Assembly: GCA_934162445.1 (NCBI GenBank) | Contig: CAKPIT010000002.1 | Span: 77,379-141,378 of the forward strand | Direction: 5' to 3' | Length of the DNA stretch: 64,000 bases | Origin: an uncultured Bacilli bacterium | Lineage (GTDB): Bacteria > Bacillota_I > Bacilli_A > RF39 > UBA660 | Shown: piece after piece, positions 1 to 64,000 of the stretch | Layout of the letters: every line of letters begins with the position of its first letter | Numbering within the stretch: position 1 is the first letter of the stretch | Position numbers and translations under genes: made by a program | Notes under the pieces: generated by a model | Databases searched by the model: none | What the model saw: the letters and a program-made list of their open reading frames with translations, nothing else | What the model was told of the DNA's origin: nothing

Positions 1-280
1 TCTTTTACTGTTTGTTTTGAACTTAATATTTAGACAAGAAGGTGTTACTAAAAATATATTTTATAATTTAACTTGTTGTTTAGTTTTTGCAGTAATTATT
101 TTCTGTTGTTATCGTGCTATTTTTGATAAGAATATGATTATTAGTAAAAGATATGGTTATGGTATTGATTTTAATTATTTTGATAATTTAGCATCTTATA
201 TTAATATTATGTTGTATGGATTATGTATTGGTGATATTTTCTTTATGTTTAAGGAAAGAACTAAAAAGGTAACTGAATAA
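1..280 (+). CDS. 3' end of a hypothetical hydrophobic protein running in from the left edge
   Basis: Frame 2 is open from position 2 to the TAA at 278-280. The translation is hydrophobic and Cys/Phe-rich. No recognisable family. Confidence 0.3.
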   Translation, partial: LLLFVLNLIFRQEGVTKNIFYNLTCCLVFAVIIFCCYRAIFDKNMIISKRYGYGIDFNYFDNLASYINIMLYGLCIGDIFFMFKERTKKVTE

Positions 281-347
281 GAGTCTAAGTGTAATACTTA
301 GATTTTTTATTTGCAATTGTTTCTTATTCAATATATAATTTTAGTTA

Positions 348-1148
348 GTGATGTATATGGAAGAATTTAATTTTAAAAAGAAATTTGGGCAAAATTTTCT
401 AAAGAATAAAGCTGTTATTGGAAATATTGCTAAATGTGGGGATGTTTTATCTAATTCTCTTATTATTGAAGTTGGACCCGGGAGTGGTAGTTTAACGGTG
501 GAGATGGCTAAACTTTATCCTGATAGTAATATTTTAGCTTATGAAATTGATGAGACACTTGAAGATGTTATTTATGATAATACACATGAATTTAAAAATA
601 TTAACATTAAGTTTGCTGATTTTTTGAAGTGTGATTTAAATAAAGATATAGCTGGTTATAGTTTTGATAATCTTTATTTTATTAGTAATGTACCATATTA
701 TATAACAACGCCTATTTTATTTAAATTGATTGATTCTAATTTACCCTTTGAAAAAATTGTAATGATGGTTCAAAAGGAAGTGGGAGATAGGTTTTCTAGT
801 AAGGTATCTTGTAAAAATTATGGGGCTTTAACAGTTATTCTTAATTATTATTTTGAAATAAAGAAAGAGTTTTTAGTAGATAGAAATCAATTTGTTCCAA
901 GGCCCAATGTTGATAGTGTTGTGGTATCGTTTAGGAGAAAGAAAAACCAGGATGCTGTTGATAAAGATAAGTTTATAAAACTTGTTCATGATAGTTTTAA
1001 ATTTAAACGGAAGATGCTTCGTAATAATTTGAAGGATTATGATCTTGATAAGATTTCTAAGGTTTTAGAAAAATATGGTTATGATTTGAGTGTTAGAGCG
1101 GAGGCTCTTGATTATAAAGTATTTGTAGAAATTGCTAATAGTCTTTAG
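348..1148 (+). CDS. rsmA: 16S rRNA (adenine1518/1519-N6)-dimethyltransferase RsmA/KsgA
   Basis: N-terminal GQNFL motif and EVGPGSGSLT SAM-binding motif. The NVPYYITTPI motif is present. Length 266 aa. Synteny rsmA-yabG-veg as in Bacillus. Confidence 0.9.
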   Translation: MMYMEEFNFKKKFGQNFLKNKAVIGNIAKCGDVLSNSLIIEVGPGSGSLTVEMAKLYPDSNILAYEIDETLEDVIYDNTHEFKNINIKFADFLKCDLNKDIAGYSFDNLYFISNVPYYITTPILFKLIDSNLPFEKIVMMVQKEVGDRFSSKVSCKNYGALTVILNYYFEIKKEFLVDRNQFVPRPNVDSVVVSFRRKKNQDAVDKDKFIKLVHDSFKFKRKMLRNNLKDYDLDKISKVLEKYGYDLSVRAEALDYKVFVEIANSL

Positions 1149-1149
1149 T

Positions 1150-1176
1150 ATATTTCTTTTTTTTTTACCATATTAT
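1150..1176 (+). promoter_or_regulatory. Mother-cell sigma (sigE/sigK-type)-like promoter upstream of yabG
   Basis: ATATT (1150-54), 14 nt spacer, CATATTAT (1169-76), then RBS GTGGTGATA. An almost identical motif lies upstream of yabP. Confidence 0.45.
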
Positions 1177-1190
1177 TTAGTGGTGATATT

Positions 1191-1967
1191 ATGTTTAAAA
1201 TAGGTGATGTTGTTACAAGAAATTCTTATGATAATGATATTTTGTTTGTTATTATTGATATAGATCAGGATGTAGCATATTTAAAAGGACTTGATGTTAG
1301 GCTTTATGCGGATAGTTTTTTAACTGATTTAAAAAAGATGACTAATATTATGGATAATGATGATCGAGGGGATCTTTTAAAGGTCCGTGATATCTTAAAA
1401 CTTGATAGGAGTGAGTATTTTTATTTGCCGGGAAAGATTCTTCATATTGATGGAGATAAGGACTATTTGAAGCGATGTATTGATTTTTATAAAGAGATGC
1501 ATCTTGAAGCATATGGTATTAATTTAGAAGAAGAATTTATTAAGGATCAAATTGAATTACTTATTAAGGAATATAAACCAGATATTATTGTAATTACGGG
1601 TCATGATTCGTTTAAGAAAAATAAAAATAAAAATGATATTAATAGTTATCAAAATTCACTTAATTTTGTTAAAGCGGTTATTAAGGCTCGAGAATGTGAG
1701 AGAAATCAGGACAAACTTATTATTATAGCTGGGGCTTGTCAATCTTATTATGAGGATTTAATTAAGGCAGGGGCTAATTTTGCGTCTAGTCCGAAACGAA
1801 TTAATATTCATGCTCTTGATCCGGCTATTATTGCTAGTTTGATTGCTCTTCTTCCTAAAAATAAGGAAATTGATTTAATTTCTGTTATTTCCAAAACGCA
1901 TTATGGAAGTGCTGGAATGGGTGGTATTATTACAAATGGGGTTATGTATGTGGGGTATCCTAGATGA
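1191..1967 (+). CDS. yabG: Sporulation-specific protease YabG (peptidase U57)
   Basis: N-terminus FKIGDVVTRNSYDNDILFVIIDI is very similar to B. subtilis YabG (QIGDMVARKSY..ILFRIIGI). Lies downstream of ksgA and upstream of veg as in Bacillus. Ends with TGA, overlapping the veg ATG. Confidence 0.8.
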   Translation: MFKIGDVVTRNSYDNDILFVIIDIDQDVAYLKGLDVRLYADSFLTDLKKMTNIMDNDDRGDLLKVRDILKLDRSEYFYLPGKILHIDGDKDYLKRCIDFYKEMHLEAYGINLEEEFIKDQIELLIKEYKPDIIVITGHDSFKKNKNKNDINSYQNSLNFVKAVIKARECERNQDKLIIIAGACQSYYEDLIKAGANFASSPKRINIHALDPAIIASLIALLPKNKEIDLISVISKTHYGSAGMGGIITNGVMYVGYPR

Positions 1968-2179
1968 ATATAGATAGAGTAAGGGAAGATGTGAAAAATG
2001 AAGAGGGTAAAATCTTACATTTTAAGTTTAATGGCAGTAGAAATCAAATTTTAGAGTTTGATGGAAAGATTATTGAAACGTATCCTTCTATCTTTGTAGT
2101 TAAGCTTTTAAATGAGGATAATATTAAATCTTTTTCTTATAGTGATATTGTCACTTCTAGTTTGGAAATAATTAGATAA
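1964..2179 (+). CDS. veg: Veg protein (biofilm/sporulation-associated small protein)
   Basis: 71 aa. Conserved Veg core ...ETYPSIFVVKL...FSYSDI.... Position after yabG. Confidence 0.8.
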   Translation: MNIDRVREDVKNEEGKILHFKFNGSRNQILEFDGKIIETYPSIFVVKLLNEDNIKSFSYSDIVTSSLEIIR

Positions 2180-2256
2180 AAATACTTGCCAAAGTGTTGT
2201 TCTTGTTATAAAATTGTAGTATAAAGTTTTAAGACTTTAAAAGGAGGATACATATT

Positions 2257-2529
2257 ATGAAAATTACATCTGTAAATGTACGTAAGATTGAAAAAGAGGG
2301 AAGTAGAATGAAAGGGATTGCTTCAGTATTATTAGATGATGCTTTTGCAGTTCATGACATTCGTATTATTGAAGGCGATAATGGTTTATTTATTGCGATG
2401 CCTAGTAGAAAAACACAAACGGGAGGATATCGTGATATAGCTCATCCTATTAATCCTGAGGTGAGAGCAATGTTCCAAGATAAAATAATTGAAGCATATA
2501 ATAATGCAAAAGATGAAGAAGAAGCTTAA
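2257..2529 (+). CDS. spoVG: Septation protein SpoVG
   Basis: Motifs [25 protein letters not shown]....[10 protein letters not shown] are almost identical to SpoVG. Good RBS AAGGAGGA. Confidence 0.9.
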
Positions 2530-2547
2530 TTGCTTCTTTTTTTGCAT
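2518..2547 (+). terminator. Terminator after spoVG
   Basis: AAGAAGC-ttaatt-GCTTCTT followed by T7. Confidence 0.55.
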
Positions 2548-2571
2548 ATTCTTTTTCTTTTAGCATATTAT
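2546..2571 (+). promoter_or_regulatory. Mother-cell sigma (sigE/sigK-type)-like promoter upstream of yabP
   Basis: ATATT (2546-50), 13 nt spacer, CATATTAT (2564-71), then TTAGTGGGTGATA. The shared 27-mer is CATATTATTTAGTGG(G)TGATA. Confidence 0.45.
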
Positions 2572-2578
2572 TTAGTGG

Positions 2579-2884
2579 GTGATAATAGTGGAAGGAAAGG
2601 ATACAATTATAAATAATTATAATCATAGTATAACAATTACAGAAAGAAAGAATTTACTTATTACGGGGGTTAAAAAAATTGAAAATTTTGATAATGAGGA
2701 ATTCTTGTTGGAAACAATTATGGGCCTTTTAGCTGTTAAAGGGGAAGATTTGGAACTTATTAAACTTGATACTTTACAAGGTAATGTATCGATTAAGGGA
2801 CTTATTAAAGGATTAACTTATCTTGATGATGATAATAAGAAAACAAAAGATGGGCCTAGTGTATTTAGTCGGTTATTTAAATGA
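2579..2884 (+). CDS. yabP: Sporulation protein YabP
   Basis: Conserved YabP core ITGVKKIENFDNEEFLLETIMGLLAVKGEDL..LD...G.VSIKG. GTG start. Followed by a yabQ-like membrane ORF as in Bacillus. Confidence 0.75.
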   Translation: MIIVEGKDTIINNYNHSITITERKNLLITGVKKIENFDNEEFLLETIMGLLAVKGEDLELIKLDTLQGNVSIKGLIKGLTYLDDDNKKTKDGPSVFSRLFK

Positions 2885-3201
2885 GTTTAACCATACAAAT
2901 TATCAGTAGTATTTATTCGGTTGGTTATGGTCTTTTTTTAGGGGTTGTTTATAATATTAATTATAAATTTTTGTTTAATAAAAGAAAAGTTACAAAAATA
3001 GTTTTTAATTTTATATTTGTAATGGATCTTGTCTTAATTTATTTTTTGTTTTTAAAAAGAATTAATCAAGGAATTATTCATCCATATTTTTATTTGTTAA
3101 TTATTTTAGGATTTAGTATAACTTTTAAAAAGTTTAAATTTTTACGAAGGATTAAGTTTAATTTGTTAAAAAAAACTATCAAAAAGTGTAAAAAAGACTA
3201 G
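2881..3201 (+). CDS. yabQ: Spore cortex biosynthesis membrane protein YabQ-like
   Basis: Small polytopic membrane protein translationally coupled to yabP (ATGA overlap). Positional equivalence with yabP-yabQ-divIC. Confidence 0.5.
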   Translation: MSLTIQIISSIYSVGYGLFLGVVYNINYKFLFNKRKVTKIVFNFIFVMDLVLIYFLFLKRINQGIIHPYFYLLIILGFSITFKKFKFLRRIKFNLLKKTIKKCKKD

Positions 3202-3224
3202 ACATTATTGCACTAGTCTTTTTA
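3194..3224 (+). terminator. Terminator after yabQ
   Basis: AAGACTAG-N11-CTAGTCTT followed by a T-run. Confidence 0.55.
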
Positions 3225-3261
3225 TGATACTATAATATATGTTAGGAAAGTGGGTGATATT

Positions 3262-3573
3262 ATGGCGAAGAGAAGAAAGAAAAAGAAAATGGGGCCAGTA
3301 CTTTTGATTGGGGTTTCTTTACTTGCTATTAGTATTACTACTTTTACGATATTTAAGTATTGGACAGAAATTTATAGTAAATATAAAGAGAAGAATGAGT
3401 TACAGAAAAAACTGGCATCTTTGAAAGATAAGGAAGAAGAATTAAAGGTGGATGTTAATAAGTTACAAGATTCTGATTATGTTGCAAGGTATGCAAGGGA
3501 GAAGTATTTTTATTCTAAAGATGGGGAATATATTTTAAAAATTCCTGAGGATGATAAGAAGGCAAGTGATTAA
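3262..3573 (+). CDS. divIC: Septum formation initiator DivIC/FtsB family
   Basis: Basic N-terminus, single TM, then a coiled coil (ELQKKLASLKDKEEELKVDVNKLQ) and a conserved DYVARYAREK..Y tail typical of DivIC/FtsB. ATG at 3262 is preferred over the track start. Confidence 0.6.
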   Translation: MAKRRKKKKMGPVLLIGVSLLAISITTFTIFKYWTEIYSKYKEKNELQKKLASLKDKEEELKVDVNKLQDSDYVARYAREKYFYSKDGEYILKIPEDDKKASD

Positions 3574-3575
3574 GC

Positions 3576-4892
3576 ATGGATGTTTTAGAATTATATAAAG
3601 ATATTAAAATTAAAGAAAATGATTATATTGTTTTTGGTTGTAGTTATGGACCTGATTCTATGGCTTTATTTCGGAGTTTACTTGAGTTAAGACGTCATAT
3701 TAATATCAAGCTTGTGTGTTGTCATGTTAACCATAGTAAAAGAAAGGAATCACTTCAAGAACAAATTGATCTTGAAAATTATTGTAAAAAGTATGATGTT
3801 ATTTTTGAGTATATGAAAATTGAAAAGTATGGTGATGATAATTTTCATAACGAGGCTCGTAATATTAGATATAATTTTTTTGATTCAGTTGTTAGTAAAT
3901 ATAATGCTAAATATTTAATGATGGCCCATCATGGTGATGATTTGATGGAAACTATTTTAATGCGAATAGTTAGAGGATCTACTTTAATAGGTTATAGTGG
4001 TTTTCAAAAATTAGTGAGACGCGGTGATTATTATGTTTTTAGACCATTTATTGGAATGACAAAAAAGGAACTTGAGGAGTTTGACGCAAGGTTTCATATT
4101 CCTTATGCAATTGATGCTTCTAACTTTAGTGATGTTTATACAAGAAATAGATATCGAAAGGTGGTACTTCCTTTTCTAAAAAAAGAAGATATTAATGTTC
4201 ATAAAAAGTTTTTGAAGTTTAGTAATACTCTTTTTGAAGCAAATATGTTTATTGAAAAGGAAGTTAATAAATATTTTGGATTGATCGTTAATGATAATGA
4301 ATTAAATATTAAGAGTTTTTTGGAGATTGATCCGTTTTTACAAAAAATTATTTTGGAAAAGTTTATTTCTTCTTTTTATCAAGATGATTTAATGCTTATT
4401 AATGATCGCCATGTTAAATTATTACAGAAATTAATTAAAAGTAAAAGAAGTAATGCTACTATCTTTTTACCTAATGATGTTAAGGTTGTTAAAGCATATG
4501 ATTATTTAACAATAAAAAGGGATCCTGATTTAGTTAGTAGCTATGAAATTGAGGTTATGAAGGAGGTTATTCTTCCTAATAATCATAAATTATTGATGGT
4601 TGATGAGGTTAAGTCTAACAGCAATAATATCATCAAATTATCTAGTAAGGAAGTTAGTTTGCCATTGATAGTAAGAACAAGAAGAGTTGGGGATGTTATT
4701 TCTCTTAAGGGATCTGGTCATAAGAAAATTAAAGATATTTTTATTGAGAAAAAAATTCCTTTGGCAAAGCGAGATTTGTGGCCAATTGTTACTGATAGTA
4801 AAGGGGTAATTCTTTTTGTGCCGGGGTTAAAAAAATCTAAATTTGATAAGACTAATAATGATTTTTATGATATAATATTGAGATATGAGTAA
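3576..4892 (+). CDS. tilS: tRNA(Ile)-lysidine synthetase TilS
   Basis: PP-loop SYGPDS(MAL) motif near the N-terminus. About 438 aa. Sits immediately upstream of ftsH as in Bacillus (tilS-hprT-ftsH, with hprT absent here). Confidence 0.85.
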   Translation: MDVLELYKDIKIKENDYIVFGCSYGPDSMALFRSLLELRRHINIKLVCCHVNHSKRKESLQEQIDLENYCKKYDVIFEYMKIEKYGDDNFHNEARNIRYNFFDSVVSKYNAKYLMMAHHGDDLMETILMRIVRGSTLIGYSGFQKLVRRGDYYVFRPFIGMTKKELEEFDARFHIPYAIDASNFSDVYTRNRYRKVVLPFLKKEDINVHKKFLKFSNTLFEANMFIEKEVNKYFGLIVNDNELNIKSFLEIDPFLQKIILEKFISSFYQDDLMLINDRHVKLLQKLIKSKRSNATIFLPNDVKVVKAYDYLTIKRDPDLVSSYEIEVMKEVILPNNHKLLMVDEVKSNSNNIIKLSSKEVSLPLIVRTRRVGDVISLKGSGHKKIKDIFIEKKIPLAKRDLWPIVTDSKGVILFVPGLKKSKFDKTNNDFYDIILRYE

Positions 4893-4909
4893 GGAAAAGG
4901 AGAGATTTG

Positions 4910-6877
4910 ATGAATATAAATAAAAAAACAGTTAAGAAGGGATTATTACCTTATATATTTTTGCTTTTAGTGATGCTTGGAGTTTTCTATTTTGTTAGTG
5001 TTGCTAATCAAAAAGTTCATGTTTTAGATTATAATGAATTTATTACTAATATTTCTAGTGGTAATGTTAAAAGTCTTGAGATAACACCAAGAGATCGGGC
5101 TAAAACCTATGAAATTGTAGGTAAATTAGACAATTATGCTAAGAATGAAAGCTTTTTTGTACGGGTACCATTATCAGAGCAGGTTATGAAAAAAATTGTA
5201 GATGCTAATAGTAAATATGATTTTAAGTTTGTTAGTAATTCTGATCCTGATTCAAGTACATTATTATTAATTCTTGCTAATTATTTACCGATTGCATTAA
5301 TTCTTGTTGGCGGATTCTTTCTTTTAAGTAAACAGATGGGTGGTAAGAATGGTTCATTTGATTTTGGTAAAAGTAAGGCTAAACTTTCTAGTGATAAGAA
5401 TAAAGTAACGTTTAAAGATGTGGCAGGACTTAATGAAGAAAAAGAAGAAGTAAAAGAACTTATTGATTTTTTGAAAAATCCTAAAAAGTTTCAAAAACTT
5501 GGGGCAAGAATTCCTAAAGGGGTTCTTCTTTATGGGCCTCCCGGAACTGGTAAAACTTTATTAGCTAGAGCTGTAGCAGGAGAAGCTAATGTTCCATTCT
5601 ATTACATTAGTGGTTCTGATTTTGTGGAACTTTTTGTTGGTGTTGGTGCTAGTCGTGTTCGTGATATGTTCCAACAAGCTAAAAGAACGGCACCTTGTTT
5701 AATTTTCATTGATGAAATTGATGCGGTTGGTAGACAACGTGGTACTGGTATTGGTGGTGGCCATGATGAGAGGGAACAAACTTTAAATCAACTTCTTACT
5801 GAGATGGATGGTTTTGGAGAAAATGAAGGTATCATTATTATTGCGGCTACTAATAGACCTGATGTTTTGGATCCTGCTTTACTTAGACCGGGTAGATTTG
5901 ATAGACAAGTTACAGTTAATTTACCTGATGTTAAAGGACGTGAAGAAATTTTAAAAGTTCATGCTCGTAATAAAGTTTTAGCTCCTAGTGTTAATATTAG
6001 TGCAATTGCTAAGAGAACACCGGGTTATTCTGGAGCTGATCTTGAAAATTTACTTAATGAAGCAGCACTTCTTGCAGTACGCCGAAATAAAGATAGTATT
6101 ACTATGAGTGAAATAGATGAGGCTTCTGATAGAGTATTAATGGGACCTGCTAAGAGTAGTGCTAAACGTAGTGAAAATGATCGTAAGCTGGTGGCTTATC
6201 ATGAATCTGGTCATGCCGTTGTTGGTATTAAACTTCAAGGGGCTAGTGATGTTCAAAAAGTAACTATCATTCCAAGAGGATCTGCAGGTGGTTATAATAT
6301 GATGATTCCTAGTGAAGAGAAAATGTGCCAAACTAAGACTGATTTGCTTGAACAAATAACGGGACTTCTTGCTGGTAGAGTGGCTGAAGAAGTTGTATTT
6401 AAAGAAGTAACAACAGGAGCTCAAAATGACTTTGAAAAGGCGACAAAGATTGCAAGAGCGATGGTTACTGAATATGGTATGAGTGACTTAGGACCAATGC
6501 AACTTGAGCAAAGAGAAGGAAGTGCTTTCTTAGGAAGAGATTATGCTAAGAGTCAAAACTTTTCTAATGAGGTTGCTCATGAAATTGACCAAGAAATGCG
6601 TAAAATTATTGATAAGTGTTATTTAGATGCTAAGAAAATAATTAAAGATAATATGAAATTACTTGATCTTTTAGCTAAGACTTTACTTGAATATGAAACT
6701 CTTACTAAAGAACAAATTGATTATTTAGTTTTAAATGGTAAAATGCCTAGTGAAGAAGAAGAAACTACTTATGAAAAAATGAGTTTAACTAAGTTAAAAG
6801 AGTTGGCTAAAGAAAAGGGGATTAAGAATTATTCAAAGATGAATAAGGCTGAAATTATAAAAGAACTTGAGAAATAG
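4910..6877 (+). CDS. ftsH: ATP-dependent zinc metalloprotease FtsH
   Basis: Walker A GPPGTGKT, Walker B IIFIDEID, SRH, and HEXXH (HESGHAV). Two N-terminal TM segments. Carries an extra C-terminal tail. Confidence 0.95.
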
Positions 6878-6888
6878 TTCTTTTTTTA
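6862..6888 (+). terminator. Rho-independent terminator after ftsH
   Basis: Hairpin AGAACT-tgagaaat-AGTTCT followed by a T7 run. Confidence 0.55.
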
Positions 6889-6927
6889 GTATTATATGTG
6901 TAGTTATAAATTTTGGAGGTATTATTT

Positions 6928-7362
6928 ATGAAAAAGAAATCGTTTAAAGCAAATAAGAAAGTAAAAAAAGAAATGAGTGAATTTAAGAAATTTATTAGTA
7001 AGGGTTCTATTATTGATATGGCAATAGGGGTTATAATTGGAGGAGCTTTTGGTAAAATTGTTACTAGTTTAGTAAATGATATTATAATGCCTCTTATTGG
7101 AATAATTTTAGGTGGTCTTGATTTTAGTGAATTACAACTTAAAATTGGGGATGCTTCTATTCGGTATGGTTCGTTTATTCAAAGTGTAGTGGATTTTTTA
7201 ATTATTGCTATTTGTATATTTATTATGATTCAGGTTTTAAAAGATATTAAAGCGAAGGCTGATTTAAAACTTGGAAAGAAGAAGGAAGAGGTTATAGATA
7301 AGAAGAGTGATGAGGTTCTTCTTCTTATGGAAATAAGGGATTTATTAGCAAAGAATAAGTAA
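6928..7362 (+). CDS. mscL: Large-conductance mechanosensitive channel MscL
   Basis: [27 protein letters not shown]...IIMPLIG is the MscL signature. RBS GGAGG sits 8 nt upstream of the ATG at 6928. Confidence 0.85.
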
Positions 7363-7378
7363 TAAGGGGGAATTTATT

Positions 7379-8356
7379 TTGTGGTATATTGGTGATGTTA
7401 AAATAGATAATCAAGTTGTTTTAGCGCCAATGGCAGGGATTGGTAATAGTGCTTATCGGCAGATTATCAAAGAAATGGGTTGTGGCTTAATTTATGCGGA
7501 AATGGTTAGTGATAAGGCTATTTGTTATGATAATAAGAAAACAATTGATATGCTTTATATGAATGAGATGGAACGACCTATTGTGCAACAGATCTTTGGA
7601 AGTGATAAAGAAACTTTTGTTGAAGCTGCTAAATATATAGAACGAGTAATGCATCCAGATATTATAGATATTAATATGGGATGTCCGGTTCCTAAAGTTG
7701 CGTTAAGAAGTCAAGCAGGGAGTGCTTTGCTTAAAGATGAACAAAAGATTAAGGAAATTGTTAGTAGTGTAGTTTGTGCAGTTAAGTGTCCTGTAACGGT
7801 TAAAATACGTAGTGGTTGGGATAGTGAACATATTAATGCAGTTAGTGTTGCTAAGGTGTGTGAGGAAGCGGGAGCTAGTGCTATTTGTGTTCATGCGAGG
7901 ACAAGAAGTCAAGGTTATAGTGGTAAGGCGGATTGGAATATTATTAAGGCTGTCAAAGAAAGTGTTAATATCCCAGTTATTGGTAATGGCGATGTAACAA
8001 CGCCTTTAAAGGCTAAAGAGATGCTTGATTTTACTTCTTGCGATGCTGTAATGATTGGTAGAGGGGCTCTTGGTAATCCATGGCTTATTAGAAATACAGT
8101 TTTATATTTAGAGGGTAAAGATTACACTTTACCAACGGATATAGAAAAAGTTGATATGTGTATAAAACATCTATTACTATTAACTAAGTTAAAATCAGAG
8201 CATCAGGCTCTTCTTGAAATTAGAAGTCATGTGGGTTGGTATTTAAAAGGGGTTAGAGGAAGTAATGAAATAAAAAAGAAAATTTATCAAACTGTGAAAC
8301 TTTGTGATATACTACATATATTGAATGAATTTAGAGAGGAGTTAGAAAATGGCTAA
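7379..8356 (+). CDS. dus: tRNA-dihydrouridine synthase
   Basis: VVLAPMAGIGNSAYR motif and TIM-barrel FMN motifs (DINMGCP, catalytic Cys). Position between mscL and lysS as dusB in Bacillus. Confidence 0.85.
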   Translation: MWYIGDVKIDNQVVLAPMAGIGNSAYRQIIKEMGCGLIYAEMVSDKAICYDNKKTIDMLYMNEMERPIVQQIFGSDKETFVEAAKYIERVMHPDIIDINMGCPVPKVALRSQAGSALLKDEQKIKEIVSSVVCAVKCPVTVKIRSGWDSEHINAVSVAKVCEEAGASAICVHARTRSQGYSGKADWNIIKAVKESVNIPVIGNGDVTTPLKAKEMLDFTSCDAVMIGRGALGNPWLIRNTVLYLEGKDYTLPTDIEKVDMCIKHLLLLTKLKSEHQALLEIRSHVGWYLKGVRGSNEIKKKIYQTVKLCDILHILNEFREELENG

Positions 8357-9050
8357 GAAGAGTGCAACTTTTACTTTTGATAAGAAAAAAGAAAACGAAG
8401 AGAATGTTGATAAATCTTTAGAGATGAAGGCAACTTTTACTCAAAGATTATTTGCGTTTATTGTTGATGCAATTATTTTAGGATTTATATCAACGTTAAT
8501 AATCAGTTTTATTCCAATTAATGATGCTTCAAAAAGACTTTATGAACAACAAGAAGAGGTTATTAAAGATTATACTGATAAAAAAATAACGATGGATAAA
8601 TATGTTAATGAAATGCTTGATATTAATTATGATATTTCTAGACAAACTTATATCTTATCAATTGTTTCTATTGCCTTAAGTTTATGTTATTATGTTATAT
8701 ATCCATGTTATAATAATGGACAAACCCTTGGGAAAAAATTATTTAAAATAAGGGTTAAAAAGCTTAATGATAAAGATCTTTCAATGAATGATTTATTGAT
8801 AAGAGCAATGATTAATAATAGTATACTTTATAGTATATTGGGAGTTATTTTGGTTCTTTTTTTGAAAAAAGATATTTATTTAGGAGTTACTTCACTGATG
8901 GGAGTGACACAATATTTGGTTCTTTTTGTTAGTTTATTATTAATAGCCTTTTCAAAAAGAAGTCAAGGTCTTCATGATTTGGTAGTACATACTGAAGTTG
9001 TAATGGCTAATACAGTAAAGGAGGAGAAATTATGCCAAGAAGGGAATTAA
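8349..9050 (+). CDS. RDD-family membrane protein
   Basis: RLFAFIVDAIILGFIS RDD-like motif with several TM helices. Basic/acidic N-terminus. Confidence 0.5.
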   Translation: MAKKSATFTFDKKKENEENVDKSLEMKATFTQRLFAFIVDAIILGFISTLIISFIPINDASKRLYEQQEEVIKDYTDKKITMDKYVNEMLDINYDISRQTYILSIVSIALSLCYYVIYPCYNNGQTLGKKLFKIRVKKLNDKDLSMNDLLIRAMINNSILYSILGVILVLFLKKDIYLGVTSLMGVTQYLVLFVSLLLIAFSKRSQGLHDLVVHTEVVMANTVKEEKLCQEGN

Positions 9051-10510
9051 ATGAACAAGAGAAAGTAAGACGTGAAAAATTAGAAAAAATTAGTGAGATA
9101 ACGAATGCTTATCCAGAACGATTTGAAATTACTCATGAGTTGAAGGATGCAAGAGAATTACCTGATGAAACTAAGGATGTTAAAATAGCAGGAAGAATTG
9201 TATTTCTTAGAAAAATGGGTAAGATGAGCTTTTTAAGACTTAGAGATTTTGATGGAGAGATTCAGGTTTCATTAAAACTTGATTTATTAGGAGAAGAGGC
9301 TTATAGTTTTTTTAAGAGTTTAATAGATGTAGGAGATTATGTAGGATTTGAAGGAGAGATTTTTACTACACAAACTGGTGAAAAGACCCTTCGAGCTTCA
9401 TCTTTAACTTTTTTAGGAAAGGCTTTAAGACCACTTCCTGAAAAATTTCATGGTTTAACTGATCCTGAGATGTGTTATAGAGAGCGATATGTCGACCTTA
9501 TTATGAATAAGGAGACTCGTGATAGATTCCATATTAGATATAAATTTATTCGTGAATTACGTACTTATTTAGAAAATTTAGGGTATTATGAAATTGAAAC
9601 TCCTATTTTAAACAATAAGGCGAGTGGGGCTGTGGCAAGACCTTTTGTGTCTCATCATAATGCTCTTGATCTTGATGTTTATCTTCGTATTGCTCCTGAA
9701 ACTTATATGAAAAGAGCAGTTCTTTCAGGAATGAATAAAGTTTTTGAGATTGCAAGATGTTTTAGAAATGAAGGAATGGATGCTACTCACTTACAAGATT
9801 TTACGATGATTGAAGCATATCAAGCTTATTATAATTATGAAGATAATATGAAGTTAATTCAAGATATGTTACAAACTATTATTATGAATACCTTTGGTAC
9901 TTTAAATATTAAAGTAGGGGATAAAATGATTGATATGAGTGGTACTTGGCCTAAGGTTTCATTTAGAGAACTTATTTTGAAGTATGCTAATATTGATATT
10001 AATGATTATCCTGATAAGGAAAGTTTACTTGCTATTATTAAAGAGAAGAAAATAGAACTTGATAGTGAGACTCCAGTTGAGAATTTAGGCTATGGTAATT
10101 TGATTGATTATCTTTATAAAAAAGTAGCGAGACCACATATTATTGAACCTATTTACTTAACTGAGCATCCAGTTAGTTTAAGTCCTTTAGCTAGAAGTAA
10201 TGATGAGAGAAAAGAGATTACGGATAGATTCCAACTTGTAGTTAATGGTGCTGAACTTGTTAATGGTTTTAGTGAACTTGTTGATCCACAGGAACAAGAG
10301 AAAAGACTTCTTGATCAAGCGAAATTAAAAGATGCTGGTGATATGGAAGCTATGGAAATGGATTATGATTATATTGAAGCTATGGAATATGGTATGCCAC
10401 CTATTTCTGGTTGGGGTATGGGAATTGATCGTATTGTTCAATTACTTACTGGTAGTGATAATATTCGCGATGTAGTTTTATTTCCTTTGATGAGACCATT
10501 AGATAAATAA
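9032..10510 (+). CDS. lysS: Lysyl-tRNA synthetase (class II)
   Basis: OB-fold N-terminal domain and class II motifs (FRNEG, GxGIDR). 492 aa. Confidence 0.95.
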   Translation: MPRRELNEQEKVRREKLEKISEITNAYPERFEITHELKDARELPDETKDVKIAGRIVFLRKMGKMSFLRLRDFDGEIQVSLKLDLLGEEAYSFFKSLIDVGDYVGFEGEIFTTQTGEKTLRASSLTFLGKALRPLPEKFHGLTDPEMCYRERYVDLIMNKETRDRFHIRYKFIRELRTYLENLGYYEIETPILNNKASGAVARPFVSHHNALDLDVYLRIAPETYMKRAVLSGMNKVFEIARCFRNEGMDATHLQDFTMIEAYQAYYNYEDNMKLIQDMLQTIIMNTFGTLNIKVGDKMIDMSGTWPKVSFRELILKYANIDINDYPDKESLLAIIKEKKIELDSETPVENLGYGNLIDYLYKKVARPHIIEPIYLTEHPVSLSPLARSNDERKEITDRFQLVVNGAELVNGFSELVDPQEQEKRLLDQAKLKDAGDMEAMEMDYDYIEAMEYGMPPISGWGMGIDRIVQLLTGSDNIRDVVLFPLMRPLDK

Positions 10511-10514
10511 TATA

Positions 10515-10546
10515 GATATCCACAGAAGTTGTGGATATCTTTTTTT
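10515..10546 (+). terminator. Rho-independent terminator after lysS
   Basis: Perfect 9-bp stem GATATCCAC-agaagtt-GTGGATATC followed by T7. Confidence 0.7.
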
Positions 10547-10617
10547 ATAAAAAGTCGGTAATTGCTTGTAAAATAAGGGAATTACTCGTATAATTGTATT
10601 AGAAAGGAGAAATTAGT

Positions 10618-12015
10618 ATGAAAAAACATAATGCACTTAAAGTAGTTATTATTACATTACTTGTATTTGTATTACTAACATGGTTTATTCCTTGTGCTAT
10701 TTATCAATCTTCTTATAGTGAAGTTGGTAGATATCAAGTTGGTATTTTTGATGTTGCTGCTTATCAATCTACAGTATTAGGTTATTTTGGTTATGTAGCA
10801 TTATTTGTGTTAGTAATTGGTGGATTTTATGGTGTATTATATAAGACTGGTGTTTACCGTAAGATTCTTGATGGAATTTGTAAAAAATTAAAAGGTAAGG
10901 AAACTATTGCTATCATTGTTATGATGTCATTACTTGCTATTTTAACTTCTTTAACTGGATTCCAAGTAGTACTACTTATGTTATTCCCATTTGTAATATC
11001 ATTAGTATTAATGATGGGATATAATAAAAAAGCAGCTGTTTTAGCTACTGCTGGTAGTGTCTCTGTTGGTCTTATGGGTACTACTTTTGCGTATAATACA
11101 ACACAAGTATTGCAACAAGTTTTATCAGTTAAAGCTGTTGACTTAATTTGGGCTAAGATTATTTTATTAGTACTTGGTCTTGTTATTTTATCTTTCTACT
11201 TATTTAAGCTTGGTAAAGATGAAAGTACAAAAAAATGTGAGGATAAGGATTTATTTATTCCTGAAGCTTCTAAGGGAAAGGATAAAAAGAAAGTATGGCC
11301 ATTAATGGTTATTCTTGATGTCATGTTTGTAATTGGCGTTTTAGCTTTTATTCCTTGGAATTCAGCATTTTCAATTGATGCTTTTGAAAAAGCTACTGAT
11401 GCTTTCTTAAAGTTTGAAGTATTTAAATTCCCAATTTTCGGTAAGATTTTTGGTTCTGTTAATGCTTTTGGTTCTTGGTCATTCCTTGAATTAATTACTT
11501 TAATGTTAGTAGCTATTATCATCATTAAATTTGTATATAAGATTAAATGGGATGATATTTTTGATGGTTTTGGTAATGGTGCTAAGAAAGCAATGTTACC
11601 AGCCTTCCTTATTCTTTTAATCTATACTTGTATTGTACTTACTACTTATAATCCATTCCAATTAGTTATTTATAAAGTAATTCTTGGAATGAGTAAAGGT
11701 TTTAATATTTTTACAACTTTCTTAGTAGCATTATTTGCAAGTATCTTTAATGGTGATCCATTGTATGCTTTTAATAGTGTACTACCTTATATGGTTAGTG
11801 TTATTAAAAGTAGTAGTAATTATCAACTTATTGCTGTTATTTTCCAAGCAATATTTGGTATTGTTACTTTAGTTGCTCCTACTAGTATTCCATTAATGCT
11901 TACTTTAGCTTATACTGATGTTTCATTCAAAGATTGGCTTAAGTATATTTGGAAAGTATTAGTAGCATTACTTGTATTAGCATTTATTATATTTACAATT
12001 TTAATATTAATTTAA
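10618..12015 (+). CDS. Polytopic membrane protein, putative transporter (YfcC/C4-dicarboxylate-carrier-like?)
   Basis: 465 aa with about 12 predicted TM helices. Family assignment is a guess from size and topology only. Confidence 0.4.
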   Translation: MKKHNALKVVIITLLVFVLLTWFIPCAIYQSSYSEVGRYQVGIFDVAAYQSTVLGYFGYVALFVLVIGGFYGVLYKTGVYRKILDGICKKLKGKETIAIIVMMSLLAILTSLTGFQVVLLMLFPFVISLVLMMGYNKKAAVLATAGSVSVGLMGTTFAYNTTQVLQQVLSVKAVDLIWAKIILLVLGLVILSFYLFKLGKDESTKKCEDKDLFIPEASKGKDKKKVWPLMVILDVMFVIGVLAFIPWNSAFSIDAFEKATDAFLKFEVFKFPIFGKIFGSVNAFGSWSFLELITLMLVAIIIIKFVYKIKWDDIFDGFGNGAKKAMLPAFLILLIYTCIVLTTYNPFQLVIYKVILGMSKGFNIFTTFLVALFASIFNGDPLYAFNSVLPYMVSVIKSSSNYQLIAVIFQAIFGIVTLVAPTSIPLMLTLAYTDVSFKDWLKYIWKVLVALLVLAFIIFTILILI

Positions 12016-12022
12016 TTGTAAT

Positions 12023-12046
12023 GAAGCCTTCGGGCTTCTTTTTTTG
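12023..12046 (+). terminator. Rho-independent terminator
   Basis: GAAGCC-ttcg-GGCTTC followed by T8. Confidence 0.7.
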
Positions 12047-12120
12047 TCATTTTTTTGGGGTCTTTTAAACTTGATTAGATGTCTTCTTCTTTTTAAAATA
12101 GTAATAGATAGGAGGAAAAT

Positions 12121-14412
12121 ATGTTTTCAAGATTTAGTGAGGATGCCCAAAAAGCTTTAATATTAGCGAAAGCAGAGATGAATAGTTTGCATCATCCTTA
12201 TGTGGGTAGTGAGCATTTATTTTTGGCAATACTTTCGATGAAAACTTTGGATATAACAAAAAAGTTAGCACATTATAATATTACTTATGACATCTTTAAA
12301 AAGGAACTTATTAAAATAGTAGGAATGGGAAAGGAAGCTTCAAGTTGGTTTTTATATACACCACTATTAAAACGAGTAATTGAAACTGCTATTTTAAATA
12401 GTAAAGAAAAAGGCGAGGTAGAAGTTTCTATTAATGAGTTGTTGATGGCTATTTTGGAAGAAGGAGAAGGCGTAGCAATTAGACTTTTAATTGGCCTTAA
12501 TATTGATATTGATGAAATATATAATAATCTGTCTAAAGATTTTGAAGGGACAAAAAGGGTTGTTCACAAAAAACTTTTGGTGGATGATTATGGAGTTAAT
12601 TTAAATAAAAAAGTGTGTGATAATGATGTTGATCCGGTGATTGGAAGAGATGATGAGATTAATGCCTTAATTGAAGTTTTGTGTAGAAGGGGGAAGAATA
12701 ATCCATTATTAATTGGGGAAGCGGGGGTTGGAAAGACAGCCCTTGTAGAGGAGTTAGCTAGAAGAATTGTGGAAGGGAGAGTGCCTGTTTCTTTAAAAAA
12801 TAAAATTATTATTTCGTTACCAATGGCTAGTTTAGTAGCGGGGACTAAATATCGTGGTGAATTTGAAGAGAGAATTTCTAAGATTTTAAAGGAACTTGAA
12901 AATAACAAGGAAATAATTATTTTTATTGACGAAGTTCATACCATTGTAGGAGCGGGTGGTGCTGAAGGGGCGATTGATGCTTCTAATATTATTAAACCAG
13001 CACTGGCAAGGGGAAAATTACAGTTAATTGGGGCTACAACTGTTGGAGAATACCATACTTTTATTGAAAAAGATAAAGCCTTAAATAGAAGATTTCAATT
13101 AATTATGGTAGAAGAGCCTTCTTTAGCAAAAACAAAGGAAATTCTGAAGAAATTGAAGCCATTATATGAAGCGTATCATTTTGTTAGCATTGATGATAAT
13201 ATTATTGATTTAATAGTGGAACTTAGTAATACTTATATTTATGAATATTATCAACCAGATAAGGCAATTGATATTTTGGATGAAGTTTGTACAAAGGCAT
13301 CTCTTGTGGAAAATAAGACGGATATTAAGATAAGTTTTATTAATAGTGAGCTTAGTAAGGTTATAAATCTTAAGAAAAAAGCGATTATGAATCAGGATTT
13401 TGAACTTGCATCTGTTTTTAAAGAAAAAGAAAAGAAGTTATTGAGTGAAAGAAATTCTTTGGAACTTAAACTTTTAAAAAGAAAAAAGCCTAAGAAAATT
13501 ACGGCTGATATGGTGGGGAAGGTTATTTATTTAAAGACAAAGATTCCAGTTTATGAAGTTAATAAGAATTCTCTTAAAAGGATAAATCTTTTGGATAAAA
13601 AATTAAATAGTAAGGTTTTAGGACAAGAGAAAGTTATTAAAGATTTATGTAGTCGTGTTAAAAAAATTCAATTGGGGTTTAGAGAAAAACCAAAGGTTCA
13701 ATCTTTTCTTTTTTCGGGAATGACTGGAGTTGGGAAAACTTTGTTAGTTAAGGAATTTGCTAAAGAAATATATGATGATAGTAGTTTTATTAGACTTGAT
13801 ATGAGTGAATTTAGAGAAGATCATGCAGTTAGTAAAATTATAGGCTCACCGCCCGGATATGTTGGCTTTGATAATCATATTACAATTCTTGATACAATTA
13901 GAATGCATCCTCATGCTGTGGTGTTACTTGATGAGATTGAAAAGGCTAGTAGTGCGGTGTTAAAGTTATTTTTACAGGTGCTTGATGAAGGATTTTTAAC
14001 GGATTCGAGAGGTAGAAAAGTAAGATTTGATAATGTATTTTTATTTATGACTACTAATTTGGGATTTCATAGTGATGACCTTGGATTTTTAACAAGTAAA
14101 AAAGAAGAGGAATCGTTGGAAGATTTTTTAGGTGTTGAGTTTGTTAACCGTATTGATAAAGTTTATTATTTTGAAAAACTTGATAGAGATACAATAAGAA
14201 AAATTGTATTGATGAAGCTTAATATTTTGAAAAAAGCTTTTAAGAAGAAGGAACTTAATGTAAAGTTTTCCACATCTATTGTGGATAAAGTTATTGATAT
14301 GTCTATGTTTGATAAATTTGGAGCGAGACGTGTGGATAAAGTTATTGATGAAGTGGTAACACCTTTGATTGTTGATGCATGGTATTATGGAAAAAAGGAA
14401 GTGAAAGTATAA
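12121..14412 (+). CDS. clpC: ATP-dependent Clp protease ATP-binding subunit ClpC-like
   Basis: Clp N-domain repeat at the N-terminus. Two AAA modules (GEAGVGKTA and SGMTGVGKT Walker A; sensor motifs). No ctsR/mcsA/mcsB upstream. Confidence 0.8.
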   Translation: MFSRFSEDAQKALILAKAEMNSLHHPYVGSEHLFLAILSMKTLDITKKLAHYNITYDIFKKELIKIVGMGKEASSWFLYTPLLKRVIETAILNSKEKGEVEVSINELLMAILEEGEGVAIRLLIGLNIDIDEIYNNLSKDFEGTKRVVHKKLLVDDYGVNLNKKVCDNDVDPVIGRDDEINALIEVLCRRGKNNPLLIGEAGVGKTALVEELARRIVEGRVPVSLKNKIIISLPMASLVAGTKYRGEFEERISKILKELENNKEIIIFIDEVHTIVGAGGAEGAIDASNIIKPALARGKLQLIGATTVGEYHTFIEKDKALNRRFQLIMVEEPSLAKTKEILKKLKPLYEAYHFVSIDDNIIDLIVELSNTYIYEYYQPDKAIDILDEVCTKASLVENKTDIKISFINSELSKVINLKKKAIMNQDFELASVFKEKEKKLLSERNSLELKLLKRKKPKKITADMVGKVIYLKTKIPVYEVNKNSLKRINLLDKKLNSKVLGQEKVIKDLCSRVKKIQLGFREKPKVQSFLFSGMTGVGKTLLVKEFAKEIYDDSSFIRLDMSEFREDHAVSKIIGSPPGYVGFDNHITILDTIRMHPHAVVLLDEIEKASSAVLKLFLQVLDEGFLTDSRGRKVRFDNVFLFMTTNLGFHSDDLGFLTSKKEEESLEDFLGVEFVNRIDKVYYFEKLDRDTIRKIVLMKLNILKKAFKKKELNVKFSTSIVDKVIDMSMFDKFGARRVDKVIDEVVTPLIVDAWYYGKKEVKV

Positions 14413-14434
14413 TAAAAAAGCTTGTTAAGGCTTT

Positions 14435-14950
14435 TTATTTTTTATATAATGTCATGTATTTAGCACTTGTGTAATCAAGGAATACTTTAATTGTTGAACA
14501 ATCATCAGCTAGTAAATAATTTTCTGAGTAATAATTTGGGTATTCGTCAGCGGGAGCAGATATTTCTGATGGATGAATAAATGTTATAGTATTGCCGTTG
14601 ATGTAAAAGGATCCGGTTTGGGTTTGAACATCTCCAAAGGTAGCTTTGTAATGATTATTTTCATCAAGAATATAGGTATAGTTTAAGTTAGTAGTTAGAG
14701 TTATGCCTCTATTAATTTCTTCAGTATATTCTCCATGATATGTACCAGTACATTTAGGAACATCTTTAGTTGTTGTTTCAACTTTATTTTCAGATTCATT
14801 TTTTTCATTCTCTGTTTTTTTCTTTTCGTTTTCTGTTTCTTGAGCTTGGTTGCTATTTTCTTTGCTAGTTAAAGTTTTTTCAAAAATAATATAACTAGTA
14901 GTAGCAACTAAAGCTAACGAAAGAACAATTATGATAATATTTTTTTTCAT
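14435..14950 (-). CDS. Secreted or membrane-anchored hypothetical protein
   Basis: N-terminal signal/anchor, a low-complexity E/K/T/N linker, then a C-terminal globular region. No family recognised. Confidence 0.45.
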   Translation of the reverse strand: MKKNIIIIVLSLALVATTSYIIFEKTLTSKENSNQAQETENEKKKTENEKNESENKVETTTKDVPKCTGTYHGEYTEEINRGITLTTNLNYTYILDENNHYKATFGDVQTQTGSFYINGNTITFIHPSEISAPADEYPNYYSENYLLADDCSTIKVFLDYTSAKYMTLYKK

Positions 14951-15074
14951 TTCTTCCTCCTATCTTATCATAATATAATAATACAATATTATTGGTTAAA
15001 TAACAAGTATTAAAGTTTATTTTATTTCAATATGGTTTGTGTTATAATAAAGAAAATGTGAAAGGGAGAGATCT

Positions 15075-16460
15075 ATGAAGATTTATAATACATTAACAAG
15101 AAAAATTGAAGAGTTTGTTCCAAAAGATAAAAATGAAGTTAAAATGTATACTTGTGGACCGACTGTTTATAGTTATGCTCATATTGGTAATTTAAGGACT
15201 TATATAATGGAAGATGTTTTGGAAAAGACGCTTACTTATTTAGGTTATAATGTTAAGAGGGTAATGAATATAACTGATGTTGGTCATTTGTCTAGTGATT
15301 CTGATAGTGGTGAAGATAAAATGCTTAAAAGTGCTAAGAAGGAACATAAAGCGGTATTAGATATTGCTAAATTTTATACGGATGCATTTATGAATGATAC
15401 TAGAAAATTAAATATTAAATGGCCTAGTATTGTTAGTCCTGCTACTGATAATATTGATATGTATATAAAGATTATTACAGATCTTCTTGATAAGGGGTTT
15501 GCTTATGCTTCAGGGGGTAATATTTATTTTGATACTTCTAAAGTAAAGGATTACTACTGTTTAACTAACCATAAGATTGATGATATGGTGGTTGGGGTTC
15601 GTGATGGTGTTTTATTTGATAGCAATAAGAAGAATCAGGCTGATTTTGCTTTGTGGTTTACTAAGTCCAAATTTGAAGATCAAGAATTAAAATGGGATAG
15701 TCCATTTGGTTATGGTTATCCGGGTTGGCATATTGAATGTTCGGCGATTGCTATTAGTAATCTTGGAGAATATCTTGATATTCACTGTGGGGGAATTGAT
15801 AATATTTTTCCGCATCATACTAATGAAATTGCTCAAAGTGAAGCTTATTTAGGACATAAATGGTGTAGTTATTGGGTTCATGGTGAACATTTAAATGATA
15901 AGAGTGGAAAGATTAGTAAAAGTAAGGGGACAATGTTAACAGTATCATTACTAGAAAGTAAGGGTTATGATCCTCTTAGTTATCGATATATGTGTTTGGA
16001 GTCTCATTACCGAAAACCGTTACTATTTTCATATGAGGCTTTGGATAAGGCTTCTAATGATTATAGAAAATTAAATAAAAGAGTTTTGGCTCTTTCAGAT
16101 GATGGTGAAATTCTTGATGATTTAGTTAGTGAATATAAAAAGAAGTTTGGAGATAGTCTTTCTCTTGATTTAAATACAGCGATGGCACTTACCGTTTTAT
16201 ATGATGTCTTAAAAGACAATAGACTTAATGATAAGAGTAAAAGAGAATTAATAACATCTTTTGATGAGGTACTTAGTCTTGATTTATTAAAAGAGGAAAC
16301 AGTAGAGATTAGTGATGATATTAAAACGTTGATTCAAAAGCGTGATGAATTTAAAAAAGAAAAAAATTTTGCTGAGGCTGATAAGATTCGGGATCAATTA
16401 TTAGAGATGGGAATTAAATTAATTGATAGTCGTGATGGTACTAAATATGAAGTAATTTAA
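15075..16460 (+). CDS. cysS: Cysteinyl-tRNA synthetase
   Basis: Class I HIGH motif (AHIGN) and KMSKS motif (KISKSKG). Zn-binding Cys positions present. 461 aa. Confidence 0.95.
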   Translation: MKIYNTLTRKIEEFVPKDKNEVKMYTCGPTVYSYAHIGNLRTYIMEDVLEKTLTYLGYNVKRVMNITDVGHLSSDSDSGEDKMLKSAKKEHKAVLDIAKFYTDAFMNDTRKLNIKWPSIVSPATDNIDMYIKIITDLLDKGFAYASGGNIYFDTSKVKDYYCLTNHKIDDMVVGVRDGVLFDSNKKNQADFALWFTKSKFEDQELKWDSPFGYGYPGWHIECSAIAISNLGEYLDIHCGGIDNIFPHHTNEIAQSEAYLGHKWCSYWVHGEHLNDKSGKISKSKGTMLTVSLLESKGYDPLSYRYMCLESHYRKPLLFSYEALDKASNDYRKLNKRVLALSDDGEILDDLVSEYKKKFGDSLSLDLNTAMALTVLYDVLKDNRLNDKSKRELITSFDEVLSLDLLKEETVEISDDIKTLIQKRDEFKKEKNFAEADKIRDQLLEMGIKLIDSRDGTKYEVI

Positions 16461-16471
16461 AGGAGAAATTA

Positions 16472-17152
16472 ATGAAATATATTTGTTATGGCTTAATACT
16501 TATAACTTTGATAATAATGATTAGTATAGTTGTTATGCTGATGTTTTTGTATCATAAATATAGTAAAATAAAAGTAACTAAAAAAATAGATTTATTATTA
16601 CTTTTAGAAAAGTTTAATTTCTCTTTTTTTTCTTTGAAAGATAGTAGATTTAGAGTTAACTTCGATTTTAAAAATAAATCCTTAAAACTTTCAGATGGCT
16701 TTTTGACTAATACAGTTTTTTCAACGGCTTGCCTTATTCATTTTTTGGGACATATATGTCAGAAGGAAAAAGATAGTTATTGGTTAAAAATACATGGAGT
16801 TTTAGATTCTTTTCTTGATTTTAGTAGTAAGTTTAGTTATATGGCACTATTAATTGGGTTTATTTTTCTGTTTGATAAATTGATTGTGGTAGGCTTTTTC
16901 CTTTTTATGTTAATTTTTCTTATTAAATTAATCTTTCTTCCCTTTGAGTTTGAAGCATCAAAGTTGGGACTTTCATTACTTTTGGAAAATAAAATGCTTA
17001 CGGGTAGTGATAAGGTGAAGGTTTCTAAAGTGTTAGGGGTTATTTCTTGTTCTTCGCTTGCATCATTATTAACTACTTTGTTTACAATGTTTCAAAAGAT
17101 TTGGTTTGTTTTAATAAATAATAGAGAGGGAAGATTTGATGATGGATGTTAG
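16472..17152 (+). CDS. YugP-family (Zn_peptidase_2) membrane metallopeptidase homolog with HExxH changed to HFxxH
   Basis: LPFEFEAS matches YugP LPVEFNAS. CLIHFLGHICQ aligns with YugP AAHEVGHAIQ, with the catalytic Glu replaced by Phe. Four or more TM helices. Confidence 0.5.
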   Translation: MKYICYGLILITLIIMISIVVMLMFLYHKYSKIKVTKKIDLLLLLEKFNFSFFSLKDSRFRVNFDFKNKSLKLSDGFLTNTVFSTACLIHFLGHICQKEKDSYWLKIHGVLDSFLDFSSKFSYMALLIGFIFLFDKLIVVGFFLFMLIFLIKLIFLPFEFEASKLGLSLLLENKMLTGSDKVKVSKVLGVISCSSLASLLTTLFTMFQKIWFVLINNREGRFDDGC

Positions 17153-17519
17153 AATGGTTAATTCGCTTGTTTTGGCTTATCTTGGTGATAGTATTTATGA
17201 AGAGTATGTTAGATGTCATTTAATTAAACAGGGAATAAATAAGGTTAATGAATTACAGGAAGCAGCTATTAGGTATGTTAGTGCTAAAAGACAGGCTTAT
17301 TATTTAGATAGTTTGTTTGATTATAACTTTTTTTCTTTAGAGGAGGTTGAAGTAATTAAAAGAGCTCGAAACTCCAAGAGTCATGCTAATCCTAAGGGAT
17401 GTAGTGTGATTGAATATAAAAAGGCAACGGGCTTAGAAGCTATTATTGGTTATTGGTATTTGGAGAAGAAATATGAAAAAATAGAAGCAATGATGGAGGA
17501 AATATTTAAGATATGTTAG
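17136..17519 (+). CDS. mrnC: Mini-ribonuclease 3 (MrnC)
   Basis: LAYLGDSIYE RNase III signature in a ~125 aa protein. Position cysS-mrnC-rlmB as in Bacillus. Confidence 0.8.
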   Translation: MMMDVRMVNSLVLAYLGDSIYEEYVRCHLIKQGINKVNELQEAAIRYVSAKRQAYYLDSLFDYNFFSLEEVEVIKRARNSKSHANPKGCSVIEYKKATGLEAIIGYWYLEKKYEKIEAMMEEIFKIC

Positions 17520-18217
17520 TATATGGAAAAAATGTAGCAGAAAGAATTTTAAAGGATGAAAATTTAGAGAAAAAAATTAAAGTGATATATACAGATTCAA
17601 TCTTTTATGAAAAGAATAGTAATTTATTTAGAAAAATTGCTAATTCTAAAATAAAAATTGTGGAAAATAGAAAATTAGATGATTTGGCAAAAGGAGTTCA
17701 TCAAGGTATAATCATTGATATGGAGGAGTACCAATATACTAATTTAGATGAATTTTTAAGAAAAGATAATAAATCAGTTATTATTTTAGATCATATTCTT
17801 GATCCACATAATTTAGGGGCAATTATAAGAACGGCAGTAGCAGCTTCTTTTGATGCAGTTATTATTCCTAAAGATCGACAGGCTTTAGTTAATGCGACAG
17901 TTGTAAAAACTTCCGTAGGGGCAATTTATGATATTGATGTGATTGCTGTTACTAATATTAATAGATGTATCGATCAGTTAAAACAACATGATTATTGGAT
18001 TTATGGTAGTAGTTTAGATGGGGTAAGTTATGATACAGTTGATTATGATAGAAAAGTTGCTCTAATTATTGGTAATGAAGAGAAAGGAATGTCAAAGCTT
18101 GTTAAAGATAATAGTGATTTTTTAATTCGTATTCCAATTTCGTCTAAAATTGATAGTTTGAATGCATCAGTAGCAGCTGGTATTATGATGTTTGAGGTAG
18201 TCCGAAGTAGAAAGTAG
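17513..18217 (+). CDS. rlmB: 23S rRNA (guanosine-2'-O)-methyltransferase RlmB (SpoU/TrmH family)
   Basis: SPOUT C-terminal motifs (IIGNEEKGMS, LNASVAAGI). Synteny. Confidence 0.8.
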   Translation: MLVYGKNVAERILKDENLEKKIKVIYTDSIFYEKNSNLFRKIANSKIKIVENRKLDDLAKGVHQGIIIDMEEYQYTNLDEFLRKDNKSVIILDHILDPHNLGAIIRTAVAASFDAVIIPKDRQALVNATVVKTSVGAIYDIDVIAVTNINRCIDQLKQHDYWIYGSSLDGVSYDTVDYDRKVALIIGNEEKGMSKLVKDNSDFLIRIPISSKIDSLNASVAAGIMMFEVVRSRK

Positions 18218-18222
18218 GAGTT

Positions 18223-18798
18223 ATGAATTATAATGATTATGAGTTACTTTATTTAATAGAAGAGAATGATGAAGTGGCTTACAATGTAATGATTTTGAAA
18301 TATAAACCTATTATTTATAAATTTGCTAAGATTTATAGTGATTATATTAAAAATAATGGTTATTTTTGTAGTTATGATGAGCTTGTTAATCTTGGAATAG
18401 AGGCTTTGATTGATGCTATTAAAAGTTATGATGAAGAAAGAAAGGTTCTTTTTTATTCTTTCTTTTTAGTTTGTCTTAAGCATAAATATAATCTTTTTAT
18501 GAGGTCGATTTTTACTAATAAAAATAAATTATTAACTTTTTATCAAGAACTTGATTTTGAAATTAGGGATGATATTGTAGTTGATCCTTTTGAATATGTT
18601 TCATGTAAGGACTTTGAAAAGTTATTTATGGAGTATATATATAAACTTGAATTTATTGATGGTTGTATTTTGATGCTTAGATATAATAATTTTAAATATC
18701 ATGAAATTGTTAAATTGCTTGATGTATCGATGGCTAAGATTAGTAGAGTTGTAAATAGGGCTAAAAATGTTTTTATAAATAAAGAGTTAAGCTTGTAA
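18223..18798 (+). CDS. sigH: Sigma-70-family sigma factor, SigH-like
   Basis: 191 aa with a region 2-like N-terminal half and a region 4 HTH at the C-terminus. Sits where sigH lies after rlmB in Bacillus, although yacP is absent. Confidence 0.6.
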   Translation: MNYNDYELLYLIEENDEVAYNVMILKYKPIIYKFAKIYSDYIKNNGYFCSYDELVNLGIEALIDAIKSYDEERKVLFYSFFLVCLKHKYNLFMRSIFTNKNKLLTFYQELDFEIRDDIVVDPFEYVSCKDFEKLFMEYIYKLEFIDGCILMLRYNNFKYHEIVKLLDVSMAKISRVVNRAKNVFINKELSL

Positions 18799-18833
18799 AA
18801 TTTATTAATTTACTATAAAATTATAATAGGGTG

Positions 18834-19511
18834 ATGGCTATGGAAGAGTCCTTGGTAGAGTGGTATAATCGTTATCCGAAGATGGATGATGTGACGAATA
18901 AGTTTATTCTTATGGATAGAACACTTAAGTATATTCATGAGAATGGTTATTATGTGACTAATTTTAATCCTAAAAATATTATGATTGGATTGAATTCTAG
19001 TGATAATTATATAGTTTATAAAAATATTAGTCCTATGTCTTCTGATGCTAAGAATTTGGAGGCTAGTAATATTTATAATTTGGCTTTTTTGGAGCTTTCA
19101 ATATATGCTAATATGCTTGAAACAATTGATTATTTAAAACCACAGTTTGTTAAGGAACATTTTAATGAGTTTAAGGTGTTTTTACCGGAAGATTTGGCTA
19201 ATTATTATCAAAGGGTTTTAGTAAGTAATGGCGGGGGTTATTTATCTGATTATGTTAATTCTAAAAATGAAAGGCTTATTAATGACACGGCGGGAGCTTT
19301 AGGTAATAGTAGTAATAGAAAACTTGTTAAGAGTAATGGACATTATCAAAGTGATGATAGTAAACAAGTAGTTCCTTTGGAAATGGTTGATAAGAATTTT
19401 GATAAGAATAATAATAATGTAGGGGCATTTGTAAGTAGTTTCCTTTTAACTTTTATTGTTATAGCGCTTACACTTTTAATTCCATTAGTTATCTTTTTAG
19501 TTAATAAGTAA
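18834..19511 (+). CDS. Tail-anchored membrane protein, hypothetical
   Basis: About 200 aa soluble domain followed by a single C-terminal TM helix (LLTFIVIALTLLIPLVIFLV). Immediately downstream of the sigma factor. Confidence 0.4.
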   Translation: MAMEESLVEWYNRYPKMDDVTNKFILMDRTLKYIHENGYYVTNFNPKNIMIGLNSSDNYIVYKNISPMSSDAKNLEASNIYNLAFLELSIYANMLETIDYLKPQFVKEHFNEFKVFLPEDLANYYQRVLVSNGGGYLSDYVNSKNERLINDTAGALGNSSNRKLVKSNGHYQSDDSKQVVPLEMVDKNFDKNNNNVGAFVSSFLLTFIVIALTLLIPLVIFLVNK

Positions 19512-19651
19512 AATATCTAATGAAAATTGGATATTTTTTCTTTTGTTTTTTCTAGAACAAACATTTGACTATTTAAATATAATATGTTATATTTTGGTAG
19601 GTTAATATTACATTTTTGTGGTATAATAATAGGGCTTTGAGGAGTGGTATT

Positions 19652-22462
19652 ATGGATAAAATAATTGTTAAAGGGGCACGAGAAAATAATCTTAAGAATG
19701 TGGATATTACGTTGCCTAAAAATAAATTAATTGTAATGACTGGTGTTAGTGGTAGTGGAAAGAGTTCTCTTGCTTTTGATACTATTTATGCGGAAGGGCA
19801 AAGACGATATGTTGAGAGTTTATCTTCTTATGCAAGACAGTTTTTAGGGGGAACGGAGAAGCCTTTAGTAGATTCTATTGAAGGACTTAGTCCAGCGATT
19901 AGTATTGATCAGAAAACAACTAGTAAGAATCCGCGTAGTACGGTTGGAACGGTAACAGAAATATATGATTATTTACGGCTTTTATTTGCAAGATGTGGGG
20001 TTCCTTATTGTCCGCATCATAATATTCCTATTAGTAGTCAAAGTATTGAAGAGATGACTAATAAGGTTTTAGAGCATGAAGAAGGAAGTAAAGTCATTAT
20101 TATGGCTCCAGTTGTTTATGGGGAAAAGGGAACACATAAAGAATTACTTGATACGCTTCGAAAAGAGGGGTATGTTAGAGTTAAAATCAATGGTGAAATG
20201 TTTGATCTTAGTGATGAGATTAATCTTGATAAAAATAAGAAATCTAATATTTTAGTGGTTATTGATCGTTTGGTTTTAAAAGAAGGAATTAGGAGTCGAG
20301 TTTTTGAATCACTTGAAGTTGCTAGTAAACTTAGTAAGGGAAAAGTAGTAATTGATTTCATGGGAGATAAGGAAGTAGTTTATTCTGAGGACTTTGCATG
20401 TCCTTATTGTGATTTTTCTCTTCCTGAGCTTGAACCGAGATTATTTAGTTTTAATGCACCATATGGGGCTTGTCCTGTTTGTAAGGGCCTTGGAATCAAG
20501 CTTAAGATTGATCCGGATTTAATTGTTCCTAATAAAGATTTAAGTTTAAAAGATGGGGCAATTGTAACGCTTGGTGATGATGTTGATAATATTTATTTTA
20601 AACGATTAGAATGTATGTGTAAGCATTATAAGATTAGTCTTACTAAACCTTTTAAGAAACTTAGTGAAGAAGAAGTTAATCTGATTTTTTATGGTAGTTT
20701 GGAACCTATTAGATTTCATTATAAGTCTAGAAGTGGTAATATTACAGATCAGATTGATTATTATGAGGGAATTATTAATAATTTAGAAAGACGATATATG
20801 GAAACTTCTAGTACATGGATTAGAGATTGGCTTCAAAATTATATGATTGAGCAAACTTGTAGTCACTGTCATGGAGCAAGACTTAGTGATGATGTTTTGG
20901 CCGTTAAAATTAATGGTAAAAATATTTATGAAATTACTTGTATGAGTATTAAAGAATTATTAGTATTTTTTGATGAGTTAAAGCTTAGTGATGAGAAAAT
21001 GAAGGTTGCGGAACTTATTTTAAATGAAATAAAGTCTAGATTATCTTTTTTAAATAATGTTGGTCTATCTTATTTAACACTTAGTCGTAGTGCTGGTACT
21101 TTATCTGGAGGGGAAGCACAACGAATTAGATTGGCAACGCAAATAGGTTCAAGACTTACGGGTGTTCTTTATGTTTTGGATGAACCTAGTATTGGTCTTC
21201 ATCAAAGAGATAATGATCGATTGATTAAATCATTACTTGAAATGCGTGATTTAGGTAATACATTAATTGTTGTAGAGCATGATACGGATACGATGCTTGC
21301 TGCTGATTATTTGGTTGATGTGGGGCCAAAAGCTGGAGATGAGGGTGGAAAAATTGTAGCTTATGGTACGCCTAAAGAAGTAATGAAAAATGAAAATAGT
21401 CTTACAGGACGTTATTTAAGTGGCAAAGAATGTATTGAAATACCAAAAACAAGAAGAAAAGGCAATGGTAAGTTTATTACTATTAAAGGGGCTAAAGAAA
21501 ATAACTTAAAAAATATTGATGTTAAAATACCACTTGGTAGGCTTGTGTTAGTAACAGGGGTTAGTGGTAGTGGTAAGAGTAGTTTAATTAATGAAATTCT
21601 GGTTAAAGCTGTAAGTAATAAATTATATAAATCAAAAGAAAAACCGGGTAAGTTTGATAAAATATTAGGTCTTGATAATATTGATAAGTTGGTGGCTATT
21701 TCGCAAAGCCCAATTGGAAGAACGCCTAGAAGTAATCCTGCTACTTATACTGGGGTATTTGATGATATTAGAGAGTTATTTACTAATACTAAAGAAGCTA
21801 AAATGTTAGGCTTTCAAAAAAATCGTTTTTCCTTTAATGTTAAGGGTGGAAGATGTGAAGCTTGTCGCGGTGATGGCGTTAAAAAGATTGAAATGCATTT
21901 CTTGCCAGATGTGTATGTTCCTTGTGAAGTTTGTCATGGAAGTAGGTATAATCAGGAAACTTTAAACATTTATTATAAAGGGAAAAACATTGCTGATGTT
22001 TTGGATATGCGTGTTAAAGAGGCTTTAGAGTTTTTTGATAATGTTCCAAAAATTAAAAATAAACTTAAGGTTTTGGAAGAAGTTGGACTTGGCTACATTA
22101 AGTTAGGACAGAGTGCTCCAACTTTATCAGGTGGAGAAGCAGAGAGAGTAAAACTTGCTAAAGAGTTACAAAAGAAGGCCACGGGAAAGACGCTATTTGT
22201 TCTTGATGAACCAACAACGGGCCTTCATGCTGATGATATTAAGAAGTTACTTGCAATTTTACAAAAAATAGTCGATAATAAAGATACAGTGGTTATCATT
22301 GAACATAACCTTGATGTTATTAAATGTGCAGATTACATTATTGATTTGGGTCCTGAAGGAGGAAATTTAGGAGGAACTGTGATAGCAGCAGGTACACCTT
22401 TAGAAATTATGAAAGTTAAAGAGTCATATACAGGACAATTTTTAAAAAAAATAATTAAGTAG
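19652..22462 (+). CDS. uvrA: Excinuclease ABC subunit A
   Basis: Two ABC modules (GVSGSGKSSL twice; LSGGE signatures twice) and zinc-finger Cys clusters. About 937 aa. The ATG at 19652 has a GAGGAG RBS. Confidence 0.95.
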   Translation: MDKIIVKGARENNLKNVDITLPKNKLIVMTGVSGSGKSSLAFDTIYAEGQRRYVESLSSYARQFLGGTEKPLVDSIEGLSPAISIDQKTTSKNPRSTVGTVTEIYDYLRLLFARCGVPYCPHHNIPISSQSIEEMTNKVLEHEEGSKVIIMAPVVYGEKGTHKELLDTLRKEGYVRVKINGEMFDLSDEINLDKNKKSNILVVIDRLVLKEGIRSRVFESLEVASKLSKGKVVIDFMGDKEVVYSEDFACPYCDFSLPELEPRLFSFNAPYGACPVCKGLGIKLKIDPDLIVPNKDLSLKDGAIVTLGDDVDNIYFKRLECMCKHYKISLTKPFKKLSEEEVNLIFYGSLEPIRFHYKSRSGNITDQIDYYEGIINNLERRYMETSSTWIRDWLQNYMIEQTCSHCHGARLSDDVLAVKINGKNIYEITCMSIKELLVFFDELKLSDEKMKVAELILNEIKSRLSFLNNVGLSYLTLSRSAGTLSGGEAQRIRLATQIGSRLTGVLYVLDEPSIGLHQRDNDRLIKSLLEMRDLGNTLIVVEHDTDTMLAADYLVDVGPKAGDEGGKIVAYGTPKEVMKNENSLTGRYLSGKECIEIPKTRRKGNGKFITIKGAKENNLKNIDVKIPLGRLVLVTGVSGSGKSSLINEILVKAVSNKLYKSKEKPGKFDKILGLDNIDKLVAISQSPIGRTPRSNPATYTGVFDDIRELFTNTKEAKMLGFQKNRFSFNVKGGRCEACRGDGVKKIEMHFLPDVYVPCEVCHGSRYNQETLNIYYKGKNIADVLDMRVKEALEFFDNVPKIKNKLKVLEEVGLGYIKLGQSAPTLSGGEAERVKLAKELQKKATGKTLFVLDEPTTGLHADDIKKLLAILQKIVDNKDTVVIIEHNLDVIKCADYIIDLGPEGGNLGGTVIAAGTPLEIMKVKESYTGQFLKKIIK

Positions 22463-22471
22463 GAGGAAACT

Positions 22472-22900
22472 ATGAAAATAATCGTTACAAATAAAGGTAA
22501 GGTCAGATTAAATTGGTTTTTAGAATGGCTTTTGTATTTCGGTGGTTATTGTCTAGTTTTCTTTTTGGTTTCTCTTTTCTTTAAATCTTTTTATGTGGAT
22601 AAAACGCATCCTTTTATATATGTTGTATTGGCTTCTTTTATCATATATATTTTAAATCAAACGTTGAAACCATTATTAGTTAGATTTACGATTCCGGTAA
22701 CGGCGTTAACACTTGGTCTTTTTTATCCGTTTATTAATTTATTTATTTTAAAGCTTACGGATTGGATTTTAGGACCGCATTTTCAACTTTATGATATTTG
22801 GGTAGCTTTGGTTATTTCTATTTTAATATCTATTGCTAATGTTTTGATTGAAGAAGTTTTAATTAAACCAATTATAAGAAGGGTTAAACAGCATGGATAA
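22472..22900 (+). CDS. DUF360/YvlD-like (holin-like) small membrane protein
   Basis: 142 aa with 4 TM helices. Resembles YvlD-family proteins found near uvrA in Bacillus. Confidence 0.45.
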   Translation: MKIIVTNKGKVRLNWFLEWLLYFGGYCLVFFLVSLFFKSFYVDKTHPFIYVVLASFIIYILNQTLKPLLVRFTIPVTALTLGLFYPFINLFILKLTDWILGPHFQLYDIWVALVISILISIANVLIEEVLIKPIIRRVKQHG

Positions 22901-23696
22901 AGGGTTTATTGATTTAGGATTTATTAAAATATATTATTATTCTATATGTATACTATTTGGTTTCTTGGCTGGAATTTTAGTTATTTATTTGGAATTAAGA
23001 AAAGAGAAAGATTGGGTTAAAAATAAAGAAGAATTTATTGATATTCTTTTTTATACTTTTCTTTGGGGATTAGTAGGGGCAAGAGTCTATTATGTTTTAT
23101 TTAATCTTTCTTATTATTTAGCTAATCCTTTAGAAATAGTTATGGTGTGGCATGGTGGTTTGGCTATTCATGGAGGAATACTTGGTGGTTTGGCTTATCT
23201 TTTTTATTATCATAAGTGCAAACGAAAGATTAATATTTTGAAGCTTTTAGATATTTTAGTTGTAGGCTTAATAATTGGACAGGCGATTGGAAGATGGGGT
23301 AATTTCTTTAATCATGAGGCTTATGGAGCAGTTTGTTCACTTGCTTCTTTAAAAAATCAACATATTCCTAGTTTTATTATTAAGGGAATGTATATTAATG
23401 GTAGTTATCATTATCCGACATTTTTTTATGAATCTATTTCTTCTTTTCTTGGCTTTTTAATTTTGTTTTTTGCTAAAAATAAAAAGGTGAAATTGGGACA
23501 ACTTTCAGGTATTTATTTAGTTTGGTATTCAATATCGCGTTTTTTTATTGAAGGAATGCGGCTTGATAGTTTAATGCTTGGACCATTAAGAGTGGCTCAG
23601 TTTGTATCTATTTGTTTGTTTTTAATTGGTATTTATTTACTTGGAAGAAGGAATACTAAATTATATCGGGAGGTTAATTTATATGATGAAGTTTGA
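22893..23696 (+). CDS. lgt: Prolipoprotein diacylglyceryl transferase
   Basis: Lgt signature WHGGLAIHGG and GRWGNFFNHE. About 267 aa and polytopic. Confidence 0.85.
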   Translation: MDKGFIDLGFIKIYYYSICILFGFLAGILVIYLELRKEKDWVKNKEEFIDILFYTFLWGLVGARVYYVLFNLSYYLANPLEIVMVWHGGLAIHGGILGGLAYLFYYHKCKRKINILKLLDILVVGLIIGQAIGRWGNFFNHEAYGAVCSLASLKNQHIPSFIIKGMYINGSYHYPTFFYESISSFLGFLILFFAKNKKVKLGQLSGIYLVWYSISRFFIEGMRLDSLMLGPLRVAQFVSICLFLIGIYLLGRRNTKLYREVNLYDEV

Positions 23697-24555
23697 TGTT
23701 GGAATTATTGGGTCTGGTGTGGCAGGAATGACTGCGGCTATTTATTTGAAAAGAGCAGGACTTAAGATTGTTATTTTTGAGAAAAATATGCCGGGAGGAC
23801 AGTTGATAAATAATAGCGAGATTGAAAATTATCCCGGTTTTGATAGGATAAGTGGCAGTGATTTAGCTCTTAAAATTTTAAAGCAGGTAAAAAATCTTGA
23901 TATTTTGGTGAAATATGAAGAAGTTGTTGAAGTTGGTAAAGATAAAATTATTACTACTTTAAAAGGAAAATATGCTTGTGATTATATTATTGTGGCTACG
24001 GGAAGATCTCCACGAAAGCTTGATGTTTTGCCTCATGATAATAATAAGGGAATTAGCTACTGTGCGGTTTGTGATGGTAGTTTGTATAAAAATAAAAGAG
24101 TGTTGGTAGTAGGGGGTGGCGATAGTGCTTTTGAAGGGGCTCTTTATCTTAGTAGAATTGCTAAGGAAGTAACTATTTTATATCGAAGTGAAGTTAGAAG
24201 TAAGAATGATTTACAAAAGAGAGTGAAGGATACTTCAAATATTAAATTGGAAAAAGGAAATATTAAAGAAATTAAAAGGATTAGTGATAATACTTTTGAA
24301 GTGTATACGGATTCTTCCTTACTTGCTGTTGATGGAATATTTGTTTATATTGGCATGATTCCACAAAATGATTTCTTAAAACCACTTGATATTTTGGATG
24401 ATATGGGGTATGTTGTTGTAGATAATAATTATGAAACACAAGTTGACTTTATTTATGCAGTAGGAGATTCTTTAAAAAAAGATTTTTATCAAATTGTGAT
24501 GGCTGAGAGTGAAGGTGCTTATGTGGCTTTAAAAATAATTAATGATTATAATTAG
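23683..24555 (+). CDS. trxB: Thioredoxin-disulfide reductase
   Basis: FAD motif DVGIIGSGVAGMTAA. Redox-active CAVCDG motif. NADPH motif VVGGGDSA. The ATG at 23683 has a GGGAGG RBS. Confidence 0.85.
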   Translation: MMKFDVGIIGSGVAGMTAAIYLKRAGLKIVIFEKNMPGGQLINNSEIENYPGFDRISGSDLALKILKQVKNLDILVKYEEVVEVGKDKIITTLKGKYACDYIIVATGRSPRKLDVLPHDNNKGISYCAVCDGSLYKNKRVLVVGGGDSAFEGALYLSRIAKEVTILYRSEVRSKNDLQKRVKDTSNIKLEKGNIKEIKRISDNTFEVYTDSSLLAVDGIFVYIGMIPQNDFLKPLDILDDMGYVVVDNNYETQVDFIYAVGDSLKKDFYQIVMAESEGAYVALKIINDYN

Positions 24556-24566
24556 GATGGTGGTTT

Positions 24567-25520
24567 TTGGTGAATAAAAAAGTAGTAGTTTTTGGAGGAG
24601 GAACGGGGCTTTCCTATTTGCTTAGGGGCCTTAAAGATTTTCCTCTTGATATAACAGCTGTAATTACTGTTTCTGATAGTGGAAAGAGTACGGGAAAGTT
24701 GCGGGAAGAGTTTCATGTTCCAGCTGTTGGAGATATTAGACATGTATTGAGTAGTTTATCTAGTACGGATGATAATATAAAAAAAATGCTTGAATACCGT
24801 TTTAATACTACCAGTGATTTAGATGGTCATGCCCTTGGTAATTTGATTCTTATTTCTCTTTTGAATATTACAGGTAGTTTAAAAGAATCAATTGAAGATT
24901 TATCAACTCTTTTAGATATTAAAGATAAAGTTTTACCATTAACGGAAGAAGCTGATATTACTCTTATGGCGGAGACTAAGGATGGTAATATTATTGAAGG
25001 GGAAGAGAATATTACCCTTTCAACTTCTAATATTAAAAGATTATTTTATAAAAGGGAGCCAAAGATTCTTGATGATGTTAAAATGGCAATTAAGGAAGCA
25101 GATTTAATTATTTTTAGTATGGGTAGTTTGTATACCAGTTTACTACCTCATCTTATTTCTAAAGATATAATTAAATGTTTTGATCAAAGTAATGCTCCTA
25201 TTATGTATTTATGTAATATTGTAACGCAACCGGGGGAAACGGATGGTTTTTCAGTTAGTGATCATATTAAATTAATTAATGGTTATTTAGGAAATCATAA
25301 GTTGAATGTAGTTATTGCTTCTAATTCTAAAATAAGCGAAGAAATGGCTTTAAGATATGCTAATAAGGAACAAAAAGATCCTGTTAAAATTGATTATCCA
25401 GTGTTAGCTAGGTGTGATGTTGAGTTAATAGAAGCCGATCTTTTGACGATTAGTGATAATACTTTAAAACATCATAGTCAAAAACTTAGTGCGTTAATAT
25501 TTTCATATTTGATGAGGTAG
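24567..25520 (+). CDS. yvcK: YvcK/GlmR (CofD-like, UPF0052) gluconeogenesis factor
   Basis: VVFGGGTGLSYLLRGLK N-terminal motif. Synteny yvcK-whiA. Confidence 0.8.
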   Translation: MVNKKVVVFGGGTGLSYLLRGLKDFPLDITAVITVSDSGKSTGKLREEFHVPAVGDIRHVLSSLSSTDDNIKKMLEYRFNTTSDLDGHALGNLILISLLNITGSLKESIEDLSTLLDIKDKVLPLTEEADITLMAETKDGNIIEGEENITLSTSNIKRLFYKREPKILDDVKMAIKEADLIIFSMGSLYTSLLPHLISKDIIKCFDQSNAPIMYLCNIVTQPGETDGFSVSDHIKLINGYLGNHKLNVVIASNSKISEEMALRYANKEQKDPVKIDYPVLARCDVELIEADLLTISDNTLKHHSQKLSALIFSYLMR

Positions 25521-25523
25521 ATT

Positions 25524-26438
25524 ATGTCATTTACAGTTAAAGTTAAAGAAGAAGTTATAGGTAATAAATTAAGTGAACCGGCTAAAGTATCATTTATTTC
25601 GGGATTTATTCGTAATAATTATCAAATAATTGATAATAATATAGTGTTTAGTAATGAGAATTTTGCAGTTATTGATTATTTAAAACAATTATTTGATAGT
25701 TATGATGAAATTAAATATAAAGAACTGGTCCTTGATAATAATAATTTTAGTAAAAATAAACTTATTGGTTTAGAGATAATTAAGGGAAAAGAATTTCTTG
25801 ATGAAACGTTTTGTCTTTTTAAAGAAGTTATTGCATCATATTTAGTTAGTAGTGATGATGAGGTTAAGGGATATTTAAAGGGGGCATTTGTCAGTAGTGG
25901 TAGTATTAACGATCCTAAAACTAGTAGATATCATTTGGAATTTTTTGTTGATAGACCTCAAGAAGCGGTGTTTATTCAAAAATTATTAAATAAATATATG
26001 TTAAATGCTAAATTATTAGATCGTGATAGAGGATTTATGCTTTATGTAAAAGAAGCTGATAAGATTAGTGATTTTTTGAAGATTTTAGGATGTAATAAGG
26101 CTGTTTTGTATTATGAAGATGTTAGAGTTTATCGAGATAAAAAGAATAAGATAAATAGAATAAATAATTGTGAACAGGCTAATATGGATAAAGTTATTAA
26201 GACGGCGTTTATGCAACTTGATAATATTGAAGTGTTAGAGAAAAATGATGCTACTGTACTTTTAGATGATAAATTAATGGAGGCATTAAAGTATCGTAAG
26301 AAGTATCCTGAAGTATCATTAAAAGAACTTAGTGGGATTATTAGTTTGGAAACGGGAAAAAAGATTACGAAATCAGGTCTTAATCATCGGTTTCGTAAGA
26401 TTAAAGAATTGGCTAGTCATTTTGAAAAAAAAGATTAA
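25524..26438 (+). CDS. whiA: Sporulation/cell-division regulator WhiA
   Basis: 304 aa. The LAGLIDADG-like N-terminal domain has degenerate motifs. C-terminal HTH (KISDFLKILG...). Follows yvcK. Confidence 0.8.
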   Translation: MSFTVKVKEEVIGNKLSEPAKVSFISGFIRNNYQIIDNNIVFSNENFAVIDYLKQLFDSYDEIKYKELVLDNNNFSKNKLIGLEIIKGKEFLDETFCLFKEVIASYLVSSDDEVKGYLKGAFVSSGSINDPKTSRYHLEFFVDRPQEAVFIQKLLNKYMLNAKLLDRDRGFMLYVKEADKISDFLKILGCNKAVLYYEDVRVYRDKKNKINRINNCEQANMDKVIKTAFMQLDNIEVLEKNDATVLLDDKLMEALKYRKKYPEVSLKELSGIISLETGKKITKSGLNHRFRKIKELASHFEKKD

Positions 26439-26480
26439 AAATGTTAAAAGCATTGTTAAAGGGATCATTATTTAAGTAGT

Positions 26481-26508
26481 CAATGCAGTTATGCATTGGC
26501 TATTTTTT
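26481..26508. terminator. Hairpin terminator after whiA
   Basis: CAATGCA-gtta-TGCATTG perfect 7-bp stem followed by a T-run. Confidence 0.6.
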
Positions 26509-26510
26509 AA

Positions 26511-26759
26511 TTACTTTAATAAAATTATTATTACCCTCAATAAAACTTTAGGAAGATAATGTTTATATAATTTTTGAGTTTTATAGTAAAAGTCCATAAT
26601 TCTTTCAATAGTATTAGGAGAAACATTATTATCTGAAGCTATATCTTTTTCAGAATGTTTTTTAACTAAGTCCCTAGCTATCTTATGTTTAGTATTATTA
26701 GAAATAAAACAACTATAGTTAGTAATAGAAGTTGATAGAGTTAAACACTCTACACACAC
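26511..26759 (-). pseudogene. ISL3-family transposase internal fragment (remnant)
   Basis: The 82 aa ORF aligns with the ISL3 Tnp zinc-finger/HTH region (C.EC..LSTS...FISNN; DIA...VSPNTIERI..F....LPKVL, matching LPEVL in ISL3). It is truncated at both ends against the clpP terminator and the whiA terminator. Confidence 0.45.
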
Positions 26760-26803
26760 TAAAAATTATACATCCTAAAGAAAAAGAAGAGCAAATCTTC
26801 TTT

Positions 26804-27400
26804 TTATAATATTTTATCAATTAAACCATATTTTTTAGCTTCATGGGCACTTAGAAAGTAGTCACGATCGGTATCTTTTTCTATTTTTGTTAGACTTTGA
26901 TTGGTGTTTTTAGCTAGGATTTCATTTAATTTTTTCTTGGTTTTTAGAATGTGTTCGGCGGCAATTTTAATTTCGGTTGCTTGACCTTCGGCTCCACCTA
27001 GGGGTTGATGGATCATTACTTCACTGTTGGGAAGGCAATATCTTTTTCCTTTTTGTCCACTTGATAATAAAAAGGCACCCATGGAAGCGGCTAGACCTAT
27101 ACAGATAGTAGATACATCACTTTTTATAGTATTCATGGTGTCATATATGGCAAATCCGGCGGTTACGGAACCTCCTTCTGAATTTATATAAAGAGATATA
27201 TCATTATGGTTTATGGAATCTAAGTATAATAATTCGGCTATGATGATATTGGCTGTTTCGGTAGTGATTGCTCCACTTAACATAACAATACGATTTTTTA
27301 ATAGCTTGGAAAAAATATCATAGCTTCGTTCTCCATTTATTTCTTTATCAATAATCATTGGAATTAAATTCATTTTATCACCTACTTTATATATATCCAT
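26804..27400 (-). CDS. clpP: ATP-dependent Clp protease proteolytic subunit
   Basis: ClpP catalytic-triad context ([17 protein letters not shown]). 198 aa. Opposite orientation to its neighbours. Confidence 0.9.
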
Positions 27401-27482
27401 AAATATTTTTATTTATACCCTACAAGATTAGTCAAAATAATTAGACAATGAATGGTAAGTTTGATATAATTAACTGTAGAAT

Positions 27483-29153
27483 ATGAGGTTGGATAAAATG
27501 ATTGAAGAGGTTAAAGTTACAATTAATTCTAAAGAAGAGATGGTCGTACGTGGTACTACTTTGTTACAACTAAGTAAAAAATATCAAAAAGATTATCGCT
27601 TTCCAGTCGTTATTGCTAGTGTTAATAATGTATATAGGGAACTTAGTTATGTTATTAATGATCCGTGTGGTATTGTTTTTTATGATCTTAATTCTCGGGT
27701 TGGTAATAGGGCTTATATTGCGGGATTAACTTTTTTATTAGTAGTAGCTGTTAAAGAGAAGTTTGGACTTGATGCTTCTATTAAAGTTATGCATTCACTT
27801 GATAAGGGAATTTATATAGAAACATCTTTTCCGCTTACTGAGACTATTTTAAGATCTATTGCTAGAAAAATGGTTAGTTTAGTGGAACTTGATTTAGATA
27901 TTACAAAGGTAAGTGTGGAAAGAATATCGGCTATTCATTATTTTGAAAGTATTAATGATCTTGCAAAGGCTAAGGTTATGAAATATAACACTAACACATT
28001 TATAACGCTTTATCGATTGGGTAATTATTATAATTATTTTTATCATCAAATGCCTCCTAATACGGGATGTTTGAAGGATTTTAAATTAACTTATATAAAT
28101 GATAATGGTTTTGTTTTGCAATTTCCAACTATTTACTCTAATAATCAAATCAAATCTTATGTTCATCATGAAAATATGTTTAAAGTATTTAAAGAATGTC
28201 ATGATTGGACAAAATTGATGAAGATTGAGACGATTGCGGATTTAAATGAAGTAATTAGTACGGGTAATATTGCTGATTTAATTAGGATTGATGAAACGCT
28301 TCAAAGTAATAGACTTTTAAATTTGGCTCGGGAAATAGTTAAGAGTAAGAAGGATAAAAAAATTATTTTGTTAGCAGGTCCTTCTTCGAGTGGTAAGACG
28401 ACTACGACGACTAAGCTTTGTATGTACTTAAGAAGTTTTGGTCTTAATCCTAAAATGATTAGTATGGATAATTATTTTTTAGAACGGGATAAAACGCCTG
28501 TTAATAGCAAAGGTGAGAAGGATTTTGAATGTTTTGAAGCGGTTGATAATAAGCTTTTGACGAAACAGATTAAGGAATTACTTGATGGCAAAGAAGTAGT
28601 TATTCCTATTTATAATTTCAAGGAGGGTAAAAAAGAGTTTAAGGAAAAGCTTGAACTTAATAAGAATGATATTTTATTAATTGAGGGAATTCATGCTTTA
28701 AATCCATTGGTTTTAAAAGATATTCCTATGAAAAATAAATATAAGATTTATTTATCGGCTCTTACAGAGCTTAATATTGATAATCATAATAGATTTCCAA
28801 CGACAGATAATAGGTTATTAAGAAGAATTATTAGGGATAATAGGACAAGAGGCTATAATGTTGTTAATACTTTAAGTGCATGGCCTAATGTAAGACTTGG
28901 GGAGGAGAAGTATATTTTTCCTTATCAAGATGAAGCGGATGCGACAGTTAATACGGCTTTAATTTACGAGCTTGCAGTTCTTAAAACTTATGTTGAGCCA
29001 TTATTATTTTCTGTTAATGAAGATTCTGTGTATTATGAAGAGGCAAAGAGGCTTTTAAATGTTTTAAGACTTATTTTGCCTATTCCTAGTGAAAGTATTC
29101 CTGATGATTCTATTATTAGGGAATTTATTGGGGGTAGTTGTTTCCATGATTAA
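27483..29153 (+). CDS. Uridine kinase-family protein with an N-terminal ThrRS-like TGS domain
   Basis: N-terminal TGS-like beta-grasp (VTINSKEEMVVRGTTLLQL). P-loop LLAGPSSSGKTTTTTKL and a phosphoribulokinase/uridine-kinase core. Architecture as in the Firmicutes Udk-TGS fusion proteins. Confidence 0.7.
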   Translation: MRLDKMIEEVKVTINSKEEMVVRGTTLLQLSKKYQKDYRFPVVIASVNNVYRELSYVINDPCGIVFYDLNSRVGNRAYIAGLTFLLVVAVKEKFGLDASIKVMHSLDKGIYIETSFPLTETILRSIARKMVSLVELDLDITKVSVERISAIHYFESINDLAKAKVMKYNTNTFITLYRLGNYYNYFYHQMPPNTGCLKDFKLTYINDNGFVLQFPTIYSNNQIKSYVHHENMFKVFKECHDWTKLMKIETIADLNEVISTGNIADLIRIDETLQSNRLLNLAREIVKSKKDKKIILLAGPSSSGKTTTTTKLCMYLRSFGLNPKMISMDNYFLERDKTPVNSKGEKDFECFEAVDNKLLTKQIKELLDGKEVVIPIYNFKEGKKEFKEKLELNKNDILLIEGIHALNPLVLKDIPMKNKYKIYLSALTELNIDNHNRFPTTDNRLLRRIIRDNRTRGYNVVNTLSAWPNVRLGEEKYIFPYQDEADATVNTALIYELAVLKTYVEPLLFSVNEDSVYYEEAKRLLNVLRLILPIPSESIPDDSIIREFIGGSCFHD

Positions 29154-29155
29154 TA

Positions 29156-29176
29156 GAGCTTTGGCTCTTTTTTTAA
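29156..29176 (+). terminator. Terminator after the udk-like gene
   Basis: AGAGC-tttg-GCTCT followed by T7. Short stem. Confidence 0.4.
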
Positions 29177-29196
29177 TCTTTTTATAAAATGATTGA

Positions 29197-29226
29197 CATT
29201 GAGTAAAGTTAGTGATATATTATTGT
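29197..29226 (+). promoter_or_regulatory. Candidate sigma-A promoter for the rpsL operon
   Basis: TTGACA then about 17 nt then TATATT, upstream of rpsL. Confidence 0.4.
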
Positions 29227-29325
29227 TGCTTGTTTAAATTTAGTTTTGCTTTGGGCAAAACTTTATTTAGAGGTGAATATGATACACGTGGATATGTGTA
29301 AAGAAAGGAGTTAATGAATACAATG

Positions 29326-29736
29326 CCTACAATCAATCAATTAGTTCGTAAAGGTAGAAAGAATAAGACTCGTAAGAGTAAGGCTCCAGTACTTTTAGTA
29401 GGAGTTAATACAATTAGAAGAAAACAAACAAATAATCCATCTCCTCAAAAGCGTGGGGTATGTACAAGGGTTGGTACTAAAACACCTAAGAAACCAAACT
29501 CAGCTTTAAGAAAGTATGCGCGTGTTCGTTTATCTAATGGTAAGGAAGTAGATACTTATATTCCGGGAATTGGACATAACTTACAAGAGCATAGTGTTGT
29601 ATTAGTACGTGGTGGTCGTGTTAAGGACTTAATCGGTGTTCGTTATCATGTTATCCGTGGTACTTTAGATACTGCTGGTGTTAAGGATAGAAAACAAGGT
29701 CGTAGTAAATACGGTGCTAAAAAACCTAAAAAATAG
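29326..29736 (+). CDS. rpsL: 30S ribosomal protein S12
   Basis: [12 protein letters not shown]... is near-universal S12 sequence. The ATG at 29326 is preferred over the track start. Confidence 0.95.
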
Positions 29737-29759
29737 TAGAAAGTAAGGAGGAAAAAACT

Positions 29760-30227
29760 ATGCGTAAAAGACGTGCAGTTAAAAGAGATATTTTACCAGA
29801 TCCTATTTATAAGTCTAAAACCGTTGCTAAACTTGTTAATACGATTATGTTAGATGGTAAAAAGGGAACAGCGCAAACAATCGTTTATGAAGCGTTTGAT
29901 ATTGCTCATAATAAAACTGGTAAAGATCCGCTTGAAGTATTTAATCAAGCGATGGAAAATATTAAGCCACTTTTAGAGGTTAAGTCTAGAAGAGTTGGTG
30001 GTGCTAATTATCAAGTTCCTCAAGAAGTTACTCCACAAAGAGCTGAAGCTTTAGCTCTTAGATGGTTAGTGACTTTCTCACGTAAACGTGGTGGTCGTGG
30101 AATGGCTGATAATTTAGCTAGTGAAATTATGGATGCAGCTAATGGAACTGGTGCTGCTGTTAAAAAACGTGAAGATACCCATAGAATGGCAGAAGCTAAT
30201 AAGGCTTATGCTCATTATCGTTGGTAG
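29760..30227 (+). CDS. rpsG: 30S ribosomal protein S7
   Basis: 155 aa with a conserved S7 sequence. Confidence 0.95.
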
Positions 30228-30239
30228 AAAGGATAATAT

Positions 30240-32309
30240 ATGGCAAGAGATACGTCTTTAGATAAGACAAGAAACTTTGGAATTATGGCTCATATCGATG
30301 CTGGAAAAACAACATGTACTGAGCGTATTTTATACCATGGTGGTAATATCCATAAAATTGGTGAAACTCACGATGGTGCTAGTCAAATGGACTGGATGGA
30401 ACAAGAAAAAGAACGTGGTATTACAATCACTTCTGCTGCTACTACAGTTCATTGGAAGGGATATCGTTATAATATAATTGATACTCCCGGACACGTAGAT
30501 TTTACAATTGAAGTTAGTCGTAGTTTAAGGGTACTTGATGGTGCGGTTGCTCTTTTAGATGCGCAAGCTGGAGTTGAACCACAAATGGAAACAGTTTGGA
30601 GACAAGCTGATGAATTTAAAGTACCTAGAATTATTTTTGCAAATAAAATGGATAAGATGGGTGCTAACTTTGAATATAGTTTAAAAACTATTAAAGATCG
30701 TTTAGGCGTTAATGCTAAGCCTATTGAATGGCCTATTGGTGCTGAAGATAGTTATCATGGGGTAATTGATCTTGTTACTATGAAGGCTTATGAATATGAT
30801 GGTAAACCTGAAGAAGCTGAAAAAGAAATTGAAATTCCTAGTGAATTAAAATCTATTGCAGAGGAAAAAAGAGCTGATTTAATTGATTCAGTTGCTGAGT
30901 TTGATGATGAGATGATGGAAACTTATCTTGATGGCGGTGAAGTAACTGTTGAAATGATTAAAAGAGCTATTCGTAAAGGATGTCTTGAAGCTGTTTTCTT
31001 CCCTGTTATGTGTGGAACAGCTCTTGGTAATATGGCAATTAAACCTTTAATGGATGCTGTTATTGATTATTTACCAAGTCCTTTAGATATACCATCTATT
31101 AAAGGACATAATTTAAATGGTGATATTGAAGAAAGACATCCAAATGATTCTGAACCTTTTAGTGCTTTAGCATTTAAGGTTATGACAGATCCATTCGTTG
31201 GACGTTTAACTTTCTTCCGTGTTTATTCTGGACATTTATCTAGTGGTAGTTATGTTTTAAACTCTACTAAAGATAGTAAAGAAAGAATTGGTCGTATTTT
31301 ACAAATGCATGCTAATACTCGTAAAGAGATTACTGATGTATATACTGGTGATATTGCAGCTGCTGTTGGTCTTAAGAATACAACTACTGGTGATACTTTA
31401 TGTGATGATAAGAAACCAATTATTCTTGAAAAATTAGTTGTACCAGAACCTGTTATTCAACTTGCTGTTGAACCTAAGAGTAAGGCTGATCAAGATAAAA
31501 TGGCTCTAGCTTTACAAAAACTTGCTGAAGAAGATCCAACTTTTAGAGTTCATACTGATCATGAAACTGGTCAAACAGTTATCGCTGGTATGGGTGAGTT
31601 ACACTTAGATGTATTAGTTGATCGTATGAAACGTGAATTCCACGTTGAAGCTAATGTAGGTGCTCCACAGGTTGCTTATCGTGAAACAATTAAGCAAGCT
31701 GCTGATTGTGAAGGTAAATATATTAAACAATCTGGTGGACGTGGACAATATGGACATGTTTGGGTTAAGTTTGAACCTAATCCAGATAAAGGATATGAAT
31801 TTGTTGACCAAATCGTTGGTGGAGTTGTTCCTCGTGAATACATTCCAGTAGTAGATAAAGGTTTACAAGAAGCTATGCAAACTGGTATTTTAGCAGGATA
31901 TCCTATGATTGATGTTAAGGCTACATTATTTGATGGTTCATACCATGATGTAGATTCTAACGAAATGGCATTCAAGATTGCCGCATCTATGGCTTTAAAA
32001 GAAGCTAAGAATAAATGTCATGCTGTACTTCTTGAACCAATTATGAAGGTGGATGTAACTACACCAGATGAATATTTTGGTAATGTTATGGGTGACTTAA
32101 CAAGTCGTCGTGGTCGTCCACTAGGTCAAGAATCTCTTGGAAATGTGGTAAAATTATCAGCAATGGTACCACTTTCTGAAATGTTTGGGTATGCTACTAC
32201 ACTTCGTAGTAATACACAAGGTAGAGGTAACTTTGTAATGACTTTTGATCATTATGAAGAGGTTCCTAAAAATATTGCTGAAGATATTATTAAAAAGAGT
32301 GGAAATTAA
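30240..32309 (+). CDS. fusA: Elongation factor G
   Basis: GTPase motifs [21 protein letters not shown]. 689 aa. Confidence 0.95.
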
Positions 32310-32399
32310 GAGAAACTCTTAAAAATTAGTTCTAAACAGTTGCAAAAATGCTAATTGTTAGATAAAATAGAAAATGTAATTAAATGAGGAGGAAATTAT

Positions 32400-33590
32400 A
32401 TGGCAAAACAAAAATTTGATCGTTCAAAACCACATGTTAACATTGGTACAATTGGACACGTAGATCATGGTAAAACTACTTTAACTGCAGCTATTACTAA
32501 ATGCTTACATGATAAAAACCCTGAATGGGCTGATTTCACTGATTATGCAAACATTGATAAAGCTCCAGAAGAAAGAGAACGTGGTATTACAATTAATACT
32601 GCACACGTTGAATATCAAACAGAAAATCGTCACTATGCACACGTTGACTGCCCAGGACATGCTGATTATGTTAAAAACATGATTACTGGTGCTGCTCAAA
32701 TGGATGGAGCAATCTTAGTTATTGCTGCTACTGATGGTGCTATGGCTCAAACTCGTGAACATATCTTATTATCACGTCAAGTTGGAGTACCTCGTATGGT
32801 TGTATTCTTAAACAAATGTGATATGGTTGATGATCCTGAGTTAATCGACTTAGTAGAAATGGAAGTTCGTGAATTATTAAATGAATATGGTTACGAAGGA
32901 GATGAAACTCCAATCATTAAGGGTTCTGCTCTTAAAGCTCTTGAAGGAGATCAAAAATATGTTGACGCTATCTATGAATTAATGGATGCTGTTGACTCTT
33001 GGATTCCTACTCCAGAACGTGATAATGACAAACCATTCTTAATGAGTATTGAAGATGTATTCACAATCACTGGTCGTGGTACAGTTGTTACTGGACGTGT
33101 TGAACGTGGACAATTAAAACTTAACGATGAAGTAGAAATCGTTGGTATTAAACCAACTCAAAAGACTGTTGTTACAGGAATTGAAATGTTCCGTAAACAA
33201 TTAGACTTTGCTGAAGCAGGAGATAATGCTGGTGTATTATTACGTGGTATTTCTCGTGAACAAGTAGAACGTGGACAAGTTTTAGCTAAACCGGGTAGTG
33301 TTCATCCACACCACAAGTTTAAAGCTGAAGTTTATATCTTAAGTAAAGAAGAAGGCGGACGTCATACTCCATTCTTTACTAACTATCGTCCACAATTCTA
33401 TTTCAGAACTACAGATGTTACTGGTGTAATCACTCTTCCTGAAGGTGTTGAAATGGTTATGCCGGGTGATAATGTAACTATGGATGTTGAATTAATTCAC
33501 CCAATCGCTATTGAAAAAGGTACTAAGTTCTCTATCCGTGAAGGTGGACGTACTGTTGGTGCTGGTGTTGTTTCTGAAATCGAAGGATAA
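32400..33590 (+). CDS. tuf: Elongation factor Tu
   Basis: [21 protein letters not shown]. 396 aa. Candidate internal promoter TTGCAA-17-TAAAAT upstream. Confidence 0.95.
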
Positions 33591-33598
33591 TAATTTTG

Positions 33599-33626
33599 AA
33601 GAAGTCTTTATGACTTCTTTTTTTTA
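33599..33626 (+). terminator. Rho-independent terminator after tuf
   Basis: GAAGTC-tttat-GACTTC followed by T8. Confidence 0.65.
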
Positions 33627-33653
33627 TGTTATACTAATAGTGGTGAGAGTCTT

Positions 33654-34265
33654 ATGAAGAAAAAAGAAATAATATGGGGAGTTTTAGGAATCATCTTAAT
33701 TGTAATGGGGGCTTTTTTTGTGGCTGATATCATTCATAAAGATAAGAAAAGTACTAAGTCAGTACAATCTAATGCTTTAAAAGTAGATGGTAAGGCCATT
33801 AAGTTTAAAGCATATCGGGTTGATATGAGTTTCTTTATTAAAGTTCCTGATACATTTGTAATGCTTAGTGAAGAGGAACTTAAGAATGAATATGATTATA
33901 ATTCAAGGCCAGAATTAGTCTTTAAAACGAGAGATAATTTGATTCATATTTTTATTACAACGACTGATGATGAATTATTAGATGAGAATGTTCTAGAATA
34001 TGGTAATAATCAAGCATCTTCGCTTATGAATGTTGAGTTAATTACTGCTAAAGGTTATAAAAAATTTGATAAATCATTTTTTAAATTAGAATTTAGCGAT
34101 CAAAGTGATGGTGGCCTTTACCGGAATATAAGATTCTTTTCTTTAAATAATAAACTGGTTACAGTTGAATTTAATATTAATAAAAATGACTATAAAAAAT
34201 GGAAAAAAGTTAGTGATAAGATCTTAGATAGTATTTGTTTTAATGAAAAAGACATAAAAAAATAA
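33654..34265 (+). CDS. Hypothetical secreted/membrane-anchored protein
   Basis: N-terminal signal anchor. About 203 aa. No family recognised. Confidence 0.4.
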   Translation: MKKKEIIWGVLGIILIVMGAFFVADIIHKDKKSTKSVQSNALKVDGKAIKFKAYRVDMSFFIKVPDTFVMLSEEELKNEYDYNSRPELVFKTRDNLIHIFITTTDDELLDENVLEYGNNQASSLMNVELITAKGYKKFDKSFFKLEFSDQSDGGLYRNIRFFSLNNKLVTVEFNINKNDYKKWKKVSDKILDSICFNEKDIKK

Positions 34266-34279
34266 GCCTTTAATTGTGC

Positions 34280-35521
34280 TTATTTTTTGTTTTTATTTAA
34301 ATTTTTGTAAAGATTATAAGGCAGATTATTGATAATTAATTCAAATTCGCCGATGTATTCTGTTATTAAGGATCCAAAACCTAATTTCATTTCATTGAGA
34401 CCAGTATACTTATTAATCTTATTAAATTCACCACTAATAGCATTTAAATTTACGTATTTAAAGTTCTTATTTTTGTAGTCATTTATCATTTTCCATTTGA
34501 TAAGGTAGCTTGGATTAAGACTTCTAAATTGTTGATTAAATCCTTCAATTACTAGATATGAAGCGTTATCATAATTAATATTAAGAGATGTTCCAATGAA
34601 AAGACCAGTTGGATATGTTTTTAATAAATTAGTAGCCCAGACTAAATTCTTTTTATAAACATTTACTAAATTATCAGATTCAATTTTTTTGTTGATTATT
34701 TTTTTCTTTAGTTTACTATTTTTATTGTTTTGAATTTCAATGGCTAAATTATTATTTATTTCTAGTTCTTTTTCATATTGGACACGACTAGTAATAACGA
34801 ATGTTTCTGTGTTTAGTTTCGCAAAGTATAAATCAACATTAGGAGAAAAATTATCAAATAAATCGATATAATAATTTAAAGGACGATTATATTTCTTTTT
34901 AACAAATTCATAGAATTCTTTTAATTGTTCTTTGTTACCTTTATATATTTCGACACCACTTCGAATGGCCTTTTTAATTTTATATCTTACGTTTTTATCA
35001 AAATCTTGATATATATCTTTAATATTTTTGTCTAAAACGACAAGGGTTTCAAATCTTGGCTTTTCAGCTTCAAAGAATAAATTTGGTCCTAAGTAGTCAT
35101 AATTGTTGGCTTTTAAGTTTTCTAAAATAATATTTGCTTCCTTATTAATATTAATAATTTTGCCATCTTTATTTCTTAAATTAGCAGGGATTAAAGGATC
35201 AATTTTTAAAGACATAAAACCTTGTTTACTAAGAAGTCTTTTTAATCTTGTGGTAAATTCTGTTAAGTTTTCTAAGTTAGTGTAATCAAATAATATTCCT
35301 CTTGGAGCATAGGCAATTTTGTAGTTCATGAATACTTCTTTATATAAAATAAGAGAAGCTCCTAAAAGGTTATTATTATCATCAATAATACCGATATAGT
35401 GAATATTACAATTGTTATTTTTCATGACTTTACCATAGGCACTAGTTTGATAATAATTGCGATATTTATGAGTTTTGGTATATTTATCAAATGTAATTTC
35501 ATCTAGGGTTATTATTTTCAT
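34280..35521 (-). CDS. FemAB-family aminoacyltransferase (peptidoglycan interpeptide bridge formation)
   Basis: About 414 aa. N-terminal pattern resembles S. aureus FemA/FemX (..SLKIDPLIP.. vs HIDPYLPY). A central coiled-coil insertion is typical of FemA/B. The ATG at 35521 has a GGAGG RBS. Confidence 0.7.
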   Translation of the reverse strand: MKIITLDEITFDKYTKTHKYRNYYQTSAYGKVMKNNNCNIHYIGIIDDNNNLLGASLILYKEVFMNYKIAYAPRGILFDYTNLENLTEFTTRLKRLLSKQGFMSLKIDPLIPANLRNKDGKIININKEANIILENLKANNYDYLGPNLFFEAEKPRFETLVVLDKNIKDIYQDFDKNVRYKIKKAIRSGVEIYKGNKEQLKEFYEFVKKKYNRPLNYYIDLFDNFSPNVDLYFAKLNTETFVITSRVQYEKELEINNNLAIEIQNNKNSKLKKKIINKKIESDNLVNVYKKNLVWATNLLKTYPTGLFIGTSLNINYDNASYLVIEGFNQQFRSLNPSYLIKWKMINDYKNKNFKYVNLNAISGEFNKINKYTGLNEMKLGFGSLITEYIGEFELIINNLPYNLYKNLNKNKK

Positions 35522-35626
35522 AACTTTTTCCTCCACTTAAATTATATCATATAACGAAAAGTTTTCAATTCTTTAGGGTTTAATTATTTTAAATATTTAG
35601 TATAATGTTAGTAATGGAGGTTTATT

Positions 35627-36994
35627 ATGTTTGAAAATAAAAAGATATTGATTTTAGGTATGGCACGGAGTGGGTATGAAGCTGCTAAGTATTTAAGCCG
35701 GTTTAATAATACAATCATTGTTAATGATGGAGGTGCAAGAGAAAAGCAGGATGTAGAAAAGATTTCAGAATTAGAAAAATTAGGAGTTACTTTAATTTTT
35801 GGATCTCATCCTGATGATTTACTTGATGATAGTTTTGACTATATTATTAAGAATCCGGGTATAAATAATAATCATAAGTATGTTACTTTGGCAAAACAGC
35901 TTAATGTTCCGGTGATTAATGAAGTGGAGATGGCTTATTTATTATTACCTAAAGATGTTACACTTATTGGTATTACGGGGTCAAATGGGAAAACTACTAC
36001 TACTACTTTAACTTATGAAATGATTAAATCAAGTGGTAAAAGGGTACATTTAGCAGGTAATATTGGATATCCATTGTGTAGTTTTTTAGATAAAGTTCAA
36101 AGTGGTGATATTATAGTGATGGAGGTTAGTTGTCAACAGCTAGCTAATACTGATAAGTTTAAACCACATATTGGATTAATGACTAATTTAGCCGAAGCAC
36201 ATATTGATTTCTTTGGTAGTTATGAAGCTTATAAAGAAGTTAAATTGAAGTTATTTAAAAATCAAACGGAAGATGATATTGCCATTTTAAATATTGAAAA
36301 TAAAGATGTAATGGAAGGGACTAAGAATATTCTTTCATGTACTAAATATTTTTCTAGTAAACGAGTAATTAATGGAGCATATTTTAATGATAATAAACTT
36401 TATTATTATGATGAAATGATTATGGATAGAGATGAGTTTTTCTTAAAAGGTAATCATAATGTTGAAAATGCGTTAGGTGCTTTGATGATTGCTAAAGAAG
36501 TAGGAGTTAGTACTGATGTAATTGTTAAGGTTTTGAAAACTTTTAAAGGGGTAACTCATCGTTTGGAATTTATTGATGAGGTTAATGGGGTTAAGTATTA
36601 TAATGATACAGAGGCTACTAATACCAAATGTACCCAAATTGCTTTAAATTCTTTTGATGATGATATTATTTTAATTTTAGGGGGATTAGAGCGAGGTCAA
36701 GATTTTCATGATTTAGATAATTATATGAAAAATGTTAAGGAAATAATAGGGATTGGTCAGTGTCGTGATAGAGTTAAGGAATATGGGGCTGATATTGGAA
36801 TTAAAACAACAATTTATGAGAGACTTCATGAGGCTTTTGATTATATTTCTTTGCAAGCTAAAAAGGGGGATGTTGTTCTTTTGAGTCCTGCTTCTGCTTC
36901 ATGGGATCAATATAAACAATGTGAAGATCGAGGCGATGAATTTAAAGACTTAGTTTCTAAACTTAAACATAAAGGAGAAGGTAATGAAGATTAA
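35627..36994 (+). CDS. murD: UDP-N-acetylmuramoylalanine--D-glutamate ligase
   Basis: Mur ligase P-loop [14 protein letters not shown], an N-terminal Rossmann-like domain, and about 455 aa. Isolated from the dcw cluster. Confidence 0.75.
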
Positions 36995-38213
36995 AAATAT
37001 TATAGGAAGAGAAGTTTTAGATTCAAGGGGTAATCCAACAGTTGAAGTGGATGTTTATCTTGAAAATGGAGTTATGGGGCGTGCTATAGTTCCATCTGGG
37101 GCTTCCACAGGTGAAAGAGAAGCTTTAGAGTTACGTGATTTAGATAAAACTCGGTTTGGAGGCAAAGGGGTTTTAAAGGCTGTTAATAATGTAAATACTG
37201 TTTTACATGATAATATAATTGGTATGGAAGTTGAAGACCAAAGAACAATTGACGAAGCTATGATAAAACTTGATGGTACTAAGACTAAGAGTAATTTAGG
37301 AGCGAATGCTATACTTGGTGTTTCTATGGCATGTTTAAAAGCTGCTGCTAATAATAGTGGGAAACCTTTATATGCTTATGTTGGGAATGGTAGGACTTTA
37401 CCGGTTCCAATGATGAATATTATTAATGGTGGGGCTCATGCGGATAATTCTCTTGATTTTCAAGAATATATGATTATTCCGCAAAGAGATACTATTCATG
37501 AAAGAGTAAGAGTTGGGGCGGAAGTGTTTCATTCTTTGAAAAATGTTTTGAGGGAAAAAGGTTATGCTACAGCAGTGGGGGATGAAGGAGGTTTTGCTCC
37601 TGATTTAAAGAATAATAAAGAAGGTTTTGAATTAATTACTGAGGCAGTTAAAAGAGCTGGTTATAAACCATATGATGATGTTTGTTATGCTATTGATGTT
37701 GCAGCTAGTGAATTTTATTGTGATGGAAGATATCATTTAGATGGTGAAGGGAAAGTATTAACGACTGATGAGTTAATTAATTATTATAAAGATTTAGTAA
37801 ATACTTATCCAATTATTTCAATTGAAGATCCAGTTGATGAAAATGATTGGGAAGGATTTAGTAAAGTAACGAAAGAATTAGGCGATAAGATTCAACTAGT
37901 TGGAGATGATTTGTTTGTTACTAATAAAGAATATCTTCAAAAAGGAATTGATAATAAAGCTGGTAATGCTATTCTTTTAAAGGTTAATCAGATTGGTACG
38001 GTTACGGAAACATTAGAGACAATTGCTCTTGCTAAGAGTCAGGGTTATAAAACTATTATTTCACATCGAAGTGGAGAAACAGAAGATACGACAATTGCTG
38101 ATTTAGCCGTTGGTCTTGATTTAGGACAAATTAAGACTGGTTCTATGTCAAGAACAGATCGAATTTGTAAATATAATCAATTAATGAGAATAGAAGAAGC
38201 AATAAATAACTAG
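36984..38213 (+). CDS. eno: Enolase
   Basis: [35 protein letters not shown] is the enolase signature. Confidence 0.95.
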
Positions 38214-38276
38214 ATAATATTTGCATTCTTTACTTTAATATGGTATTATAGTGTTGATTTGTTTGGAGGTATTGAA

Positions 38277-38492
38277 ATGAAAGCTTTATTACTTGTTGTA
38301 TCTATATTGTTAATTATCATTGTATTATTACAAAGTGGTAAAAGTGAAGATGCTGCTCAAATATTTTCTGGTAATTCAAGTGATTTATTTAAAAATAGAA
38401 AAGAGCGTGGTAGTGATTTAGTCATTACAAGAATAACGATGATATTAGGATTTGTTTTCTTTGCTATTTGCTTAGTATATTCATTTATATAG
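38277..38492 (+). CDS. secG: Preprotein translocase subunit SecG
   Basis: About 72 aa with two TM helices. LLQSGKS..AAQIFSG.S SecG motif. eno-secG-rnr synteny. Confidence 0.75.
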   Translation: MKALLLVVSILLIIIVLLQSGKSEDAAQIFSGNSSDLFKNRKERGSDLVITRITMILGFVFFAICLVYSFI

Positions 38493-38502
38493 GAAATATT
38501 AA

Positions 38503-38530
38503 AGTCATTGTCAAAACAATGTCTTTTTTC
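38503..38530 (+). terminator. Terminator after secG
   Basis: CATTGT-caaa-ACAATG stem (extendable) followed by TCTTTTTTC. Confidence 0.5.
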
Positions 38531-38584
38531 TTTTATTTTTAGGAAAAATAGAGTAAACTTATATTAGAAATAGAAGGTGAAATG

Positions 38585-40681
38585 ATGGAAGAGAGAATTA
38601 TTAATATATTAAAAGAAGCAGGTAAAAGTCTTAGTGTTTTTGAAATAGAGGAAAAACTTGGGACTAGTAATTTGGAAGAGTTATTGATTGTTTTAAATAA
38701 ACTAGAAGTGGAAACTAAAATTTATCATACTAATAAAGATAAATATATGTTGTTTGAAGATAGTCATTTACTTAAGGGTACTTTGCATTCTAATAAAAAG
38801 GGATTTGGATTTGTGGATGTTGATAATAGCGATGTTGATATTTATATTCCTAAGGAAAATATAAATGGGGCTTTACATGGGGATTTGGTAGTTGTTGAGC
38901 TTTCTAATAAAAAGAAAATAGGTAGATGTGAAGGTAGAATTGTTAAAGTTTTAAAACATGAGAGTAATACTTATGTAGGAGAAATTAATTTTAAAAATGA
39001 TGTTGGTATTGTTAAGCTTGATGAAGATAAGGTTAATCTTGAGGTTTTAATTAATAGAGAAGATAGTCTTAATGCGGTTGATGGTCATAAAGTAATTGTG
39101 GAAATTATTAAAAGAATAAGTAATGTTAAGGCTTTGGGGAAAGTTATTAAAATTATTGGACATAAAAATGATCCCGGGGTTGATATTTTATCAATAGTTT
39201 ATAAATATGGTATTAGTGTTAACTTTGATGATGAAGTTATGGAAGAAGTCAAGAATTTACCAATGGAAGTTAAAGAGAGTGACTTAAAAGGAAGAAAAGA
39301 TTTACGGGATGAAGTAATTTTTACTATTGATGGTGATGATACTAAAGATATTGATGATGCCGTTAGTATTAAGAAAAATAGTGATGGAACGTATACACTT
39401 GGAGTTCATATTGCGGATGTTTCATATTATGTTAAAGAGGATAGTCCGTTAGATAAAGAGGCCCTTGAGAGGGGAACGTCTGTTTATTTGGTGGATCGAG
39501 TTATTCCTATGCTTCCTCATGAATTATCTAATGGAATTTGTTCTTTGAATCCTAATGTAGATAGATTAGCTATTAGTTGTGTTATGAAGTATGATGATAC
39601 TGGTAAATTGCTTGATTATGATATTTTTCCTAGTGTGATTAGATCAAGAATTCAAATGACTTATAAAAAGGTTAATAATATTTTACTTAATAATATTATT
39701 GATCCAGATTATAAGGATTATGTTGATGATTTGTTCCTTATGGAAGAGTTAGCTGGTATTCTTCGAAAAATGAAGATAAAAAGAGGTTATTTGGATTTTG
39801 ATACTAATGAGGCTAAAATATTAGTTGATGAAAATTGTCATCCATATGAGATAACTAAAAGAGTTCAAAGTGCCGGTGAAAATTTAATAGAAGATTTTAT
39901 GATTGCTGCTAATGAGTGTGTGGCTACTCATATATATAATATGGATTTACCGTTTATTTACCGGGTTCATGAGAGTCCAAAGGAAGAGAGAATTAGAGAA
40001 TTTTTAGGATTTTTAAGTAATATGGGGTATAGTATTCCGGGAGATATAAAAGGAATTAATAAACCACTAACTATTCAAAGGTTACTTGATTTTGTACATG
40101 ATAAAAAAGAAGGAGAAATTTTATCTACTTTATTGTTGAGATGTATGCAAAAAGCAGTTTATTTACCTACTAATTTGGGACATTTTGGATTAGGTAGTAA
40201 GTGTTATACACATTTTACATCACCAATTAGAAGATATCCTGATACGACGGTTCATAGATTACTTAGAACTTATTTGTTTAATCATCATATTGATTCTTAT
40301 ACGGTTAGAAAGAATCAAGAAAAGCTTATTTTTATTGCTGATCATTCGAGTGCTAAGGAAAGAGCTTCTGTCGATTGTGAGAGGGAAGTTGAAGATATGA
40401 AGATGGCTGAGTATATGGAAGATCATATTGGTGAAGAGTATGAAGGTATGATTTCTTCTGTGATGTCATTTGGTATGTTTGTTGAACTTGATAATTTAGT
40501 GGAAGGATTAGTACCAGTTAGAAATATGAATGATTATTTTGTCTTTGATGAAGCAAGAATGTCTTTAACAGGAGAAAGAAGTAAGGTGAGATATACAATT
40601 GGTGAGAGGGTTTTGGTTAAAGTGGTAGCAGCTTCTAAGGAGGCTAAGACTATTGATTTTCAAATTATTAGGAAACTTTGA
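38585..40681 (+). CDS. rnr: Ribonuclease R
   Basis: RNB catalytic domain (DIDDA.S, RxxxY motifs), N-terminal cold-shock/OB domains, and a C-terminal S1 domain. About 698 aa. Confidence 0.9.
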   Translation: MEERIINILKEAGKSLSVFEIEEKLGTSNLEELLIVLNKLEVETKIYHTNKDKYMLFEDSHLLKGTLHSNKKGFGFVDVDNSDVDIYIPKENINGALHGDLVVVELSNKKKIGRCEGRIVKVLKHESNTYVGEINFKNDVGIVKLDEDKVNLEVLINREDSLNAVDGHKVIVEIIKRISNVKALGKVIKIIGHKNDPGVDILSIVYKYGISVNFDDEVMEEVKNLPMEVKESDLKGRKDLRDEVIFTIDGDDTKDIDDAVSIKKNSDGTYTLGVHIADVSYYVKEDSPLDKEALERGTSVYLVDRVIPMLPHELSNGICSLNPNVDRLAISCVMKYDDTGKLLDYDIFPSVIRSRIQMTYKKVNNILLNNIIDPDYKDYVDDLFLMEELAGILRKMKIKRGYLDFDTNEAKILVDENCHPYEITKRVQSAGENLIEDFMIAANECVATHIYNMDLPFIYRVHESPKEERIREFLGFLSNMGYSIPGDIKGINKPLTIQRLLDFVHDKKEGEILSTLLLRCMQKAVYLPTNLGHFGLGSKCYTHFTSPIRRYPDTTVHRLLRTYLFNHHIDSYTVRKNQEKLIFIADHSSAKERASVDCEREVEDMKMAEYMEDHIGEEYEGMISSVMSFGMFVELDNLVEGLVPVRNMNDYFVFDEARMSLTGERSKVRYTIGERVLVKVVAASKEAKTIDFQIIRKL

Positions 40682-40684
40682 TTT

Positions 40685-41845
40685 ATGAAAAAAAGAAGAT
40701 TAACGAAGTTTGGAAAATTTATTATTGTATTTACGATTTGTTTCTTATTTGGATCTAGTCTTTCTTTTTATTGTTTGTTAAGAAAAAGTGTAAAGGCTTC
40801 TAAAAAAAGTTCTCCTAAAACTGAAGTTGTGTCTAAGAAAGAGATGGATGTTTCATTAGTAATGGTTGGTGATGCTTTAATTCATGATACTATCTATAAT
40901 GATGCTTATAGTGATTATGGATATGATTTTAAACCAATGTTAAGAATGATTAAACCGATTGTTGCTAAATATGATTTGAAGTATTATAATCAAGAGACGG
41001 TTTTAGGAGGGACTTCCTTAGGATTATCTAGTTATCCAAGATTTAACTCTCCTTATGAAGTTGGTGATGCTTTTATTGATTCTTCTTTCAATTTGGTGTC
41101 ACTTGCCACTAATCATACGATGGATAAGGGTGAAGAGGGGGCTCTTAATTCTTACCATTATTTTCAAAAATATAAAGATGTGTATACAGCAGGCAGTTAT
41201 GATTCTTTTGAGGCTAGAAATAAGGTGGTTATTAAGGAAATAAAAGGAATTAAGTATGCTTTTTTCGCTTATACAACATGGACTAATGGTCTTAGTACTC
41301 CTGAAGGAAAAGAATATCTTAATAATGTTTATAGTGATGAAGTAGCAAAAAATGATATTTTAAAGGTTAAAGATAAAGTTGATGTTATTATTGTAGCTAT
41401 GCACTGGGGAATTGAATACAGTACTGATATTAGTAGTGATCAGGAACGAATAGCTAATTATTTGGCTAGTCTTGGGGTTAATATTATTATTGGTAGTCAT
41501 CCTCATGTAGTGGAACCCATTGATTTTATTGGAAATACTATGGTAGTATATTCATTAGGTAATTTTATATCTGATCAGGATACGACTTTAAAACTTACTG
41601 GGTTGATGGCTAGTGTTGATATTCATAAAGAAGTTAATGATGATAAGGTGACGATTGAGTTAAGAAATCCACAGGCAGAACTTTTGTATACTTCTTCAGC
41701 TAAAAGTGGTAAAAGAAACTTTGTGGTTTATCCTTATACAGAATTAACGGATGAAATATTACCTAATTATAAAACTTATTATAATCAATATAAAAGTATC
41801 GTTTTAGCGAAAAATCAAAATATTAAGATGCCGGTAATAGAGTGA
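40685..41845 (+). CDS. CapA/PGA_cap-family metallophosphoesterase (poly-gamma-glutamate capsule synthesis-like)
   Basis: N-terminal TM anchor and calcineurin-like metal ligands ([18 protein letters not shown]). Confidence 0.65.
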
Positions 41846-41846
41846 G

Positions 41847-42293
41847 GTGATAGATGTGGAAATTGTTAATAGAAGAGCAAGACATGATTATTTTATTTTA
41901 AATGAAATAGAATGTGGAATTGTATTAAAGGGAACAGAAATTAAATCTATTAGGCTAGGAAATACTAATATAAAAGATAGTTATGCAATTGTAAGAAAAG
42001 GGGAAGTCTATCTTTTAAATATGTTTATAGCTCCTTATAAAGAGGGAAATATTTTTAATCATGATGAAATGAGGACAAGAAAGCTTTTGTTGCATAAAAA
42101 GGAAATTAAGAGGCTTGATGATAAAATTAAATTAGAAGGATATACCCTTGTTCCTTTGAAACTTTATTTTGTTAGAGGAAGAGCGAAGGTTTTACTTGGT
42201 CTTTGTAAAGGTAGAAAAAATTATGATAAAAGAGAAATGATTAAGGAAAGAGACATTAAAAGAAATATAGCTAAAGATATCAAGTATAAGTAG
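41847..42293 (+). CDS. smpB: SsrA-binding protein SmpB
   Basis: 148 aa with conserved SmpB N-terminal and central motifs. Directly upstream of the tmRNA. Confidence 0.9.
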
Positions 42294-42337
42294 AATTGGA
42301 CAGATGCCTTTATTTATGATATAATTAGCTTGTATTT

Positions 42338-42721
42338 GGGGATGAAATGGTTTCGACAGGAATAATGGAACATAAACGGCAAGTCGAGTTGTTTACGTTA
42401 CAAACTAACAAATAATAACTGGAAACAGTATAAAAACAGCATTTGCTAATTTATTTGGTAAAAGAACTCCAGAATTAGCTTTAGCCTAGTTTAGGTAGAT
42501 GCACTGCTTATTCTTAATTTTCTACGTTAAGATGTAGTGGTTTATATTTAGTAGAATATAGTTATAGAATGTCTTGGCTATAACTGAATTATTAAGACTT
42601 GAATTGATTTATAGTTGATGATTACTAAGAATTAATTTGAAATTTGCTTAATCATCTAAACTTGTAGATGTTTATGAGGATTTATTTTTGGACAGGAGTT
42701 CAACTCTCCTCATCTCCACCA
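42338..42721 (+). ncRNA. ssrA: tmRNA (ssrA)
   Basis: 5' GGGGATGAAATGGTTTCGACAGG pairs with a 3' tRNA-like end. T-arm GGAGTTCAACTCTCC, then CATCTCCACCA. An internal tag reading frame ends ...PELALA-TAG at 42487-42489. Follows smpB. Confidence 0.8.
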
Positions 42722-42905
42722 AATTGATAGGAAACTCGAATTTTTCGATTTAAAAATATAAAGATTTGATAAAAGGATACTTTTATGTTATTGGTATATA
42801 GATGAATTAAAAAATGTTGATAGATTGTATTCATCTAATTATGTTAGAGCAATATCAACTGCTAAATATATAGCTAAAAATAATAATATTGATATTTGTG
42901 TAGTT

Positions 42906-42923
42906 GTCAATGATGTGACACCC
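42906..42923. repeat. Left copy of a ~20 bp inverted repeat in the tmRNA-tRNA gap
   Basis: GTCAATGATGTGACACCC. Its reverse complement matches 43313-43334 (GGTGTCACATCA core, 12/12, plus flanks). Confidence 0.5.
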
Positions 42924-43312
42924 AAAATAAATCAGAAAAAATATTAATCCTAGAAACTTGAAGTATTTCGTGCTTCTATTATTTTTATTCTTTTTTCAAG
43001 TGGAGAAGGGCATCTCAATACTTGCATAGGATATTGTTAGAACGTTTTAAATAAGTTTTCATTTGATGCTTTAAATCTTTGTAAGAATAGAATTTTAAAT
43101 AATTATAAAATCTATTAATGATTCTTTTGTTCCATTAAATTTTTTATTCCATCTCATTAATGATGATTTAGATATTCTATATAATTTGTAGTATAATACT
43201 TTGTGTTTATTTCATGCGGTATATAACGTTGATTTTGTGATATACTTGTCATAAGCAATAAGTCCTTTCTATATTTTAATATTTTATCGGATTTTTTGCT
43301 TTTTTTTATATG

Positions 43313-43334
43313 TGTGGTGTCACATCAATTGTAA
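43313..43334. repeat. Right copy of the inverted repeat
   Basis: GTGGTGTCACATCAATTGTAAC. About 390 bp separate the two copies, with no ORF of 60 aa or more between them. Confidence 0.5.
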
Positions 43335-43413
43335 CGCTATATTATTCAAAATACAAAATAGGAAACTTAGTTTTCTTTTTTTATTACTTGTGTTATACTA
43401 ATATTATTAATTT

Positions 43414-43489
43414 GCCGACTTAGCTCAGTTGGTAGAGCAACTCATTCGTAATGAGTAGGTCGAAGGTTCAAGTCCTTTAGTCGGCACCA
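43414..43489 (+). tRNA. tRNA-Thr (anticodon CGU)
   Basis: Cloverleaf: acceptor GCCGACT/AGTCGGC, D-arm GCTC-AGTTGGTA-GAGC, anticodon stem ACTCA/TGAGT with loop TTCGTAA (anticodon CGT), T-arm GAAGG-TTCAAGT-CCTTT, and an encoded 3' ACCA. Confidence 0.85.
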
Positions 43490-43569
43490 TATGTTATTAG
43501 ATGGATCAATATTTATTGATCTTTTTTGGTGTTTTAATATTTATATGTTAAAATAATAGTGGAGGTATT

Positions 43570-44772
43570 ATGGAAAAAGAAAGAATGAGAGTTAGTATTT
43601 TACCTAATCAGTTCTTAGGAAGTGATGGGGTTTTTGATAAAGAGGGGGCTATTAAACTTTCTGCTAAAATAGCAGGGGTTTGTTATGATAAATTAGGATT
43701 TAATAATCTTGTTAACGAACCATTGGAAAAGACTAAAAGACGGGCTGATTTAACGCTTTCAATGGGACATTATAGTGTTTATGATCATATTTTTATAAGT
43801 TTTAATTTAGAAAATATTCCTAAGATGTTAGCAATGGTTTTAAACAATGAGAAACAGTATACGACTAGTGAGAAATCGGCTCGGTATACAAAAATTGTTA
43901 AAAATGAAGGATCTAATATTACTTCTTTGGAGGAGGAACTTTATAATAAGTGGTTAGATATTTTTAAGTTTAAAATTAAAGATACTTATGGTGATGTTTT
44001 AAATGATTCTAAAATTGTTAAGTTGGCTCAAGAGAATGCAAGATATTTGGTAACGGTGTTTATGCCAACTGAGATGATTTATACTACATCGTTAAGACAA
44101 GTTAATAATTTAGCAGCTTTTATGAAAGAATATATGGCTAATATTGATACAAATAGTAGTTTTGATAGGAAGCTTGCTGAATCTATGGGTGAATTGATAA
44201 CTTGTTTTGATAAACTTAATGTTCTTGATGAAAGACTTATGAAAAATGAAAAAAATAGATGTTTATCTATTTTTGGTCATGATTTAGCTAATAAGCAAGA
44301 ATATTTTGGTGATATTTATTCTACTATATATATGGGATCTTTTGCTTCTTATGCTCAAGCTCAAAGACATAGAACCCTTTCTTATCAATTTGAAATGCTT
44401 GATGATAAAAAGTATTTTGTGCCACCTATTTTAGATGATGATGAAAAGTTAGTGAATGAATGGAATTGTGATATTAGAAGTGTTCATGAGGTTATACCAC
44501 AAGGGGAGATGCTTTTAATAAGTGAAGTAGGAAAGTATGATGACTTTATCTTAAAAAGTAAAGAAAGATTATGTACTTCGGCACAACTTGAAATAATGTT
44601 ACAGACTAGGAATACATTATTAAAATATAAGGAAGCATTAGAAAATACTAATAATCCACTTGCTGAAGATATTTTAAAATATTCACATGGGGCAAGATGT
44701 ACATTTCCGGATTTTAAATGTCCTAATGATTGTAATTTTAAAGAAGGGAAGACTTTAGTAAGAAAAATTTAA
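43570..44772 (+). CDS. Divergent ThyX-fold (FAD-dependent thymidylate synthase family) protein, ~400 aa, lacking the RHR motif at its canonical position
   Basis: N-terminus aligns with ThyX (AKIAGVCYDK vs ARVSF/ACYQS; MGHYSVYDHIFISF vs GHFSVLEHASVSF). At the ThyX motif RHRx7S..RY this protein has NEKQYTTSEKSARY, so Ser and RY are kept but RHR is lost. An RHR occurs about 150 aa later (SYAQAQRHRTLSY). The protein is about 150 aa longer than typical ThyX. Confidence 0.45.
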   Translation: MEKERMRVSILPNQFLGSDGVFDKEGAIKLSAKIAGVCYDKLGFNNLVNEPLEKTKRRADLTLSMGHYSVYDHIFISFNLENIPKMLAMVLNNEKQYTTSEKSARYTKIVKNEGSNITSLEEELYNKWLDIFKFKIKDTYGDVLNDSKIVKLAQENARYLVTVFMPTEMIYTTSLRQVNNLAAFMKEYMANIDTNSSFDRKLAESMGELITCFDKLNVLDERLMKNEKNRCLSIFGHDLANKQEYFGDIYSTIYMGSFASYAQAQRHRTLSYQFEMLDDKKYFVPPILDDDEKLVNEWNCDIRSVHEVIPQGEMLLISEVGKYDDFILKSKERLCTSAQLEIMLQTRNTLLKYKEALENTNNPLAEDILKYSHGARCTFPDFKCPNDCNFKEGKTLVRKI

Positions 44773-44872
44773 AATATTTTGACAATCTTTATTGTTAGTA
44801 ATTCTTAGTTGAAAAAGAATTTATAAAATGTTATGATAGTAATAGAGAATAAAGGTGGTGTTTTTTGGAATG

Positions 44873-45307
44873 GATAGTTTTGTTAAGTTTTTTAGGGATA
44901 CACTTAATGGCCCTTTATATATAGTAGTAGTAGTTATTTGTGTTATTTTGATTTTTGCTTGTATTGGTTATTTGGCTGAAAAGAGCATTAATGCTAAAAA
45001 GGAAAAGGAAAAGTATGCCGATGTTAAAAATGATGATGTTGTTAATGTTAAACCACTAGAAGAGGTTAATAATGTTACGTCTTCTGTTTTTGAAGAGGGG
45101 AGTGCACCTAGTAGTGGTGTGAGTCAAGAAGTGGGGCAACAGGAAGTCGTTCAAGAGGTGGTTCCTACTACTCCTTTAAATGATAATACAAATAATGGTA
45201 CAACTATGGGTCCTCAAGTAGTAACTTCTACTAACGTAGTTTCTGTTCCTGAGGTTTTAGTAACACCAACTGATGAAGTGGTTATACCCACTGTAGAGAA
45301 TAAGTAG
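44873..45307 (+). CDS. Membrane-anchored protein with a Ser/Thr/Val/Pro-rich disordered tail
   Basis: One TM helix followed by low-complexity sequence. Directly upstream of cdaA. Confidence 0.35.
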   Translation, partial: DSFVKFFRDTLNGPLYIVVVVICVILIFACIGYLAEKSINAKKEKEKYADVKNDDVVNVKPLEEVNNVTSSVFEEGSAPSSGVSQEVGQQEVVQEVVPTTPLNDNTNNGTTMGPQVVTSTNVVSVPEVLVTPTDEVVIPTVENK

Positions 45308-45324
45308 AGAAAAGGAGAGATTTT

Positions 45325-46158
45325 ATGGTTATTACAGTTACTAGTGTTCTTACAATTGTTAAAAAGATTATTGATATATCAATTGTATGGTTAATGTTTT
45401 ATGTGATATTAAAAAATATTAGAAATAGTGTTAAACTTACCCTTTTATTTAAGGGACTTGTGGTTATAATTTTATTAAAAATAGTGAGTGATGTTTGTGG
45501 TTTTACAACTGTTGGTTTATTGCTTGAATATGTAATTATGTATGGACCACTGGCAATTATTGTTATTTTTCAACCGGAAATTAGAAATATTTTGGAGCAG
45601 CTTGGAAGAAATCAATTATTAGGTAGACATAAAGTTCTTACGGTTGATGAAAGAGAAAGACTTGTTTATGAAATTGTTCAAGCAATGGATTATATGCGTA
45701 AACAAAAAATCGGAGCTTTGATTGTTCTAGAACGTGATATTAGTCTTGGTAATTATATTGAGAAAGCTAAGAAAATATATGCTGATATTTCAAGTGATTT
45801 ATTGATTGCTATTTTCTATGAGGGTAATCCATTACATGATGGTGGAGTTATTATTCAAGGGGATAGAATTACTTGTGCTGGTGCTGTATTCCCAACTAGT
45901 AGTAGTTCTAAAATTAATAAAAGATTAGGAACAAGACACAGAGCAGCACTAGGTATTTCTGAAGAGACTGATGCAATATCACTTGTGGTATCTGAAGAAA
46001 CTGGTAGACTTTCTGTAGCTATTAAGGGTGAATTATTCTATAATCTATCACTTGATGATGTTAGAATGATGTTGATTGATGAGTTAAAACCTAAAATGGC
46101 TAGTGAATATGAAGAAGATGAATTAGAAGAGGAAGAGATATATGAAGAAGATAATTAG
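45325..46158 (+). CDS. cdaA: Diadenylate cyclase CdaA (DacA)
   Basis: Three N-terminal TM helices and a DAC domain with DGA and RHRAA motifs (PLHDGGVII, GTRHRAALG). Confidence 0.9.
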   Translation: MVITVTSVLTIVKKIIDISIVWLMFYVILKNIRNSVKLTLLFKGLVVIILLKIVSDVCGFTTVGLLLEYVIMYGPLAIIVIFQPEIRNILEQLGRNQLLGRHKVLTVDERERLVYEIVQAMDYMRKQKIGALIVLERDISLGNYIEKAKKIYADISSDLLIAIFYEGNPLHDGGVIIQGDRITCAGAVFPTSSSSKINKRLGTRHRAALGISEETDAISLVVSEETGRLSVAIKGELFYNLSLDDVRMMLIDELKPKMASEYEEDELEEEEIYEEDN

Positions 46159-47503
46159 AGGAATAGGAAAATTTTTTCATCATATTGGGGCTTTTTTTGA
46201 TAAATGGTTGATAAGTCCTATTACAAAACTTATCTTAAAAATTACGGATTTTTCTAAAAGTAATGGTAAGGGAATTGAAAGATTCCTTGGGAAGAAACAA
46301 ACGCTAATTGTTGTAAGTTTATTGTTAGCTCTTGCAGTTTTCTTTATTATTGATAGTGAAGGTAATACTACGATAGATCAATATGCTGAAGTTTTATATA
46401 ATCAACCAGTTACAGCTACTTATAATGAAGAAGCTTATGTGGTTGAAGGTCTTCCTAAGTCTGTTGATATTACTTTGGTAGGGCAAAAACGTCATATCTT
46501 TTTGGCTAAGCAGTATCCAAATGGTGGAGTTACAGTTGACTTAACGGGACTTAAACCGGGACAACATAAGGTTACACTTAAATATAGTCAACAGTTACGG
46601 TCAATAGATTATAGACTTGATCCATCAACGGTTACAGTTACTATTTATGATAAAGTTAGTACTACTAAGACTTTAACATATGATGTTTTACATCAAGATG
46701 ATTTAGATAAGAAATTAAATGTAGAGAGTGTAGAACTTGATCGTTCTGAAGTTATTGTTAAGGGTGCTCAATATAAGCTTGATAAGGTAGCAACAGTTAG
46801 AGCACTTGTAGATGTTTTAGACTTTGCTAAACAAGAAGCAGGTACACTTACACTTGAGAATGTACCACTGGTAGCTTATGATACTAATGGTAAGGTTGTT
46901 AATGTTGAGATTGTTCCTAAATCAGTAACAGCTAAAGTTGTGATTGCATCACCTAGTAAAGAAGTGCCAATTAAGATTGTACCTAAGGGTGATTTAGCAT
47001 TTGGTAAGGCCATTAAGTCAATGAGTACTAGTACTTCTAATGTAACTATTTATGGTAATAAAGATGCTCTTAGCAATATTGAAGAATTGAAAGCAGAGAT
47101 TGATGTTACTGGTCTTAATGAAGATAAAGAATATACTGTTACTTTAAAACGACCTAATGGAGTTACAGAAATTAGTAAGAAAACTATTACGGTTAAAGTT
47201 AGTCTTGATGAGTCTACTACTAAGGAATTTGATAATATTTCTATAGCGACTGAAAATCTTGATACTTCAAAATATAAAGTTCAAGCGTTAAGTGAAGCAG
47301 ATAGTAAGGTTACTGTTGTTGTAACTGGAAGTAAATCAATTATTGATAATATTGATCCATCAATAATTAAAGCTTATGTTAATCTTGATTCACTTGGTGT
47401 TGGAGAACATGAAGTAGAGGTTAAAGTTAAGGGGGATGATTTGAAACTTAGCTATGCTTCAAAAACTAAAAAGGTTAAAGTTAGAATAACGGCTAATAAT
47501 TAG
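46142..47503 (+). CDS. cdaR: CdaA regulator CdaR (YbbR-domain protein)
   Basis: N-terminal TM helix followed by repeated YbbR-like beta domains. Translationally coupled to cdaA. Confidence 0.8.
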   Translation: MKKIIRGIGKFFHHIGAFFDKWLISPITKLILKITDFSKSNGKGIERFLGKKQTLIVVSLLLALAVFFIIDSEGNTTIDQYAEVLYNQPVTATYNEEAYVVEGLPKSVDITLVGQKRHIFLAKQYPNGGVTVDLTGLKPGQHKVTLKYSQQLRSIDYRLDPSTVTVTIYDKVSTTKTLTYDVLHQDDLDKKLNVESVELDRSEVIVKGAQYKLDKVATVRALVDVLDFAKQEAGTLTLENVPLVAYDTNGKVVNVEIVPKSVTAKVVIASPSKEVPIKIVPKGDLAFGKAIKSMSTSTSNVTIYGNKDALSNIEELKAEIDVTGLNEDKEYTVTLKRPNGVTEISKKTITVKVSLDESTTKEFDNISIATENLDTSKYKVQALSEADSKVTVVVTGSKSIIDNIDPSIIKAYVNLDSLGVGEHEVEVKVKGDDLKLSYASKTKKVKVRITANN

Positions 47504-47514
47504 ATAAATATAAA

Positions 47515-47550
47515 TAATGTAGATATTTAGGTATCTACATTTTTTTATAA
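47515..47550 (+). terminator. Terminator after cdaR (coordinates approximate)
   Basis: GTAGATA-tttag-GTATCTAC hairpin followed by T7. Confidence 0.4.
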
Positions 47551-47573
47551 AAAAATCACCTTTAAAAGATGAT

Positions 47574-47768
47574 TTATCGGTCTTCAAATAACATACTTAT
47601 ATCTATTAGACCTGCTATACCAATAATAATGTAAATTATTTTGGACATTACGGCATCAGCACCACCAAAGATTGAGGCAACTAGATCTAATTCAAATAAT
47701 CCTACAAATGCCCAGTTTATGGCACCAATTATAATTAGTACTAAACATACTTTTTTTAATGTATCCAT
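47574..47768 (-). CDS. DUF378-family small membrane protein
   Basis: 64 aa with two TM helices. INWAFVGLF motif typical of DUF378. Confidence 0.55.
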   Translation of the reverse strand: MDTLKKVCLVLIIIGAINWAFVGLFELDLVASIFGGADAVMSKIIYIIIGIAGLIDISMLFEDR

Positions 47769-47887
47769 ATTTTCCTCCTTTATTTATACATTTATATAAT
47801 GAACATATTTCTTATATTTATTCATGAATATTAGAAAGTGATTATTAATATAATAAATTAGAAATGAAAAAGAGGTGTTTTCTATTT

Positions 47888-48193
47888 ATGAAAAAATTTG
47901 GTTTGTTAGGTTTTTTTCTAGTTTGTTTATTGATTACTGGTTGTGGAAAAGATAGTGAAAGTACAATTTTAAAAAAGTTAGATAAGAAAATTAATAATAA
48001 TAATTCTTATTTAATGACTGGAACACTCGAGGTTTTAAATAATGATGATATATATAATTACGAAGTGGAAACTGCATATAAAAAGGATAATTATTATAAA
48101 GTAACGCTTAAAAATACAGCGAATGATCATGAACAAATAATTTTAAAAAATGATGATGGTGTTTATGTATTAACACACAAGGGTTTAAAATAA
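47888..48193 (+). pseudogene. 5' fragment of an interrupted lipoprotein gene (signal peptide plus N-terminal domain)
   Basis: Lipoprotein signal MKKFGLLGFFLVCLLITGC with an AAGAGG RBS. The ORF ends 5 codons after the peptide VYVLT. The C-terminal fragment at 51112 restarts with LLVYVLT. Confidence 0.55.
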
Positions 48194-48291
48194 AAAAATT
48201 TAAATAGATATAATAAAAAACAGGTAGTATTGTTAATATACTACTGCTTTTTATATTTTTAGAATATTTTGTTATGCTATATTCAAAAGCA

Positions 48292-48477
48292 CTATTTACC
48301 ACCTATTTTTTTAACTTCTGCTGAAGCATTTTTTCCGTGCCATCCCATTTTTTGAGTGTTTGGGTCATACCATGTGTGTTCGCCATCCCAAGTTTTAGAA
48401 TTTTGTTGAGCTGTACCACTACTTAAATTGTGTTTTTGCCAACTATAACCATATTCATCTTTTGTTTTGTTTGACAT
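48292..48477 (-). CDS. Small Trp/Gly/Lys-rich hypothetical protein (61 aa), element cargo
   Basis: ORF with an upstream RBS-like AAGGAGA, divergent from the 48617 gene. No family recognised. Confidence 0.3.
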   Translation of the reverse strand: MSNKTKDEYGYSWQKHNLSSGTAQQNSKTWDGEHTWYDPNTQKMGWHGKNASAEVKKIGGK

Positions 48478-48566
48478 ATATATTCTCCTTTCTTATTTTG
48501 GTTATTCTAATGACGAATTGCTTCTTTGTCAACTTTTTTCTACATATTACTATATAAAATAGTCCG

Positions 48567-48594
48567 TTGACATATTAATGATTTGCTTTATAAT
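48567..48594 (+). promoter_or_regulatory. Consensus sigma-A promoter driving the 48617 cargo gene
   Basis: TTGACA (48567-72), a 16 nt spacer, TATAAT (48589-94), then RBS AGAGAGGTG and the ATG at 48617. Confidence 0.6.
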
Positions 48595-48616
48595 ATTCAT
48601 AAGAGAGGTGAATAGT

Positions 48617-49264
48617 ATGCAAATTGTGTATAATCCTAATGATATAGATAAATTGTTATTTACGGAGTTAGTAATTGCTAAAAATCAAAATGCTTCTGAT
48701 AAAAATATATTTGAAGATGAGATATATCGAAGATTTAGATTTTGTGGATTTGATGATAGATTTACAAAAGAAATGATTGAATATGAAGAAACTATTTTAG
48801 AGGTAACAAAAAAAGAGTATGATAAATATTTTTATCAGATAAAATATTGGACTAGTCTTGGTGATAATGAAAAATTATTTAAAGATAATATTGAGTCATA
48901 TGCTTTGTATATAGATGGTGAAATGTCTGATAAGGCTTTTACTACTAGTGAACTTATAAGTATATATGATGAAGGTGATTTTATTATTAGATATGGTAGT
49001 GATATTTATAGTAGTCATTTAGAAGAAATTGATATGGTTACTTCTAATAGTAAATATAATTTATTAGATGAGTTTAGAAATAGAATTGGTTATATTCTTT
49101 TTAGGGAATTTAAACAAGAATATGATTCTAATATTGATATTTGTGCTGCTAGGCTTTATAAAAATGAGGCTCATATATTGTTCATAAATAAGTATAAATA
49201 TGCTGATAATGATGATAGAAAGTGGAAGCCATATACGAGGGAATTTTTTAATTATTATGATTAA
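48617..49264 (+). CDS. Hypothetical acidic, aromatic-rich cytoplasmic protein (215 aa), element cargo
   Basis: Clean ORF with a strong promoter and RBS. No TM helices and no recognisable catalytic motifs. Confidence 0.4.
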   Translation: MQIVYNPNDIDKLLFTELVIAKNQNASDKNIFEDEIYRRFRFCGFDDRFTKEMIEYEETILEVTKKEYDKYFYQIKYWTSLGDNEKLFKDNIESYALYIDGEMSDKAFTTSELISIYDEGDFIIRYGSDIYSSHLEEIDMVTSNSKYNLLDEFRNRIGYILFREFKQEYDSNIDICAARLYKNEAHILFINKYKYADNDDRKWKPYTREFFNYYD

Positions 49265-49377
49265 ATGTTTGTAGATTACATTTTTATGTGTCTACTTTTT
49301 TATTGTTTTAATAATATGACAAAAATAGTAAGTAATAATTAAGTATTTAGTTCATATGTTTTAATGGGTGACTTTTT

Positions 49378-49482
49378 ATGAGAGTGACATGTTATTTTGA
49401 TGAGAATGGTAAATCATTTCAAGAAATTATAGAGCAATTTCTAGTTCTTTATTATAATGAAACTTTAATAGAAAATGGTTAA
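49378..49482 (+). CDS. 34-aa ORF immediately upstream of the recombinase (possible directionality factor/leader)
   Basis: ATG..TAA open frame ending 18 nt before the recombinase start. Speculative. Confidence 0.2.
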   Translation: MRVTCYFDENGKSFQEIIEQFLVLYYNETLIENG

Positions 49483-49500
49483 AAAATTTAGGAGGTAATT

Positions 49501-51090
49501 ATGGTAAGTAGTGAAATGTATAAAGTAGGTATTTATTTAAGATTATCTCATGAAGATAAATTAAAAGGTGAGAGTGGAAGTATTTCTAATCAAAGAGACA
49601 TCATTCATAAATATATAAAAGAAAATAATTTATTATATGTAAGTGAATATGTTGATGATGGTGTCAGTGGGACGCAATTTGATAGGGTTGGATGGAATAA
49701 ATTAATTGAGGATATTGAATCCGGATGTATTAATATGGTAATTACTAAGGACTTATCAAGATTTGGAAGGAATGAGGGACAACAGTTAAGGTATTTAGAT
49801 TATTTCTACGAAAAAGGAATAAGATATGTGGCGTTACTTGATAATGTTGATACATTTGATGAATATAATACATCTAATGAAATGATTCCAATACAGTGTT
49901 TTTTTAATGAGAAGCATGTAAGAGATACTTCTAAAAAGATGAAGGCGAGTGTATATAATAAAAGAAGTCAAGGTAATTTTTTGGGTAAGACTGCTCCTTA
50001 TGGTTATAAGAAAGATCCTAATAATAAATATAAGTTGATTGTTGATGAGGTGGCTTCAAAAGTGGTTAAAAGAATATTTGATTTATTTGTTAAGGGAAAA
50101 GGAATTTGTGAAATATCTAGAATTTTAACATATGAGAAAGTACCTATTCCTACTGAGTATAAGGGCCTTAAATCTGGTCATATGTCAATAGGGTATGGTA
50201 TTTGGAATAATAGAACTATTAGTGATATGTTGACTCTTCCTACTTATGTTGGTGATTTAACGCAAGGGAGGTCAAAAAAACCTAGTTATAAATCAAAGAA
50301 AAGAGTAAGGGTTAAACCTGAAGATTGGATAATATGTGAAAATAAATGTCCAGCTATAATTGATAGAGATACATTTAATCTGGTTCAAGACATATATAAT
50401 AGGAATAAAAACCAAGGTAAACATACACAAGATATATTACTTAAGGGTTTTGTGTATTGTAAAGAATGTGGTCATACAATAGGTTTTAGACTTCAAAAAG
50501 TTAATACTAAAAAGAAAGGTGAAGTTACTAGATGTTATGGTAATTGTAATTACTGGGCTAAACATAAAAAATATGATTTATGTACTCCTCACAATATTAA
50601 GTACTATGAATTAGAAGATTTAGTATTGAGTGAGATAAAGAAAATGTGTAAAAATTATTTGAAAATTAGGGATTTAGAGAATGTATTAGCGAATAGTGAC
50701 AAAACTAAAAGAATAGTAAATGAGTTAGAAATAAATTTAAAAAAATTAGTAGCAGAAGTTGAATTTAGTAATAAGAAAAAAGAAGACTTATATAGTGATA
50801 AATTAGATGGCATTATTGATTTAGAAATGTATAAAAGAATGACTAATAGAATAGCTGAAGAAACAATCACTAAACAAAACGAGATAGCAGAAATAAAAAC
50901 TAGAATATATAATATAAATAATAATATTACTAATAATAATAAAAAATATGAAAGTGTTATAAAAGAATATTTATCTATGAAAAAACCTAGTGTACAATTA
51001 TTATCTAGTATCATAGATAAAATAGTTATAGATGAAAATAAAAATGTAGAGATATATTATAAATTTAAGCCATTTGAAAATGGTTATTAA
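49501..51090 (+). CDS. Large serine recombinase (resolvase/invertase N-terminal domain, recombinase domain, zinc ribbon)
   Basis: The N-terminal resolvase domain has a catalytic Ser context (GIYLRLSHED, SISNQRD, DLSRFGRN). The middle region is a recombinase domain. C-terminal zinc ribbon (CKECGH...CYGNC) and coiled-coil. 529 aa. Confidence 0.85.
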   Translation: MVSSEMYKVGIYLRLSHEDKLKGESGSISNQRDIIHKYIKENNLLYVSEYVDDGVSGTQFDRVGWNKLIEDIESGCINMVITKDLSRFGRNEGQQLRYLDYFYEKGIRYVALLDNVDTFDEYNTSNEMIPIQCFFNEKHVRDTSKKMKASVYNKRSQGNFLGKTAPYGYKKDPNNKYKLIVDEVASKVVKRIFDLFVKGKGICEISRILTYEKVPIPTEYKGLKSGHMSIGYGIWNNRTISDMLTLPTYVGDLTQGRSKKPSYKSKKRVRVKPEDWIICENKCPAIIDRDTFNLVQDIYNRNKNQGKHTQDILLKGFVYCKECGHTIGFRLQKVNTKKKGEVTRCYGNCNYWAKHKKYDLCTPHNIKYYELEDLVLSEIKKMCKNYLKIRDLENVLANSDKTKRIVNELEINLKKLVAEVEFSNKKKEDLYSDKLDGIIDLEMYKRMTNRIAEETITKQNEIAEIKTRIYNINNNITNNNKKYESVIKEYLSMKKPSVQLLSSIIDKIVIDENKNVEIYYKFKPFENGY

Positions 51091-51111
51091 AAATAGAAAA
51101 AAATTAAACCT

Positions 51112-51846
51112 TTGTTAGTATATGTTCTCACTCCTAGTTTAAATAAAAGTTTTAAATTTCAAAGTGATTGGCCGTATAATAATTCACAGATCTATTTATT
51201 GGAATCATTGATTAATGATATTAAAAATGATAATAAAAGTGAATTTAAAACGAAAAGTGATGGCTATATTTTTACTAGTAAAGTAAATTATCCTAATAAT
51301 CGTAATTTGGTAAGACAAAAGGTTAGTCTTGATAAGAAGGTTAATTTAAAGAAAGTAATAGTTTTGGATAGTGATAGTGTTCCTAATATGACTTTAAATA
51401 TTAAAAAGATTGATTATAATCCACATTTTAGTAAAAATTATTTTAATCTTGATGATATTATGGGTAGTAGTTCTAGTAAAGATACTAAGACGGAGAAAAC
51501 AGGAATTATTAATGATGTTATTTATCCTTTGGTTCTTCCTGAGGGGACTAAGTTAACTAATGAAGAAACAGTAAAAAAAGATGATGGTAATCGGGTTATT
51601 CTTACTTTTTCTGGGGAAAAGCCATTTACTTTAGTGGAAGAAGTAGATATGGTTAATGATCAGTTTACGGTAATACCAACGATGGGGGAACCGTTTATGA
51701 TAATGGATAGTCTTGGGGTATTGGGTGATAATTCAGTTAACTTTAGTTCAAATGGTATTAGTTATTACTTGGTTAGTGATGTTATGAATCAAAGTGAACT
51801 TTTGGAAATTGCTAATTCGATAAATGTTTTACCAACAATGAAATAA
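51112..51846 (+). pseudogene. 3' fragment of the interrupted lipoprotein gene (LolA-like/DUF4367-like?)
   Basis: No signal peptide. Frame opens 3 codons after the in-frame TAG at 51094. Begins LLVYVLTPSLNK. The combined N- and C-fragment length is about 340 aa. Confidence 0.5.
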
Positions 51847-51902
51847 GCACGAAAGTGTTTATTTTTTTTAGTTTTTATGGTACTATTTAAGTGGTGATAT
51901 AT

Positions 51903-52388
51903 ATGAAGAAAACAACTTATGGAAATGAAATGCAAGGACAAGTTAAAAAAGTTATAATTATTCTTGTAGTTATAGTTATTTTATTAGGAGGAACTTATTT
52001 ATTAACAACTAAAATATTAAAGAAAAGTAATAGTACTACTTCTAATAAGGTTACTAAAAATAGTATTCAATATGATGAAATTTTAGCAGGGGAATCATTT
52101 AATCAAAATAATGATGAATATTATGTTATATATTTTGACAAAAGTAATAACTCTTCTTCTTTTAGCTCATTAGTTAGTTCTTATCAGTTAAATAATACTA
52201 AGACAAGAATGTATAGTGTTGATCTTAGTAGTGGCTTTAATAAAGATTATGTGACTGATGGTGAAGCTGTTGTTCACGATATTAATGACTTTAAAGTTAA
52301 AGATGGAACATTAATTAAAGTTAAAAATGGGGAAGTAGAAGAGGTAATAACTGATACAACTGAAATTACAAATATTTTGAATAGTTAG
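51903..52388 (+). CDS. Membrane-anchored hypothetical protein
   Basis: N-terminal TM helix (VIIILVVIVILLGGTYLL). About 160 aa. No family recognised. Confidence 0.4.
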   Translation: MKKTTYGNEMQGQVKKVIIILVVIVILLGGTYLLTTKILKKSNSTTSNKVTKNSIQYDEILAGESFNQNNDEYYVIYFDKSNNSSSFSSLVSSYQLNNTKTRMYSVDLSSGFNKDYVTDGEAVVHDINDFKVKDGTLIKVKNGEVEEVITDTTEITNILNS

Positions 52389-52475
52389 TGTAAACAAATA
52401 GTGTTATTTCACTATTTTTCTTTTAGACTTCTTTTTTTTATGTTAAAATTAAAGAAGATTAGGGTGGTAGATTGT

Positions 52476-53708
52476 ATGAATAGTGAAGATGAAAATATAA
52501 GTAATGATAATGTACGAGAAGTTATTGTGGAAAGAAAAGTAGGCTTTAGTTTCTCAGAAGTTATTATTATTATGATAATTGCTATTATGTTTGGGTTTCT
52601 TTTAGGAAATATTATTAATTTTACAGTAGTTGATAAGAAAAGTAATGATAAAGACTTAAAGGAACTGGTTAGTACTTATAATAATATTATTGATAATTAC
52701 TATAAAGATGTTAATAAGGAAGAGTTAATAGATGCGGGAATTCAAGGAATGATTAATTATTTAGATGATCCGTATGCTACTTATTTTAGTGATGATGCTT
52801 CTAAAAAATTTAATGATGAGCTTAGTGGTACTTATGAAGGAATTGGTATTCAAATAAAACTTGATGGTGATAAAGTGGTAATAACTGATGTTTTTGATGA
52901 TAGTCCTGCGAAGGATGTGGGCCTTAAAAAGAATGATATTATTTTAAAAATAGATGATAATTCTGTTAATGGTAAAACGTTAAATGAAGTTGTTTCTATG
53001 ATATCTATTAAAAATAGTAAAAGCAAGGTTAAAGTTACAGTGGAGCGTGATGGAGATCAAGTCGATTTTTCTCTTAGTAAAGGAAAGATTGAAACTCCTA
53101 ATATTGTTAGTAAGATGTACGAGAATAATGGAAGAAAGATTGGATATTTAAGGATTGAAGTTTTTTCTTTAAATACTTATAAACAATTTAATAAGGCTTT
53201 AAAAGAACTTGAAAAGAATTCGATTGATGGTCTTGTTATTGATGTTCGGGATAATCCGGGAGGCTATTTATCACAAGTTAAAGATGTGTTGAGTTTGTTT
53301 TTAAGTAAGAAGCAGGTGTTATATCAATTACAAACTAAAGATGTTAAGGAGAAGGTTTATGGTAGTAGATCTACTATTAAAAGAAAGTATCCGGTTAGTG
53401 TAATTATTAATGAAGAGAGTGCTTCAGCATCAGAGATTTTGGCTAGTGCGTTTAAAGAGAGTTATGGTTCACATATTATTGGAGTTAATTCTTTTGGTAA
53501 GGGGACAGTGCAATCAGCTTCTGATCTTAGCAGTGGTGATACAATTAAATATACAGTTCAAAAATGGTTAACGCCTAAAGGTAATTGGATTAATGAGAAA
53601 GGTGTTGTTCCTACTGATCGGTGTGAAAACGTCTTAAAAGAGGGCGAAGTTTTGACTGATGATAATGATGTTATGTTGAAAAAAGCTATAGAAACTGTTA
53701 GTTCATAG
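52476..53708 (+). CDS. ctpA: Carboxy-terminal processing peptidase (S41) with a PDZ domain
   Basis: N-terminal TM anchor. PDZ domain (GIGIQIKLDGDKVVITDVFDDSPAKDVGLKKNDIILKID). S41 core with the catalytic Ser in ESASASEI and a Lys further downstream. The ATG at 52476 has an AGGGTGG RBS. Confidence 0.75.
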   Translation: MNSEDENISNDNVREVIVERKVGFSFSEVIIIMIIAIMFGFLLGNIINFTVVDKKSNDKDLKELVSTYNNIIDNYYKDVNKEELIDAGIQGMINYLDDPYATYFSDDASKKFNDELSGTYEGIGIQIKLDGDKVVITDVFDDSPAKDVGLKKNDIILKIDDNSVNGKTLNEVVSMISIKNSKSKVKVTVERDGDQVDFSLSKGKIETPNIVSKMYENNGRKIGYLRIEVFSLNTYKQFNKALKELEKNSIDGLVIDVRDNPGGYLSQVKDVLSLFLSKKQVLYQLQTKDVKEKVYGSRSTIKRKYPVSVIINEESASASEILASAFKESYGSHIIGVNSFGKGTVQSASDLSSGDTIKYTVQKWLTPKGNWINEKGVVPTDRCENVLKEGEVLTDDNDVMLKKAIETVSS

Positions 53709-53728
53709 CTATTTTTCCATAAAATAAA

Positions 53729-53755
53729 TTAGCACTCTATATTGACAAGTGCTAA
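53729..53755 (+). promoter_or_regulatory. CIRCE element (HrcA operator) overlapping the clpB -35
   Basis: TTAGCACTC-N9-AAGTGCTAA against the consensus TTAGCACTC-N9-GAGTGCTAA (one mismatch). Confidence 0.75.
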
Positions 53756-53770
53756 TTTTTGTAATATAAT
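53742..53770 (+). promoter_or_regulatory. Sigma-A promoter of clpB
   Basis: TTGACA (53742-47), 17 nt spacer, TATAAT (53765-70). The RBS AAAGGAGGAAGG follows. Confidence 0.65.
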
Positions 53771-53797
53771 AGAAATGATTTGAAAGGAGGAAGGTGT

Positions 53798-55894
53798 ATG
53801 TATCAAAATAATCAAAATGAAAGTGAAAATGTTTTGGAAAAGTATGGTCGTAATATTAATGAGGCTGTTAAAAATGGAAAAATCGATCCAGTGATTGGTC
53901 GTGATGAAGAAATTCGTGGTATTACAAGAGTTCTTTCAAGAAAAACTAAAAATAATCCAGTGTTAATTGGTGAACCGGGAGTTGGTAAAACAGCAATTGT
54001 GGAAGGACTTGCTCTTAGAATTGAACGTGGTGATGTTCCTAGTAGTTTAAAAAATAAAACGATTTGGGAACTTGATATGGCTAGTTTAGTAGCAGGGGCT
54101 AAGTATCGTGGTGAGTTTGAGGAACGTTTAAAAAATGTTTTAAATGAAATTAAAAAAAGTGAAGGTTCTATCATTATGTTTATTGATGAGATTCATACTA
54201 TAGTTGGTAGTGGTAATATGGAAGGGGCTATGGATACTTCTAATATTTTAAAACCAATGTTAGCGCGTGGTGAGATTCATGTGATTGGGGCTACTACGTT
54301 AAATGAATATCGTAAATATATCGAAAAGGATGGAGCTTTGGAAAGACGTTTTCAAAAAATTAAAGTTAGTGAACCATCTGTTTTAGATACTATTACTATT
54401 TTAAGGGGTCTTAAAGAGAGATTTGAGATCCATCATGGGGTTACTATTCATGATAAGGCTTTGGTAGCTGCTGCTACTTTATCCAATCGTTATATTACTG
54501 ATCGTTTTTTACCAGATAAAGCGATTGATTTGATTGATGAAGCGTGTGCTACTATTAGAGTTCAAATGGATTCTGTACCTAATGCTCTTGATAGTTTAAC
54601 ACGAAAGATTATGCGTCTTGAGATTGAAAGACAAGCTATAAAAAAAGAAAAGGATCAATTGTCTTTGAAAAGAAAAGAAGAAATTGATAAAGAGCTTGTT
54701 AATTTGAAAGGTGAAGAGAAAAAATATAAAGATGCTTGGGATGAAGAGAAGAGTCTTAATGATAAGATGCAAAGTAAGAAGAAAGAAATTGAAAAATGTC
54801 GTTTTGAACTTGAACAAGCAGAGAATAGATATGATTTAGAGACAGCGGCAAGACTTCGTCATGGAACGCTTCCAAGACTTGAAAAAGAACTTGAAGATTT
54901 AAAAAGTAAAGATAAGATGAAACTGTTAAGTGATAATGTAACAGAAGATGATATTGCAGCCGTTATTTCTAAGTGGACTAATATTCCGTTAAGTAAGTTA
55001 GTTAGTAGTGAAAAAGATAAGTTATTGAATTTGGAAAACAGTATGAAAAGTAGGGTTATGGGTCAAGATGAAGCACTTCATTTAGTTAGTGAGGCTATTA
55101 TTAAAAGTCGTAGTGGAATAAAAGATCCTAATCGACCAATTGGATCATTTATGTTTTTAGGTCCAACAGGAGTTGGTAAAACAGAGGTTGCTCGTACACT
55201 TGCTTATGAACTTTTTGATGATGAAAAACATATGGTTAGAATTGATATGAGTGAATATATGGAAAAATTTAGTGTTTCTCGTCTTATTGGTTCGCCACCC
55301 GGATATGTTGGTTATGAAGAAGGAGGACAATTAACGGAGGCTGTTCGTCGTAATCCTTATAGTATTGTTTTATTTGATGAGATTGAAAAAGCTCATCCTG
55401 AGGTTTTGAATTTATTATTACAAATTCTTGATGATGGACGAATAACGGATTCTAATGGTAGAACAGTTGATTTTAAAAATACAATTATTATTATGACTTC
55501 TAATCTTGGTAGTCAAGATATACTTGAAGGTAAAACGGAACTTGTTGCATCTTTATTACAAGAAACATTTAGACCTGAATTTATTAATCGTATTGATGAA
55601 ATTATATTCTTTAAGCCTCTTACTAAAAAGGTAATTTATCAAATTCTTGATAAAATTGTTAGGGATATTGAAGAACGTCTTAAGGTTAATGACATTCATA
55701 TTGAATTAACATCTAAGGCTAAGGATTTCTTAATTGATTCTAGTTATGATGTTACTTATGGAGCGAGACCGTTAAAACGGGAAGTTAGTAAAACGATTGA
55801 GAGTTTACTTGCTCATGCTCTTATTAAAGGTGATATTAAGTATGGTGATACAATTACTTTTGATTGTCATGATGATAAAATTGTTATTAAATAA
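53798..55894 (+). CDS. clpB: Chaperone ClpB lacking the N-terminal Clp_N domain (Mollicutes-type short ClpB)
   Basis: Starts just before AAA-1 (GEPGVGKTA). Long middle coiled-coil domain. AAA-2 (GPTGVGKTE). About 698 aa. No Clp_N repeat in any upstream frame; only about 70 nt separate it from ctpA. Confidence 0.8.
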
Positions 55895-55929
55895 AAGAAA
55901 TATGATTTTAATTAGTCATATTTCTTTTT

Positions 55930-58287
55930 TTATAGTACTTCAATTTCATCATTAATATCATGCCATGTCCAGTTTTTGATTTCGTCTAAATCTTCACCAT
56001 ATTCTTTGATATATTCAGAATGTTTGATTAACTGGTCTTTACACCATTCATATAGAGGTGTTCTTTTATCTTCTAAGAAGTCTAAATATTTTAAGGCATC
56101 CATGACAAGGTGATATCTATCTATTTTGTTTTGAACTCGCATATCAAATGGAGTGGTAATAGTTCCTTCTTCAATATAACCATGAACGTGAATATTTTTA
56201 TTTTCGCGTTTGTAGGTTAATTGATGAATTAAAGATGGATAGCCATGGAAGGCGAATATAATAGGTTTATCTTTAGTGAAGAGCATATTATAATCTTGAT
56301 TACTTAATCCATGTGGATGTTCATAGTTTGATTGTAATTTCATTAAGTCAACAACATTGACACATCTTATTTTTATTTGTTTAAAATAGTTATGTAAAAT
56401 GGAAATGGCTGCAAGAGTTTCAACAGTTGGAGTATCTCCACAACAAGCCATAATTATATCTGGTCCTTCTTTTTGATCGTTGCTGGCCCAGTTGAAAATA
56501 CCAATTCCTTTACTACAATGATTAACAGCTTCTTCCATTGATAACCATTGCATACTTGGATGTTTAGATGCTACTACAACATTTATGTAGTTTTTACTTT
56601 TGATACAATGATCAATTGTGGATAATAAACAGTTAGCATCTGGGGGTAAATATATTCTTGCAATGTCAGCTTTTTTGGTGGCAATATGGTTTAAAAAACC
56701 GGGATCTTGATGAGTATATCCATTATGATCTTGTTGCCATATATGGGATGTTAATAAATAATTTAGGGATGATATCCTACGGCGCCAATCAAGTTGTTGA
56801 CATACTTTTAACCATTTTGCATGTTGACTAGTCATAGAGTCCACAATTCTAACGAAAGCTTCATAAGTATCAAATATTCCGTGTCTGCCAGTTAAAATGT
56901 ATCCTTCTAATAGTCCTTCACAGATATGTTCTGATAAAAAAGAATCAATTACTTGTCCCGTTGGAGCGAGATATTCATCAGTATCTAGAATTTGGCCGGT
57001 GAATTGTCTATTGGTATAATCAAAGATAGCATTTAAACGGTTTGATAGAGCTTCATCAGGACCAAAGATACGGAAGTTATGATTTTTCTTCATAACGTCT
57101 TCAAGATAGTATCCTAAGACTTTGGTATCTTGAGCTTTAGTAGTACCATGTTTTGTTACTTCAACTTTGTAGTTACGAAAATCTGGTAGATGCAATTCTT
57201 TTAAAAGAAGGCCACCATTAGCATATGGATTAGCACCCATACGTCTAATGCCTGTAGGGGCAAGAGCTTTTAAATCTTCTTTTAGGGAACCATCACTATT
57301 AAATATATCTTCTGGATGGTAACTTTTTAACCACTGTTCTAATAGATCAACATGTTCCATATGATCTTGATCAACAGGAAGTGGTACTTGATGGGAACGA
57401 AAACTTCCTTCGATAGTTTTACCATCATAGGTTTTAGGACCGGTCCATCCTTTTGGTGTTTTTAAAATTATCATTGGCCAAAGGGGTCTTTGATTAGTGT
57501 TTGCTTCTTTTATTTTCTTAATTTTTATAATAGTACTATCAAGGGCTTTAGCCATTTCTTCATGTAATAGGGATGGGTCTTTTCCTTCTATATAAATGGG
57601 ATCATAGCCATAACCTTTAAATAAATTCAATAATTCTTCTTTTGAGATTCTAGCTAAAATAGTGGGATTGGCAATTTTATAACCATTTAAATTTAAAATG
57701 GGTAGGACAACACCATCGGTTTTAGGATTTAGTAATTTGTTACAATGCCATGAGGTTGCTAAGGGACCAGTTTCTGCTTCACCATCACCAACGACGACAG
57801 TGGCAATTAAATCTTTATTATCAAGAACAGCTCCAAAACCATGAACAAGGCTGTAACCTAGTTCGCCACCTTCGTTAATTGAACCCGGAGTTTCAGGGGC
57901 AACATGAGATGATATTCCTTTGGGAAAACTGAATTGTTTAAATAATTTTTTTAGGCCTTCTTCATCTTGTGAGATATTAGGATATATTTCACTATAGGTT
58001 CCTTCTAGGTAAACATTTGATACAATAGCATTACCTCCATGACCCGGTCCTGAGATATAAATCATATTTAAATCATATTTTTTGATTATTCTATTTAAAT
58101 GTGCATAAATAAAATTTTGGGCAGGAACAGTTCCCCAATGACCAACTACTTTCTTTTTTAAATCATCTTTTTTTAATGGCCTTTTTAAAAGGGGATTATC
58201 TTTTAGATAAAGTTGTCCTACTGATAAGTAATTGGCAGCATTAAAATAGCGATTTATTCTTTCTTTTTCTTCGTTAGATAGTATCAT
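55930..58287 (-). CDS. xfp: Xylulose-5-phosphate/fructose-6-phosphate phosphoketolase
   Basis: 785 aa with an XFP N-terminal signature (..GHWGT.PG.NF..AH.NR) and ThDP-binding motifs (GPGHGG, EGGELGY). Confidence 0.9.
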
Positions 58288-58344
58288 AAATGCCTCCCTT
58301 TATTCTATTACATTATAATCTAAAAAAGTTATTTTCACAAGAGT

Positions 58345-58830
58345 TTAGGTTATTAATTTACAAGTAATTACTAATTGTTTGTAACTACTTTTTAGACTAC
58401 AGGTGGTTAAAATTAATTTTTTATTATTAGTTTTATTTATTTCAATAGTTCCATCTTTTTTTTGTTCTTCTATTTTTTCTATTTGATAATTTGTTAATTC
58501 ATTATTCAAGTTTATTGTTATTTTGTCACCTTTATTTAATTGATAAAGATCATTAAACAAGGCTTTAGGACCAGTTCCAGAATGGGCTGCTAAGACTAGA
58601 AGATTATGTTCGTTTTTTATAATAGTAACATTTTCTTCAATATTGTTTTTTTTACCTTTATAAAGAGGTTTTTGAAAGTTTATTTTTTTAATTTCTAAAT
58701 AACCAATTTTATCATCTTCTATCTTTTCTTTTTCTTGTTTATAATTTAAGTCTTTGCTTTGATATATGAAAAGACAACTACTAGAATAAATTATGATAAG
58801 AAGAAGATTAAGAAAACTTTTTTTTAGCAA
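58345..58830 (-). CDS. Sortase-family transpeptidase (small)
   Basis: N-terminal signal anchor. Catalytic His context LLVLAAHSG. TLXTC Cys motif as LILTTCS. Overlaps the end of the upstream surface-protein gene. Confidence 0.6.
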   Translation of the reverse strand: MLKKSFLNLLLIIIYSSSCLFIYQSKDLNYKQEKEKIEDDKIGYLEIKKINFQKPLYKGKKNNIEENVTIIKNEHNLLVLAAHSGTGPKALFNDLYQLNKGDKITINLNNELTNYQIEKIEEQKKDGTIEINKTNNKKLILTTCSLKSSYKQLVITCKLIT

Positions 58831-60301
58831 GATATAGTCCTAGTATTATTATACTGAATGATGAAGTATAGTCTTTGGTATTAGTATTTGGTACTTCGAT
58901 TGATATTATATTATCATTTGGTTTTTCTTCTTTATAATCATTAATTTTATAATAATAGGTTTTATTTATATCATTTATAAAGACTTTAAATGGTTCAATT
59001 TTAGAGTAACCTTTGGTTGTTGTTAGTTGTACAAATTTATAATGACCATAGGGTAGTGTTATTTTAGCTGTTCCATTACTATCGGTTACTATTTCTTTAA
59101 TCATGTTACCATCTTTGTCAAAAACTTGAAATTTAACATTAGCTTCTTTTTCCATTAATTTACCATTTCCAAAATATTTTTTTATAATAACATCTTTTTT
59201 GATTACTTCATTTTCAATGATTAGATTAATATTATAATTATCTTTAGTGAATTCTATTTTATAGGTGGTGTCATTAGGTAGATATCCTGTTCCTGTTTTA
59301 CTTTCTTTTAGGTAGTAAGTTCCATAGGTTAGCCATGGGGTATTATCACTATTTAAGTTTAATTCATAATTATCATCAAGGCTTAGTGTAGCCATTTCTT
59401 GCATTTCGCTGTTATAGATTTTAAAAGTTGTATCTTTTAGACTGGCTTCGCCTAGACTTTTGGTTGATTTAGTATCTTTATTAATCTTTTTAATTTTTAA
59501 ATTTAAATTTTGAACACAGTATTTTACTTTTATGATTCTGTTATCAGGACTTCCAGCAGTAGCAAGATTTTGGGTATCTTTGTTGTAATAGAATAATACG
59601 GATTCATTATCATAGTTCAAATATCTTGTATACTCACGTTCATAACATCCCGGATTTTTCTTGGTTATGGTTAAGGTGTTATTTTTAACGACAAAATCAT
59701 TATCATCAGGAATGGCAAAGAAAGGAATAATATTATTGGTATCAGTTATAGTAAAGGGTCTATTGGTTATTCCATAGAAGGTTTGGTTACTAAATGAGGG
59801 AAGGGTATAACTTTCATTAATAAGATTATTAATCATGTTCATTTCACTAGTGAAAAGTTCTACTTTCTTGCCATTTAGAGTTTTGGTAAAATAGAAATCG
59901 TTATTTGGATCGACGGTTTTCCAGATTAGCATTTGGGTAGCAGCATACCAATTATAACTATTATGGCCTTGATAATTATAGCCAAAACCAATGATATCTT
60001 TAATTCTATTTAATGTCTCTTTGCTGATATCTTGATATTCGTCTACTGTTTCATAAATGTTGTTTTGGGGATCAAACTTCCTAAATGGTTGGAGACAATA
60101 GGCTACTTTGTTGTCTTTACTTCTTCGGTATAGTCTAGCTTGTTGTTAGTATTTGTCCTTAGTTTGTTTGTTGTATCTAACCATACAGATGTTACTGATG
60201 GTTTCTGCTTCATAAAAGCTTTCAGTAGCAGCATTTACAGTTAGATTAGCTCCTAGTAAATAAATAAAACTGAGTGTTAAGAATAATAATAATTTTTTCA
60301 T
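58808..60301 (-). pseudogene. Sortase-substrate surface protein gene interrupted by an in-frame TAA
   Basis: From the ATG at 60301 (GGAGGAG RBS) the frame gives a 51-codon signal peptide (MKKLLLFLTLSFIYLLGANLTVNAATESFYEAETISNICMVRYNKQTKDKY), then a TAA at 60146-60148, then stays open in the same frame through the annotated 374-aa ORF. The C-terminus is VPNTN..hydrophobic..KKKFS, a sorting-signal-like tail. Confidence 0.5.
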
Positions 60302-60502
60302 TAGATCTCCTCCTTTTTCTTAACGGTTTCTAATTTAACAGGCTAAGGAGGTTGAGGCAAATCGGGAATTTTAAAAAATTAAGTGATTTTGATGAGCAAA
60401 TTTAGTGATTAATCTAAGTGTTTTGACTTTTTTAGATTAGTTTGTCAGGACTTTTTTAAAATTTAAAGTATTTTTCTTTACAAATAAAAATAATAATGAT
60501 AT

Positions 60503-60526
60503 ATATAATAATTGAACATATATTCA
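60503..60526 (+). promoter_or_regulatory. Candidate -10 element and ArsR-family operator palindrome upstream of the cadC-like gene
   Basis: TATATAAT followed by the imperfect palindrome TGAACATATATTCA about 15 nt upstream of the ATG. Confidence 0.35.
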
Positions 60527-60540
60527 TATGAGGTGATAAA

Positions 60541-60837
60541 ATGAAAGATGAATTAATGATGAAATTAACTAATTTTTACAAAGTATTTGCTGATTTTTCT
60601 CGGCTTAAAATTTTGTTTTTACTTAGTGAAGGTAGTTATAAGGTTAGTGAAATTACAAGTAAACTTGCTATTAGTCAATCGGCTGTTTCTCATCAATTAC
60701 ATTTGTTACGACAACTTGATTTGGTTAAAGTAGACCGTGTTGGGAAAGAGTCATATTATAGTTTAAGTGATCATCATATAAATATTATCTTAGATTATGG
60801 ACTTATGCATATTATGGAGGAAAAAGATGAAAAATAA
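60541..60837 (+). CDS. ArsR/SmtB-family metalloregulator (CadC-like)
   Basis: 98 aa. FKVFADFSRLKIL motif and HTH (VSEITSKLAISQSAVSHQL). Confidence 0.7.
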   Translation: MKDELMMKLTNFYKVFADFSRLKILFLLSEGSYKVSEITSKLAISQSAVSHQLHLLRQLDLVKVDRVGKESYYSLSDHHINIILDYGLMHIMEEKDEK

Positions 60838-62605
60838 TATTATTAGACTTGCTTTTGGACTTCTTTTCTTTATTTTAGGACTTATTTTTGATTTATTACC
60901 ATTTTATTTAGTGAGTTATATAATTCTTGGATATGATATTTTTATTAAGTCTTTTAATAATATTAAAAATAAAGATTTTTTTGATGAGAATACTTTAATG
61001 CTTTTGGCTACGGTTTGTGCTTTTTTGATTTCTAAAAATAGTGAAGCGGTACTTGTTATTATGCTTTATCAAATAGGGGAAATTTTATCTGATTATGCAG
61101 TTGATAGTTCCAAAGAAAAGATTGCTAAACTTATGGATCTTAGGGTTGATACTGCTAGAGTTGTTGATAATAATAAGGAAACGATGGTGGAATCTTGCGA
61201 TGTTAAAATTGGGGATGTGGTTTTAGTTAAACCGGGGGAAAAAGTGCCTCTTGATGGAGTTTGTCTTTCTTCTTCTGTTAGTTTAGATACTAAGAGTTTA
61301 ACAGGGGAAGCGCTACCAGTTGTTGTTTCTTTAGATGATGAAGTACTTAGTGGTAGTATTGTGTTGAATAAACCAATTATGGTTAAAGTTACAAAGAGAT
61401 TTGACGACTGTACTGTTAGTAAGATTGTTAAATTTATGATGGATGCTGATACTAATAAAACTGATAAAGAACGGTTTATTACAAGATTTTCAAAAGTATA
61501 TACACCAATTATTTGTGCTTTAGCACTTCTTATCTTTTTAATTCCGACAGTTTTAGGCTATGATTTTAAAGTTTACTTATATAAAGCCTTAATTTTCTTA
61601 GTTATTTCTTGCCCTTGCGCTTTAGTGATTTCAGTACCACTTAGTTTCTTTTCAGGAATTGGTAGATGTAGTAAGGAAGGAATACTGGTTAAGAATACGA
61701 TGATACTTGAAAAAGCCCTTTTGATAACTACCATTTTTTATGATAAGACAGGAACTCTTACTAATGGTGAATTTGAGGTTGTTGATATTGTACCGTCTAA
61801 AGGAGTTAGCAGTGATAAATTAAAAGAATTAAGCACAGCAGCAGAGATTTATTCTAATCATCCGTTAAGTAATGTATTATCATTTGATTATAAAATTCTA
61901 AAAAAAGATGTTAAAGATTTAGAGGAAGTAGCGGGTAAAGGGATTCGTTGTTTATATAAAAATAAGGAATTGTTGGTAGGAAAGTTTAAAGAGAACAACT
62001 TAGAGGTTTTTGGAAGTGTTGTTAATATTATATATGATGATAAATATATAGGTTATATTGTAATTAGTGATACCCTTAAGAAGGAGTCAAAAGATGCAGT
62101 GTCTAGGCTTAAAAAGATGGGAATAGAACAAGTAATGTTAACTGGTGATAATGAGACATTTGCTAAAAAGATAGCTTCTAAATTAGGAATTAATTATAAA
62201 GCATCATTACTTCCTATTGATAAGGCTAAAAATGTGTCTAAGGCTCTTAGTAATGATAAGGTTGTAGCCTTTGTAGGTGATGGTATTAATGATGCGCCAT
62301 CATTGGTTACTAGTGATATTGGTATTTCTATGGGAAGTATTGGTAGTGATGTGGCCCTTGAAGCTTCACAAGTGGTTTTAATGAATGATAATTTAAACGG
62401 TATAGAAAAACTTATTAATATTAGTAAGTATACAGATCTTAAAATTAAAGAAAATATTATATTTGCCCTTTGCTTTAAAGTATTAATTTTAATATTAGGA
62501 CTATTTGGTAGTGTTTCTATTTATATGGCTATTTTTGCAGATGTAGGAGTTATGTTATTAACAATTTTGAATAGTTTATTAATCTTTAAAAAGAAATTTG
62601 ATTAG
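60827..62605 (+). CDS. P1B-type heavy-metal-translocating ATPase (CadA-like) lacking an N-terminal HMA domain
   Basis: CPC in TM6 (SCPCALVIS), DKTGTLT phosphorylation site, GDGINDAP hinge. About 592 aa. No CxxC metal-binding domain. Overlaps the arsR-like stop. Confidence 0.8.
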   Translation: MKNNIIRLAFGLLFFILGLIFDLLPFYLVSYIILGYDIFIKSFNNIKNKDFFDENTLMLLATVCAFLISKNSEAVLVIMLYQIGEILSDYAVDSSKEKIAKLMDLRVDTARVVDNNKETMVESCDVKIGDVVLVKPGEKVPLDGVCLSSSVSLDTKSLTGEALPVVVSLDDEVLSGSIVLNKPIMVKVTKRFDDCTVSKIVKFMMDADTNKTDKERFITRFSKVYTPIICALALLIFLIPTVLGYDFKVYLYKALIFLVISCPCALVISVPLSFFSGIGRCSKEGILVKNTMILEKALLITTIFYDKTGTLTNGEFEVVDIVPSKGVSSDKLKELSTAAEIYSNHPLSNVLSFDYKILKKDVKDLEEVAGKGIRCLYKNKELLVGKFKENNLEVFGSVVNIIYDDKYIGYIVISDTLKKESKDAVSRLKKMGIEQVMLTGDNETFAKKIASKLGINYKASLLPIDKAKNVSKALSNDKVVAFVGDGINDAPSLVTSDIGISMGSIGSDVALEASQVVLMNDNLNGIEKLINISKYTDLKIKENIIFALCFKVLILILGLFGSVSIYMAIFADVGVMLLTILNSLLIFKKKFD

Positions 62606-62658
62606 AGTACTTTAAAAGTATTCTTTTTTTTAATATAATTAAAATAAAGGAGGCTTTT

Positions 62659-63321
62659 ATGGGAAAGTTGATTGTTATTGAAGGTGTTTGTGATGGAGTA
62701 GGTAAGACTACTCAGACTAAGGAACTTATTAAAAATTTAATAAACGATGGAAAAGAAGTAGTTACTCATCATTTTCCTACATATGGAAGTATTGGGGCTT
62801 CGTTAGTAGAAACTTATTTAAATGGTGATTTAGGTTCAAGAGAAGAAGTGGGAGTTTATCCGGTTAGTTGTTTTTTTGCAATGGATAGATATTATGTTTA
62901 TAAGACAAAGTTAGAAAAAGCTCTTAATGATGATAAAATTGTAGTTCTTGATCGTTATATATCTTCTAATTTAATATATCAAAGTAGTTTACTTAAGGGG
63001 AAAGAAAAAGATGATTATTTAAATTATATAACGGATTTTGAGTATAATAAATTAGGTCTTAGAAAACCTGATGTTGTTATTTTTTTAAATCTTGGTAAAG
63101 AGTATGCTACTAAGCTAAGAAAAAAAAGAGTTGATAATGAAGGTATTGTTAATGATATTAATGAACGGGATGATTTCTTTTTAAATACAGTTTATGATAA
63201 TAGTTTAGAGATTGCTAAGAAATATAATTATAAAGTTGTTGAATGTGAAAAGAATGGTGAACTTAGGAGTATTTCTGATATTAGTTTGGAAATATATAAA
63301 ATAGTTTCTAGTTTGTTCTAG
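62659..63321 (+). CDS. tmk: Thymidylate kinase-like (dTMP kinase family)
   Basis: P-loop IEGVCDGVGKTT (GxDGxGKxT pattern) and a DRY..S...YQ motif. About 220 aa. Confidence 0.55.
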   Translation: MGKLIVIEGVCDGVGKTTQTKELIKNLINDGKEVVTHHFPTYGSIGASLVETYLNGDLGSREEVGVYPVSCFFAMDRYYVYKTKLEKALNDDKIVVLDRYISSNLIYQSSLLKGKEKDDYLNYITDFEYNKLGLRKPDVVIFLNLGKEYATKLRKKRVDNEGIVNDINERDDFFLNTVYDNSLEIAKKYNYKVVECEKNGELRSISDISLEIYKIVSSLF

Positions 63322-63371
63322 TTTTTTTTAGTATTTTGCCCTATAATAATAGTTAGTTTGGAGGTAATATT

Positions 63372-64000
63372 ATGAATGATTTATTGATTGCTAATGATGC
63401 TTCTATTAAGGATATAAAAGAAGTTATAAAGAAGTTATCTTTAACTGATGATGATGTTGAGTTATATGGAAAATATAAGGCGAAGGTTACTAAGACTAAG
63501 GGAGAAAAGAATGGTAAAATTATTTTAGTAACGGCTATTAATCCAACCCCTTATGGAGAAGGAAAGACAACGGTTTCAATTGGGCTTGCTGATGCTTTTG
63601 GCCAGCTTGGAAAAAATGTTTCATTAGCTTTAAGGCAGCCTTCGTTAGGACCTGTGTTTGGGCTTAAAGGTGGGGCTACGGGTGGCGGTTATAGTCAAGT
63701 AATACCAATGACTGATATTAACTTACATTTTACTGGGGACTTTCATGCTATTACTTCGGCTAATAATTTAATTAGTGCTGCTATTTATAATCATATTCAA
63801 AATGGAAATAGTCTTAATTTTGCAAAAGTTGTTTTCAATAGATGTTTGGATGTTAATGATCGAAGCCTTCGTAATATTTCTTTTTCATGTAATGATGAGA
63901 TATATGAAGATCATTTTAAGATAACAGCGGCATCAGAGATAATGGCTTTGTTTTGCCTTGCAAAGGATCTTGATGATTTAAAGAAGCGTCTTGCTAATAT
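63372..64000 (+). CDS. fhs: Formate--tetrahydrofolate ligase (5' part, runs off the window)
   Basis: The ATG at 63372 has a GGAGG RBS. Translation [18 protein letters not shown]...[26 protein letters not shown]...[10 protein letters not shown] is the FTHFS signature. Confidence 0.85.

Follow-up and report, generated by a model that had tools for sequence, protein, structure and literature searches.

A tandem ThyX-fold protein with a predicted thymidylate synthase active site divided between two domains

A 400-residue protein encoded in a 64,000-nucleotide stretch of DNA (the window) appears to hold the fold of the flavin-dependent thymidylate synthase ThyX twice in one chain, and the FAD- and dUMP-contacting residues of canonical ThyX are sorted between its two halves according to the subunit that supplies them. 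That the chain contains two ThyX folds is, taken alone, very likely on the predicted structure. We also consider it reasonably probable that the whole picture holds, namely that the protein is a working enzyme that uses FAD and methylene-tetrahydrofolate to convert dUMP to dTMP, that it arose as a tandem fusion and that it acts as a dimer with two composite active sites. Its quaternary arrangement, number of active sites, substrate and metal binding are what we infer. The ThyX superfamily is known and the family is already annotated; in the literature, in which subscription journals were poorly covered, we found no description of a tandem, fused or duplicated ThyX or of a split motif, and the split tandem architecture would be what is new here.

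The gene and the division of active-site residues

The gene has a G+C content of 0.27–0.28, resembling that of its surroundings (29.5% for the whole window). A scan for promoters and terminators returned 17 sites against 20 expected, in AT-rich DNA. The features of the gene and of the encoded protein are as follows.

43561–43565, plus strand: ribosome-binding site GGAGG, 4 nt 5' of the ATG
43570–44772, plus strand: whole open reading frame of the tandem ThyX-fold protein, 400 aa, intact, stop codon included
43570–44223, plus strand: predicted N-terminal ThyX-fold domain, about residues 1–218, from the Thy1 match, the N-half profile and secondary structure (boundary approximate)
43765–43788, plus strand: G66-H-Y-S-V-Y-D-H73, the ThyX 'GH.S..EH' block, from alignments to ThyX
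43822–43824, plus strand: K85, where M. tuberculosis ThyX has R87 and H. pylori ThyX has R66 (contact to the dUMP phosphate); position counted from alignments
43846–43854, plus strand: N93-E94-K95, degenerate site of the canonical RHR, from alignments with M. tuberculosis, H. pylori and T. maritima ThyX
43864–43887, plus strand: T99-S-E-K-S-A-R-Y106, retained 'S..RY' substrate loop, from ThyX alignments
44026–44046, plus strand: A153-Q-E-N-A-R-Y159, with R158 aligned to the residue that contacts the dUMP phosphate, R147 in T. maritima and R172 in M. tuberculosis
44224–44655, plus strand: predicted C-terminal ThyX-fold domain, about residues 219–362 (boundary approximate)
44353–44376, plus strand: A262-Q-A-Q-R-H-R-T269, the putatively functional RHR motif with its preceding Gln, from the C-half profile alignment
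44560–44595, plus strand: K331-E-R-L-C-T-S-A-Q-L-E-I342, the ThyX C-terminal motif with C335 inserted in it, from profile alignments
44656–44769, plus strand: Cys-rich C-terminal tail, residues 363–400, with C377-x6-C384-x3-C388, from conservation and the model

A sequence-only reading of this DNA had proposed a ThyX fold, and membership of the Thy1 superfamily is borne out by the Pfam profile PF02511, which matches residues 26–181 at E 2.9e-15 and 57 bits (gathering cutoff 24.8). The NCBIfam thyX equivalog model (TIGR02170) aligns to residues 58–182 only and scores 37.1 bits, below its cutoff of 87.9, which leaves the protein outside that equivalog group. Neither domain contains a contiguous RHRx7S(x)RY: the N-terminal domain reads N-E-K x7 S-A-R-Y and the C-terminal domain R-H-R x7 M-L-D-D, and in the alignments the signature RHRx7S is split across the two domains throughout the family.

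Canonical ThyX is a tetramer of subunits of about 220 residues. Each of its four active sites is built from three subunits: in the M. tuberculosis and H. pylori enzymes, RHR and the C-terminal arginine R199 come from subunit A, S71 and R190 from subunit B, and R87, Q103, S105, R107 and Y108 from subunit C (PMC6514825). An inhibitor structure of PBCV-1 ThyX assigns Q75 and R182 to one monomer, S88 and Q89 to a second (PMC3498832). Two arginines polarise the uracil (PMC7226160; PMC12004180; PMC9571937), R199 and R107 holding its O2/N3 and O4, respectively, and the phosphate is held by R87, R172 and R107 (PMC9571937; PMC12004180).

Conservation of the corresponding residues was counted over 131 diverged relatives, representatives clustered at ≤50% identity. 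The N-terminal domain has the dUMP-holding and FAD-supporting residues and lacks both RHR and R...AQ.EI. Within its GH.S block, H67 aligns with T. maritima H53 and is kept in 130/131 relatives, and S69, aligned with M. tuberculosis S71 (FAD-supporting role), is S or T in 129/131. Position 85 is K in all relatives except one (130/131). E101, S103, R105 and Y106 align with T. maritima E86, S88, R90 and Y91 and are conserved in 128, 130, 130 and 125 of the 131, respectively, and R158 is kept in 130. Less conserved is R176, with a B role at the FAD (106/131). After the helix at residues 175–190 the domain has neither the Arg nor AQ.EI. The earlier reading that RHR is lost here while Ser and RY are retained stands, with N93-E94-K95 lying opposite RHR and S103, R105 and Y106 opposite S..RY; a residue-by-residue alignment with M. 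tuberculosis ThyX, and one by family profile with the H. pylori and M. tuberculosis enzymes, agree with it and rule out the misalignment it had allowed for. Family-wide, position 93 is N or S, and positions 94 and 95 vary.

The C-terminal domain has the reverse content: RHR and R...AQ.EI are present, and GH.S, S..RY and the equivalents of R147 and R165 are absent. By profile alignment Q263 corresponds to T. maritima Q75 and residues 266–268 to its RHR at 78–80, with conservation of 122/131 (Q263), 129/131 (R266), 126/131 (H267) and 128/131 (R268). A second RHR downstream had been noted before and is indeed conserved (126–129 of 131); it lies 173 residues on, not about 150, and the AQ-containing stretch beside it, which had been likened to the ThyX C-terminal motif, is the helix preceding RHR (A262-Q263-A264-Q265). 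The true motif is R333...A338-Q339-L340-E341-I342, where R333 is the counterpart of the arginine that contacts uracil N3/O2, R174 in T. maritima and R199 in M. tuberculosis; R333 and E341 are each kept in 130/131 relatives and Q339 in 126/131. F258 stands at the position of the phosphate-binding Arg, D324 at that of R190, and nothing conserved replaces S..RY.

Sorted by subunit role, the A-role residues (Q263, RHR, R333, Q339 and E341) are kept only in the C-terminal domain and the B- and C-role residues (H67, S69, R176, K85, E101, S103, R105, Y106 and, presumably with such a role, R158) only in the N-terminal domain, the latter in 106–130 of 131 relatives. The same split is found in all 17 viral homologues (30–44% identity), R176 excepted. 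The uracil-polarising pair is here R105 and R333, each in 130/131. All published FAD and dUMP contacts are present and near-invariant, spread over two domains, and the contact residues of both domains would be expected to meet in space.

Proposed assembly and a cysteine site

The arrangement probably arose by duplication and fusion of a ThyX domain, followed by complementary loss of catalytic residues between the halves, which would account for the 'displaced' RHR. The C-terminal domain would supply one canonical subunit's share for FAD and uracil (Q263, R266-H267-R268, and R333 with AQ.EI). The N-terminal domain would supply the share of two neighbouring subunits, H67, S69 and R176 towards FAD and K85, E101, S103, R105 and Y106 towards dUMP, which R158 probably also contacts.

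In the canonical D2 tetramer, the subunit triples that form the four sites are, in A/B/C role order, (A,B,C), (B,A,D), (C,D,A) and (D,C,B). As a homodimer, the fusion would mimic this tetramer with its C-terminal domains at the diagonal positions A and D and its N-terminal domains at B and C. Sites 1 and 4 would then be complete, each made of one C-terminal and both N-terminal domains, and sites 2 and 3 would be dead. Such an arrangement would have the C2 symmetry expected of a fusion homodimer, and each N-terminal domain would take the B role at one of the complete sites and the C role at the second, which would explain why it retains both residue sets.

The family also has four near-invariant cysteines that are absent from canonical ThyX: C335 (130/131), C377 (125/131), C384 (131/131) and C388 (129/131). 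C335 lies two residues past R333, within R...AQ.EI, and the 38-residue tail is mostly coil, yet modelled at pLDDT 93–98. The viral homologues keep these cysteines, except for C377 in 5 of the 17. A further cysteine, C38, is conserved in the family and shared with ThyX of H. pylori and M. tuberculosis, and is therefore ancestral. The pattern suggests that C335, C377, C384 and C388 bind a metal, which could be structural Zn or belong to an Fe-S cluster. Every source habitat is anaerobic, which would also be expected from taxonomy alone. An Fe-S cluster on the four cysteines could pass electrons from ferredoxin or flavodoxin to FAD and make this an NADPH-independent, obligately half-site enzyme of strict anaerobes and jumbo phages; we regard this extension as rather unlikely. 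If true, it would amount to a mechanistically distinct third way of making dTMP.

Family, fold and locus

Proteins of about 400 aa of this kind form a sizeable family, with 4,263 matches among 90%-identity clusters and 624 among 50%-identity representatives, 304 of the latter at E < 1e-30. Database names are 'FAD-dependent thymidylate synthase', 'thymidylate synthase ThyX' or 'hypothetical protein'. The genomic matches are metagenome-assembled genomes from gut, rumen and digesters (Bacilli bacterium, Tenericutes, Clostridium sp. CAG:524 and CAG:1193, Erysipelotrichaceae and Clostridia), and the viral members are 17 IMG/VR contigs, many of them 90–270 kb long. In abundant uncultured gut Bacilli, which the records label 'Tenericutes', 'Bacilli bacterium' and Clostridium sp. 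CAG and which are probably an RF39-like lineage, and in some Clostridia and large phages, the family appears to serve as the thymidylate synthase.

Gene neighbourhoods point the same way. Of 86 non-viral loci with enough flank, 19 have a same-strand thymidylate kinase gene (PF02223, tmk) directly downstream, and 5 of 87 have one directly upstream, a total of 24 of about 87; the gap between the two genes is usually 2–17 bp. Thymidylate kinase is by far the commonest neighbour, the next most frequent being found in 8 loci, and the pairing recurs in a distant spore-former locus (45% identity). This adjacency supports dTMP synthesis. At the window's own locus no tmk is adjacent to the gene. Elsewhere the gene lies among housekeeping genes (holA, rpsT and gpr; recA; ileS; ribosomal proteins). 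A search for ThyA, FolA or a separate canonical ThyX in the window and 1.3 Mb of flanks found none, which is weak evidence.

The best-surviving alternative is that the protein is not the cell's thymidylate synthase and is instead a neofunctionalised ThyX paralogue acting on another pyrimidine nucleotide, such as UMP, dCMP or a hypermodification precursor. The score under the thyX equivalog cutoff, the family-specific Cys4 site with the rebuilt active-site architecture, and the homologues on large viral contigs would all fit this, as would the double-length structural relative in Bacillus phage SP-15, a phage that carries hypermodified uracil. However, the uracil contacts are kept (R105 to O4, R333 to O2/N3), and a cytosine substrate would be expected to alter them; the retention of both arginines argues for a uracil substrate and against cytosine. 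Furthermore, thymidylate kinase is the dominant neighbour, the bacterial loci have no biosynthetic-cluster or DNA-modification context, and the gene is a single-copy, housekeeping-type gene of gut Bacilli with small genomes, near which no second thymidylate synthase was seen. We give the neofunctionalised paralogue a small chance and favour a genuine dTMP synthase. The different chemistry, such as hypermodification, that the sequence-only reading had offered as one option is not favoured, given that the published dUMP and FAD contacts are all kept and that thymidylate kinase is the commonest neighbour.

The ThyX fold is found twice in the predicted structure, at 13–19% identity to solved ThyX structures, and the secondary-structure elements around each motif follow the same order in both halves. 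Around the second RHR, a strand (249–257), a helix (258–264), RHR and a strand (271–276) succeed one another as in canonical ThyX, and the further elements of the C-half, a strand (313–322) and two helices (323–333 and 340–359), are also in canonical order. The N-half profile aligns to T. maritima ThyX 36–176 (E 1e-7 for that single comparison). In the corresponding comparisons of the C-half profile (E 7e-4 and 0.02), RHR falls on RHR and AQlEI on AQWEI collinearly, and the family consensus 'efYvP' (Y-F-V-P in the query, residues 282–285) aligns to EFYIP. The T. maritima sequence used here we take to be correct, its numbering reproducing the published H53, R78, H79, R80, S88, R90, R147 and R174.

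Comparison of the two halves detects no significant similarity, whether by BLASTP (E 0.049 over 31 aa) or by hhalign of their alignments (probability 0.4%), and the C-half profile found no ThyX among PDB sequences. The duplication is therefore old, or the halves diverged fast, and the second domain is identified by predicted structures together with short collinear motif matches. A single ThyX domain with an insertion of about 150–180 aa, which would give a relocated RHR in cis, could explain why the halves lack detectable similarity and why the best Pfam stretch covers only residues 26–181. The element order and the profile alignment of each half indicate two ThyX folds instead, and a large insertion, the other option of the earlier reading, is very improbable.

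The gene lies just downstream of two RNA genes that the earlier reading had taken for an integration hotspot.

42338–42721: tmRNA, just upstream of the gene
about 42778–43344: strain-variable segment, running from the 3' flank of tmRNA to some 70 bp before tRNA-Thr
43414–43489: tRNA-Thr(CGT), just upstream of the gene

A conspecific contig, whose protein is 98% identical, has the same flanks, with rnr, PGA_cap, smpB and tmRNA on one side and, past the variable segment, tRNA-Thr and the gene, followed by a membrane ORF of 145–150 aa, cdaA and cdaR. Conspecific strains differ in the gene by 12 synonymous and 10 non-synonymous codon changes, with the ORF intact. The variable segment is about 1.85 kb long with a 380-aa ORF in the conspecific contig; in the window it measures about 565 bp, is non-coding and contains imperfect inverted repeats. 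Its sequence is completely different between the strains. No integrase ORF is present. The hotspot claim holds only for the ~565 bp between tmRNA and tRNA-Thr and not for the gene itself: the gene, with a G+C typical of its surroundings, and tRNA-Thr belong to the conserved flank, and the gene does not look like cargo of a genomic island. In relatives at about 60% identity the gene is found in quite different places, and its linkage to smpB, tmRNA and cdaA is not kept and is therefore uninformative on function. An inactive ThyX relic (a pseudoenzyme with a structural or regulatory role) or mobile-island cargo at the tmRNA/tRNA site, either of which would agree with the lost contiguous signature and with the strain-variable segment just upstream of a gene beside tmRNA and tRNA, is barely credible against catalytic and ligand residues that are near-invariant over about 130 clusters (≤50% identity) and viruses, a variable segment that stops upstream of tRNA-Thr and leaves the gene in a conserved flank, a G+C like that of the neighbours and a family spread over many unrelated chromosomal contexts.

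Significance and known systems

ThyX is a validated antibacterial target whose mechanism is debated, both in how the flavin is re-reduced and in whether the four sites communicate. The present family would offer a natural single-chain 'heterodimer' in which residues are sorted by subunit role, and with it an independent read-out of which residues act together. Given that one site could be mutated without touching its symmetry mates, it would also be a ready-made asymmetric scaffold for studying half-sites and mutants. Annotation rules and metabolic reconstructions that use RHRx7S or the TIGR02170 cutoff will miss or mislabel the family. With the Cys4 site that the family has gained, a different reductant may be indicated. 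The interest lies mainly in enzymology and annotation, and would be higher if the Cys4 site were redox-active.

Two uncharacterised proteins of cultured phages share the double length. Searched with Foldseek against BFVD, the model aligns with Microcystis phage Ma-LMM01 gp020 (491 aa) at TMq 0.60 over 482 columns, and Foldseek also aligned the 'thymidylate synthase' of Bacillus phage SP-15 (413 aa) to the whole two-domain model. Ma-LMM01 gp020 has the same split: its N-half reads ...FNTMPLGAGQERSTRYQ, without RHR and with S.RY kept, and its C-half, for which the correspondence was drawn by eye, contains FNRHRSIWRY. This shared split makes the architecture older and wider than the present family. 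Unlike the family members, to which they are 12–14% identical, the Ma-LMM01 and SP-15 proteins are longer and lack the C-x6-C-x3-C tail. Against GenBank phages, tblastn recovered no relative over the full length; its only matches were weak ones of canonical phage ThyX to the N-half. Chlamydial ThyX, too, has roughly double the usual length. The Ma-LMM01-type protein has been annotated simply as ThyX (PMC5780444).

PolB, the UMP/dUMP C5-methylase of polyoxin biosynthesis (PDB 4p5a), is a single-domain protein encoded in an antibiotic gene cluster, whereas the present proteins have two predicted domains and their genes stand alone or beside tmk in gut anaerobes; their neighbourhoods are housekeeping or tmk, with no nucleoside-antibiotic cluster. 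An analogy for the proposed evolutionary mechanism is the monomeric herpesvirus dUTPases, in which the gene of an oligomeric nucleotide-metabolism enzyme was duplicated and fused, the motifs were redistributed between the halves and fewer composite sites remain; their fold and reaction are unrelated to ThyX.

With canonical ThyX (T. maritima TM0449, M. tuberculosis Rv2754c, H. pylori and PBCV-1 A674R; EC 2.1.1.148) the protein shares the fold, here predicted twice, the contact residues (GH.S, S..RY, E..AR, N.R, Q..RHR and R...AQ.EI) and the tmk pathway context. It differs from the ~220-aa canonical subunit in placing two domains in a 400-aa chain, in the added Cys4 tail and, as we predict, in having two composite sites per dimer compared with four per canonical homotetramer.

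Surroundings of the thyX-like gene in the window

The thyX-like gene (43570-44772, plus strand), which encodes the 400-aa tandem two-domain ThyX-fold protein, is flanked in the window by the following features:

42338-42721, tmRNA, encoding the 22-residue tag GNSIKTAFANLFGKRTPELALA
42778-43344, strain-variable segment, lying after the 3' flank of the tmRNA and before tRNA-Thr(CGT)
42911-42947 and 43276-43327, imperfect inverted repeats within the variable segment
44855-45307, 150-aa ORF, between the thyX-like gene and cdaA

In the window, the variable segment is non-coding, approximately 565 bp long and contains the imperfect inverted repeats. On L124, the contig of a conspecific strain, it spans approximately 1.85 kb and holds a 380-aa ORF for which no Pfam match was found; both flanks are nearly identical between the window and L124. 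The neighboring tmRNA tag is unusually long at 22 residues, in contrast to the short tag GNRNQLAFA of a related genome (L016). Downstream, the 150-aa ORF likewise has no match in Pfam and, judged by eye, apparently contains a hydrophobic, membrane-like stretch followed by a low-complexity tail. This ORF is conserved at the same place before cdaA in the conspecific contigs L124 and L125, where it is 145 aa long.

Other genomic and viral settings of the family

The tandem ThyX family is present on 17 large viral contigs from IMG/VR (L107-L123), many of them 90-270 kb. All key residues are conserved on these contigs, and in five of them C377, a family-specific cysteine of the C-terminal tail, is replaced by V or T. 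The locus around family member P0252 (L026) also looks phage-like, given that the majority of the ORFs there lack a Pfam match. On L025 (4784-8389), the gene for one distant member of the family, P0269, is found together with three ORFs that carry no annotation in the middle of the ribosomal-protein operon, between rplF and rpsH and on the strand opposite to the operon. At three further loci (L040, L049 and L061) the thyX-like gene is followed by two Tmk-like (thymidylate kinase / dNK) genes in tandem, rather than one.

Double-length relatives in cultured phages

L126 15717-17192, gp020 of the cultured cyanophage Microcystis phage Ma-LMM01, a 491-aa 'thymidylate synthase'

Ma-LMM01 gp020 shares both the two-domain layout and the split ThyX motif with the tandem family, its N-terminal half carrying S.RY without RHR and its C-terminal half carrying RHR but, unlike the family, it has no Cys-rich tail. 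Another structural relative, of 413 aa, is found in Bacillus phage SP-15.

Follow-up and report, generated by a model that had tools for sequence, protein, structure and literature searches.

A lipoprotein gene in a 64,000-nucleotide stretch of DNA from an uncultured gut Bacilli bacterium (GCA_934162445.1, CAKPIT010000002.1:77379-141378; hereafter the window, with coordinates counted from its first letter) is split by a 2,957-bp element that encodes a large serine recombinase (LSR). The reading favored here, at a probability of roughly two in three (about 0.68), is that this is a minimal, non-phage, skin-type gene-intervening element in an SsdC/YdcC-like gene, which would be excised in the sporulating mother cell by the recombinase together with a 34-aa putative recombination directionality factor (RDF). 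A sporulation-type gene is interrupted with its frame restorable, the element has its own recombinase beside an att site, and the recombination module runs in the order mother-cell-type promoter candidate, 34-aa ORF, LSR, adjoining attR. Excision in the mother cell, with its timing and compartment, is something we strongly infer from sequence.

Alignment of contigs with empty sites (L001 and L096-L099) to the window, from 46388/46997 to 48168 and then from 51118 onward at 99.4-99.8% identity, fixed the positions of the junctions. The split points lie at 48167/8 and 51124/5, which confirms a preliminary description of this DNA as a lipoprotein gene split by a serine-recombinase element of ∼2.95 kb. 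In the empty-site strains, which are 99.4-99.8% identical to the window, the uninterrupted gene encodes 333 aa and attB reads GGTGTTTAT-GT-TCTCACT. Comparison of the near-identical strains revealed a precise split and scarless empty sites; the sequence common to both junctions is a 5-bp core, TATGT (48164-48168 and 51121-51125), with no target duplication. Insertion is at approximately codon 95 of 333, and removal of the element restores the intact 333-aa ORF seen in the empty-site alleles.

The 5′ gene fragment (47888..48193, plus strand) carries the lipobox LITGC and is host-derived to 48168, its last 8 codons and stop being contributed by the element, such that the product ends in VYVLTHKGLK. 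Although the ORF may be taken from either 47864 or 47888, an RBS (GAGGTG) lies upstream of the ATG at 47888, which is the start taken by gene callers (P0252, 101 aa). The 3′ fragment (51112..51846, plus strand; 244 aa) is host-derived from 51121 and opens with LLVYVLTPSLNK at a TTG start codon. Both fragments and the 529-aa recombinase between them are thus present as first described, but the gap from the recombinase stop to the 3′ ORF, given earlier as 14 nt, is 21 nt to the TTG. The conceptual fusion of the two ORFs, for which an uninterrupted orthologue of ∼340 aa had been anticipated, matched the uninterrupted 333-aa homologue P0001 at 99% identity, as well as thousands of homologues of ∼332 aa; the intact protein also occurs in the near-identical strains. 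The ORFs map to residues 1-96 and 92-333 of P0001 and are therefore non-overlapping consecutive halves of one protein, rather than members of unrelated families or overlapping paralogues, either of which had been named as grounds for abandoning the proposal.

Empty sites L001 and L096-L099, together with dyad analysis, delimit attL (48145..48192) as a B arm, the core and a P′ arm, with a likely crossover dinucleotide GT at 48167-48168 judging from the sequence. At the other end, attR (51097..51145) comprises the P arm AAATTAAACCTTTGTTAGTA, the core and a B′ arm, with the crossover GT at 51124-51125; this P arm is kept in L002, L004, L006, L007, L091, and L093. The inverted repeat already noted at the junctions is real and corresponds to the attP dyad formed by P and P′, with no gap around the central GT. 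Reconstructed attP has 10/15 matches in this ungapped dyad, plus 6/8 in the outer arms, and the equivalent attP of the relative L011 forms a perfect palindrome of 16 bp centered on GT. Such imperfect dyads around a 2-bp crossover, without target duplication, fit the LSR type, for which att sites of ∼40-50 bp are the criterion. The occurrence of VYVLT on both sides had been attributed to dyad symmetry as such, an explanation that fails. At attL, VYV is host-encoded and LT element-encoded, whereas at attR, LVY is element-encoded and VLT host-encoded; the peptide is found at both junctions owing to the resemblance of attP to attB around the 5-bp core. No attP junction was found in JGI metagenomes or IMG/VR, from both of which the element itself is nearly absent. 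One Logan contig from an ordinary gut sample stops exactly at the crossover and may, as a hint only, represent an attR/attP fork.

The recombinase (49501..51090, plus strand) contains the Pfam domains Resolvase, Recombinase, and Zn_ribbon_recom (PF00239, PF07508, and PF13408), as do LSRs of the phage-integrase type, and matches the PHROG integrase family phrog_95 (1.6e-92). Residues Arg-14 (R14) and Ser-16 (S16) are invariant across the alignment, dN/dS is 0.13-0.17, and the stop codon (51088-51090) lies 30 nt from the attR core at 51121. Scores under both cut-offs exclude the protein from the CcrB and XisF equivalogs.

The remaining genes appear to be cargo. ORF61 (48292..48477, minus strand) has no Pfam, NCBIfam, PHROG, or PADLOC match, and ORF215 (48617..49264, plus strand), with 6 homologue clusters only, has no match among the families searched, Pfam and PHROG included, and is missing from related elements. 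Divergent σA-type promoters of the two genes (48504..48594) are the two best in the region, with 11/12 consensus matches on the minus strand (48532-48504, TTGACA-17-TAGAAT) and 12/12 on the plus strand (48567-48594, TTGACA-16-TATAAT), and ORF61 and ORF215 would be placed as vegetatively expressed cargo in the scheme proposed below. The 5′ gene fragment is separated from ORF61 by a hairpin (48213..48254) that has U-runs on both strands; it folds with −14.2 kcal/mol on the minus strand (z = −4.6) and −10.9 kcal/mol on the plus strand (z = −1.9) and is likely a bidirectional terminator. Another hairpin, with a U-run, 3′ of ORF215 (49271..49301, plus strand; −8.5 kcal/mol, z = −2.3) is likely a terminator insulating the recombination module. 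By PHROGs, the element contains no phage genes besides the integrase, with no structural, lysis, or replication genes, and deposited phages and plasmids yielded no close relative (≤34% identity). A prophage or defective prophage was rejected, given that the PHROG match is to the integrase alone and that ORF61 and ORF215 have no family matches.

Directly 5′ of the recombinase is a conserved 34-aa ORF (orf34, MRVTCYFDENGKSFQEIIEQFLVLYYNETLIENG; 49378..49482, plus strand), which the preliminary description had overlooked. A similar small ORF occupies this position in almost every related locus, even where recombinase identity falls to 30%, and a library of 1.8 billion proteins yielded 18 representative small proteins. 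Within the family, pS exceeded pN in 36/36 pairs; because pS >> pN, orf34 is taken to be protein-coding and under purifying selection. The product has no detectable similarity to any characterized RDF. Its position parallels that of skr in skin, a 64-aa RDF encoded directly 5′ of spoIVCA under a σE promoter (PMC6957869), which makes orf34 an RDF candidate; by this analogy, we infer that its product acts as an RDF.

A candidate promoter of the mother-cell (σE/σK) type, ATA-N15-CATATGTT (49335..49360, plus strand), lies 17 nt 5′ of the orf34 ATG, and its σ-factor dependence is predicted from the sequence by comparison with σE/σK consensus elements (PMC3789822). CATA was present 20-28 nt 5′ of the small-ORF ATG in 15/16 family loci against a background of 12%, and ATA-N14-16-CATA in 11 of the 16 against 6%; clade-wide, the motif was found at 62/78 loci. 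The host yabG and yabP promoters have the same ATA-N15-CATA architecture. The motif is short and the DNA AT-rich, and a loose version also lies 5′ of a non-sporulation ArsR gene. Locus L014 lacks the CATA motif, but its small ORF begins ∼50 nt past attL and so could be read from the promoter of the target gene itself. In most relatives, the small ORF follows the CATA promoter, and the recombinase comes next, behind a TGnTATAAT promoter of its own. The window lineage has lost this dedicated promoter together with the leader, and its recombinase is thus seemingly co-transcribed with the putative RDF. A TATAAT within orf34 could give some constitutive recombinase expression.

Foldseek searches with a structure model of the target protein (mean pLDDT of only 65) returned RseB and MucB as top matches over ∼310 columns, i.e. 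the full length, with E values of 1e-11 to 1e-10, and matched the N-domain to LolA; the N-domain also matches GerS. The model is that of a two-domain, membrane-anchored MucB/RseB-like protein, and one homologue (P0065) bears the JGI name “sporulation protein ydcC.” Fold and name point to a spore-envelope lipoprotein like SsdC/YdcC, although SsdC of Bacillus subtilis is anchored by a transmembrane helix and the window protein by a lipobox. In B. subtilis, ssdC/ydcC is σE-dependent and mother-cell-expressed, and its loss causes only a spore-shape and germination defect (PMC7769602), a mild phenotype which implies that permanent inactivation might be tolerated. A motif scan gave a weak candidate mother-cell-type promoter for the target gene, ATA-N15-CATATTTC (47788..47813, plus strand); L011 has the equivalent ATA-N15-CATATAAT 5′ of its ssdC homologue, and L017 does not. 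Of the sporulation gene set attributed to the host, three members were borne out within the window by NCBIfam scores, YabG (280 bits versus a cut-off of 270), YabP (95 versus 75), and YabQ (41 versus 32), which mark the host, by gene content, as an endospore former. The hosts of related elements encode SpoIVA.

The same insertion codon of the target gene is used in many hosts by elements whose sizes run from 3 to over 10 kb, whose cargo is unrelated, and whose recombinases range from 85% down to ∼41% identity; more distant sister clades of the recombinase split spoIVA. Larger relatives carry replication/regulatory modules (AAA_25/DnaB-like, HTH, and HIRAN). Within the species, the element is polymorphic, being found in roughly a quarter of assemblies, and similarity of recombinase and host is uncorrelated at longer range, which together indicate that the element also behaves as horizontally mobile. 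In a comparison of two filled strains, the recombinase and ctpB gave dS values of 0.126 and 0.125, and the 3′ gene fragment one of 0.14; these similar values (about 0.13) imply that element and chromosome diverged equally between the two element-bearing strains. The 3′ fragment had accumulated 18 synonymous versus 1 nonsynonymous changes and zero stop codons, and in diverged hosts the C-fragments are all intact ORFs. By these sequence measures, purifying selection on the split gene is strong; part of the signal could stem from time in the empty state or gene flow.

The favored mechanism would begin during sporulation, when σE/σK-RNA polymerase in the mother cell would transcribe orf34 and the recombinase. 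Acting as an RDF, the orf34 product would steer the recombinase to excision, with recombination of attL and attR at the central GT. A 2.96-kb circle would be freed, and the rejoined 333-aa gene would regain its reading frame (...DDGVYVLTPSLNK...) early enough for its own expression in the mother cell, while the forespore chromosome would retain the element and pass it on.

The element might instead be a small integrative/mobilizable island of the ordinary, site-specific kind, whose recombinase happens to recognize a conserved sequence inside this gene, in which case the gene would be knocked out and excision would be sporadic and serve transfer rather than sporulation. Presence/absence polymorphism among near-identical strains would agree with this, as would horizontal spread evident from the uncorrelated recombinase and host similarities, the modules of the larger relatives, the TGnTATAAT recombinase promoter of most relatives, and the mild ssdC knockout phenotype of B. 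subtilis. We nevertheless consider it unlikely, because the conserved CATA-type promoter before the small ORF would be left unexplained, as would the 18:1 ratio given co-divergence of element and host, the intact C-fragments in all hosts, and the choice of spoIVA by sister clades, permanent loss of which would abolish sporulation. It is very unlikely that the element is a decaying remnant that no longer excises, leaving the gene permanently inactive in this strain. Its very small size, the loss of the recombinase's own promoter, and the lack of transfer functions could be read in that way, but purifying selection acts on recombinase and orf34, neither of which is broken, the att arms are intact, no decay is seen in the gene fragments, and precise presence or absence between near-identical strains points to recent recombinase activity.

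Least expected is a reversible switch of the “active lysogeny” type, which would excise and re-integrate in vegetative cells and so phase-vary the lipoprotein gene without loss in a terminal cell. Precedents exist at comK and mutL (PMC7192596), the recombinase of relatives has a σA-like promoter, and the Logan contig ending at the crossover may reflect an attR/attP fork in that gut sample. Such a switch sits poorly with a sporulation-type target, with a small-ORF promoter that resembles mother-cell rather than σA promoters, with an element that has no replication function to maintain a circle, and with apparent co-transcription of recombinase and putative RDF in the window lineage, by which re-integration would be disfavored.

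The skin-like reading, raised as a question in the preliminary description, gains support from the small ORF 5′ of the recombinase, its ATA-N15-CATA promoter, the shared insertion codon, the spoIVA sister clades, purifying selection, and the SsdC/YdcC-like target. As in skin of B. subtilis, an LSR adjoins an att site, a mother-cell sporulation gene is split, and a small ORF lies directly 5′ of the recombinase, skr having a mother-cell promoter and orf34 a candidate one; in the window lineage, the small ORF and the recombinase seem to form one operon. By contrast, skin splits sigK and spans ∼48 kb, whereas the window element splits an ssdC/ydcC-like gene, spans 2.96 kb without phage genes, and is known from its sequence, from which excision is predicted; orf34 does not overlap the recombinase gene and is likened to skr by position and layout. 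In skinCd of Clostridioides difficile, a constitutive recombinase (CD1231) is paired with a σE-dependent small RDF (CD1234), the layout of most relatives of the window element, and the RDF transcription start lies 14 bp from the start codon, giving a very short leader (PMC5025042). The skinCd RDF has 72 aa and is not beside the recombinase, the target is sigK, and the window element differs in lacking a separate recombinase promoter.

In Bacillus cereus ATCC10987, gerE is likewise interrupted by a non-prophage element, gin (GirC/GirX), which pairs a serine recombinase with an accessory factor and is excised during sporulation (PMC5595907), but it spans 28.6 kb, has three recombinases and another target, and uses a 9-bp core rather than the 5-bp TATGT. 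SPβ/phi3T (spsM, kamA), vfbin (spoVFB), vrin (spoVR), and yin (yabG) are also serine-recombinase elements that split sporulation genes, with RDF promoters of the σE/σK type (PMC4191935, PMC6957869, and PMC10747680); these differ in that they are prophages or their remnants, tens of kb in length, and none is reported in ssdC/ydcC. In the terms of regulated gene integrity, as set out by Mageeney et al. 2020 (PMC7192596), the members of a tight integrase clade interrupt one gene at one position in several independent hosts. The window element shows this pattern and may overlap one of the 19 novel clades of that study, which include “sporulation” functions.

An intervening element in ssdC/ydcC or spoIVA was not found in the literature searched, in keeping with the earlier claim of a new target gene, and we rate the target as new among skin-type intervening elements and the element as a minimal non-phage form. 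More tentatively, as a possibility to which we give somewhat less than even weight, the 34-aa ORF could represent a new family of tiny RDFs that, with the recombinase and a mother-cell promoter, forms a portable “mother-cell excision cassette”; this would have spread, in uncultured Bacilli and Clostridia of the gut, into a number of sporulation genes, ssdC and spoIVA and perhaps others, the window element being its fully domesticated, excision-only minimal version. If so, vegetatively expressed cargo rides inside a sporulation gene. ORF61 and ORF215 constitute a two-gene cassette, which in L094 occurs without any recombinase.

The lipoprotein gene was found to be divided by an element of 2,957 bp, as the preliminary description had proposed (∼2.95 kb), and all of the ORFs that it listed were present in the window. 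The 5' fragment (101 or 109 aa; 47888 or 47864 to 48193) carries the lipobox LLITGC and ends with ...NDDGVYVLTHKGLK and a stop codon, and the signal-less 3' fragment (244 aa; 51112-51846) begins with LLVYVLTPSLNK. Between them lie ORF61 (61 aa; 48292-48477, minus strand), ORF215 (215 aa; 48617-49264), and a large serine recombinase of 529 aa (49501-51090) with Resolvase, Recombinase, and Zn_ribbon_recom domains; the gap from the recombinase stop to the C-fragment ORF is 21 nt, not the 14 nt first reported. The search with a conceptual fusion protein that had been suggested returned an uninterrupted 333-aa protein (P0001, encoded on contig L001) at 99% identity, along with thousands of homologues of ∼332 aa, and the fragments belong neither to unrelated families nor to overlapping paralogues. 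Five empty-site contigs (L001 and L096-L099) share with the window the gene order YbbR, DUF378, lipoprotein gene, 161-aa ORF, and CtpB-like protease, and their alignments to it, 99.4-99.8% identical on either side, are interrupted by a clean gap of 2,957 bp.

Because a repeat finder run on the region, the output of which was swamped by AT-rich chance repeats, did not report the gapped junction repeat, comparison with the empty sites was used to define the att sites. This gave attB as GGTGTTTAT-GT-TCTCACT (in longer form, GATGGTGTTTATGTTCTCACTCC), attL as GGTGTTTATGT joined to ATTAACACACAAGGGTTTAAAA, and attR as AAATTAAACCTTTGTTAGTATATGT joined to TCTCACT, the sole sequence common to all three being TATGT (48164-48168 and 51121-51125). 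The reconstructed attP (CCTTTGTTAGTATATGTATTAACACAC), centred on GT, is an imperfect, ungapped palindrome, and the equivalent attP of the relative L011 is a perfect 16-bp palindrome around GT. The crossover dinucleotide of a serine integrase is expected to be non-palindromic, which GT fits. The occurrence of VYVLT on both sides of the element, previously ascribed to inverted repeats at the junctions, stands as an observation, but is explained by the shared core and by an attP that mimics attB on either side.

The predicted model of the intact lipoprotein (mean pLDDT 65; 75-89 in the N-domain) matched, over its own full length, the folds of RseB and MucB (E ∼1e-11) and, over the N-domain, that of LolA. 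A weak sequence match to GerS was also obtained, and one homologue bears the source name "sporulation protein ydcC." In Bacillus subtilis, YdcC (SsdC), which is MucB/RseB-like, is produced in the mother cell under sigmaE control and influences the assembly of the cortex and the shape of the spore (PMC7769602). Fold and homologue name make the split gene a candidate ssdC/ydcC-like gene. YabG, YabP, and YabQ, encoded in the window, all exceeded NCBIfam cut-offs, and the host therefore carries sporulation-specific genes, in agreement with the preliminary description. The related contigs are labelled as uncultured Bacilli, Erysipelotrichaceae, or "Tenericutes" MAGs.

An additional ORF of 34 aa (orf34; 49378-49482), previously overlooked, lies between ORF215 and the recombinase and is a candidate recombination directionality factor (RDF). 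Nearly every related locus has this small ORF directly 5' of its recombinase, even at ∼30% recombinase identity, and the orf34 family is judged to be protein-coding because synonymous exceeded nonsynonymous divergence in 36 of 36 pairwise comparisons. Exhaustive searching yielded 18 representatives, of which nearly all are free-standing proteins 30-71 aa long, and no significant family emerged from Pfam, NCBIfam, PHROGs, and PADLOC scans. The position of orf34 is like that of the gene for Skr, the 64-aa RDF of the B. subtilis skin element, which lies immediately 5' of spoIVCA and has a sigmaE promoter (PMC6957869).

The motif ATA-N15-CATATGTT (49335-49360) is situated 17 nt before the orf34 ATG. 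In 15 of 16 ssdC-targeting family members, a CATA box preceded the small-ORF start by 20-28 nt, compared with 12% of other ORF starts, a background taken over a wider window, and the full ATA-N14-16-CATA arrangement was present in 11 of 16 against a background of 6%. Clade-wide, CATA was found at 62 of 78 loci, including those on GC-rich Oscillospiraceae contigs, where the motif reads CATACGAT or CATAGGCT. Mother-cell promoters have a common CATA-type -10 and a -35 of ATA (sigmaE) or AC (sigmaK) (PMC3789822), and the host yabG and yabP genes are arranged likewise, with ATA-N15/16-CATATTAT, then TTAGTGG, then the start codon. Given that the motif is short and that a loose match is also found 5' of an ArsR gene, ATA-N15-CATA upstream of orf34 is strong circumstantial evidence, not proof, of a mother-cell-type promoter. 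The sole ssdC-family member lacking the motif, L014 (∼3.4-kb element; positions 1-260), has its small ORF ∼50 nt after attL, where transcription from the promoter of the split gene itself would reach it; the scheme is the same but wired differently. Upstream of yabG and of yabP (window 1150-1190 and 2546-2578), a stretch of ∼25 nt is near-identical (CATATTATTTAGTGGTGA...), with ATA 15-16 nt 5' of each copy, and offers a clean local view of the mother-cell promoters and leaders of the host.

In most relatives, the small ORF and the recombinase are separated by a TGnTATAAT promoter together with a leader of ∼40 nt, which follows the logic of skinCd in Clostridioides difficile, where a constitutive recombinase is combined with a sigmaE-dependent RDF (PMC5025042). 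This segment is missing from the window lineage, in which the gap is only 18 nt, and the orf34-recombinase pair thus resembles the skr-spoIVCA operon of skin. A hairpin with a U-run after ORF215 would shield the module from the promoter of the cargo. Oscillospiraceae-type relatives (L037, L039, L041, L043, L044, L048, L049, L053, L054, L056, L060, L062, L065, and L068) show striking nucleotide conservation of the recombinase 5' leader (GATGAATGGCCGCTTATCTCAGGAGG, about 30-60 nt 5' of the recombinase start), which follows a TACAAT/TATAAT box; closer relatives have a different conserved leader (GTATTGAAATGGTTTTGCTACCAC) at the same place, which is deleted in the window lineage. These leaders may act as regulatory RNA or as binding sites. 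In the window itself, no RNA element was identified when 46000-53000 was scanned with Rfam.

ORF61 and ORF215 are divergent and have the two best sigmaA-consensus promoters of the region (11/12 and 12/12 matches), and neither matched a significant family in Pfam, NCBIfam, PHROGs, or PADLOC scans. The same two-gene cassette (63 aa and 213 aa; 67% identity to window 48292-49264) is found without a recombinase, between unrelated chromosomal genes, in another Bacilli MAG (L094 6673-7642). Either protein was rejected as the RDF on the grounds of its absence from every related element, the sigmaA promoters, and this occurrence of the pair elsewhere; by the same comparisons, the two are considered cargo with no recombination function. 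In place of this cargo, the ∼4-kb ssdC element of L017 (7634-9804) encodes a low-complexity protein of 504 aa and a pair of proteins of ∼115 aa.

Recombinases from 85% to ∼41% identical to that of the window are followed by the C-terminal part of the same gene, from P0001 residue 91-92, and the target-gene versions among these hosts are only 39-68% identical. Elements with both ends in view are 2.96 kb (window), ∼3.4 kb (L014), ∼4 kb (L017), and ∼10.4 kb (L011) long, and their cargo is unrelated; cargo turnover within the ssdC-targeting family is complete. Similarity of the recombinases is uncorrelated with that of the host genes (for example, 84% versus 39%, and 50% versus 68%), which indicates that the recombinase lineage has spread horizontally.

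The more divergent members of the clade all have the small ORF and adjoin C-terminal fragments of other genes. In uncultured Bacilli or "Tenericutes" MAGs (L034, L047, L063, L032, L036, L038, L050, and L073), spoIVA is split after ...PRMVKTPW (∼residue 120) by recombinases 35-38% identical to that of the window. The C-fragment corresponds to TIGR02836 positions 121-492 (481 bits), and N-terminal fragments were located 3.4 to ∼11 kb upstream in L047 (N-fragment ∼7800-8140; recombinase from 10001), L034 (N-fragment ∼1071-1452; recombinase 10001-11569; C-fragment from 11572), and L063, giving elements of roughly 3.4 to 11 kb. Permanent loss of spoIVA would abolish sporulation, and hence at least the spoIVA subclade must excise.

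A second strain (L091) has the element too, with cargo identical in kind to that of the window. Between the two, synonymous divergence was equal for the recombinase (dS 0.126), ctpB in the flanking DNA (0.125), and the 3' part of the split gene (0.14), which points to co-divergence of element and chromosome. The recombinase dN/dS was 0.17, and the split gene fragment had accumulated 18 synonymous changes and 1 nonsynonymous change, a pattern that a dead gene would not show. As the element is polymorphic (intact alleles on ∼32 contigs; split alleles on ∼6-10), part of this selection may have operated on alleles free of the element. Among strains whose flanks are 99.6-99.8% identical, the element is either precisely present or precisely absent at the core, indicating that the recombination system was recently active. 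The element was detected in samples ENA SAMEA4969178/ERZ28614889, ERR7738585, SRR29981081, and SRR11880813. A contig from the last of these (L092; Logan, 2,276 bp; recombinase 95% identical) ends exactly at the crossover GT (window 51125), which is only a hint of an attR/attP fork in the de Bruijn graph left by excised circles, since chance or a wobble-base polymorphism could give the same end; the ends of Logan contigs L088 and L090 (51165 and 51159) match no predicted attB or attP fork. An exact search for the attP junction found none in JGI metagenomes or IMG/VR, a result that is uninformative because the element is nearly absent from these data, the P arm by itself matching one JGI contig (L093, in the attR form) and nothing in IMG/VR.

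We favor, with a probability of about 0.68, a reading in which mother-cell-specific transcription of orf34 and the recombinase would drive attL × attR recombination at GT, excising the element and restoring the ssdC-like gene, which would itself then be expressed in the mother cell, with the element retained in the forespore. An ordinary integrative element that merely inactivates a dispensable gene is an unlikely explanation in view of the recombination module, with its small ORF and promoter, the family context, and the signs of selection and recent activity. The same observations argue against an inactive remnant, which is improbable, and against a reversible switch operating in vegetative cells, the least probable of these explanations.

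Excision of this kind would make the element work like skin, skinCd, gin, and SPbeta. The sequence-level features that define skin-type intervening elements were all found in it, and its assignment to the class is made on them; the two physiological features, mother-cell expression and sporulation-specific excision, are predicted. A prophage origin was rejected on the PHROGs scan, and the recombinase has no close relative in deposited phages or plasmids. The sporulation genes published as split are sigK, spoVFB, spoVR, spsM, kamA, gerE, and yabG. The proposal of an undescribed element in a new target holds to the extent that the searchable literature contains no intervening element in ssdC/ydcC, or in spoIVA, although one of the unnamed "sporulation" clades of PMC7192596 may overlap with it. 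The short list of sporulation genes split by excisable elements would thus be joined by ssdC/ydcC and, in passing, spoIVA, and the phenomenon extended to small-genome uncultured gut Bacilli and to elements down to 3 kb without phage genes.

The most novel feature is the clade-wide small ORF with its promoter. Recombinase/RDF pairs are useful in genome engineering, cognate RDFs are hard to find, and known RDFs bind at the second DNA-binding domain or coiled-coil region (PMC12286644); orf34 and its promoter provide a directly testable pair with fully defined att sites (core TATGT, crossover GT). That one recombinase clade has diverse cargo and several sporulation-gene targets and has kept a conserved mother-cell-type promoter is relevant to the question of why mobile elements so often come to reside in mother-cell genes. 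Elsewhere in the clade, the recombinase adjoins a 1-Cys peroxiredoxin C-fragment (PRK13189 positions 81-221 of 224) in L061, L074, and L079, a LysM-repeat amidase-like C-fragment in L042, L052, and L069, and a GH94-like C terminus in L024-L026 and L028, all of which may be further split genes.

Follow-up and report, generated by a model that had tools for sequence, protein, structure and literature searches.

A divergent pair of orphan genes inside a large-serine-recombinase element raises the question of whether such genes belong to the equipment of the element or have come to it from elsewhere. The locus lies in a 64,000-nt stretch of contig CAKPIT010000002.1 (GCA_934162445.1; 77,379–141,378), hereafter the window, to which all coordinates refer. 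An earlier note on this DNA described the gene for a 215-aa acidic, aromatic-rich protein, a divergent gene for a 61-aa Trp/Gly/Lys-rich protein and a 34-aa ORF in front of the recombinase, and it took the pair for typical element cargo with an immunity, anti-defence, toxin–antitoxin (TA) or exclusion function. All three ORFs are present, and the pair indeed lies within the element, as two copies of the core pentamer TATGT bracket the genes (Table 1). Positions 48169–51125 form a serine-recombinase element of 2,957 bp that splits a GerS-like lipoprotein gene and breaks its reading frame.

Table 1. Features of the element, its cassette and the interrupted lipoprotein gene (coordinates of the window).
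Feature	Position	Strand	Remarks
σE-like promoter motif (GAATATT-N15-ATATAAT)	47826–47854	+	5′ of the split lipoprotein gene
Lipoprotein gene, 5′ part (signal peptide and lipobox LITGC), up to crossover core	47888–48168	+	orthologues start at MKK
attL copy of core TATGT	48164–48168		crossover probably at GT; same pentamer at attR; core and both arms kept in other copies
Left arm (P′ arm, ATTAACACACAAGGGTTTAA)	48169–48188		20 nt; imperfect inverted repeat of right arm
Captured two-gene cassette	48199–49266		blastn and flank alignment
Intrinsic terminator and U run of 61-aa gene	48213–48254	-	ΔG -18.2 kcal/mol, z -3.7; kept in other contexts
61-aa basic Trp/His/Gly/Lys-rich protein, without signal peptide	48292–48477	-	
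σA-type promoter of 61-aa gene, TTGACA-17-TAGAAT	48532–48504	-	11/12
σA-type promoter of 215-aa gene, TTGACA-16-TATAAT	48567–48594	+	12/12, best site in region
215-aa acidic all-α protein, small orphan family	48617–49264	+	
Terminator hairpin and T run of 215-aa gene	49271–49295	+	ΔG -8.5 kcal/mol, z -2.5
Conserved control region of 34-aa ORF	49317–49377	+	GACAAAAA box 49318–49325, CATATGTT box 49353–49360, GGGTGA RBS
34-aa ORF, element core gene, candidate recombination directionality factor (RDF)	49378–49482	+	directly before recombinase
Large serine recombinase, 529 aa (Resolvase, Recombinase and Zn_ribbon_recom)	49501–51090	+	
Right arm (P arm, TTAAACCTTTGTTAGTA)	51104–51120		imperfect inverted repeat of left arm
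attR copy of core TATGT	51121–51125		conserved in other copies
Lipoprotein gene, 3′ part	51126–51846	+	in frame with 5′ part when joined at core

The N-terminal lipoprotein fragment stops at 48193 and the C-terminal fragment picks up at about 51112. Joining the two parts in silico at TATGT yields a single in-frame ORF of 1,026 nt and 341 codons, and the insertion lies within the coding domain, as is expected of a gene-intervening element. The predicted attP and attB sites read AAATTAAACCTTTGTTAGTATATGTATTAACACACAAGGGTTTAAAAT and GATGATGGTGTTTATGTTCTCACTCCTAGTTTAAAT, and the attB junction predicted to remain after excision is GGTGTTTATGTTCTCACTCC. The GerS profile (NF041286) spans the junction, covering positions 10–194 of 196, with 35.4 bits against a cutoff of 175; a GerS equivalog is thereby rejected, and the lipobox and the full-length alignment allow the designation GerS-like only. 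The promoter motif in front of the split gene resembles the σE consensus. In the form kmATAww-N13-15-[CA]ATAnAmT it precedes the gene in 5 of the 10 species compared (the window and four of nine orthologues); the background frequency is 0.4% among 95-nt windows, and there are only 2 matches in all 64 kb of the window. The sporulation protease YabG is also encoded in the window (E = 1e-88); together with the σE-like motif and the GerS profile across the junction, it makes up the spore-former signals at this locus.

By its domains (PF00239, 7.7e-21; PF07508, 7.3e-23; PF13408, 5.4e-08) the recombinase is a large serine recombinase, and it matches the PHROG 95 integrase at 1.6e-92. Scans with it led to 19 distinct loci from at least 13 species, drawn from 13 species-representative MAGs and 8 informative loci in metagenomes. 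Their hosts are uncultured gut Bacilli (one bears the label Erysipelotrichaceae); the identity of the recombinases ranges from 59 to 92%. At all 19 loci the recombinase sits in the same lipoprotein gene, with attL and attR conserved; all were retrieved via the recombinase, and no uninterrupted lipoprotein allele was among the retrieved sequences. The complete other copies measure 3.9–7.8 kb. Most of them carry one or two Xre-type repressors, a replication-type AAA_25 ATPase of about 340 aa, an ORF of about 120 aa, a DUF3892 protein and a 57-aa basic protein; one has an additional Zn-ribbon/HIRAN protein, and another has an alpha-amylase-like gene as its sole cargo. Neither the 215-aa nor the 61-aa gene occurs in any of these copies (0/19).

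The 34-aa ORF behaves differently from the pair. It stands directly before the recombinase in every other copy whose sequence covers the upstream region, and it is the only non-recombinase gene common to all copies so covered, the minimal copy of the window included. Co-occurrence with the recombinase, a check that the earlier note had suggested, holds among the other copies of the element for the 34-aa ORF and fails for the 215-aa and 61-aa genes. Length and stop position of the ORF are identical in 12 copies, and its dN/dS is about 0.10. A CATAnnnTT box lies about 20 nt before its start codon in 18 of 18 aligned copies, and in 13 of the 18 a GACAAAA box precedes the presumed transcription start by about 46 nt. 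A 44-bp segment that includes the extended -10 element TGGTATAAT lies between the ORF and the recombinase in seven other copies; it is deleted in the window copy. A TnpW-type small transposon protein was dismissed, as five ORF variants gave no Pfam or NCBIfam match at E ≤ 10.

Two excisable elements of spore-formers offer precedents. The Bacillus cereus gin element in gerE encodes GirX, a 42-aa motif-less RDF of the large serine recombinase GirC (PMC5595907). The window element resembles gin in several ways: it is not a phage and interrupts a gene that may likewise be of the sporulation type, it encodes a large serine recombinase together with a tiny partner protein that has no motif, and inverted repeats flank the short core common to its att sites. 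Unlike gin, which targets gerE and has three recombinases, it occupies a GerS-like lipoprotein gene with one recombinase in 2.96 kb; its small ORF encodes 34 aa and lies immediately upstream of the recombinase, and its excision is predicted. In skinCd of Clostridioides difficile, the recombinase CD1231 is expressed constitutively and the RDF gene CD1234 is controlled by σE and SpoIIID, with a box centred at -46 (PMC5025042). Most copies of the window element likewise have a σA-type promoter before the recombinase, and the small partner gene has a CATA-type box, a short leader and the GACAAAA box at a comparable place; CD1234, however, is larger and not adjacent to its recombinase, and the target of skinCd is sigK. 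By sequence inspection of the promoters, the control region of the 34-aa ORF would parallel the σE/SpoIIID promoter of CD1234.

The 34-aa ORF is element-encoded and co-inherited with the recombinase, as an RDF should be, and it shows no sequence similarity to the known RDFs with which it was compared. Because it is kept before the recombinase, is under purifying selection and has a precedent in the 42-aa GirX, the suggestion of the earlier note that it might encode an RDF has gained ground, and we put the odds that the 34-aa protein is the directionality factor of this recombinase slightly above even.

Host and element histories do not coincide. The divergence of the recombinase and that of the host lipoprotein are poorly correlated (Mantel r = 0.29, 497/5,000 permutations), which rules out strict vertical co-inheritance, and recombinases that are 88–92% identical occur in hosts whose lipoproteins are 47–51% identical. 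As the two divergences do not track each other, the element spreads horizontally to one conserved site and could be a gene-disrupting parasite. It might then be a site-specific mobile element of the ordinary kind, which knocks out a lipoprotein gene that the host can spare and is not excised in development, with the 34-aa ORF as a leader peptide or accessory gene. The horizontal spread, the σA-type promoter for the recombinase in most copies and the larger copies, whose Xre and AAA_25 genes give them the look of small integrative or replicative islands, all favour this reading. Yet both gene halves are intact and in register in at least 14 copies whose sequence covers both ends, in hosts that share 39–59% lipoprotein identity. 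The same domain is disrupted by related elements in several hosts (19 further loci), and multiple independent disruptions of one domain are a criterion for regulated gene integrity (PMC7192596). Moreover, the box kept before the 34-aa ORF in all aligned copies is of CATA type and not TATAAT, and the minimal copy has retained exactly the arms, the 34-aa ORF and the recombinase. We therefore consider an ordinary gene-disrupting element unlikely.

The alignment of the window copy with the other copies breaks off at 48188, the end of the left arm, and restarts at 49317. Of the original element, only the two arms (the left one 20 nt long), the recombinase and the 34-aa ORF together with its control region are left. 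The 1.07-kb cassette in between consists of two back-to-back σA-type promoters, two divergent ORFs and two terminators, and it is the sole part of the element with DNA homology (73–81% identity by blastn) to recombinase-free chromosomal loci in related Bacilli. This homology extends from the terminator of the small gene to the stop codon of the large one. Since it is limited to the cassette interval, the window element is best described as a bare recombination unit plus a captured cassette. In base composition the cassette is not distinguishable from its flanks.

Both genes of the pair have well-formed expression signals. The promoter of the 215-aa gene, singled out earlier as near-perfect, matches the consensus at every position, and the strong RBS that had been noted for this gene is AGAGGTGA, preceding the ATG at 48617. 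The positions of both promoters, of the RBS and of both start codons are kept across five other, independent genomic contexts. The DNA between the two -35 boxes shows no conservation across these contexts, and a search for a shared operator between the divergent promoters found none that is conserved. Promoter-like sites are no commoner in the region than expected by chance (33 versus 39 ± 6 in shuffled sequences). A 228-aa ORF starting at 48578 was discarded as an artefact, as its start lies inside the promoter and homologues begin at MQI. The 215-aa protein has a pI of 4.69 and 39 Phe, Trp or Tyr residues (18% aromatic); the 61-aa protein has a pI of 9.3 and contains 4 Trp, 7 Gly and 9 Lys. 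Values of dN/dS are 0.08–0.19 for the 215-aa gene and 0.04–0.11 for the 61-aa gene. From the purifying selection seen across the set (0.04–0.19), the 215-aa, 61-aa and 34-aa ORFs are, by this measure, all real genes.

The position of the cassette suggests another reason for its retention. Its strong rightward promoter could replace the deleted promoter of the recombinase. Read-through would then provide transcripts of the 34-aa ORF and the recombinase, and the two cassette proteins as such would not matter to the element. The 44-bp TGGTATAAT segment is missing in the window copy only, the 215-aa gene lies 230 nt upstream on the same strand and its terminator is modest (ΔG -8.5). Nevertheless, a terminator does follow the 215-aa gene, constitutive co-expression of recombinase and RDF would cause loss of the element, and both proteins have been under purifying selection along the branch that leads to the window copy. 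Promoter substitution as the reason for keeping the cassette is thus improbable. The idea is compatible with the explanation that we prefer and does not exclude it.

Outside the element, the divergent pair occurs in at least two chromosomal settings of relatives, with no recombinase within 8 kb. In the first it adjoins tRNA-Met and tRNA-Leu genes, with tRNA-Thr also adjacent in one genome; in the second it is flanked by a NUDIX gene and the gene for a 270-aa membrane protein. Close homologues are few: a word-based search of 5.8 billion proteins returned only six for the 215-aa protein and four for the 61-aa protein. An exhaustive profile search of 1.84 billion proteins extended the 215-aa family to 34 representative clusters, all of about 200–230 aa, with Arg39, Cys43, Glu57, Asn183, Glu184 and Tyr206 invariant. 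The remote homologues (28–31% identity) sit among housekeeping genes in stable synteny with no recombinase nearby, next to leuS/groEL, mraZ and a SpoIVB-type peptidase gene, rpmH/dnaA or the S10 operon, and a TTGACA/TATAAT-type promoter architecture is present 5′ of these large genes too.

Three lineages have a gene for a hydrophilic His/Gly/Tyr-rich protein of 48–72 aa lying 4–85 nt downstream of the large gene, and a gene for a third protein, of about 140 aa, often comes after this tandem small gene. The tandem small proteins and the 61-aa protein have a GxHGxNxSxExK tail in common and are mutual best or near-best non-self HMM matches (E = 0.13 among 6,031 ORFs; E = 3.4 at third rank); with an hhalign probability of 9%, homology between the divergent and the tandem partners is statistically weak. 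In one clade of homologues of the large protein, and at locus L006, no small partner is encoded nearby. The cassette belongs to an orphan module that is restricted to a lineage of uncultured gut Bacilli of low GC content.

The lack of a recognisable family, already remarked on for these proteins, persisted in wider searches. Pfam, NCBIfam, PHROGs and PADLOC scans of all three ORFs found no family match; the PADLOC defence models gave a single 13-bit hit at chance level, which does not place the genes in a defence system. No match was found by tblastn in a phage collection with the 215-, 61- and 34-aa proteins or in a plasmid collection with the 215- and 34-aa proteins, in IMG/VR with the large protein and with the recombinase, or in PDB sequences with profiles of the small proteins, and Rfam offered nothing credible. 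The AF2 model of the 215-aa protein has ten helices at moderate confidence (pLDDT 70, pTM 0.71) and no fold neighbour among PDB or viral structures. For the 61-aa protein, the AF2 model is poor (pLDDT 56) and depicts five short strands and a C-terminal helix.

The pair resembles type II TA and immunity pairs of mobile elements in that a small basic protein is combined with a larger acidic one in a compact, strongly expressed unit, here within a mobile element. In contrast to such systems, its genes are divergent and have independent promoters, no common operator and no match to a toxin or antitoxin domain, for which reasons it does not qualify as a type II TA system; it is also absent from other copies, phages and plasmids and has its homologues in core-genome regions. 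That the pair is a conflict module kept as adaptive cargo (TA-like, abortive infection, superinfection exclusion or anti-defence), in which a small basic effector is held by an acidic neutraliser, would fit its place in a mobile element in the window, its position beside tRNA genes, which varies among close relatives, its two strong constitutive promoters and the opposite charges of its products, but is improbable in view of its absence from all 19 other copies, the empty PADLOC, Pfam, NCBIfam, PHROG, phage, plasmid and IMG/VR searches, the stable core-genome neighbourhoods of remote homologues, the lack of the conserved operator expected of autoregulated TA operons and the occurrence of the large gene without the small one.

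A conflict function loses weight because homologues reside in a core-genome setting and are absent from other mobile DNA. The pair is instead best understood as a passenger that the element captured from an orphan module of restricted lineage, and not as a typical mobile-element weapon. The earlier note had named absence from all other copies in advance as an outcome that would tell against its view, and for the 215-aa and 61-aa genes this is the outcome obtained. Of its overall interpretation, the mobile-element location, the lack of a family and the promoter stand, the RDF idea has gained support, and the conflict-type cargo is not supported.

Pairing of the large and the small gene is kept in two gene arrangements, tandem spacing is close and the charges of the products are opposite (pI 4.7 versus 9.3); from these features our best guess, offered tentatively and at somewhat less than even odds, is that the 215-aa and 61-aa proteins form a cytoplasmic complex that serves host physiology. 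In this picture the larger partner, helical, acidic, abundant and about 210 aa long, would bind, hold or antagonise the small basic protein, which is β-rich and of Trp/His/Gly type and may in turn bind nucleic acid or metal. The pair would thus act in the physiology of the host and not in genetic conflict.

We propose, with a probability of roughly 0.6 for the reading as a whole, that the element in the GerS-like gene holds a captured orphan cassette, that its two genes are passengers whose products form a two-protein complex, and that the 34-aa protein is an RDF acting in excision at sporulation. The cassette takes up the space that most other copies use for Xre repressors, the AAA_25 ATPase and variable genes; it would have been picked up from the chromosome and have no role in integration or excision. 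Expression of the RDF from a CATA-type, mother-cell-like promoter would lead to excision and rejoin the lipoprotein gene during sporulation. As the window copy is without the recombinase's own TGGTATAAT promoter, the recombinase may be expressed only together with the 34-aa gene or from transcripts that run on from the 215-aa gene.

If this holds, the few genes regulated by excision gain a new member through this element family, and the minimal 3-kb form shows how such elements can be stripped down to a bare recombination unit. A 34-aa RDF, a 529-aa recombinase and short att sites would likewise make a compact integrase/RDF pair for genome engineering. The most far-reaching version combines a previously undescribed, developmentally excised element that has the smallest known RDF with a new two-protein module, which sometimes includes a further protein of about 140 aa and whose cellular role has not yet been seen in cultured bacteria; that all of this should be true at once is doubtful. 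Ranging from 7.8 kb, with genes for repressors and replication, to 2.96 kb, with only the recombination unit and swapped cargo, the copies document decay and exchange of content in the element. The findings on the cargo also caution against the default assumption that orphan genes are weapons when a mobile element carries them, given that here they appear to be a borrowed chromosomal cassette.

One similarity arose among the relatives of the large protein. Over about 80 residues, two distant members of the 215-aa family can be aligned with the N-terminal domain of the Mycoplasma arthritidis mitogen (24 bits), and phmmer against the PDB gave E = 0.0024 for one remote member. A Pfam scan of 26 family members produced only scattered chance matches and this sub-threshold MA-Mit match. 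Identity with the MA-Mit/MAM superantigen (PF09245) was rejected at the family level, as the best member reaches 24 bits against a gathering threshold of 31; the window protein itself does not match, the family profile has an hhalign probability of 1.9% and there is no structural match. In general build, the Mycoplasma arthritidis mitogen (PF09245; PDB 3KPH and 2ICW) is like the 215-aa protein, being all-helical and about 213 aa long.

The divergent pair of 215-aa and 61-aa genes carried by the element recurs as a cassette in relatives. In one group of these (L001, L003 and L013) it directly adjoins tRNA-Met and tRNA-Leu genes, and in L001 tRNA-Thr lies on the opposite side, so that the cassette is bracketed by tRNA genes. 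Such settings are hotspots where inserted DNA is typically found. Another relative, L006, has the 215-aa gene but lacks the small partner; unrelated sequence, including a fragment that resembles an Xre-type HTH ORF, takes the place of the small gene and the -35 box. In remote lineages (L020, L050 and L048) the homologue of the large protein (204-207 aa) is the first gene of a tandem operon, followed by a small protein (48-70 aa) and then an uncharacterised protein of ~136-140 aa that bears the motif GYFYIGG. The neighbours of these operons are mraZ, rpmH/dnaA or the S10 ribosomal operon. Over residues about 113-192, two remote members of the large-protein family, P0018 and P0019, show sub-threshold likeness to a superantigen, the Mycoplasma arthritidis mitogen, in its N-terminal domain (24 bits in Pfam versus GA 31; PDB phmmer E 0.0024). 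This resemblance was supported neither by the family profile nor by structure searches, and we rejected it at the level of the family.

Cargo is highly variable between copies of the element. The sole cargo of one 3.9-kb copy (L031, identical to L046) is an alpha-amylase-like gene of 585 aa, and a cargo protein of L027 has a HIRAN domain in addition to three Top1-type zinc ribbons and an endonuclease-like region. In seven other copies, a 44-bp segment bearing an extended -10 promoter (TGGTATAAT) separates the 34-aa ORF from the RBS of the recombinase. The copy in the window has lost this segment, as a comparison with L025 shows, and its recombinase is therefore left without a promoter of its own.

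The split lipoprotein gene is preceded by a sigmaE-like promoter motif, which five of ten orthologous upstream regions share; the 64-kb window as a whole contains just one further match. The left arm of the element adds a ...THKG(L/I)... tail and then a stop codon to the truncated lipoprotein frame, and this tail is conserved at the equivalent attL in L025 and L035-L041. Its conservation suggests that all hosts would produce a similar short N-terminal lipoprotein fragment while the element is integrated. Shortly downstream of the split gene, a 165-aa membrane-anchored protein gives a weak, below-cutoff SpoIIIAH-like Pfam match (E 0.014). The window also encodes the sporulation peptidase YabG (Peptidase_U57, E 1e-88) next to rsmA/ksgA; the host therefore lies within, or descends from, an endospore-forming lineage.

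Coordinates of features in the window and in loci retrieved from relatives (L-numbers)
Feature	Locus	Position
YabG gene	window	1191-1967
sigmaE-like motif	window	47826-47854
Left-arm tail	window	48169-48193
Site lacking 44-bp segment	window	49483-49489
Compared region	L025	5940-5990
165-aa protein	window	51891-52388
tRNA setting of the cassette	L001	7366-7529 and 8677-8752
tRNA setting of the cassette	L003	679-850
tRNA setting of the cassette	L013	1892-2063
Region lacking the small partner	L006	2400-2860
Tandem operon	L020	6001-7274
Tandem operon	L050	4001-5271
Tandem operon	L048	4001-5256
Alpha-amylase-like cargo	L031	4024-5781
Zinc-ribbon/HIRAN cargo	L027	2081-3322

Follow-up and report, generated by a model that had tools for sequence, protein, structure and literature searches.

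A consensus promoter overlapped by a CIRCE operator precedes a ClpB without N-domain in an uncultured low-GC Firmicute

The window analysed here is the whole 64-kb stretch of DNA (64,000 nucleotides) from a low-GC Firmicute (29.5% GC) that belongs to an uncultured gut lineage known from metagenome assemblies alone. The clpB locus of the window consists of a peptidase gene, an operator, a promoter, the chaperone gene itself and a hairpin, arranged as follows.

52401-53708, + strand: ctp, S41 C-terminal processing peptidase (CtpB-like), a complete gene and the upstream neighbour of clpB
53729-53755, + strand: CIRCE operator, with left arm 53729-53737 (TTAGCACTC), spacer 53738-53746 (TATATTGAC) and right arm 53747-53755 (AAGTGCTAA)
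53742-53770, + strand: sigma-70-type promoter, with -35 box TTGACA (53742-53747), a 17-nt spacer and -10 box TATAAT (53765-53770)
53786-53790, + strand: Shine-Dalgarno sequence GGAGG, read from the sequence, 7 nt 5' of the ATG at 53798
53798-55894, + strand: clpB, 698 aa, with AAA-1, M-domain, AAA-2 and D2-small, without Clp_N
55893-55931, between the convergent clpB and phosphoketolase genes: AT-rich hairpin with a T-run, 15-bp stem, -14.5 kcal/mol

The operator matches 17 of the 18 bases of the consensus arms (TTAGCACTC / GAGTGCTAA), and its arms are separated by exactly 9 nt, the canonical length. The sole mismatch is a G to A change at base 1 of the right arm. No other CIRCE match with at most three mismatches occurs in the 64-kb window, and shuffled sequence gives a chance expectation of 0.02. 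The promoter agrees with the consensus at 12 of 12 positions, and no second such site occurs in 53400-56100. Operator and promoter share bases: the -35 box is made up of the final five bases of the CIRCE spacer together with the right-arm base next to them, and the G to A departure of that arm is the same change that converts TTGACG to TTGACA. The near-perfect CIRCE overlapping the -35 box of a consensus promoter, described in an earlier note on this DNA, is thereby borne out. The distance from the operator to the clpB ATG is 43 nt, and judging from the promoter, transcription of clpB would start near 53777. At the other end of the gene, the hairpin at 55893-55931 is likely a bidirectional terminator common to clpB and the phosphoketolase gene. 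It was overlooked by our terminator scan, which is GC-biased. The same scan recognised no terminator behind the upstream ctp gene, so some read-through transcription into clpB is possible.

The clpB upstream regions of the window and four other loci were aligned, namely L081, L084, L006 and L056, whose ClpB proteins are 89, 87, 65 and 60% identical to that of the window, respectively. All five share the left arm, TTGAC, TGCTAA and TATAAT without any change, the first spacer bases of the CIRCE are variable, and the DNA upstream of the operator cannot be aligned. The right-arm departure from the consensus is conserved within the genus. The operator thus lies in a chaperone-gene promoter and is kept in orthologous promoters. 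In the window ctp and clpB are immediate neighbours, but in relatives the junction between them (53708-53798 by window coordinates) is a hot spot of insertion. At L081:2754-6001 it is occupied by an integrase, an IS91-type Y2 transposase and an ORF of 197 aa, and at L084/L085:305-3001 by an HTH_3 repressor with unknown ORFs. Despite these insertions, the CIRCE-promoter unit stands directly ahead of clpB in L081, L084 and L085. Kept amid divergent flanks and insertions, the unit is a clear phylogenetic footprint, as left by a working operator and a promoter that serves clpB autonomously.

The palindrome could instead be a relic or the site of another regulator, with clpB being constitutive or controlled elsewhere, for example by CtsR through a divergent box. 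Such a reading could draw on the genes of the window, where hrcA is absent, and on Spiroplasma melliferum, in which the CIRCE copies reportedly undergo degeneration (PMC5138195). The same study, however, counts sites with up to two mutations as functional, and the operator described here deviates at one base of 18. Moreover, the left arm and TGCTAA are kept over a range of 60-100% ClpB identity while spacer and flanks vary, and within 200 nt of clpB the best CtsR-like repeat has six mismatches. We regard a relic or a foreign regulatory site as improbable, and an operator that is still in use as the far better account of the palindrome.

The product of the gene is a ClpB that begins at the first AAA module. 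The NCBIfam ClpB model TIGR03346 is by far its strongest NCBIfam match (1107.5 bits) and is colinear with the 698-aa protein over model positions 147-852 of 853. Pfam detects AAA, AAA_lid_9, AAA_2 and ClpB_D2-small, and gives no match to Clp_N (PF02861) in this protein. When aligned with PDB chains, residues 8-690 correspond to residues 148-839 of Thermus thermophilus ClpB and residues 8-696 to residues 156-854 of E. coli ClpB, each in one stretch, so that both references enter the alignment at query residue 8. The colinear match to T. thermophilus ClpB includes a full-length M-domain coiled coil. Both Walker A/B pairs (GEPGVGKT at 58 and IMFIDE at 126; GPTGVGKT at 455 and IVLFDE at 523) and the pore-loop tyrosines (KYRG at 102, GYVG at 502) are intact, and a ClpP-docking [ILV]G[FL] tripeptide is found nowhere in the 698 residues. 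By extrapolation from the alignment, Met1 would lie approximately at the internal start of E. coli ClpB, Val149, from which the natural short isoform is made (PMC6389857, PMC6168691).

The short form is shared by close relatives. The 120 best database relatives, at 87-100% identity, all have lengths of 698-718 aa and are devoid of PF02861, and the same length and start recur in over 100 sequence clusters that stem from independent assemblies. On these sequences, a short ClpB is the norm for the host lineage. In a search against 1.84 billion representatives, the representative of the protein's own 50% cluster is full-length, because ClpB is so conserved; proteins without the N-domain account for about 9 of the best 150 representatives and are scattered in the ClpB tree.

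Two further readings concern the identity and integrity of this protein. A length of about 700 aa is also that of ClpL, and the title of a paper by Suokko et al., cited in PMC7053576, connects ClpL with HrcA, so the gene might encode an Hsp100 of the ClpL type, or of the ClpC/ClpE type, instead of ClpB. The comparison with PDB chains speaks strongly against both. ClpB chains in the PDB match from end to end with E = 1e-260 to 1e-247, whereas the 701-aa chain 6lsy, which we take to be Streptococcus pneumoniae ClpL, reaches E = 1e-155 without a single continuous stretch, and the best stretch of the ClpC match covers the C-terminal half only. The rank and colinearity of the ClpB model and the missing ClpP-docking tripeptide point in the same direction. 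With these chains matching far worse or in part, we reject both identities and consider either of them very unlikely.

The other reading, that the short ClpB is an assembly truncation, a frameshifted or otherwise decaying gene, or one half of a protein whose N-domain is encoded separately, finds its one point of support in a score below the equivalog cut-off (1107.5 against 1232.1 bits), but is already essentially refuted: the shortfall matches, and is due to, the 146 missing model positions at the start, every catalytic motif is intact, and independent assemblies agree on length and start. A frameshifted upstream N-domain, which the earlier note had named as a finding that would contradict it, is excluded as well. 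A stop codon lies directly upstream of 53780, ahead of the clpB start, and the stop of the complete peptidase gene (53708) is separated from the clpB ATG by 89 bp, which leaves no room for an N-domain exon. An N-domain encoded elsewhere in the window is likewise out, since tblastn with nine ClpB N-domains returned a single match, the N-domain of clpC at 12130-12324. We therefore describe the gene as an intact clpB whose product is naturally devoid of the N-domain, in agreement with the earlier assignment of a 698-aa ClpB lacking Clp_N.

In classical Bacilli, clpB, clpC and clpP are under CtsR (class III) control. The window contains the other two of these genes.

12121-14412, + strand: clpC-like Clp ATPase, 763 aa, carrying Clp_N and a ClpP-docking loop with the tripeptide LGF
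26804-27373, - strand: clpP, with ATG at 27373 after an AGGTGA ribosome-binding site; the mechanical ORF reaches 27400

The 763-aa ATPase reaches none of the NCBIfam Clp cut-offs but is colinear with the ClpC proteins of Staphylococcus aureus and Bacillus subtilis, and seems to be a divergent ClpC that stands without a McsB/CtsR partner system at its locus. The genes 5' of clpC are lysS and then a DcuC-type transporter with its own terminator; ctsR, mcsA and mcsB are absent ahead of clpC, as the earlier note had stated for the ctsR-mcsAB-clpC operon. The gene order at clpC recurs in a relative whose ClpC is 77% identical, and this relative gives no Pfam matches to CtsR, McsA or McsB. The stretch TTTTTTTGTCAnTTTTTTGGGG, located between the terminator of the transporter gene and the promoter of clpC, is kept in the two sequences compared (window 12040-12060; L091:9920-9940).

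The CtsR operator was searched as tandem heptads, (A/G)GTCAAA-NAN-(A/G)GTCAAA. No box with at most one mismatch exists anywhere in the 64-kb window. Upstream of clpC and clpP, the closest CtsR-like matches have 4-5 mismatches and the closest CIRCE matches 8-9, which dismisses sites of either kind at these two genes and upholds the earlier statement that CtsR boxes are missing there. As a positive control, the scan detected a perfect box (GGTCAAAGAAAGTCAAA) 87 nt upstream of Staphylococcus caprae clpB, and it also found boxes with two mismatches in two Lactobacillales metagenome-assembled genomes (MAGs). The earlier note had further proposed that heat-shock regulation as such was rewired to HrcA. 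The CIRCE at clpB agrees with this proposal, but clpC and clpP are devoid of CIRCE, so the rewiring holds for clpB only.

Several neighbouring features of the window were recorded along the way. Divergent from clpP, a 556-aa protein (27483-29153) matches uridine kinase/PRK in its C-terminal half only, and its N-terminal ~280 aa gave no family match. Immediately behind smpB comes a tmRNA (42338-42721), whose tag reads GNSIKTAFANLFGKRTPELALA, and then a tRNA-Thr(CGT) at 43414-43489; a 400-aa protein at 43570-44772 has only a weak ThyX match. Between cdaR and ctp, a large serine recombinase (49501-51090; Resolvase, Recombinase, Zn_ribbon_recom) sits among ORFs without family assignment (47864-52388), and this region could represent an integrated element. 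By megablast, the recombinase region had no match in the phage collection.

As a whole, the operator, its promoter and the coding sequence very probably constitute a class I (HrcA/CIRCE) heat-shock promoter that drives a naturally N-domain-less ClpB disaggregase. We modelled the mechanism on the paradigms of B. subtilis, Chlamydia and Mycoplasma (PMC7053576, PMC7737663), and by analogy with them we infer HrcA binding, GroE titration and heat induction at clpB. None of hrcA, groESL and dnaK is encoded in the 64-kb window. In the absence of stress, GroEL/ES would keep an HrcA dimer active, and this dimer would bind the 9-N9-9 inverted repeat and, because the -35 hexamer lies inside the CIRCE, would block RNA polymerase at the clpB promoter. 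Proteotoxic stress would titrate GroE, leave HrcA inactive and allow the consensus promoter to fire strongly, in line with the GroE-titration model of HrcA (PMC7053576). Since the CIRCE lies upstream of the start predicted near 53777, it would act as a DNA operator only and not as an element of the mRNA. Control of clpB by HrcA is described in Mycoplasma pneumoniae, S. melliferum and Mycoplasma gallisepticum (PMC7737663, PMC5138195). The short ClpB, which has no ClpP-docking loop, would then thread aggregated proteins together with DnaK/DnaJ/GrpE. Short ClpB isoforms are active (PMC6168691, PMC6389857), and forms without the N-domain are weaker on large aggregates (PMC6168691).

The distribution of the operator was assessed in 80 clpB loci from named genomes among the matches listed, with a CIRCE scored at up to two mismatches within 250 nt of the start. 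A CIRCE precedes clpB in 17 of the 80. Fifteen of these 17 genes encode full-length proteins of 854-900 aa; by their titles, 14 come from Clostridia lineages (Lachnospiraceae, Oscillospiraceae, Christensenellaceae and others) and one from a Bacilli MAG. At the sampled sites, the CIRCE frequently encloses the -35 box. Short ClpB proteins are encoded in this sample only by L006 and L056, and a short ClpB is thus rarer than a CIRCE at clpB. The earlier note had regarded a short ClpB under HrcA control as the Mollicutes arrangement. That arrangement is indeed documented in Mollicutes, but the operator half of it also precedes the 15 full-length genes, and with CIRCE at the full-length clpB of Clostridia, a CIRCE at clpB is no Mollicutes signature. 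Being widespread in Clostridia and in Mollicutes-related Bacilli, it is unfit as a taxonomic marker.

The L056 locus has a layout of its own. Of the two CIRCEs ahead of a 703-aa ClpB without N-domain at L056:2896-5091, one covers the -35 box and the other follows the -10 box, a design like the dual arrangement reported for Spiroplasma clpB. The genome is labelled as a Staphylococcus epidermidis MAG, and the locus is probably misbinned, because its GC content is 39.5%.

The nearest named ClpB among the matches listed is that of L006, a MAG labelled Tenericutes with 24% GC, whose 701-aa protein is 65% identical to that of the window and is preceded by a perfect CIRCE. In a neighbour-joining tree of the ClpB core, built from this single gene with 100 bootstraps, the proteins of the window, L081, L084 and L006 were grouped in 99 of 100 replicates. 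Together with L056 and L017 they formed a group in 100 of 100, and 85 of 100 replicates placed this clade within the ClpBs of Bacilli. A CIRCE at clpB is common to all four lineages of the 100/100 clade, and the ClpB of L017 retains the N-domain. The window holds no rRNA. As single-gene evidence, the tree would fit the affinity of the host to relatives of the Mollicutes suggested in the earlier note, which had called it Erysipelotrichia-like. The sporulation genes on which the earlier note had relied are present, with yabG, yabP, yabQ and spoVG passing their NCBIfam cut-offs.

Taken together, the host may tentatively be placed as a spore-former on the Bacilli branch toward the Mollicutes, one that would have lost CtsR/McsAB and the ClpB N-domain and retained HrcA as its sole dedicated heat-shock repressor, although we consider this placement doubtful. 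If true, both the short ClpB and a minimal stress circuit of the Mollicutes type would predate the loss of cell wall and sporulation, and the full-length, CIRCE-preceded ClpB of L017 would represent the ancestral state. The evolutionary pointer is a modest one, namely that loss of the ClpB N-domain and a missing ctsR operon can coexist with endospore genes. For the gene itself, the analysis permits a confident annotation in an abundant, uncharacterised gut lineage, with clpB as a predicted member of the HrcA regulon that has a putative sigma-A promoter and a putative terminator. The current understanding of heat-shock regulation is left unchanged by these findings.

Mycoplasma ClpB has a length of about 715 aa. 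Like the window, the Mollicutes M. pneumoniae (MPN531), M. gallisepticum and S. melliferum have a CIRCE at the clpB promoter (PMC7737663, PMC5138195), and Mycoplasma is the exception to the two-isoform rule of ClpB in having the short form only (PMC6168691). The Tenericutes-labelled L006 shares with the window both the operator with its embedded -35 box and the short ClpB. In contrast to Mollicutes, the host described here has yabG, yabP, yabQ, a ClpC-like ATPase and ClpP, and endospore genes in combination with a ClpC-like ATPase and ClpP indicate that its genome is not a reduced, wall-less one. It also differs from Spiroplasma in having one CIRCE at clpB where two copies are reported.

The 14 full-length clpB genes of Clostridia carry the same operator as the window, with TTGAC(A) often embedded in the spacer or the right arm and the site located 30-210 nt 5' of the start. 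Their products, however, keep the N-domain (859-900 aa) and belong to another branch of the ClpB tree. The window ClpB begins at a position equivalent to that of E. coli ClpB-beta (ClpB80) and of Mycobacterium tuberculosis ClpB-deltaN, both of which are initiated at an internal GUG (codon 149). In those two species the short and the full-length protein are made from one gene, whereas the clpB of the window yields the short form alone. The CtsR (class III) system of Bacilli has the same target genes clpB, clpC and clpP, but its heptad repeats and a ctsR-mcsA-mcsB cluster are absent from the window; the clpC-like gene nevertheless lies in a conserved, Bacillus-like order (lysS ... clpC ... cysS, mrnC, rlmB, sigH). 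A CIRCE on clpB and a ClpB without N-domain are both of known kinds, and the two have already been described together in Mollicutes.

What the first reader, a model, noticed from the sequence alone, without database searches (positions are those of the whole stretch)
58345..60301. In-frame TAA separates the signal peptide from the body of a sortase-anchored surface protein
Reading the minus strand from the ATG at 60301 (good GGAGGAG RBS) gives a 51-aa signal-peptide segment, then TAA at 60146-60148. The same frame then continues without interruption through 71 more codons into the annotated 374-aa ORF. That ORF ends in a sorting-signal-like tail (VPNTN, hydrophobic stretch, KKKFS) and overlaps a downstream small sortase with the TLXTC-like motif LILTTCS. 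The locus is therefore a sortase-substrate pair whose substrate carries a single nonsense codon. Possible explanations are a recent pseudogene, a sequencing error, a phase-variable site, or programmed readthrough. The sorting motif ending in TN resembles class B (NPQTN-like) signals, although the sortase is unusually small.
Basis: seen in the sequence. Interest (0 to 1): 0.5.

Follow-up and report, generated by a model that had tools for sequence, protein, structure and literature searches.

The report
Strain-specific nonsense mutation in thioester adhesin
One strain of an uncultured gut bacterium carries a single-base stop mutation (Tyr52 to TAA) that knocks out a conserved surface adhesin gene which is intact in sister strains and in 80 related species, so this is an ordinary recent gene loss and not a recoding signal.

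Summary
On the minus strand, an ATG at 60301 with a GGAGGAG ribosome-binding site opens a 497-codon frame. Its only interruption is TAA at 60146-60148 (codon 52).

The gene encodes a Class II thioester-domain (TED/TIE) adhesin: signal peptide, TED (Cys69, TQMLIW, Gln244), two SpaA/CnaB-type stalk domains and a VPNTN sorting signal. A 161-aa sortase overlaps its 3' end.

The stop replaces a conserved Tyr. Conspecific strains (99% identical, 22 contigs) read TAT. None of 80 related species has a disrupted copy.

TAA is the window's main terminator (32 of 57 genes). No downstream RNA structure, repeat or suppressor tRNA was found.

The TAA allele occurs in ENA, NCBI and Logan assemblies. Its lineage carries 5 nonsynonymous and 0 synonymous private changes in this gene, against 4:12 in neighbouring genes (p=0.006). 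That fits a real, recent null allele.

Codon 52 lies inside a β-strand of the TED, not between the signal peptide and the body. The class B sortase suggestion is not supported.

Side observations are more unusual than the stop: the sortase family lacks the canonical catalytic Arg, and a Hadza-derived clade has adhesin and sortase fused by an A8→A7 change.

The parts
60307..60313 (-). Ribosome-binding site GGAGGAG, 5 nt upstream of the adhesin start codon
   Evidence: Read directly from the sequence.
60149..60301 (-). Codons 1-51 of the adhesin gene: signal peptide (about residues 1-24, MKKLLLFLTLSFIYLLGANLTVNA|A) plus the first 27 mature residues (β-strand A and the start of strand B of the thioester domain)
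   Evidence: ORF list and translation. In the AF2 model of the intact orthologue, residues 2-18 are helical and strands span 26-44 and 49-60 with pLDDT 92-95.
60146..60148 (-). Premature stop TAA at codon 52. It derives from TAT (Tyr) by a T>A transversion at window position 60146, and the next base is C
   Evidence: The window, L007 and L008 read TAA, while L001-L006 read TAT. The change is private to this lineage among four conspecific alleles. Tyr occupies this column in 73 of 80 species and in at least 90% of 25 aligned homologs.
58808..60145 (-). Remainder of the adhesin reading frame (codons 53-497 plus the natural TAA stop), now untranslated. The first possible in-frame start is ATG at 59932 (codon 124), which has no SD motif
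59492..60226 (-). Class II thioester domain (about residues 26-270). Y68-C69-L-Q (Cys codon 60095-60097), T122-Q-M-L-I-W127 (59921-59938), and the invariant candidate bond-forming Gln244 (59570-59572)
   Evidence: Pfam TED scores 35.4 bits against a cutoff of 22. C69, Q123, W127 and Q244 are invariant in 55 homologs. The family profile matches 6fx6 SaTIE-TED. Foldseek matches 6fwv at E=7e-25 and 6fx6 at TM 0.71. Motif definitions come from PMC6194298.
58931..59479 (-). Two SpaA/CnaB-type prealbumin-fold stalk domains (about residues 275-364 and 368-457)
   Evidence: Pfam SpaA at 1e-17 with 2 stretches. β-rich segments in the model. PDB matches to pilin and CnaB domains.
58811..58894 (-). C-terminal sorting signal: VPNTN (58880-58894), a hydrophobic segment (SSFSIIILGLYLA) and the basic tail KKKFS
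   Evidence: Translation. VP[N/D]T is present in all 80 related species. V470, P471 and T473 are invariant in alignment A1.
58818..58825 (-). A8 homopolymer in the 23-nt adhesin/sortase overlap. A7 in a divergent conspecific clade fuses the two genes in frame
58345..58830 (-). 161-aa sortase with a TTG start overlapping the adhesin 3' end. It has an N-terminal membrane helix, His83 (AAHSG), Cys144 (LTTCS, codon 58399-58401) and an invariant Gln152 (58375-58377) next to the column where other sortases have the catalytic Arg
   Evidence: Pfam Sortase scores 51 bits against a cutoff of 26.6. TIGR01076 scores 56.7 against 39.35. Conservation is shown, and the alignment to 4d70. The model has pLDDT 88.9. 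The fold is closest to class C sortases.

Best explanation
The locus is a two-gene surface-display module of an uncultured, low-GC gut Bacilli species. It consists of a Class II thioester-domain (TIE-type) adhesin and its dedicated small sortase.

In this strain a single T>A transversion changed Tyr52 (TAT) to TAA. This created a null allele, that is, a very recent pseudogene.

Translation from the strong RBS now stops after 51 residues (inferred from the sequence). After signal-peptide cleavage, only a 27-residue fragment of the first β-hairpin of the thioester domain would be exported (inferred).

No in-frame start codon exists before codon 124, and that ATG has no SD motif. Any re-initiated product would therefore lack the signal peptide and the thioester Cys69.

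The sortase start overlaps the adhesin's 3' end and no terminator or clear promoter lies between the two genes. Loss of translation across 1.3 kb probably also lowers sortase expression through polarity and lost coupling (inferred, not shown).

The functional state, seen in sister strains, is a 497-aa protein. It would be secreted, form a Cys69-Gln244 thioester for covalent binding to a host or partner ligand, stand on two isopeptide-type stalk domains, and be cleaved at VPNT|N and linked to peptidoglycan by the adjacent sortase (by analogy with BaTIE and SaTIE).
For: 1. The frame, the stop and the domain content are verified.
2. A 99%-identical, continuous 497-aa orthologue occurs on 22 contigs with TAT at codon 52. 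The window, L007 and L008 have TAA.
3. Tyr52 is conserved in at least 90% of 25 homologs and in 73 of 80 species. It lies in a confidently modelled β-strand of the TED.
4. None of 80 related species has an internal stop or frameshift, and 79 of 80 keep the adjacent sortase.
5. There is no other lesion. The window differs from the intact allele at 13 of 1494 sites in the gene and 73 of 11193 sites regionally, with no indels.
6. Polarised with four conspecific alleles, the TAA lineage has 5 nonsynonymous and 0 synonymous private changes in the adhesin, against 4:12 in flanking genes (Fisher p=0.006). The same gene shows 15:24 in intact lineages (p=0.014). Two of the missense changes, Y39C and E430K, replace a residue held by every listed conspecific allele and by the family consensus.
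7. The identical TAA sequence appears in an ENA scaffold assembly, an NCBI record and an independent Logan assembly.
8. The genetic code is standard. TAA ends 32 of 57 window genes and no other in-frame stops occur.
9. The organism makes peptidoglycan (FemAB and a MurD-like ligase are in the window), so sortase anchoring is plausible.
Against: - Raw reads were not available. Whether the allele is fixed or mixed in the sampled population is unknown.
- The ENA, NCBI and Logan records may all derive from one sample, so independent biological replication is not shown.
- The dN/dS contrast rests on only 5 changes. It could equally reflect diversifying selection on a surface protein before the knockout.
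- TAA followed by C is a context not used by any of the 32 natural TAA stops in the window. A low level of near-cognate readthrough giving a trace of full-length protein cannot be excluded.
- The polar effect on the sortase is an inference.
Confidence: 0.85

Rival explanations
1. The TAA is a sequencing, assembly or consensus artefact, or a minority variant promoted into the consensus. Under this view the real gene in this strain is intact (TAT).
For: The window appears to match metagenome-derived contigs. The three sources holding the allele share a 258-kb contig length and may stem from a single sample. Reads could not be inspected.
Against: The same base is present in two different assemblers' outputs, an ENA scaffold and a Logan contig, each 100% identical to the window over 11.2 kb and 7.3 kb. 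The site is not in a homopolymer or repeat. The same lineage carries four further private missense changes and no synonymous ones in this gene. That pattern is expected for a truly inactivated gene and not for a single miscalled base.
Confidence: 0.07
2. Stop-codon readthrough, leaky or programmed, at TAA-C still yields functional full-length adhesin. The stop would then tune expression and would not abolish it.
For: The base following the stop is C. None of the 32 natural TAA terminators in the window is followed by C. From general knowledge, a 3' C is a weak termination context in bacteria.
Against: The stop is not conserved. Conspecific alleles read TAT and all 80 related species have a sense codon, mostly Tyr. 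No stable downstream RNA structure was found (z=0.63). No suppressor tRNA is present in the window. TAA is the major terminator. The excess of missense changes suggests relaxed constraint.
Confidence: 0.03
3. The site is a reversible phase-variation switch that turns the adhesin on and off.
For: Surface adhesins are frequent targets of phase variation (general knowledge). The locus does contain one mutable homopolymer, the A8 tract at the adhesin/sortase junction, whose length differs between clades.
Against: The stop arose by a base substitution in a non-repetitive context...AAATACTAACAACAAG.... No tandem repeat or homopolymer lies at or near 60146. No invertible-element repeats were noted. 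Reversion would need a specific point mutation.
Confidence: 0.02
4. Two genuinely separate genes: a small secreted peptide gene followed by a leaderless adhesin gene.
For: Gene callers annotate a 51-aa ORF and a 374-aa ORF at this locus.
Against: Every homolog is one continuous protein of about 497 aa spanning both pieces. The 374-aa ORF starts inside the TQMLIW motif, lacks Cys69 and a signal peptide, and has no SD motif.
Confidence: 0.01

Closest known systems
Class II thioester-domain TIE adhesins (BaTIE of Bacillus anthracis, PDB 6FWV; SaTIE of S. aureus, TED PDB 6FX6; Miller et al. 2018, PMC6194298)
   Same: The architecture matches: signal peptide, N-terminal Class II TED, CnaB/SpaA-type stalk domains, then a C-terminal sortase signal. 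The YC-Φ-ζ and TQxxΦW motifs are present. An invariant Gln lies 175 residues after the Cys, matching the Class II spacing (SaTIE 171, pLS20 TIE 188). The best fold matches are 6fwv (E=7e-25) and 6fx6 (TM 0.71).
   Different: Sequence identity is only about 16%. There are two stalk domains instead of three to five. The sorting motif is VP[N/D]T-x instead of LPxTG. In this window the gene is inactivated by Y52*.
Strain-specific nonsense pseudogenes of surface adhesins in host-associated bacteria
   Same: A single point nonsense mutation sits in an otherwise intact, conserved gene. It is present in one lineage only, and there are signs of relaxed constraint.
   Different: Nothing unusual. The lesion is very young, with no frameshifts or deletions.
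Class C (pilin-specific) and class D sortases
   Same: The sortase β-barrel fold, His and TLxTC-type Cys are present. Genetic linkage to a dedicated substrate is as in pilus and class D loci. The best sequence and fold matches are to class C sortases. VPNT[S/N] resembles class D LPNTA/LPDTS signals (PMC8225981).
   Different: It fails every class-specific NCBIfam cutoff (best is class C, 60.9 against 160). At 161 aa, with a disordered 15-residue linker after the membrane helix, it has no room for a class C lid, and no pilin genes are nearby. The canonical catalytic Arg column is not conserved and is never Arg, and an adjacent Gln is invariant instead.
Class B sortase / NPQTN substrates (S. aureus SrtB-IsdC)
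   Same: The only resemblance is the window protein's motif ending in T-N, plus a dedicated sortase-substrate operon.
   Different: No class B model hit and no class B structure in the top 50 fold matches. The family motif is VP[N/D]T followed by S, Y, H, K, G or R, and N follows in only 1 of 80 species. There is no iron-uptake context.

Membership tests
Thioester domain (TED) / TIE adhesin, Class II | Pfam TED (PF08341) match above the gathering score | tested here: met
   35.4 bits against a cutoff of 22, residues 66-141.
Thioester domain (TED) / TIE adhesin, Class II | Bond-forming Cys in a [YFL]C-Φ-ζ motif (PMC6194298) | tested here: met
   Y68-C69-L70-Q71. C69 is invariant in 55 homologs.
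Thioester domain (TED) / TIE adhesin, Class II | TQxxΦW motif | tested here: met
   T122-Q-M-L-I-W127. Q123 and W127 are invariant.
Thioester domain (TED) / TIE adhesin, Class II | Bond-forming Gln (weak ΦQζΦΦ motif) about 170-190 residues after the Cys | tested here: inconclusive
   Q244 is invariant and lies 175 residues after C69. That matches the spacing in SaTIE and the pLS20 TIE. The residue before it is T/S, not hydrophobic, and the Cys-Gln geometry could not be measured with these tools.
Thioester domain (TED) / TIE adhesin, Class II | Class II fold (TED head plus inserted β-sandwich) | tested here: met
   Foldseek gives 6fwv BaTIE at E=7e-25 over 486 columns and 6fx6 SaTIE-TED at TM 0.71 over 255 columns. 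The family profile matches 6fx6 over positions 55-276.
Thioester domain (TED) / TIE adhesin, Class II | An actual intramolecular thioester bond (a 17 Da mass loss) and covalent ligand capture | not testable with these tools
   Needs mass spectrometry of recombinant TED from the intact allele.
Sortase (cysteine transpeptidase, PF04203) | Family HMM above its cutoff | tested here: met
   Pfam 51 bits against 26.6. TIGR01076 56.7 against 39.35.
Sortase (cysteine transpeptidase, PF04203) | Catalytic His and the TLxTC Cys | tested here: met
   AAHSG (H83) and LTTC (C144) are at least 99% conserved in 80 neighbours and invariant in 28 database homologs.
Sortase (cysteine transpeptidase, PF04203) | [quoted passage not shown] | tested here: not met
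   In the profile alignment to 4d70, the solved sortase's R in 'KDRYIV' pairs with a variable column (K in the window; M, T, Y, C, E or S in others). The next residue, Q152, is invariant. This rests on sequence alignment only and no structural superposition was available.
Class B sortase with NPQTN-type substrate | Class B sortase sequence or fold, and an NP(Q/K)TN-like motif | tested here: not met
   No class B hit in NCBIfam. Class C and class A folds are closest, with no class B in the top 50. The motif is VP[N/D]T-x.
Class C sortase | Class C model above its cutoff, a lid segment, and linkage to pilin genes | tested here: not met
   60.9 bits against a cutoff of 160. The protein is only 161 aa, with a disordered linker at residues 27-35 and no lid-length segment. 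The neighbours are ArsR, a P-type ATPase and phosphoketolase, not pilins.
Cell-wall sorting signal | xPxTx pentapeptide, hydrophobic segment and basic tail at the C-terminus | tested here: met
   VPNTN, SSFSIIILGLYLA and KKKFS. P and T are invariant. However, 37 of 80 relatives lack the basic tail and the residue after T is variable.
Programmed stop-codon readthrough / recoding | The stop is conserved in orthologues, a stimulatory context or structure exists, or the codon is reassigned genome-wide | tested here: not met
   A sense codon is present in conspecifics and in all 80 species. The downstream fold has z=0.63. TAA terminates 32 of 57 genes. No suppressor tRNA is in the window, but the rest of the genome could not be searched.
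Phase-variable contingency locus | A simple-sequence repeat or invertible element at the switching site | tested here: not met
   No tandem repeat or homopolymer at 60146.
Recent pseudogene (null allele) | A disabling lesion relative to intact orthologues, with relaxed constraint in the affected lineage | tested here: met
   The Y52* change is private to this lineage. Private changes are 5 nonsynonymous to 0 synonymous, against 4:12 in neighbours (p=0.006).

The most novel reading that the evidence does not exclude
The stop itself is ordinary, but the module it hits may be a previously undescribed kind of sortase system.

The sortase belongs to a small subfamily (160-250 aa) found in reduced-genome gut Bacilli. 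It has an invariant Gln next to a non-conserved column where all described sortases have the catalytic Arg. It is dedicated to a Class II thioester adhesin with a VP[N/D]T-x signal.

The module varies in state in natural populations. There is the null allele described here. There is also an A8→A7 in-frame adhesin-sortase fusion in a Hadza-derived clade, where the adhesin part still shows more synonymous than nonsynonymous private changes (12 nonsynonymous to 22 synonymous).

If the Gln truly substitutes for the Arg, and if the fusion self-processes, this would be a new sortase class and a natural substrate-enzyme fusion.
Probability: 0.2. Interest if true: 0.55.

Novelty: new member of a known kind. 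Interest (0 to 1): 0.17.

Why it matters
For the finding as given, it matters little. It is a routine, strain-level loss-of-function allele and should not be read as recoding, readthrough or phase variation.

It is useful as an annotation correction. The 51-aa and 374-aa ORFs should be merged and flagged as one pseudogene of a Class II TED adhesin.

It also shows that a conserved covalent-adhesin and sortase module of an abundant, uncultured gut Bacilli lineage is dispensable in at least one circulating strain.

The side observations could matter more. A sortase family without the canonical Arg, and a natural adhesin-sortase fusion, bear on sortase mechanism and on sortase-based protein engineering. 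Neither is established here.

Tried and rejected
- **Genome-wide codon reassignment:** rejected. 57 window ORFs are uninterrupted, and TAA, TAG and TGA are all used as terminators.
- **Suppressor tRNA:** the window holds only tRNA-Thr(CGU) and a tmRNA. The rest of the genome was not available.
- **Readthrough-stimulating RNA structure:** the 111 nt around and after the stop fold no better than shuffles.
- **Repeat-mediated switching:** TRF found nothing at the site.
- **Recurrent disruption in other species:** three apparent in-frame stops (L070, L079, L086) turned out to be the natural stop codons, with BLAST extending into the poly-A tract. The true count is 0 of 80.
- **Promoter and terminator scan:** uninformative in 27% GC DNA, with 23 hits against 15 expected and no terminators.
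- **Finding the window's own species in the GTDB representative genomes:** the best hit was only 60% identical. The species name therefore remains unknown, and only 'uncultured Bacilli / Candidatus Onthousia-like' can be said.
- **Rescue by re-initiation:** rejected. No in-frame start exists before codon 124, and that ATG has no SD motif.
- **An initial shorthand of mine:** I first took Gln123 of TQMLIW to be the thioester partner. [quoted passage not shown]
- **Residue-level structural check of the Arg/Gln column:** the fold-search tool gives no residue equivalences, so only the HMM alignment to 4d70 supports it.
Full report
**Observation.** Reading the minus strand confirms a GGAGGAG motif at 60313-60307, 5 nt upstream of an ATG at 60301. 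Translating 60301→58808 gives 497 sense positions with a single internal stop at codon 52 (TAA, 60148-60146) and the natural stop at 58810-58808. The mechanical ORF list shows the two pieces, 60146..60301 (51 aa) and 58808..59932 (374 aa), and a 161-aa ORF at 58345..58830 that overlaps the latter by 23 nt. With this strand's composition a stop is expected every 12 codons or so. The other two frames of the same stretch contain 45 and 88 stops. The chance of 122 open codons around one stop is about 2e-5.

**What the gene is.** With the stop masked, Pfam finds a thioester domain (TED, PF08341, residues 66-141, 35.4 bits against a cutoff of 22) and two SpaA prealbumin-fold domains (1e-17). The downstream ORF is a sortase (PF04203, 51 bits against 26.6). 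The TED motifs defined in the literature (PMC6194298) are all present:
- Y68-C69-L-Q matches [YFL]C-Φ-ζ.
- T122-Q-M-L-I-W127 matches TQxxΦW.
- An invariant Gln244 lies 175 residues after the Cys. That is the Class II spacing (SaTIE C296/Q467; pLS20 TIE C68/Q256).

Across 55 homologs down to 26% identity, the invariant residues include C69, Q123, W127 and Q244. An AlphaFold model of the intact orthologue is confident (pLDDT 89.1). Its best structural matches are the full-length Bacillus anthracis TIE protein 6fwv (E=7e-25, 486 columns) and the S. aureus TIE thioester domain 6fx6 (TM 0.71). Both are Class II TEDs. The C-terminus carries VPNTN, a hydrophobic segment and KKKFS. The window also encodes a FemAB-family enzyme and a MurD-like ligase. 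So the organism makes peptidoglycan, even though related MAGs are labelled 'Tenericutes' or 'Mollicutes'.

**Where the stop sits.** In the model, residues 2-18 form the signal-peptide helix. Residues 26-44 and 49-60 form a long β-hairpin (pLDDT 92-95) that leads into the strand bearing Cys69. Codon 52 is therefore inside a structured strand of the thioester domain. It is not at a junction between signal peptide and 'body'. The 51-aa product contains 27 mature residues.

**Comparison with relatives.** A search of 5.8 billion proteins returned a continuous 497-aa protein, P0001, that is 99% identical over the full length. It also returned dozens of relatives of 495-505 aa at about 60% identity. 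P0001 has Tyr at position 52, and the column is nearly invariant (KYYQ[K/Q]AR).

At the DNA level, six loci with the intact allele read TAT, while the window and two other contigs read TAA. This is one T>A transversion at window position 60146. The two TAA contigs (ENA scaffold of SAMEA4969178, 258 kb; Logan assembly of ERR7738585) are 100% identical to the window over 11.2 kb and 7.3 kb. The truncated ORF is on record from NCBI, ENA and Logan.

Against the intact allele, the region differs at 73 of 11,193 sites with no indels. The adhesin has 13 differences in 1,494 nt and no second lesion.

A DNA-level scan of one genome per species found 320 relatives. In the best 80, all uncultured gut Bacilli including Candidatus Onthousia, none has a real internal stop or frameshift. 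Three apparent stops were the natural terminators. In 79 of 80 the sortase lies immediately downstream, and the exception ends at a contig edge. Tyr occupies column 52 in 73 of 80.

**Is the stop biologically real and consequential?** I polarised substitutions with four conspecific alleles: the window, L001, L090 and the 2%-divergent L089. The TAA lineage has 21 private changes in 7.9 kb. Five fall in the adhesin and all five are nonsynonymous: Y39C, Y52*, T256I, K299E and E430K. The other genes show 4 nonsynonymous and 12 synonymous changes (Fisher p=0.006). The same gene in the intact lineages shows 15:24 (p=0.014). Y39C and E430K replace a residue held by every listed conspecific allele and by the family consensus. 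This pattern is expected for a gene released from purifying selection. It is not expected for a single miscalled base or for an efficiently read-through stop. The numbers are small, though, and diversifying selection is an alternative.

**Alternatives tested.**
- Recoding: TAA terminates 32 of 57 window genes (TAG 20, TGA 5) and no other ORF is interrupted.
- Suppressor tRNA: none in the window.
- Readthrough context: the 111 nt around and after the stop fold no better than shuffles (z=0.63). The one unusual feature is that the stop is followed by C, which none of the 32 natural TAA stops is. Trace readthrough therefore cannot be excluded.
- Phase variation: no repeat at the site.
- Re-initiation: no in-frame start before codon 124 and no SD motif there.
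- Two genes: refuted by the orthologues.

**Mechanistic reading.** Shown:
- The intact gene encodes a secreted Class II TED adhesin with a VPNT-type sorting signal and a dedicated adjacent sortase.
- This strain carries Y52*.

Inferred:
- Translation ends after 51 residues.
- Nothing functional is made from the remaining 445 codons.
- Sortase expression probably drops as well. Its TTG start overlaps the adhesin's end, no terminator separates the genes, and the promoter scan was uninformative.
- The adhesin module is therefore off in this strain.
- The lesion is very young, because it is the only disabling change and total divergence in the gene (0.87%) is close to the regional background (0.65%).

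**The sortase and the 'class B' idea.** The sortase passes the generic family models but none of the class models. The best is class C at 60.9 bits against a cutoff of 160, and there is no class B hit. Its model (pLDDT 88.9) has an N-terminal membrane helix and a β-barrel. It is closest to class C and then class A sortases, with no class B structure in the top 50. Across 80 species the motif is VPNT (67), VPDT (12) or VPYT (1). The following residue is S, Y, H, K, G, R, A or N, and N follows only once. The NPQTN analogy therefore fails. Class D signals such as LPNTA and LPDTS (PMC8225981) are a closer resemblance.

**Things noticed in passing.**
1. The sortase family keeps His (AAHSG) and Cys (LTTC) but has no Arg where all described sortases have one. 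In the profile alignment to 4d70, 'TCtkksktkQlv' pairs with 'TCTNRGKDRYIV'. This places the canonical Arg on a variable column and puts an invariant Gln next to it. [quoted passage not shown]
2. The 90% cluster of the adhesin contains three distinct 649-aa proteins that are in-frame adhesin-sortase fusions. In L089, a Hadza metagenome contig, the cause is A8→A7 in the overlap (window 58818-58825), together with a 6-nt deletion in the sortase. In that lineage the adhesin part has 12 nonsynonymous and 22 synonymous private changes, so it looks functional.

**Verdict.** Its 'recent pseudogene' option is the supported one. The finding is an ordinary strain-specific null allele of a new member of a known adhesin family. 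Interest is low. The non-canonical sortase and the natural fusion are the parts of this locus that might repay further work.

Noticed in passing
window 58345-58830 (minus); Gln152 codon at 58375-58377; alignment A3: The sortase and all its relatives lack the canonical catalytic Arg. This holds for 80 genomic neighbours of the adhesin and for 28 database homologs of 160-250 aa down to 30% identity. His and Cys are invariant. The Arg column (by HMM alignment to PDB 4d70) is variable, and the next residue is an invariant Gln. The protein passes the generic sortase models but none of the class A-F models.
   Followed up: partly
window 58818-58825 (A8 tract, minus strand); L089 3001-4950; proteins P0128, P0133, P0134: In a 2%-divergent conspecific clade that includes a Hadza metagenome contig, the A8 tract in the adhesin/sortase overlap is A7. 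This fuses adhesin and sortase into one 649-aa ORF (TED + SpaA + Sortase). Three distinct fusion sequences exist, and the adhesin part has 12 nonsynonymous and 22 synonymous private changes. The fusion therefore appears to be maintained and is unlikely to be an assembly error. The predicted topology (adhesin outside, two membrane helices, sortase outside) would still be coherent.
   Followed up: partly
L009-L088 (C-termini of the adhesin homologs): The sorting signal of this family is VP[N/D]T followed by a highly variable residue (S 32, Y 16, H 13, K 7, G 5, R 5, A 1, N 1). In 37 of 80 species the protein ends right after the hydrophobic segment with no basic tail. In at least two of these (L070, L086) the stop codon is the TAA that begins the poly-A tract.
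   Followed up: partly
window 1-64000, especially 56001-60000: GC skew is very strong and uniform (0.2-0.45 in 2-kb windows) and almost all genes lie on the + strand. The skew collapses to about 0.05 exactly over the minus-strand block of phosphoketolase, sortase and adhesin.
   Followed up: no
window 48578-52388: A large serine recombinase (49501-51090; Resolvase + Recombinase + Zn_ribbon_recom) is flanked by three ORFs with no Pfam match (48578-49264, 51112-51846, 51891-52388). This may be a mobile-element or prophage remnant, or a sporulation-type excision element.
   Followed up: no
window 1191-1967, 34280-35536, 35627-36994: A YabG-type sporulation peptidase, a FemAB-family peptidyltransferase and a MurD-like Mur ligase are present in a lineage whose MAGs are often labelled Tenericutes, Mollicutes or Mycoplasma. 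The organism evidently has a peptidoglycan wall, so those labels are misleading.
   Followed up: partly
window 60797-62605: Between the window and the intact-allele strain L001, the P-type ATPase next to the ArsR regulator differs by 8 nonsynonymous and only 3 synonymous changes. That is a higher amino-acid-changing fraction than in the housekeeping neighbours (ClpB 1:7, phosphoketolase 3:10).
   Followed up: no
window 4907-6877 and 43570-44772: The FtsH homolog carries a C-terminal Rho_N-like segment (residues 622-655, E=1.2e-6). The ThyX-like ORF is 400 aa, but only residues 26-181 match the Thy1 domain, so it is unusually long or fused to an unrecognised C-terminal half.
   Followed up: no
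window 42338-42721 and 43414-43489: A tmRNA gene (tag peptide GNSIKTAFANLFGKRTPELALA) and a tRNA-Thr(CGU) are the only small RNA genes that ARAGORN detected in the window.
   Followed up: no
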